Source of the DNA: a candidate division FCPU426 bacterium
Lineage (GTDB): Bacteria; Oederibacteriota; JAAXVQ01; JAUVAV01
Reading direction: 5' to 3'
Length of the DNA: 17,895 nt
NCBI GenBank assembly: GCA_040756875.1
Contig: JBFLYH010000005.1
Location: forward strand, 1-17,895
Positions 1 to 17,895 of the stretch are shown here, one piece after another (position 1 is the first letter of the stretch; the number at the start of each line of letters is the position of its first letter). The notes under the pieces are model-generated. The model was given only the letters and a program-made list of their open reading frames with translations. It made no database searches and was not told where the DNA came from. Made by a program: the position numbers and the translations under genes.

Positions 1-1
1 G

Positions 2-3000
2 AACGGCGAACTTCGCCTGGTGCAGACCACAGGGAAAAACTATGAAGCCTACCTGTTGGACCAGGCCAGGGGAAAGATGGAAGCGGGATATACCCAGCAG
101 GTGTTCACGCACAACGACAACACGGTGTTGGGGAGAATGGCCTTGGAGTTGGCGAATAGGTACGGAGTGGAGCGGATCGAGATCAGCAATGCGACCGTGG
201 AGGCGCATTTCCGGCAGATGGCGCCTGAGCTGACGCGCGGGCTGGATTGGGGCAAAGAAGCGGACCGGCCGGCAGCCATGGAGATCGCGATCAAGGACAT
301 GCTGAGCGGGCGGTCGAGCAAGCCGCAGGTCATTGAGATCAACGGCATGTCGCCTGAGAGCTACCAGCGGGCGATCGAGGCGGTGAGCGATGCCATCCAC
401 TATACGCCGAAGATGGGCGATGTGCTGAAGATGGCGGACGGTCTGGGCGCAGGGTTGAAGGCGTCGCTGGATCACTTTATTAGAGCCGCAGGCGGCGCAG
501 AGAAGGCATCGGTAGGAGCATGGTTGCAGGAAGTGGCAGATGCATATGGAAAAGCAACGAGCGAAAAAGTGGCGCGTGAGCTGGGTTGTGGGTGGACGCA
601 GGCGCGGTACATCTTCGCGCCGGCGATCGGGGAAGGGTTGAACATCTTTGGTGCAGTGCGCGGGTTGTCGAACGAAATGCAGTTCCAAGGCCGGCTGGTG
701 AAGATGGACCTGTCGCCAAGCGACGTGTTCGCCCAAGCCATGAAGCGCGGAAACGTGAGGGATGAAACCACGAGCGCGCTCAAACGCGTAATCGCGGACA
801 CAGGATTGAATCTGAACCTGGACACGATCAACGGGATCAAGGACGTGGAGCGGGCGCGGTTTCAGAAGTTTCTGGAAGATGTGGAATCCAAGAAAATCGA
901 TATAACCAGCGAAGGGGCAAAGGAACAGTTCTTCGCTTTGTTCGATGTGATGATGAAAGATTTCCTGGTGGAGATCGACACGGCGAAAGCCGGAGAAGTG
1001 GCGAGGACGCAGGCCGGGGAACTGCCGCGGACTGATGCAGTGACCGTGCAGAAGGGCAGCCCGGAATACATGCGGGCCATGGCTGACAAGATCACGAAGG
1101 ATCTGCCAGGCCGGCTGAGAGAATTCCAAGGCTTGGCGGACTTGAGCGCGAGCTGGAACCGCCAGACACCCGGTTCGCTGCTGACGCGGATGCCCGGGAT
1201 GCCGGCGGCTTTGAAGCAATCTGCGGGATGGTCGCGCCTGCCCTCGTTCGCTCTCCTGCTGACAGGCGGGAGATTGATCGTAAATACCTGGCAGTCCATC
1301 CAAAGCGCGATAAAGACGGACGGGCAGCAACTGGCTTTGGTAAAAAACTTGACCCAGACCTGGCAAAATCCGCAGATCACAGCCCTGGCAGCGCGGATCA
1401 CGGAACTGAAAGCTTCCCAACCGGCCACGTGGTTGGAAACACTGGTGGCTGAGCAACTGCCTGCCGGAAACGTTACGGATCTGAAGGGCAAGTTTGGAGC
1501 TGGTTGGGAACAGATTGCCCTGGCGGAAAACTCCGGAGTGGCGAAACAAGTCATGAATGCAACCCAGGTGGCTGCTTATAAAGCGGCCTTTGGAGACACC
1601 TGGTTCGAGTCTGCCATGCAAGAAAGGGTCGGATTGAACTGGACTCTTTATGACCGCGTCAATACCATTTTGGAACCTAAAGGCGTTATACAACAGTTGA
1701 CGTATCGTATCCGGCTTTGGTCAGCCATCTGGCATGAGCCCGCCCAGGCGAAGGATGCTTACTTTGCGGCCCTGGAAGATGTGAGCAATCTTGCGCCGGT
1801 TATTTCCACGGTTGCCGCGGCGCCGCAAAGCCAGGCCGCCAGGCTGGTTTATAGGAACCAGGAGCTGAGCTTGCAGAACGCGATGGGCTATGTCCAACAA
1901 AGGCTGGGTCTGGCGCAAAAGCTGGCGAAAGCCTACGGAATTTCCGCCACGCCGCAAGTGGCCGCTTTCCCGAACCGGCAAAGGCTCATTACTACGCAAG
2001 GCGTAGCTCTCGGGAAAATTGCAACCGCGGAATTGCTGTCCAGAAACCCACTGGTTCGTTTGAACGGCTGGATGATGTCCAAGTTTGAGAACGGATTGCG
2101 GGTGGTGCAGAATGCAACCATCGTCCTGCCGTTGTTCAAGCTGAATAAAGGCTGGGTGGTGCCGACATTGCCCGGAACCGTGGCCGTGGGGGCGGCGGTT
2201 CTGGCCGCTTTGAGTCTCACCAACCTGCTGCTGAGCGGATTGCTGCTGGGCATTACGGCTAGTGCGCTGGTCCAGCCGGTTATGGCTGCGGTCTTATCCC
2301 GGGCCGCGCCCGATGCTCAGGCCCGTTTGGCTTCGGCGGCCACAGCGCAGCCTTTTAACGGGCAAGGAGCGGCGAACCGCACCGCCCGGATGCCGCTGGC
2401 AGCATCCGGCATGGCGCGCTGGGAGCATGGGGTATATACCGGCCAAAAACAATATTCCCGTATGGCTTTGAATGCGCTTTCATTGCCCCGGGCCGGAGAG
2501 GCAAATCGCCTGGGTTCTACGGTGAAAAAAATTGCCCTGCCGGTTCTTTTCCTGGCAGGCGGCATGCTGCTGGGCCAGCCTTTCACCGTCAGCAGCGCCC
2601 TGGGCTCCATTTCCACCGAGTTGGCCGTATCCATGTTAAAAGCTCCGGCTCGAAGCGCCGGTGAAGTTCTAGTTGAATACCGCAAACCGGCAATGGCCGA
2701 GACAGCGGGCATCCGCCCGGAGGCAGGGTGGAAAGCCCGGCCCGGCCTGTCGCTGGTCGAAACCTGGAAACAAGAGATGTACGGCTATGAAAGCGGCGAT
2801 ACGGCCTACAACAAACTGCAAGCCATCATCTTCCGGCCCGAATTCGGCCAAGTCAGATTGACCGCGGCTCCGGTGGCGCAGCACTATGGATACATGCATT
2901 TACTGGCCGCGGTTTTCAGCTTGGTGCCAAAAGCCCTGGACAGCGTTTCCGCCATCGAAGTGGGGACCGAAAAGGTGCAATCCCCGGAAAACGTGGTAGG

Positions 3001-4327
3001 TGAAAAGTCGATACAGATCAACGTGGATAAAGGCTCGATACGTTTCCTGGATCAGCGGTTCTCCGACCTGCTCCTGACCCAGGCTGTGATGGCCGTATTG
3101 GAGCGGTCGATTGCGGATCCCGGGAACGCCCTGTTCACCGACGCCGAACTGACCACCTTGAACAACAAGCTCCAGCAGAGCGGGCAGTTCAAGGAATACG
3201 GAGAACGCGCGGTGGTCGAATTCGTCAAACAGTATTTGCTGGATGGACCGGCGTTGAACGCCTGGGTGGGCCAGGCCGCGGCGGAAGGCCAGGAATGGGC
3301 AATGGTTTCCACGGAAACAGGCGGTACGCCCCGTACCCTGACGCTTTACCAGCTGGTGCGGCAGAAGTTCGGCGGCCGCGAGTTCGTTGAAGCGGATCTG
3401 GCCGAGCTGAACCAGGCCATGAGCGAGTTGGAAAACGAAGCCGTGCCGCTGATGGCCGAGCTGGCGAAGCAAATCCAGGCCGAACCCGCGGCCAGCCGCG
3501 CGGCGCGGCAGACGGAGTTCGAGGAACGGTTCGGGATATCCTATGACAGCTATCAATCCCTGATGAAGCCAAGCTGGATGCAGCGGATCATGATCAAGGT
3601 GGTCGGGGAAGCGCAACTGCAGGGTGACCGGCCAGTGGAGACCGTGCGGCAGTTCGGCTGGCAGCTGGCCGGCGTGGGAGCGGCTGGAGTCGCTTTGGGC
3701 GTTGTCGGCATCCTCACCACCATGCTGCTGCCGCTCGTGGGCGCGGCGGTGGCGCTGACCGGAGGCGCGGTGGCAATCCAGGGCCTATGGTCCGTGTACA
3801 AGGCGCAGGCCATCGCATTCAGCGTCAACCCCGCGGGAGCGGTGGGCGAACGGATGCAGCAAGCCCGCTTCGAGTCAGAACAAGCCCCTCTGGCCGTCCA
3901 GAAAGGGTTGAACACTCTGCGGTTGCTGGAAAATCGGGAGTTCAACCAAGCTGTGTCGGGGTTGAAGATCGCCGGCACGGAACGGATGCTGTCCGAACAA
4001 AGCCGCAGTAAGGCGGTGCGGGCGGTCTTGGGGCAGATGGTCCGGGTAATGGAATCCAATCTGCCGCAGGAACTGAAGCTGCAGCTGGCGCGCGAGCTCA
4101 CACAGGTGCTGGGTTTCCTGCAGTTTGGCTTGAAGGTGCAAGTGCGGCAGGAAGGGCCGGCAGTAACCATGACCCTGACGCCCGAGGTGCAACCACAAGC
4201 CTTGAAGCAGGATTACAAACTGGGGCGTTTGGTGCAGCGTTTGGAAGGCTTGGGCGTTTCAGTCAACTTGGAAGTGGCTCCGGTTCTTAAGCAGCCGAAG
4301 TTGAAACTTACAGGCAGCGCAGTTTAA
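2..4327 (+). CDS. Giant multi-domain membrane-associated protein, C-terminal part (5' partial); degenerate SF2 helicase-like motifs, degenerate zincin-like segment, several predicted TM hairpins
   Basis: The frame is open from position 2 (AAC GGC GAA CTT CGC CTG GTG CAG = NGELRLVQ) to TAA at 4325-4327. The GTG at 20 used by the track has no clear RBS, so the gene most likely starts upstream of the window. Hydrophobic stretches lie at about 2177-2296, 2531-2575 and 3659-3799. A terminator follows the stop codon. Confidence 0.93.
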   Translation, partial: NGELRLVQTTGKNYEAYLLDQARGKMEAGYTQQVFTHNDNTVLGRMALELANRYGVERIEISNATVEAHFRQMAPELTRGLDWGKEADRPAAMEIAIKDMLSGRSSKPQVIEINGMSPESYQRAIEAVSDAIHYTPKMGDVLKMADGLGAGLKASLDHFIRAAGGAEKASVGAWLQEVADAYGKATSEKVARELGCGWTQARYIFAPAIGEGLNIFGAVRGLSNEMQFQGRLVKMDLSPSDVFAQAMKRGNVRDETTSALKRVIADTGLNLNLDTINGIKDVERARFQKFLEDVESKKIDITSEGAKEQFFALFDVMMKDFLVEIDTAKAGEVARTQAGELPRTDAVTVQKGSPEYMRAMADKITKDLPGRLREFQGLADLSASWNRQTPGSLLTRMPGMPAALKQSAGWSRLPSFALLLTGGRLIVNTWQSIQSAIKTDGQQLALVKNLTQTWQNPQITALAARITELKASQPATWLETLVAEQLPAGNVTDLKGKFGAGWEQIALAENSGVAKQVMNATQVAAYKAAFGDTWFESAMQERVGLNWTLYDRVNTILEPKGVIQQLTYRIRLWSAIWHEPAQAKDAYFAALEDVSNLAPVISTVAAAPQSQAARLVYRNQELSLQNAMGYVQQRLGLAQKLAKAYGISATPQVAAFPNRQRLITTQGVALGKIATAELLSRNPLVRLNGWMMSKFENGLRVVQNATIVLPLFKLNKGWVVPTLPGTVAVGAAVLAALSLTNLLLSGLLLGITASALVQPVMAAVLSRAAPDAQARLASAATAQPFNGQGAANRTARMPLAASGMARWEHGVYTGQKQYSRMALNALSLPRAGEANRLGSTVKKIALPVLFLAGGMLLGQPFTVSSALGSISTELAVSMLKAPARSAGEVLVEYRKPAMAETAGIRPEAGWKARPGLSLVETWKQEMYGYESGDTAYNKLQAIIFRPEFGQVRLTAAPVAQHYGYMHLLAAVFSLVPKALDSVSAIEVGTEKVQSPENVVGEKSIQINVDKGSIRFLDQRFSDLLLTQAVMAVLERSIADPGNALFTDAELTTLNNKLQQSGQFKEYGERAVVEFVKQYLLDGPALNAWVGQAAAEGQEWAMVSTETGGTPRTLTLYQLVRQKFGGREFVEADLAELNQAMSELENEAVPLMAELAKQIQAEPAASRAARQTEFEERFGISYDSYQSLMKPSWMQRIMIKVVGEAQLQGDRPVETVRQFGWQLAGVGAAGVALGVVGILTTMLLPLVGAAVALTGGAVAIQGLWSVYKAQAIAFSVNPAGAVGERMQQARFESEQAPLAVQKGLNTLRLLENREFNQAVSGLKIAGTERMLSEQSRSKAVRAVLGQMVRVMESNLPQELKLQLARELTQVLGFLQFGLKVQVRQEGPAVTMTLTPEVQPQALKQDYKLGRLVQRLEGLGVSVNLEVAPVLKQPKLKLTGSAV
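611..760 (+). other. Degenerate SF2 helicase C-terminal motifs V and VI within the first CDS
   Basis: The translation IFAPAIGEGLNIFG...RLVKMDLSPSDVFAQAMKRGNVR resembles SF2 motif V (Snf2-type GGEGLNL) and the following D-L-x-x-x-P...Q-A-x-x-R-x-x-R motif VI. Recognised by eye only. Confidence 0.45.
2903..3385 (+). other. Zincin-like (metallopeptidase fold) segment lacking HExxH
   Basis: The order of elements LVPKALDSVSAIEV / IQINV / LLLTQAVMAVLE / ERAVVEFVKQYLLDGPAL / LYQLVRQKFGGREF mirrors small zincin domains (HExxH helix, ExFAExFxxY helix, terminal YxxxxxxFxGxEF), but the His/Glu ligands are absent. Recognised by eye only. Confidence 0.35.
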
Positions 4328-4354
4328 ATTCGGCATTCATTGGATGTTATTTTC

Positions 4355-4393
4355 AGCCCTGCACTTGAGAGGAAATCAGGTGCAGGGCTTTTT
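4355..4393 (+). terminator. Rho-independent terminator of the first CDS
   Basis: AGCCCTGCACTTGA (4355-4368) pairs with TCAGGTGCAGGGCT (4376-4389), giving a 14-bp stem with one G-U pair and a 7-nt loop GAGGAAA, followed by a T run (TTTTT 4389-4393). It starts 27 nt after the stop codon. Confidence 0.88.
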
Positions 4394-4516
4394 GTAATAT
4401 ATTTTGTAAATATTGACTACTGTTTATCAATGCTTGAAAAGAAGTAGAAACAGACTATGCTTTGGTTTATCAGAATAAAACCCTTTAAAAATAACAATAA
4501 AAACTAACGGGCTTTT

Positions 4517-4545
4517 TTGACATGGCTATTTTTGAATGATATATT
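4517..4545 (+). promoter_or_regulatory. Sigma70-type promoter for the second giant gene
   Basis: Perfect -35 TTGACA (4517-4522), 17-nt spacer, extended -10 TG (4537-4538) and -10 TATATT (4540-4545, 5/6 match). An A-rich UP-element-like tract lies upstream at about 4487-4507. Confidence 0.75.
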
Positions 4546-4730
4546 TAAGCTATGTATATTTGAAAAACCTTATAAATTAAGTAAAAATGAGCATTCGGAA
4601 TAATATTTAGTGCATGTGTGAAGTCTCGCGGCCAGGTGCGAATCTGTATTGGAAAACTATAGAATAACTAGATTATTCAGGTTTATTTTGAATTTTATAT
4701 CACATTGAATAGAAGTTTTGGCCATTTGAC

Positions 4731-4737
4731 GGGAGGG
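4731..4737 (+). promoter_or_regulatory. Shine-Dalgarno site of the second giant gene
   Basis: GGGAGGG ends 5 nt before ATG 4743. An in-frame TAG at 4710-4712 makes 4743 the first usable start. Confidence 0.85.
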
Positions 4738-4742
4738 CCGGC

Positions 4743-4886
4743 ATGGGCGAGCGGATCTCACGCCTGCAAAGATTACTGCAACGTGGTTGGCGGCGATATA
4801 AGAAACCGCTGCAATCATCCGTCAGCCTGCTTACCTCCCTCTGCTTTCTCATCACCAGCCTTGGGCTTCCTCAGCCGCTGTGGGCA
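4743..4886 (+). other. Long Sec-type signal peptide (about 48 aa)
   Basis: Basic n-region (RISRLQRLLQRGWRRYKK), hydrophobic h-region (VSLLTSLCFLITSLGL) and c-region PQPLWA followed by polar SENSY. Predicted cleavage is after Ala48. Confidence 0.7.
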
Positions 4887-7800
4887 AGCGAAAACAGTTA
4901 TCAATTCAATTATGATGGATCGAGTTTAAAGCCAGCAGTGGTTCAGGTCAATGTTCCGCAGGTGGATCTGCCGGACCTGTCGACCCTGGTTCAGGCCGTG
5001 CAGCCGAATGTGAAAATTGATGCGTCGCACATCAGCGATTTCCAGGTCGGCGGCATTAAGTTGGAAGGCAGCCTGTCGCAGATCATCAACCTCGTCCAAC
5101 CCAAGATCGAAGTCAATCCGCAAATCGAATTGCCCGAGGTGTCGTCCGCAATCAATGAGGTAGTCACTTCCGGGCTGGAAGATGTCGCCGTGGAGGCCTC
5201 GGTTGCCGCCAAGGTTCCGCTGCAGGACTTGAGCACTGTCAGCACCATGCAAATCCCTGAACCCGGGCTGGTAAAGACCGAACAGCTGGAGAACGACGTC
5301 GCCGAACCGACCGAGAAAAAAGTCGTGGATGTGCAAAAACTCAAGGAACAGGTGGGGAGTCTGCCCGGATTGATTGCGGCATACCTGGGCGGGGCGGGCC
5401 CGAACCCGTTTGAAGACGGCGACGAGTTTGACGCGGAGGACGTCAAACTGAAGGTCAATGAGATCGCCGAGGCCCTGTCGGCTGTCGGTTCGGATCCGGC
5501 CAAAGTGGCGCAGATCATCGGCAGCCTGAATCCCGAAGTCCAAAACCAGGTGGCGGAAAAGGTTTCGAGCAAAACCCTCGGCCCGGCGCTGGCCACCATG
5601 GATCCAGCCGCGGCGACCGCGATCATCTCGGGCTTGTCCCCCGAAAAGCAGGCGGAAGTGGCCCAATATGTTTCCGGAAGCGGAAAACTTCCGGAAACAA
5701 CGATACCGGACACCGACATTAAAGCCCGAAGCACGCAAGTGCCTGCTTCGGGGTACGATCCGGCCAGCAATACCTACACCGAAAACAAAACCCAGGCGAA
5801 CGGAACCGTGTTGAGCACCACCTATGCGGGACAAGACAACTCCGGGCAAGTGACGGCGGCCAGTGTCTGCAGCGCCAACGGGGCGCAACAGGAAAGCTGG
5901 ACTTACTCCAGTACCGGCGCCGAGCACACGGTGCGCAAGGATTTCAGCAACGGCGCCTATATGATTTACCACCAGAACGAGTGCGGCCACATCATCAGTT
6001 GGGAAAGCTACAATACGCAAGGCCAACTGGCCACCACCGGGACGGAGAAGCGCCAGAACGCCTCGGGCACCGACCCGACGCTCCAGACCGGCGGCACGGG
6101 CACGGCGCAGGACGGCACCCGCACCTGGGGGCCGACCACCGCGCAAATCCAGGCGGATATCGCGGCCGGAAAAACCTCGGCCACCTACGCGGACGGCTCG
6201 TATGCCCGCTTTACGCGCAACGCGGACGGAACCACTACCGTTCAGCTGAGAGGATACGTGCAGAGTTCGACGCCCAATGAAGATTACGGCGGATGGTCGC
6301 AATACTCCTATAATTATCAATCCATCACCCAGACCTATAACACCAAAAACCAATTGGTATCCGAAACCGACGGGGTAAACACCAGCCACTTCAGCTACGA
6401 TGCCCAGGGCCGGATGACTTCCAGGGAAGTGAGCGGGCCCGGAACGCACCTACGATATACCTACGATCCGGCGACCGAACGGCTGACTAAATTTGAAAAC
6501 CTCATCGCCGGCACCAGTATGTCCTATTCGTACGATTCGCTCGGCCGGATCACCAGCTGCAAGGATCAAAACGGGGTGGTCCACAACGTGGCTTTGCCCC
6601 CCAGCACTTCCGCCGACTGCCAGTATGTTTTCGACAAAGACGGGCGCGTGGTCAGCGCCACCAGCGGGGGGAACACTTACACCTACGACGAGCAGGGAAG
6701 GGTCACCTCGATTCTTCGGGCCGACGGTGCGCAGATAACGGTTACGGACTGGGATGACAAAGGCCGGGCGGTCAAAGGAACCTTCACCGGCGGCGAAGCG
6801 GATGGCCTGATGTGGGAAAGCGGGGGACTGAATCAGAAGAATTCACAACTGAGCGGTTCAGGCACCATCATGTTCAAGTACAACGAACAGGGGCTGCTGG
6901 CCGGCGAAGCCATTGTCCACAGCGGCGGTAAAGAGTTGGAATGGAATTATTATTCGTACAACGAGAACGGCGAGTTGTACGAAAAAATGACGCTGAACCA
7001 GGACAACGAAGTCACCCGCACCTATTACCGCAACGGGCGGGAGATCGGCAGCATTGATAAAGACGGCAATCTGTCAGCCGCGGCCGGCGCCACCCAGGAA
7101 GATCTGAAATACCTGATTGGCATTTATGCCTACCAGATGCTGGGCCGGGAGGCAGGTGCGGAGGAGGTCGATGCTTGGCTGAACCTGGCCAACCAGAAGG
7201 GCATCAAGGCAGTCAGCGACACGATTAAAAACAGCGACGAGTACGTCCAGAACACCATTCAAAGCACCTATAAAAGCCTGCTGGGCCGCGAATGCAGCGC
7301 CGAAGAAATGCAAGTCCACATGGACAATGTCCATAAGAACGGATTCGACGCCAAAGCCTTCAGGTCGGACATCGAAAAATCGCCGGAGTTCCTCAACGGC
7401 CCCGGGTTTGCCAATAAAATGACCGATTTGTACCAGCGGTATTGGCGTCGCGCACCCACGACCGAGGAAGTGGAGTACTGGCGCACCTCCATAGCGAACG
7501 GAGGCACATCGCTCGACAAATTGGAAAAGCAGTTCATGGAGAGCCCGCAGTACAAGTCGGACCCGGCCTCCGACTGGGCCATGCGCGACATCGCGGCCAA
7601 ATACATGGGCGTGGAAAACGCGACCATGGAGGATTTCAAGAACTGGGGCTGGGTGGACGCGAACGGGAACGCGCAGACCATCAACAGCATCGTCAACTTC
7701 ATCAAGTCTTCCGAGCAGTACGTCTGGCGGGTGCTGGAGGATTGCAATAACAAACAGATCGATCCCGTCCACTACGTCAAACCGAAAAAGAGCGGCGGAC

Positions 7801-10800
7801 TGTTCGGCGCCATCATCAAGGCCATCATTCAGGTCGTGGTCACGGTGGTCCTGACCTATGTCATGGGGCCGCTCGGCACCATTTTGGCGGGCGCCATTTT
7901 CGGCGCCATCAATGCGGCCCAAAACGGCGGGAACATCTTCAAGGGCATGGTCATGGGCGCGGCCATGGCCGCGGCTACCATGGTGTTCTCGGCCGTGGCC
8001 AATGCCGTGATGTCCGCCGCCCAGGCGGCCTTCACGACCGGCGCGAACTTCGCCGCCACCTTCGCCTCAAACCTGGCGAAGAGCTTCGACAGTTTCGTCA
8101 GCAGCCTCAAAGCCATCGGCGAAGGCCTGCAGAACATGGCCGGCATGGTGCGGGACATCATCAGCAAATCCCTGACCAAAATCGGCAGCGTAATCATGAA
8201 TGAAACCGGGCTGGCCCAGAAGCTCGGCGTGGTGGGCACGGCCCTGGTCATGCTGGGGGTCAGCGCCCTGGCCAACGGCCTGGCCGAGGGCGCGGTGAAC
8301 AAGCTGGGGTTGAACGTGGACGCCGCGGGCAATGTGGTCAGCACGAGCTTCAGCGACGGGTTCAAAAGCGGGTTCATGTCCTCCCTGGAAGGCGGCATGG
8401 CCGGGCAGTTCGAATCGTCCAGCACGGCCATCATCGCCAATGTGGCGCGGACCGCGATTTCGGCGGCCGTGGAGGACAAGGTGCAGAGCAGCACGGGCAA
8501 CCCGTTCCTGGCGGCGTTCGCCTCCTCCCTGTCCGGCGCCCTGGTGACAGGCCTGGTGGGGATGGTGGCGGATCTGGGCGCCAGCAGCGCCAAGGGGCGG
8601 ACGGACCTGGCCACACCCGGCGGAAATTCCGACACCCAGACCTCGCCAGTGCCCGGCCAGGGGATCGTCGGTCCTGCGGGCACGGGCCTCGAAGAAGGCG
8701 GCGCAACCGGACTGGCCGGCGGGGAAAACAAGCAAAACGCAAACGCCGCCCTGTCCAGCGCCGAACAGACGAGCAGCAGTTCATCCTCCCAGGAAACGTC
8801 GCAACAGCAGGAGATCGCGGACCTTCCCACGAAAGAACAACCCGGCGGAAGCTCCCTCACGCAAGCCCAGGATGCCCAGCGCCTGGCCAAAGGCGAAAAC
8901 CCCCTGGCAGCCGAAAAGAAACAGGCGCTGGCCACGGGCGCGGAATCCTTTGGCGCGGGCGAGAATGCCCAGAGCAGCGGACAGGATTCCTACGTGCAGC
9001 CCGGGTCCGAACCCAAATCGGAATCGTCGGTCAAAGATCTGAGCAGCGGCAACCAGGCCAAGGGCGTGGCCGATCAATCCCAGCAGGCCGCTTCGGGCGC
9101 GACATCTGCGACGACGGCGGAAAAAGCCGAGGGGCTTCAGAATAAATCCCAGGAATCCGCCTCCAGTCAGAGCCAGACAGGAACCACGCCCCGGAGCGCG
9201 AATTTGCCGCTGGCAGACACGCCGCGGTCCGAAGCGCCGGAGGGGAACTACGGAGAACAACCCCAGAGCGCAGAACCCAGCCAGGTTCCAAAAGACTTGG
9301 AAACCGGCTTGCAGGGCAATGCGGCCGCCGCCCAGGAAAAGATGGAGGAAAAGCTGCCGGCGGTTCAGGCTGATGAAGCGGAAAAAGCCAAGCCGGAAAA
9401 AGGTGTGGAAAACGCTCTTCCAGGCGAGCAGACCGGCGGCAAAATCATGCGCCGGGACGGCGAAGTGCCGATGGATAAAACGGTTGAAGGCGGCTCCGGT
9501 GCGCAGGGCGGCGGAGCCGGTGAAGGCGGCGAGGGAAGCAAGGGCGGCCAGGGCCAAAAAGAACAGGCTCAAACCGAAAAAACGGACCAAAAAACCGAAG
9601 GCACTTCGCTGCAGGACTTCGGCCGCAGCCTGTTCGGCACCAGCATTTCCAAGATGGTGACCGAAAGCCTGGCCAGCGGCATACAGGCGGCTTTCGAGCG
9701 CGCCGCAGTGAAGATGTATGTCAACCAGGTGTTCAACGTCAAGGCCATGGCCGAAGAACAGGGCGTGTCCGAGGGCGAAATGCGGGCCCAGTTGGAAGAG
9801 ACCATCAGCCAGGCCTGGTCAAGCCATACCGGTTCGGACGTCAATTTAACCCGCGCCTGGCAGAACCTGAAAAACGCGATGACCTACGGCACGCAGCAGT
9901 ATTACGACGCGCAAGGCCGGAAAGTCATCGAGACCAACACCTTTGGAGACAAGACCTACCAATACGGCAACGGCCAGATTGGGTATGAACCCAAAGGCAC
10001 GGATCTGCGGATGATTGTCGATCCGGCCGGATCCATGCAGATGATCGATCTTAAAACCGGCCAGCCGTTGAGCCAGCTGCCGGAAAATCTCGAAGCAGTG
10101 ACCCAGGGATTGAAGCAAATGGCGGCCAGCTACGCCCAAACCGGGCAAATGGACTGGGCCGCTGGCACCAATCTGGCCCTGTATCAGCTGACCCAGGATC
10201 AGCAATACCTGCAACAGGCCGCCAGTCAGGTCGCCCAGGCGGCTGACAGTGCCTATCACAATCCAAACCTGGCCGCTGGCAACGCCCAGATGCTGGCCAA
10301 GGCAGGGCTGATCGAACCCGCGGCCCTGGCTGCCCGGCAGGCCTTGTACAATGCCGACAGCCTGACCGCCGGACAGGAAGCCCAGGTCAAGCTGAGCGCC
10401 GCGACCGTGCTGGCAGCCAGCGGCCAGGCCGGAGCCCAGGTGGCCCAAGCCCTGAGCGATGTTAAGCAGTATTTAAACGGCCTGGAAGGCAGGCAACTGA
10501 CCGGTGAAGCGCTCTCCCTGGCCGCTAAATACGACGCCCTGGCCCGGCAGACCTCCGCAGCCGATGCCGCCAAAACACCGACCGTCATGGATGCCATGGT
10601 GCGCCAGCTGGCTCCGGCTGTAAACGCGGCCGCAGCCGGCTTGGAAGTTGGCGGGAAAACGGCGATGCCCGGCCTGGAGAACAGCGTAATCGAACGCACA
10701 GAAACCGGCTGTGTCTTGACCCAGCAAGGCAATGACGGAAGCCGCGTTTCCATTGCCTTCGACCCGGGCTTGGCGGCCTCCAGGGTCGAAGTCAGCAACG

Positions 10801-13800
10801 CGGCCGGGCAGTTGCAACAATCCTACCAGGCACAGCCCTGCGGCATGGAACTGACCATGCAGCGGGAACTGGTGAAAGTGGAACTGCCCGGGGGCCGGGA
10901 AAAATACGTGGATGCCCTGGTGCCCGCCGAACGCAAGGGCGCGGTGCAAACGCTGGCCAAGATCGACGGCCAGACCTACGTGCTGACCGTGGGGCAGGAC
11001 AACCAGGCCGAGGCCAAGCCGGCCCACGAGGCTCCGGCGGACCGGACGTTCGCGGATGCCAACCTCCCCCGGGGAAAGCTGGAATTCCGCGGCGACTCCC
11101 TGACCTTCACCCCGGAAGGCGGCCAGGCGCAGACCGCGCAGGGCCGCGTCATTCAGGATGCCGCCGAAGTCAAGGCCCTGGGCTTGATTGCGGTTGAGGC
11201 CGAGGCCCTGGTCGGGAAAACCGCCTATACCCTGGATATGCCCGGACAAAACCCGGTCACTTTTATCGGGTCAGCCGCGGAAATCGCGGCCGGCAACTAC
11301 TACGTGACCAGCGCCAGCCAGGCGCTGGCTGCCAGCTCGGGACAGGAAAACCCGGTAACCTATCTGGCCCAATACCGCAACGGAGTGCTCGGAACGGTTC
11401 ACGTTCAGGACTCCTTCCATACGGCCATTGACTACCAATCCGCGGACCTGGCCAAGTTTACTGTGACGCAAACCAGCGAGGATGGCCAGCGCGTGGCCAG
11501 CCTGAAGTACGATGACCATACCCTGCAGGGATACGAAGTGGAATACAAGGCGTTCGGCGTGACCCTGCAGTACGACGCCCGCGGCAACCTGACCGCGGAA
11601 AATCTGCAGCACCTCCAGAAAAACAGCGGCCAGGGATACACCTTCAAGGCCAACGGCCAGGGCTTCTCGCTGGTGGACAATGCCACGGGCTTCGAACAGT
11701 TCTTCAGCGGCCAGGGCCGGGCGCTGCTCAATACCGGCCAGGGTGGCGGTGGCGGAATCCAGGAAGTGGTCGAGTTCGACGTCAGGGAAACGGTAAGCTT
11801 CGAGGTGGCCAAGTACGAGCAGGGCCGCCTGGGGTCGCAAACAGTGCGCTATGACCAGATCCGACGCGAACACGCCCTGTTGCAGGGTTCGGCCGGGGGC
11901 GTGGTCACCAAGACGCTAATCACCAGCGACGTGTCGGGCACGGTCAACAGCCGGCAGGTCGAAAACGGCAATCTGCTCCAGAGGGAGACAGGGACCTTCA
12001 ACGCCGCGGGCGAACTGGACCATGGCACCCGCCATCTGGTGGCCCGGCTCCTGGAAGGCAAGGACGAGGCCGGCAACCTCGTACGGCGGGAAAACGTCAC
12101 CAGCGACGAACGGTTGATCAGCGGCAAAGTGGCCGAAAGCACGATGCATGTGGATGCGGTGACCGTCAGCAATACGCAAGGCGTGCAGATTCAACACATG
12201 ACTGATATGAATTACAAGAATGGAGAAGTGGTTTCCGCCGCCACCCTGGAGGCCGGACGGCAATACATGACGGGAGTGGCCTATAAAAACGGCAAGCTCG
12301 ACTATGCGGCGACCATGACCATTGCCAACGAGGACGGTAAAACGGCCACAAAGATGGAAGCCGTGACTTTCAACGAAGACGGGACGCTGAAAGCGGCGGA
12401 CCGCTACGAAGCAGGCGTGCAAACCATGACCGGGGTGAAGTTTGGGGCCGAGAACAGGCTGGAATACGCGAAGACTCTGGCCATAGCCGGCGAGAAAGGC
12501 AAACCAGTCACGAAGATGCAGGGCGTGACGTTCAACGCGGACGGGACGTTGAAAGCGGCGGACCGCTACGAAGCAGGCACCCAAACCATGACCGGAGTGA
12601 GGTTCGGAGCGGAGAACCGGGTGGAATATGCAAAGACTCTGGCCATGGCGGGCGAGAAGGGCAAGCCAACGACGAAGATGGAAGGTGTGACTTTCAACGC
12701 GGACGGGACGTTGAAAGCGGCGGACCGCTACGAAGCAGGCGCGCAAACCATGACCGGGGTGAAGTTCGGCGCGGAGAACAGGCTGGAATACGCGAAGACC
12801 CTGACGATTGCGGGCGAAAAGGGCAAAACAGCCACGAAGATGCAGGGGGTGACGTTCAACGCGGACGGGACGTTGAAAGCGGCGGACCGCTACGAAGCAG
12901 GCGCGCAAACCATGACCGGGGTGAAGTTCGGGGCGGAAAACAGACTGGAATACGCGAAGACCCTGACGATTGCGGACGAAAAGGGCAAAACAGCCACGAA
13001 GATGCAGGGGGTGGCCTTCAACGCGGACGGAACGCTGAAAGCGGCGGACCGCTACGAAGCAGGCAGCCAGACCATGACCGGGGTGAAGTTCGGCGCGGAG
13101 AACAGGCTGGAATACGCGAAGACCCTGACCATCGCGGGCGAGAAGGGCAAGCCGGCGACGGAAATGCAGGGGGTGACCTTCAGACCGGATGGGAAGATCG
13201 CCCGGGCGGACCGGATAGAGGAAACCATTGCCCGCCAGGACGTGAAAAACAGCGAGGGCCGGGTGGTGGGCGAGGAACGGGGGATCCATCGCGTCCTGAC
13301 GAACGCTCAATTCGACGAGAAGGGCAACCTGGTCAGCGCCACCCAGAAAGTCCGGATCGATCTCCGTACGGAGTTCAACGCCGAGAAGGGCCTGACCATC
13401 GAGAGCCGGAATATCCGTTCCGAAGCGAGGATCGATGCCGGGAGAGTGGTCGAAAGCCGGACCGAAGTCGCATCCGTCAGGACCCTGAACGCCCACGGGA
13501 AAGTCGTTCAGGAGCAGTTCAACCCCTTTGAGACGCAGTTCGAGGTCAAGGTGGGCGGAAAGAACGTTGTGGTGCAGACCACGCAGACCAAGGAAGGGTC
13601 GCAGGTCACGCTGAACGGCGACAAGGCCCATGCCATTGCCTTGGGCACCGGCGTGCAGGTGACCACGGACGGCAAGTCGCTGTACCTTCAGGACGACCGC
13701 GGCGTGATCCGCCGGTTTACGGCCGAAGGCAAGGAAACCACGGGCTGGTTCAGGGAACGGGCGAACAACTGGCATGAATTCACCGACAAAGCCGGGACCG

Positions 13801-16800
13801 CCTGGAACACCTATGCGGGCCGCCTGGTCAAGCTGGACAACTGGGTGAACAGCAGCAGCGGCGTCGGCCAGGCCGCGTGGCGCGGGTTCGTGCGCGAACT
13901 GGGCGGGGTGGCTTCGCTTGTGGCCTTTGGCGCCAGCACGCTGTTGGACGCGGGCCTGACCCTGGCGGCCCAGACCGTGGGTGCGGTGATCGGCCCGACT
14001 TTGGAATGGTCGATCAATGTTTTTGCCTACCCGGCCGCCATCGCGGTCTATGTGGCCACCGGCAAGTCGCTGGGGCGCGTGATGCTGGACGCGGCCAAGG
14101 ACGGCATTGCCGCGGTCTTCGCCCCGCTGGACGCGAAAATCCAGGCGGCCCAGGGCTGGCTGCTGGACAAGGCGGAAGCCGCGTTGAGCAAGGCCGAGAT
14201 GTCGGACAGCGTCGTGGGCACGGCGTTCTGGGGCGCGGCGGCCGCGGGCCTGAAAGTGTTGGGAGAGAATCTGCCCATTGTCATCATCCTTTCCTTGAAT
14301 GCGCTGCCGTACGTCGGGACGGCCCTGAGCAGCGTTTTGGGCACGGTGCTGCTGGCCAAGGACGCCGTGCTGCACGGCCTGGGCCATATGTTCCAGTCGT
14401 TCTTCATCACTCCCTTCAATAATATATCCGCCGGCCTGTTCCAGATGGCCGACGCGTTGTTCAACCCGCAAGCCAGCGCCATGTCTCAAACCCGGCAGAT
14501 GGTCAATGCCGCGGCGGCCATTGGCAACGGCCTGGTCGGGCTGGTGTTGGCCAAGCAGATGCTGCGGGAACCTTCCGCCGAGGCCAAGGGCGAAAAACTT
14601 GAAACCGGGCTGAGGCCGCTGAAGGAATCCTTGCAGGCCCGGCTGCTGGAGGCGGGACCAGAGGGGCTGGGCGGCGTTCTCAAGCTGAAACTAAGCGAAC
14701 TGGTAAGCAGCGCGCTGAAACTGCCCGAAGGATTGCTGAATAAAACCAGTTGGGGCAAGCTGACCCTGGAAGACGCGGCGTTCAATCTGGGCGGCAACCG
14801 GGTGAGCATCAGGGAACTGCTGACCAACAAGACCGCTTTCCCGGACGGGGCCGTGCAGGTCATGAAGCTGCTCACTGCCCCGGAGTTCCGTTTGAGCAGC
14901 CTGGAATTTGCTTCGGCCGGGCCCAAGGCGCCTTTCCTGCAGCGCCAAGTGGCGGCCCGCTTGGAGCGGGCGATGGACAAGGCGCTGGGCAGAGAGCCGC
15001 AGGCCGGCGCCGGGTCGGCTTACAAACCGCTGACCCAGATCATCAAACCCGGCCAGGTCGGCCTGGCTTTTTCCTTTACCGGCACGCTTCCGGCCATGCG
15101 GGTTTTCGGAACCGCGTTTATCCAGCACCAGGTCCAGCAATTCGTGACCGCCGGCCGGATGATCGCCGGGCTGGGGCGCTGGGTGGGCAACGCGGAGTTC
15201 ATGCAGCCGATCACTGATCGGATTTCCACCCTGATTCAGGGGATGCAAACCTGGGCGGCGCGCGCGTGGGACAGCGCAGCCATGCGCCTGTTCTATCCCG
15301 AACCGCTGCGCGCAGCCGGTCCGGGCGTCGCACAGGCGCTGCGCAGCGGCTCCTGGCGGGAGGCGGGCAGCCAGGCCGCCGGGGCGTTCAAGCAGGTCGG
15401 CGTTGGCCTGAAGCAAGCCGTGGCTGACCTGCCGCAGGCTTTGCGAAGCAGATCCGAAGCAGTGCTGAAGCCCGCGGAACGCGCCGTGGCGCGCGAAAAC
15501 GGTGCCCTGGCCCGTACGGGCATGGCCGAGAGTCCGGCCGACCGTCCGTTAAAAACCGAAAGCCCGGCCGGCCAGCGGAACGAAACCGGCGGGCTTGCAA
15601 GCCAGCAGCGGAGCGAACCCGCCGCCAAGACCTCCGGAACCAAAGGCGAGGCTGTGGCCGCGGCCAAGCCGGAGGCGGTCAATGCGAAACCTGAAAGCAA
15701 ATCCGGGGCGGCAGGCAGAACCGAATCAGCGGAATTGGCCAAAGCGAGGTCCGAAGTCGAGCACTTCCAGAAAGAACTGACGCAAGCACGTTTGAGTTTG
15801 GCTGAGGCGCGTCAGGCGGACAGGCCGCAAGCCGAGATCAACCGCCTGGAACAGCGGGTGGAAAAAACCGAAGGCGCCCTGCAACGCGCCCAGAAGCAGG
15901 CGTTTGACCAGAAGGTCTTGGACTTGCAGGCGCAAAAACAGCAGGCCGCCGGAACGGACGCCGGGCAGGGGCGTTCGCCGCTGGAAAGGGCCAAAGCCCG
16001 TATGGAGGAAGCGGCGCTGGACGGCGAGATCCGCATGACCGAGCTGGAGTCCCGGGCCTCGGCCCTGGCGCACGAAATACGCGGCCTGGAAATCCGGGCG
16101 GCAACCGAACCTTCCGTTAAAGCCCGGCTGGAAAACCTGAAAAACGAGCTGGAAGGCCTGCGCAACGAGCAGGCCCGGCAGCAGCAATGGCAGGAGGCGT
16201 CCCTCCAGGCCGGGCAGGCCCAAGTCAGGCGGCTGGAACTGGGGACGCAGTTGGGCGAAGCGCGGGCCGCGCAAACCGAGGCCGCGGCGACGCCTGAAGC
16301 CCGCAAGGCGGCCGAGCTGAAAGCCCGGCGGATCGAAAAAGAAATGCGCCAGGTTGAACTCGAACAACAGGCCGCCGAAGCCGGACAGCGGGTGCTGGAA
16401 TTCCAGGCCGAGCTGGCCAGGGCCCAGACCACAAGGGACTTTACGCGGGCATTGGACAAATTGACCGGTGCAGAGCGGGCGCTGGCCCAGACCCAGTTCA
16501 AGCTGGCCCAGGCGGAGCGGCAAACTGAACGCGCCGGCCGGGCCGAGTCCAAGGCCGCGGTGCCGGAAATGCTGCGGCAGGCGGCGGCTGATTCCAAGTC
16601 AGGCCTTGGCAGCCGGGAGATGCGCCAGGGCGTGGAAGCTGTGGCCAAGGAACAATCGCCGGGGAATAAAAGAGTGCGGGACGCGGTGACCAAGGCCATA
16701 GCCGAGCTGATCAACGGAAAAGCGGCTGACCCCGCGGAAGCCCTGCGGGTGCTGGAACGCGGCACCGGCAGCCTGCAGCAGGTGCTGGAATCCATGGCTC

Positions 16801-17894
16801 GCCACGGCCTGAGCCAGCAGGCGCAGAAAATATTGGACCAGCTCTGCGAGTCGCGGGGGATCAAGGACAACGCAGCCCGGGAAGCGTTGGCCAGGGAACT
16901 GGGCCTCGCGCCCGAAGGCAAGGCTGCTGAATCCGGGGCGATGCAGGCACTCAAGGAACAAGTGTTTGGCAGCCGGAAAGCTTCTGACCCGCGGTACTCA
17001 GCCGATGCCCTGGATGCGCTGCGGAGCCTGGGAGCGGATCTCAAGGAAGGGACGTCCTTTGACACTGCCCTCCGCCGGAGCGGCAGCCGGGTGGAGCAGG
17101 CCTTCCGCCAGCTGGAGCAAGGAGCGGGGAAAGCCGCGGTCGAACAATTGGTCGAACGCATGACCGCGGAACAACTCAGGGAAGTGCTGACCTCCTCCAA
17201 TCCCCTGGACACCCTGAAAAACCTGCTTTCCCGCCAGCAGGCGGGAAATGAAACACAGGGGCAGGCGCCTGCTTTCAGCGAACAGCTGGCTAAAGCTCCC
17301 GGTCAAGCCGAAGCCCTGCTGCAGCGCATGCAGCAGGTGCAGGAAGCCGGGGCAGCGATGCGGCAGGCAGTGGATAAAGTGAACCAGGCCCGGACGTACG
17401 CAGAGCGGCAGGCTGCGCAGAAACAGCTGGCGCGGGCCGAGCAACGATTGACACAGATGGAGCGGCTGGCGGGCATCAAGCCCGAGGCCGGGCGGAGGAT
17501 CCCCTTCACGTCCGAATGGCGGGCCAGCCGGCAGGCAGGGCAGGAGTCAGCGAACACGCAGCGGACGACGTATCTCAAACAGCAGCTCAACGCCGTGGAC
17601 AACATGAGGAACCTGAGTCCCACCGAGCGAGCGACGCTGCGGGAGTTGATCCAGAACGAACTGCAGATCCTCAAGCTCCAGGGCAAACAGGAAGGCTGGC
17701 TGGCGCGGCGGTTCGAGAGCTTCCGGAACCGGAATGCCTCGCAAATGACGTCATTGTACAAGGCGCGAACGCAGCTCGTGGAAGCGCTGACGACCCGGAC
17801 GGAGAACGGGGAGAAGGTCTACAGCAACGAAACCGTGATGAAACTGCTGGCAGCCGAAGGCGTGTCTCGGGGCATGATGGAGACGGCCGCGGTG
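4743..17894 (+). CDS. Giant exported YD/RHS-repeat and DUF4214-like-repeat protein with two hydrophobic blocks, a 54-aa tandem repeat array and a coiled coil (at least 4,384 aa, 3' partial)
   Basis: Manual translation from ATG 4743 (MGERISRLQRLLQRGWRRYKKPLQSSVSLLTSLCFLITSLGLPQPLWA...) stays in one frame to the window end (...GVSRGMMETAAV). The track lists no + strand ORF in this frame after 4743, consistent with no internal stop. Promoter, RBS, signal peptide and GC-rich third positions all support it. Confidence 0.95.
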   Translation, partial: MGERISRLQRLLQRGWRRYKKPLQSSVSLLTSLCFLITSLGLPQPLWASENSYQFNYDGSSLKPAVVQVNVPQVDLPDLSTLVQAVQPNVKIDASHISDFQVGGIKLEGSLSQIINLVQPKIEVNPQIELPEVSSAINEVVTSGLEDVAVEASVAAKVPLQDLSTVSTMQIPEPGLVKTEQLENDVAEPTEKKVVDVQKLKEQVGSLPGLIAAYLGGAGPNPFEDGDEFDAEDVKLKVNEIAEALSAVGSDPAKVAQIIGSLNPEVQNQVAEKVSSKTLGPALATMDPAAATAIISGLSPEKQAEVAQYVSGSGKLPETTIPDTDIKARSTQVPASGYDPASNTYTENKTQANGTVLSTTYAGQDNSGQVTAASVCSANGAQQESWTYSSTGAEHTVRKDFSNGAYMIYHQNECGHIISWESYNTQGQLATTGTEKRQNASGTDPTLQTGGTGTAQDGTRTWGPTTAQIQADIAAGKTSATYADGSYARFTRNADGTTTVQLRGYVQSSTPNEDYGGWSQYSYNYQSITQTYNTKNQLVSETDGVNTSHFSYDAQGRMTSREVSGPGTHLRYTYDPATERLTKFENLIAGTSMSYSYDSLGRITSCKDQNGVVHNVALPPSTSADCQYVFDKDGRVVSATSGGNTYTYDEQGRVTSILRADGAQITVTDWDDKGRAVKGTFTGGEADGLMWESGGLNQKNSQLSGSGTIMFKYNEQGLLAGEAIVHSGGKELEWNYYSYNENGELYEKMTLNQDNEVTRTYYRNGREIGSIDKDGNLSAAAGATQEDLKYLIGIYAYQMLGREAGAEEVDAWLNLANQKGIKAVSDTIKNSDEYVQNTIQSTYKSLLGRECSAEEMQVHMDNVHKNGFDAKAFRSDIEKSPEFLNGPGFANKMTDLYQRYWRRAPTTEEVEYWRTSIANGGTSLDKLEKQFMESPQYKSDPASDWAMRDIAAKYMGVENATMEDFKNWGWVDANGNAQTINSIVNFIKSSEQYVWRVLEDCNNKQIDPVHYVKPKKSGGLFGAIIKAIIQVVVTVVLTYVMGPLGTILAGAIFGAINAAQNGGNIFKGMVMGAAMAAATMVFSAVANAVMSAAQAAFTTGANFAATFASNLAKSFDSFVSSLKAIGEGLQNMAGMVRDIISKSLTKIGSVIMNETGLAQKLGVVGTALVMLGVSALANGLAEGAVNKLGLNVDAAGNVVSTSFSDGFKSGFMSSLEGGMAGQFESSSTAIIANVARTAISAAVEDKVQSSTGNPFLAAFASSLSGALVTGLVGMVADLGASSAKGRTDLATPGGNSDTQTSPVPGQGIVGPAGTGLEEGGATGLAGGENKQNANAALSSAEQTSSSSSSQETSQQQEIADLPTKEQPGGSSLTQAQDAQRLAKGENPLAAEKKQALATGAESFGAGENAQSSGQDSYVQPGSEPKSESSVKDLSSGNQAKGVADQSQQAASGATSATTAEKAEGLQNKSQESASSQSQTGTTPRSANLPLADTPRSEAPEGNYGEQPQSAEPSQVPKDLETGLQGNAAAAQEKMEEKLPAVQADEAEKAKPEKGVENALPGEQTGGKIMRRDGEVPMDKTVEGGSGAQGGGAGEGGEGSKGGQGQKEQAQTEKTDQKTEGTSLQDFGRSLFGTSISKMVTESLASGIQAAFERAAVKMYVNQVFNVKAMAEEQGVSEGEMRAQLEETISQAWSSHTGSDVNLTRAWQNLKNAMTYGTQQYYDAQGRKVIETNTFGDKTYQYGNGQIGYEPKGTDLRMIVDPAGSMQMIDLKTGQPLSQLPENLEAVTQGLKQMAASYAQTGQMDWAAGTNLALYQLTQDQQYLQQAASQVAQAADSAYHNPNLAAGNAQMLAKAGLIEPAALAARQALYNADSLTAGQEAQVKLSAATVLAASGQAGAQVAQALSDVKQYLNGLEGRQLTGEALSLAAKYDALARQTSAADAAKTPTVMDAMVRQLAPAVNAAAAGLEVGGKTAMPGLENSVIERTETGCVLTQQGNDGSRVSIAFDPGLAASRVEVSNAAGQLQQSYQAQPCGMELTMQRELVKVELPGGREKYVDALVPAERKGAVQTLAKIDGQTYVLTVGQDNQAEAKPAHEAPADRTFADANLPRGKLEFRGDSLTFTPEGGQAQTAQGRVIQDAAEVKALGLIAVEAEALVGKTAYTLDMPGQNPVTFIGSAAEIAAGNYYVTSASQALAASSGQENPVTYLAQYRNGVLGTVHVQDSFHTAIDYQSADLAKFTVTQTSEDGQRVASLKYDDHTLQGYEVEYKAFGVTLQYDARGNLTAENLQHLQKNSGQGYTFKANGQGFSLVDNATGFEQFFSGQGRALLNTGQGGGGGIQEVVEFDVRETVSFEVAKYEQGRLGSQTVRYDQIRREHALLQGSAGGVVTKTLITSDVSGTVNSRQVENGNLLQRETGTFNAAGELDHGTRHLVARLLEGKDEAGNLVRRENVTSDERLISGKVAESTMHVDAVTVSNTQGVQIQHMTDMNYKNGEVVSAATLEAGRQYMTGVAYKNGKLDYAATMTIANEDGKTATKMEAVTFNEDGTLKAADRYEAGVQTMTGVKFGAENRLEYAKTLAIAGEKGKPVTKMQGVTFNADGTLKAADRYEAGTQTMTGVRFGAENRVEYAKTLAMAGEKGKPTTKMEGVTFNADGTLKAADRYEAGAQTMTGVKFGAENRLEYAKTLTIAGEKGKTATKMQGVTFNADGTLKAADRYEAGAQTMTGVKFGAENRLEYAKTLTIADEKGKTATKMQGVAFNADGTLKAADRYEAGSQTMTGVKFGAENRLEYAKTLTIAGEKGKPATEMQGVTFRPDGKIARADRIEETIARQDVKNSEGRVVGEERGIHRVLTNAQFDEKGNLVSATQKVRIDLRTEFNAEKGLTIESRNIRSEARIDAGRVVESRTEVASVRTLNAHGKVVQEQFNPFETQFEVKVGGKNVVVQTTQTKEGSQVTLNGDKAHAIALGTGVQVTTDGKSLYLQDDRGVIRRFTAEGKETTGWFRERANNWHEFTDKAGTAWNTYAGRLVKLDNWVNSSSGVGQAAWRGFVRELGGVASLVAFGASTLLDAGLTLAAQTVGAVIGPTLEWSINVFAYPAAIAVYVATGKSLGRVMLDAAKDGIAAVFAPLDAKIQAAQGWLLDKAEAALSKAEMSDSVVGTAFWGAAAAGLKVLGENLPIVIILSLNALPYVGTALSSVLGTVLLAKDAVLHGLGHMFQSFFITPFNNISAGLFQMADALFNPQASAMSQTRQMVNAAAAIGNGLVGLVLAKQMLREPSAEAKGEKLETGLRPLKESLQARLLEAGPEGLGGVLKLKLSELVSSALKLPEGLLNKTSWGKLTLEDAAFNLGGNRVSIRELLTNKTAFPDGAVQVMKLLTAPEFRLSSLEFASAGPKAPFLQRQVAARLERAMDKALGREPQAGAGSAYKPLTQIIKPGQVGLAFSFTGTLPAMRVFGTAFIQHQVQQFVTAGRMIAGLGRWVGNAEFMQPITDRISTLIQGMQTWAARAWDSAAMRLFYPEPLRAAGPGVAQALRSGSWREAGSQAAGAFKQVGVGLKQAVADLPQALRSRSEAVLKPAERAVARENGALARTGMAESPADRPLKTESPAGQRNETGGLASQQRSEPAAKTSGTKGEAVAAAKPEAVNAKPESKSGAAGRTESAELAKARSEVEHFQKELTQARLSLAEARQADRPQAEINRLEQRVEKTEGALQRAQKQAFDQKVLDLQAQKQQAAGTDAGQGRSPLERAKARMEEAALDGEIRMTELESRASALAHEIRGLEIRAATEPSVKARLENLKNELEGLRNEQARQQQWQEASLQAGQAQVRRLELGTQLGEARAAQTEAAATPEARKAAELKARRIEKEMRQVELEQQAAEAGQRVLEFQAELARAQTTRDFTRALDKLTGAERALAQTQFKLAQAERQTERAGRAESKAAVPEMLRQAAADSKSGLGSREMRQGVEAVAKEQSPGNKRVRDAVTKAIAELINGKAADPAEALRVLERGTGSLQQVLESMARHGLSQQAQKILDQLCESRGIKDNAAREALARELGLAPEGKAAESGAMQALKEQVFGSRKASDPRYSADALDALRSLGADLKEGTSFDTALRRSGSRVEQAFRQLEQGAGKAAVEQLVERMTAEQLREVLTSSNPLDTLKNLLSRQQAGNETQGQAPAFSEQLAKAPGQAEALLQRMQQVQEAGAAMRQAVDKVNQARTYAERQAAQKQLARAEQRLTQMERLAGIKPEAGRRIPFTSEWRASRQAGQESANTQRTTYLKQQLNAVDNMRNLSPTERATLRELIQNELQILKLQGKQEGWLARRFESFRNRNASQMTSLYKARTQLVEALTTRTENGEKVYSNETVMKLLAAEGVSRGMMETAAV
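5493..5672 (+). repeat. MgtE N-terminal/FliG-like 12-aa helical repeats
   Basis: DPAKVAQIIGSL / NPEVQNQVAEKV / SSKTLGPALATM / DPAAATAIISGL / SPEKQAEVAQYV are five units with exact 12-residue periodicity. Confidence 0.55.
5750..7075 (+). repeat. YD/RHS-like beta-hairpin repeat region
   Basis: YDAQGR (6396), YDPATERL (6462), YDSLGRITS (6531), FDKDGRVVS (6630), YDEQGRVTS (6684), WDDKGR, YNEQGLL (6879) and YNENGEL (6957), plus looser copies upstream (YNTQGQL, YNTKNQL). Confidence 0.8.
7110..7721 (+). repeat. Four DUF4214-like helical repeats
   Basis: AYQMLGREAGAEEVDAW...IKNSDEY; YKSLLGRECSAEEMQVH...IEKSPEF; LYQRYWRRAPTTEEVEYW...FMESPQY; AAKYMGVENATMEDFKNW...IKSSEQY. These match the Y-x-x-x-L-G-R-x-P...W...S-x-E-F/Y pattern of DUF4214. 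Confidence 0.7.
7785..8580 (+). other. Gly/Ala-rich hydrophobic hairpin block 1 (putative membrane-insertion region)
   Basis: KKSGGLFGAIIKAIIQVVVTVVLTYVMGPLGTILAGAIFGAINAAQNGGNIFKGMVMGAAMAAATMVF..., then GVVGTALVMLGVSALANGL and NPFLAAFASSLSGALVTGLVGMV. GxxxG/GxxxA zippers are present. Confidence 0.65.
8592..9605 (+). other. Low-complexity S/Q/E/G/A-rich, probably disordered linker (about 340 aa)
   Basis: Examples are EQTSSSSSSQETSQQQE, QESASSQSQTGTT and EGGSGAQGGGAGEGGEGSKGGQGQKEQ. Very few aromatic residues. Confidence 0.75.
12348..13214 (+). repeat. In-frame tandem array of 162-bp (54-aa) units: 5 full copies plus a partial sixth, with a degenerate copy upstream from about 12198
   Basis: The anchor GACCGCTACGAAGCAGGC recurs at 12399, 12561, 12723, 12885 and 13047, and diverged (GACCGGATAGAG) at 13209, so the period is exactly 162. 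Consensus: TKMQGVTFNADGTLKAADRYEAGxQTMTGVKFGAENRLEYAKTLTIAGEKGKxx. Confidence 0.97.
13872..14552 (+). other. Hydrophobic block 2 (multiple putative TM/amphipathic helices)
   Basis: LGGVASLVAFGASTLL, VFAYPAAIAVYVATG, VVGTAFWGAAAAGL, LPIVIILSLNALPYVGTALSSVLGTVLLA and AIGNGLVGLVLA. Confidence 0.65.
15729..16535 (+). other. Long predicted coiled-coil region
   Basis: E/Q/A/R/K/L-rich heptad-like runs: AELAKARSEVEHFQKELTQARLSLAEARQ, EINRLEQRVEKTEGALQRAQKQ, KARLENLKNELEGLRNEQARQQQ and AERALAQTQFKLAQAERQTE. Confidence 0.7.
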
Positions 17895-17895
17895 A

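Follow-up and report, generated by a model that had tools for sequence, protein, structure and literature searches.

A giant gene truncated by assembly encodes a member of a previously undescribed, order-restricted family of giant bacterial proteins

Results

Two giant genes at one locus

The window analysed here, a stretch of 17,895 nt, is the entire contig C5 of a genome (G000) of 3.22 Mb in 7 contigs that is rated 100% complete. It carries the end of one giant gene, P0002, and the beginning of a second, P0001 (Table 1). The P0001 frame is open from nt 4713, follows an in-frame TAG at 4710, begins with an ATG at 4743 and continues stop-free for 13,152 nt; it is a genuine gene that has been cut off by the assembly. 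A run of ~4,400 stop-free codons is not possible by chance, and two relatives (P0003/C2c and P0004) are ~49-56% identical to P0001 at the protein level, which together establish that the sequence is real and coding. An open frame of at least 4,384 codons had been reported in a preliminary description of this DNA, and its stop-free translation, its homologues and the indel-free contigs of a second assembler (see below) confirm it. The exact 4,384-aa product of a 17,895-nt contig is already in a public protein collection, and the gene is thus not 'hidden' in every annotation.

The spacer between P0002 and P0001 is 415 bp long and AT-rich (GC 0.46 in 4001-5000, against ~0.60 elsewhere). Promoter-like sites number seven in the spacer region compared with 1.5 ± 1.3 in shuffles, all of them consensus matches only. 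The gene had been credited with its own promoter, ribosome-binding site and signal peptide; a Sec-type leader and a GGGAGG element are indeed present, and the promoter is a match to the consensus only.

Table 1. Features of the 17,895-nt window (aa positions refer to P0001)
Feature	Position (nt)	Strand	Basis
P0002, C-terminal 1,441 aa of the neighbouring sister giant gene	2..4327	+	ORF list, alignment A1, hydropathy
Terminator-like hairpin, 14 pairs and T-run, 3' of the upstream gene	4355..4389	+	Consensus match only
Sigma-70-like promoter match TTGACA-17-TATATT, 11/12	4517..4545	+	Consensus match only
Shine-Dalgarno-like GGGAGG, 6 nt 5' of the ATG	4731..4736	+	Read from sequence
P0001, giant ORF, 4,384 codons, no stop before the contig end	4743..17894	+	ORF list and translation
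Putative leader, aa 1-49: basic stretch, 17-residue hydrophobic core, L-W-A↓S	4743..4889	+	Sequence, hydropathy
MgtE_N / FliG_M-like helical repeats, aa ~240-308	5460..5666	+	Pfam on sub-piece
Short YD-repeat array, aa ~532-746; YD-like from aa ~340	6336..6980	+	Pfam, NCBIfam, PDB
Four DUF4214 / phycobilisome-linker-like helical units, aa 780-1000	7080..7742	+	Pfam on sub-piece; units read from sequence
Hydrophobic block 1, aa 1017-1276: 40-residue hairpin-like segment and three hydrophobic helices	7791..8570	+	Hydropathy
Acidic Ser/Gln/Glu/Gly/Pro-rich low-complexity linker, aa ~1290-1640	8610..9662	+	Composition, sequence
Conserved family body, aa 1811-4384: helical, beta-rich, repeats, block 2, charged helices	10173..17894	+	Alignments
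Tandem repeat, 162 nt x 5.5 (54-aa units of two 27-aa halves)	12311..13194	+	87% matches, no indels
Charged antiparallel beta-meander, strands of ~15 residues, aa 2821-3000	13203..13742	+	AF2
Block 2, aa 3040-3275: long amphipathic helices, one strongly hydrophobic hairpin at aa 3165-3198	13860..14567	+	Hydropathy, AF2
Charged Ala/Gln/Glu/Arg-rich helical region, aa ~3680-4240	15780..17462	+	Charged fraction 0.26-0.33
Repeat also present at the C2 end (97% identity)	17297..17895	+	Depth 193 against 56-62 in the unique part

Truncation of P0001 and order of the contigs

The repeat at the window end, which is also present at the end of contig C2, accounts for the assembly break at this point. 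At the other end of the window, the first 1,463 nt match the end of contig C3 at 85% identity, and the read depth of 146-193 at both window ends, compared with 56-62 inside, indicates that both are collapsed repeats. Contigs made by another assembler from run X1, a groundwater metagenome, cover 1144-12413 and 13100-17388 and show neither a difference nor an indel there; since X1 is probably the source sample, these contigs are not independent data. One X1 contig of 11,270 nt runs from the end of the upstream gene through spacer, head, block 1 and linker into the beginning of the body, and so includes the head-body junction at nt 10173. The zone 12413-13100, which contains 162-nt repeats, is covered in X1 by short pieces only and the repeat number is not secured, although the repeat unit is a multiple of three and the frame would therefore be kept at any copy number. 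A check of continuity by long reads and proteomics had been recommended in the preliminary description; over the two long segments the X1 contigs are consistent with continuity.

The extent of the truncation, which the preliminary description overlooked, emerges from P0004, a protein of 6,688 aa encoded in a genome of the same genus (G032). P0004 aligns with the window in two places, its residues 2036-4803 with P0001 1830-4384 (49% identity) and its residues 5325-6687 with P0002 (59% over 1,440 aa), from which it follows that P0002 is the C-terminal module of another member and that P0001 is incomplete. This identity of the upstream frame had also been overlooked. The alignments and synteny show P0001 to be short of a predicted ~330-520 residues and of a conserved C-terminal module of ~1,300-1,440 residues; the complete protein would thus have about 6,000 aa, of which the window would hold about the first two thirds.

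G032 is collinear with G000 contig C2 as far as the end of C2; from there the collinearity passes to contig C3, starting at 418.5 kb and running downwards. C2c is an open-ended gene of at least 4,835 aa whose product, head included, is 53% identical to P0004 along its entire length, and the end of contig C3 carries a 1,305-aa C-terminal fragment. The simplest chain would run C2c, gap, P0002, spacer, P0001, gap, C3 fragment, an order of C2, C5 and C3 that is based, like the assignment of the C3 fragment to P0001, on synteny and homology, with no read or contig spanning the gaps. The C3 fragment would accordingly be the likely continuation of P0001, and G032, read through the same chain, has no counterpart of the P0001 gene. 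A circular C5, in which P0001 would run into P0002, was set aside as less likely on the ground that G032 synteny places both flanks.

Leader, head and block 1

The leader and the membrane segments were judged by sequence reading and Kyte-Doolittle hydropathy only, which in P0001 yield the leader (peak at aa 31-39) and five Kyte-Doolittle segments. The leader is a probable Sec-type signal peptide or signal anchor, and the paralogs carry analogous leaders, most of which end in A-H-A↓F-D.

Three kinds of domain were recognized in the head. When the corresponding sub-piece was scanned, the helical repeats scored 29.3 bits for FliG_M (cut-off 25) and 27.0 bits for MgtE_N (cut-off 25.9); they were below cut-off in the whole-protein scan. 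The YD repeats were detected in the whole protein by both RHS_repeat (PF05593, E 5.4e-8) and TIGR01643 (E 2.1e-10), reached 43.2 bits in 3 stretches when aa 341-779 were scanned alone, matched the Rhs-family structure 8h8a by sequence (aa 532-746, E 6e-4) and gave 6 matches to the YD motif regular expression at aa 550-744; the array is short, at ~215-430 residues. The units that follow, each of ~50 residues, were below cut-off in the whole-protein scan (DUF4214 20.2 bits, PBS_linker_poly 24.8 bits) and above it when aa 780-1000 were scanned alone (PBS_linker_poly, PF00427, 36.2 bits against a cut-off of 28.7; DUF4214, PF13946, 33.8 bits against 23.2). Both the YD repeats and the DUF4214-like units had been read from the sequence in the preliminary description and are borne out by these scans. 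The leader and head (aa 1-1810) gave no BLAST match at E <= 1e-3 to other giant ORFs of G000 and its relatives; BLAST without composition correction returned weak, collinear, composition-driven similarity over block 1 and the linker only. The ESM Atlas contained no usable match for the head.

Block 1 has four Kyte-Doolittle segments of at least 1.6, and the first of them, a hairpin-like stretch of 40 residues, reaches 2.32. The number of helices in this block is seemingly odd (~5, an uncertain count), and a K-P-K-K cluster lies just before the first of them. Small-xxx-small zippers are enriched in block 1 only (26, against 17.3 ± 4.0), a value reached by 28/1000 shuffles. GxxxG is enriched in neither block 1 nor block 2, a result that does not bear out the suggestion of Gly-zipper translocation regions of the toxin type.

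The conserved body and the C-terminal module

The body begins with Ala/Gln-rich helices followed by beta-rich sequence; it is 49-50% identical to P0003/C2c and P0004 and 29% identical to C2a. The beta-meander was modelled by AF2 at pLDDT 75-87 with the 10-row alignment A3, and a fold search with it returned weak resemblance to OspA and the Rhs core only. The helices of block 2 were modelled at pLDDT 45-77, and the hairpin in it is the only Kyte-Doolittle segment of at least 1.6; G3174, N3176, L3177, K3206, D3207 and A3208 are invariant or near-invariant. Of the two membrane blocks postulated earlier, the first is strongly hydrophobic, and the second contains a single strongly hydrophobic hairpin. 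Similarly, the proposed coiled coil corresponds to a charged helical region in which a crude heptad scan was positive only at aa 3747-3787 and 4187-4230 and left the remainder unflagged. Cysteines are nearly absent (0-2 per 200 aa).

The C-terminal module is represented in the window by P0002, which has hydrophobic hairpins at aa 718-766 and 1220-1263 by hydropathy; in P0002 and in its relatives the later hydrophobic stretches measure 40-50 residues, and every full-length member has two or three hairpins in this module. Its conserved tail ends in K-Q-P-K-L-K-x-T-G-S-A. The AF2 model of P0002 (pLDDT 70.8, pTM 0.62) gave no Foldseek row at E <= 0.001 in PDB or BFVD; rows for the ClyA-type toxins AhlB, MakA and SmhB were non-significant (E 0.14-0.5, TM <= 0.21). 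For the C-terminal domain the ESM Atlas returned chance-level rows at 0.80. Neither HExxH nor HxxEH occurs in the six members and fragments checked, and alignment A1 contains no invariant His.

A giant-protein family confined to one order

P0001 is one paralog of a small, previously undescribed giant-protein family that is confined to one order of the phylum. A word-indexed protein search with aa 1800-3500 yielded three family proteins among 1,494 scored candidates, namely P0001 itself, a paralog and P0004. A profile HMM of the body block, run against 1,835,955,588 representative proteins, recovered 7 members, all of 3,532-7,658 aa. P0002 matched 13 of the 99 genomes of the phylum, comprising 9/10 genomes of family f1, 3/4 of family f2 and 0/84 in the other 21 families; all 13 belong to one order, in which the genes usually form tandem arrays at one syntenic locus, and the matches sit in open frames of mostly 5,516-8,131 codons. 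The body block was matched in 6/15 genomes of the order. A search with the C-terminal module restricted to proteins of 2,523-5,000 aa found none, full-length members being longer than this range. When JGI metagenome records were scanned with the C-terminal module, one locus was confirmed. Alignment A1 was too divergent to yield search patterns, and a pattern search of genome contigs with alignment A2, in a collection that seemingly does not hold the genomes of the relatives, gave 38 pattern matches, of which 0 were confirmed.

Members are 5,500-8,100 residues long and share one layout. The chain opens with an N-terminal Sec-type leader, followed by a head of ~750-1,000 residues, a hydrophobic block of several helices and a disordered acidic linker; the body is made up of helices, charged beta-meanders, 27/54-residue repeats, a second, partly hydrophobic block and charged helices; and the protein ends with the conserved C-terminal module of ~1,400 residues with its two or three hydrophobic hairpins. 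An equivalent of block 1 is found at aa ~770-1260 in 8/8 other members with a profiled N-terminal region. The module order is thus the layout common to the paralogs, a point overlooked in the preliminary description, and the head alone is special to P0001: an extra tandem paralog, it has a head (MgtE_N-like, YD and DUF4214-like) that resembles no other member's. Pfam recognized nothing in P0003, the P0004 head, C2a, the 8,056-aa relative and four of five further heads; the fifth contains six MgtE_N units (E 3.8e-87). Orthologues retain 52-78% identity in the head and 37-41% in the linker, the least conserved part. Fast evolution of the heads was therefore ruled out; the heads differ from one paralog type to another and have not drifted rapidly.

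Outside the head domains, Pfam, NCBIfam, PHROGs and PDB searches by sequence and fold found no match in P0001. All PHROGs rows had E > 0.01; the Rhs match to the YD part was the only one in PDB by sequence, with nothing below E 0.4 for the A3 and A1 profiles; and Foldseek gave no PDB row at E <= 0.001 for the A3 body model, as for the C-terminal model. Full-text literature searching found no description of the family, bearing in mind that an unnamed family escapes a text search and that the supplementary tables of giant-protein papers might list the lineage. By these resources P0001 falls in no described family, in agreement with the suspicion voiced in the preliminary description.

The array locus is syntenic across the order, with Memo-like, GAF, transketolase and Lnt-like genes followed by the giant genes. 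In 5/5 genomes the gene immediately upstream of the C2a-type member encodes an Lnt-like acyltransferase. A role for it as a dedicated partner was considered and dropped: the Memo-GAF-transketolase-Lnt-giant stretch is itself syntenic with G000 in three further genomes and in G032, so that the adjacency may reflect inheritance only. Among the ORFs scanned beside the arrays there was no secretion or outer-membrane partner gene and no T1SS, TPS/TpsB-like, T6SS, type II secretion or pilus gene. The G000 genome as a whole contains 28 stop-to-stop frames of at least 2,000 codons, the longest of 12,551 codons, and these frames together take up 399,432 nt (12.4% of its length).

Discussion

Placement of P0001 in the cell

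SecYEG inserts segments with Kyte-Doolittle values of 1.7-2.3 over 19 residues into the membrane rather than passing them across it. A Sec leader combined with strongly hydrophobic segments would therefore be expected to give an integral inner-membrane protein rather than a free secreted one. YD and DUF4214 domains typically occur in binding and surface proteins outside the cytoplasm, and from these domain types we infer that the head may be exported and may bind. Taken together, we propose, with about an even chance of being correct, that P0001 is a membrane-threaded, inner-membrane-anchored envelope protein presenting an exchangeable exported binding head on a conserved body. The leader would send the head across the inner membrane via Sec, block 1 would stop the transfer and anchor the chain, and the later hairpins would tie the remainder of the chain to the membrane; block 2, being mostly amphipathic, may not be membrane-embedded. 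With paralogs in arrays, the cell would in that case possess more than one specificity of contact or binding. Several observations count against this proposal. MgtE_N and FliG domains are cytoplasmic in known proteins, and the MgtE_N/FliG-like repeats in the P0001 head, present six-fold in a relative's head, fit an exported head poorly. The K-P-K-K cluster before block 1 would lie on the supposed outer side, the YD array is short, and secretion or outer-membrane partner genes are lacking among the ORFs scanned beside the arrays.

Some of these observations lend weight to the main alternative, which we consider unlikely but the most serious of the competing explanations, namely that P0001 is a cytoplasm-facing giant scaffold with most of its chain on the cytoplasmic face. 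The MgtE_N/FliG-like repeats would be in place on that side, the near absence of cysteines and of export machinery genes adjoining the arrays would agree with it, and the later hydrophobic stretches of 40-50 residues are of hairpin size and would return the chain to the same side. This topology is the one proposed for the 'TM-only' giants of Omnitrophota, a class to which 422/916 long Omnitrophota proteins are assigned by prediction (10.64898/2026.06.07.730766). Against a cytoplasmic chain stand a leader of the classic positive-hydrophobic-AxA export form that is repeated in most paralogs, the extracytoplasmic character of YD and DUF4214 domains, and the seemingly odd number of helices in block 1, as far as that uncertain count can be relied on.

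A bolder form of the envelope reading would make the protein a trans-envelope device, in which a chain of 6,000-8,000 residues, passed repeatedly through the inner membrane at conserved hairpin blocks, carries an exchangeable exported head at one end and a catalytically silent zincin-like domain at the other; we regard this as improbable. One hairpin block in such a device would carry the invariant polar residues within its hydrophobic stretch (G-x-N-L at aa 3174-3177 and K-D-A at aa 3206-3208). If it were true, the tandem head-swapped paralogs would amount to a contact-specificity repertoire for partner, host or prey cells.

We see a similarly small chance that P0001 is a contact-dependent delivery or pore-forming protein, as the preliminary description suggested, whose chain, in whole or in part, would leave the cell and whose hairpins would insert into a target membrane. 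The bilobed hydrophobic hairpins with long flanking helices, the Foldseek rows for ClyA-type toxins, weak and non-significant as they are, and the small-residue zipper of block 1 point in this direction, and G000 is unusually rich in giant genes, like the predatory Omnitrophota described in 10.1101/2023.11.21.568195. However, none of the members scanned had a toxin, protease or other catalytic domain, HExxH is absent from the six members and fragments checked, and T1SS, TPS and T6SS genes are missing from the neighbouring ORFs scanned. None of the fold matches rises above background, the strongly hydrophobic helices behind a Sec leader speak against full export, and a variable N-terminus with a conserved C-terminus is the reverse of the arrangement in polymorphic toxins. 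These results tell against the delivery role that the preliminary description raised as one possibility beside adhesion and predation.

Finally, a chimera of paralogs made in assembly, or a decaying pseudogene, might be suspected from the collapsed repeats at both contig ends and the short-piece coverage of the zone 12413-13100, and is highly unlikely given the difference-free 11,270-nt contig of the second assembler from the upstream gene end to the body start, a frame open over 13,152 nt, a repeat unit that is a multiple of three, and a body collinear with two homologues over ~2,550 residues.

Significance of the family

Giant genes of uncultivated bacteria are a recognized gap in knowledge and have been described so far mainly for Omnitrophota. 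The present work adds an unrelated giant-protein family from a small second phylum, with members of 5,500-8,100 residues that have essentially no database-recognizable content, encoded at a single chromosomal locus that is conserved throughout the order, and in a host genome that gives 12.4% of its DNA to frames of at least 2,000 codons. What is new is this order-restricted family; the design, a leader with membrane blocks, is already recognized elsewhere, in Omnitrophota. Paralogs with a common body and different heads constitute a natural experiment on head binding. The case also shows how giant genes break short-read assemblies and leave 'orphan' contigs.

Comparison with known systems

P0001 had been judged not to be a classical RHS, CdiA, MARTX or RTX protein, and our searches agree. 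The RHS core ends in the motif P-x4-D-P-x-G-L/W, to which P0001 gave no regular-expression match; neither PF25023 nor any other RHS core, nor a TPS (haemagglutination activity) domain by Pfam or NCBIfam, was hit at E <= 1 in P0001, which likewise has no GGxGxD match and no HemolysinCabind hit. With Rhs and other YD proteins (PDB 8h8a, TcB-TcC and teneurins) P0001 shares genuine YD repeats, and charged beta-meanders predicted elsewhere in the chain are superficially alike. The 15 matches to the head (15/15) are all RHS proteins that cover 8-29% of aa 40-1300 and carry PF25023, which P0001 lacks, and the array of P0001 is far shorter than theirs; none of these 15 combines YD repeats with DUF4214-like units and a membrane block. 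In Rhs proteins the YD shell surrounds a C-terminal toxin, which is the variable part, whereas in P0001 the YD repeats are an N-terminal head module, and in its family it is the C-terminal module that is conserved and the head that differs between paralogs. Compared with secreted and surface proteins that carry DUF4214 or PBS-linker domains, P0001 has its units within a giant chain, where a YD sheet precedes them and a membrane block follows.

The nearest parallel in design is offered by the giant proteins of Omnitrophota, which, like P0001, are very long chains of uncultivated groundwater bacteria. A layout of signal peptide and transmembrane segments (SP+TM) is reported for 356/916 long Omnitrophota proteins (2026 preprint 10.64898/2026.06.07.730766), and P0001 resembles these giants, as described there and by West-Roberts et al. 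2023 (bioRxiv 10.1101/2023.11.21.568195), in its signal-like leader and its TM-like blocks as judged by hydropathy. Long antiparallel beta structures, few recognizable domains and several giant genes per genome are further traits that the two groups have in common. The Omnitrophota giants are longer, however, at 10,000 to 147,000 aa against ~6,000 aa, and their Archaeovorin and dockerin types contain SecA_DEAD or dockerin/TSP3 repeats and many enzyme domains (10.1101/2023.11.21.568195). No SecA_DEAD, dockerin/TSP3, glycosidase or peptidase domain was found in P0001, P0002, P0003, the P0004 head, C2a, C2b or the 8,056-aa relative. The host of P0001 belongs to another phylum, with 99 species representatives only, and the Omnitrophota giants have no detectable sequence relationship to the family, the body profile having found only the 7 family members. 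The likeness to the SP+TM giants is thus one of layout only, with no detectable homology. That a leader combined with membrane blocks is common to both groups suggests that this design may be a general solution for very long membrane-tied proteins.

Results

The frame at the upstream edge of the window is not an ordinary separate gene but encodes the last 1,441 residues of a giant sister protein. The gene concerned is probably C2c, the open-ended family member at the end of contig C2 of the source genome (G000). The product of the frame, P0002, contains the module that is best conserved across the family and carries the conserved extreme tail K-Q-P-K-L-K-x-T-G-S-A. The folded part of P0002 (residues about 911-1147) weakly resembles zincin metallopeptidases, and the HExxH motif is absent from this part. 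When contigs of groundwater metagenome run X1 were aligned to the window, depth at 1-600 and 17300-17895 rose to 2.5-3.5-fold the level in the unique part, with several variant contigs mapping to these segments; therefore, the sample must contain one or more additional near-identical copies of each end segment.

Within the giant gene itself (product P0001), a tandem repeat codes for 54-residue units, each composed of two 27-residue halves. As the corresponding array of 27-residue units is longer in P0004, a 6,688-residue family member from the same genus (genome G032), repeat number differs among members. Two overlapping frames of 1,036 and 2,246 residues, with an intervening stretch of N, were noted on contig C3, downstream of the presumed 3' end of the P0001 gene. 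Their repeats are similar to those of C2b, a YD-rich gene of 6,133 residues, and G032 has no counterparts of these frames at the corresponding place.

Coordinates of features in the window and in G000
Feature	Location	Description
Upstream frame	window 2-4327 (+)	encodes P0002
Tandem repeat	window 12311-13194	162 nt x 5.5; 87% matches
Overlapping frames	C3:418737-427951 (-)
Lnt-like gene	C2:1076361-1078031 (+)	LNT_N + CN_hydrolase
Lnt-like gene	C2:1099254-1100957 (-)	LNT_N + CN_hydrolase

Across the whole of G000 (contigs C1-C7), 28 stop-to-stop open frames reach at least 2,000 codons, the three longest having 12,551, 12,450 and 10,037; together the 28 take up 399,432 nt, which is 12.4% of the 3.22-Mb genome. 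Each of contigs C4 and C6 consists of one open-ended giant frame (at least 6,812 and 4,323 codons, respectively), both from other, unrelated families.

Discussion

An Lnt-like gene (LNT_N and CN_hydrolase domains) lies on the same strand 0.2-1.4 kb 5' of the C2a-type giant gene in all five genomes examined (G000:C2, G032:C1, G027:C21, G022:C16 and G023:C4), each genome having 3-6 LNT_N matches, and in G000 and G032 a second one lies just 3' of the giant gene. Because the genes around this pair are also syntenic, the adjacency is no proof of a functional link.

One family member, L046 (G022:C16:49807 onward), has six MgtE_N units in its head (residues about 390-811, E 3.8e-87), and P0001 has a single weak one (residues 240-308). 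Outside this family, MgtE_N is a domain of the cytoplasmic portion of the Mg2+ channel MgtE, yet in L046 the units come after a Sec-type leader.
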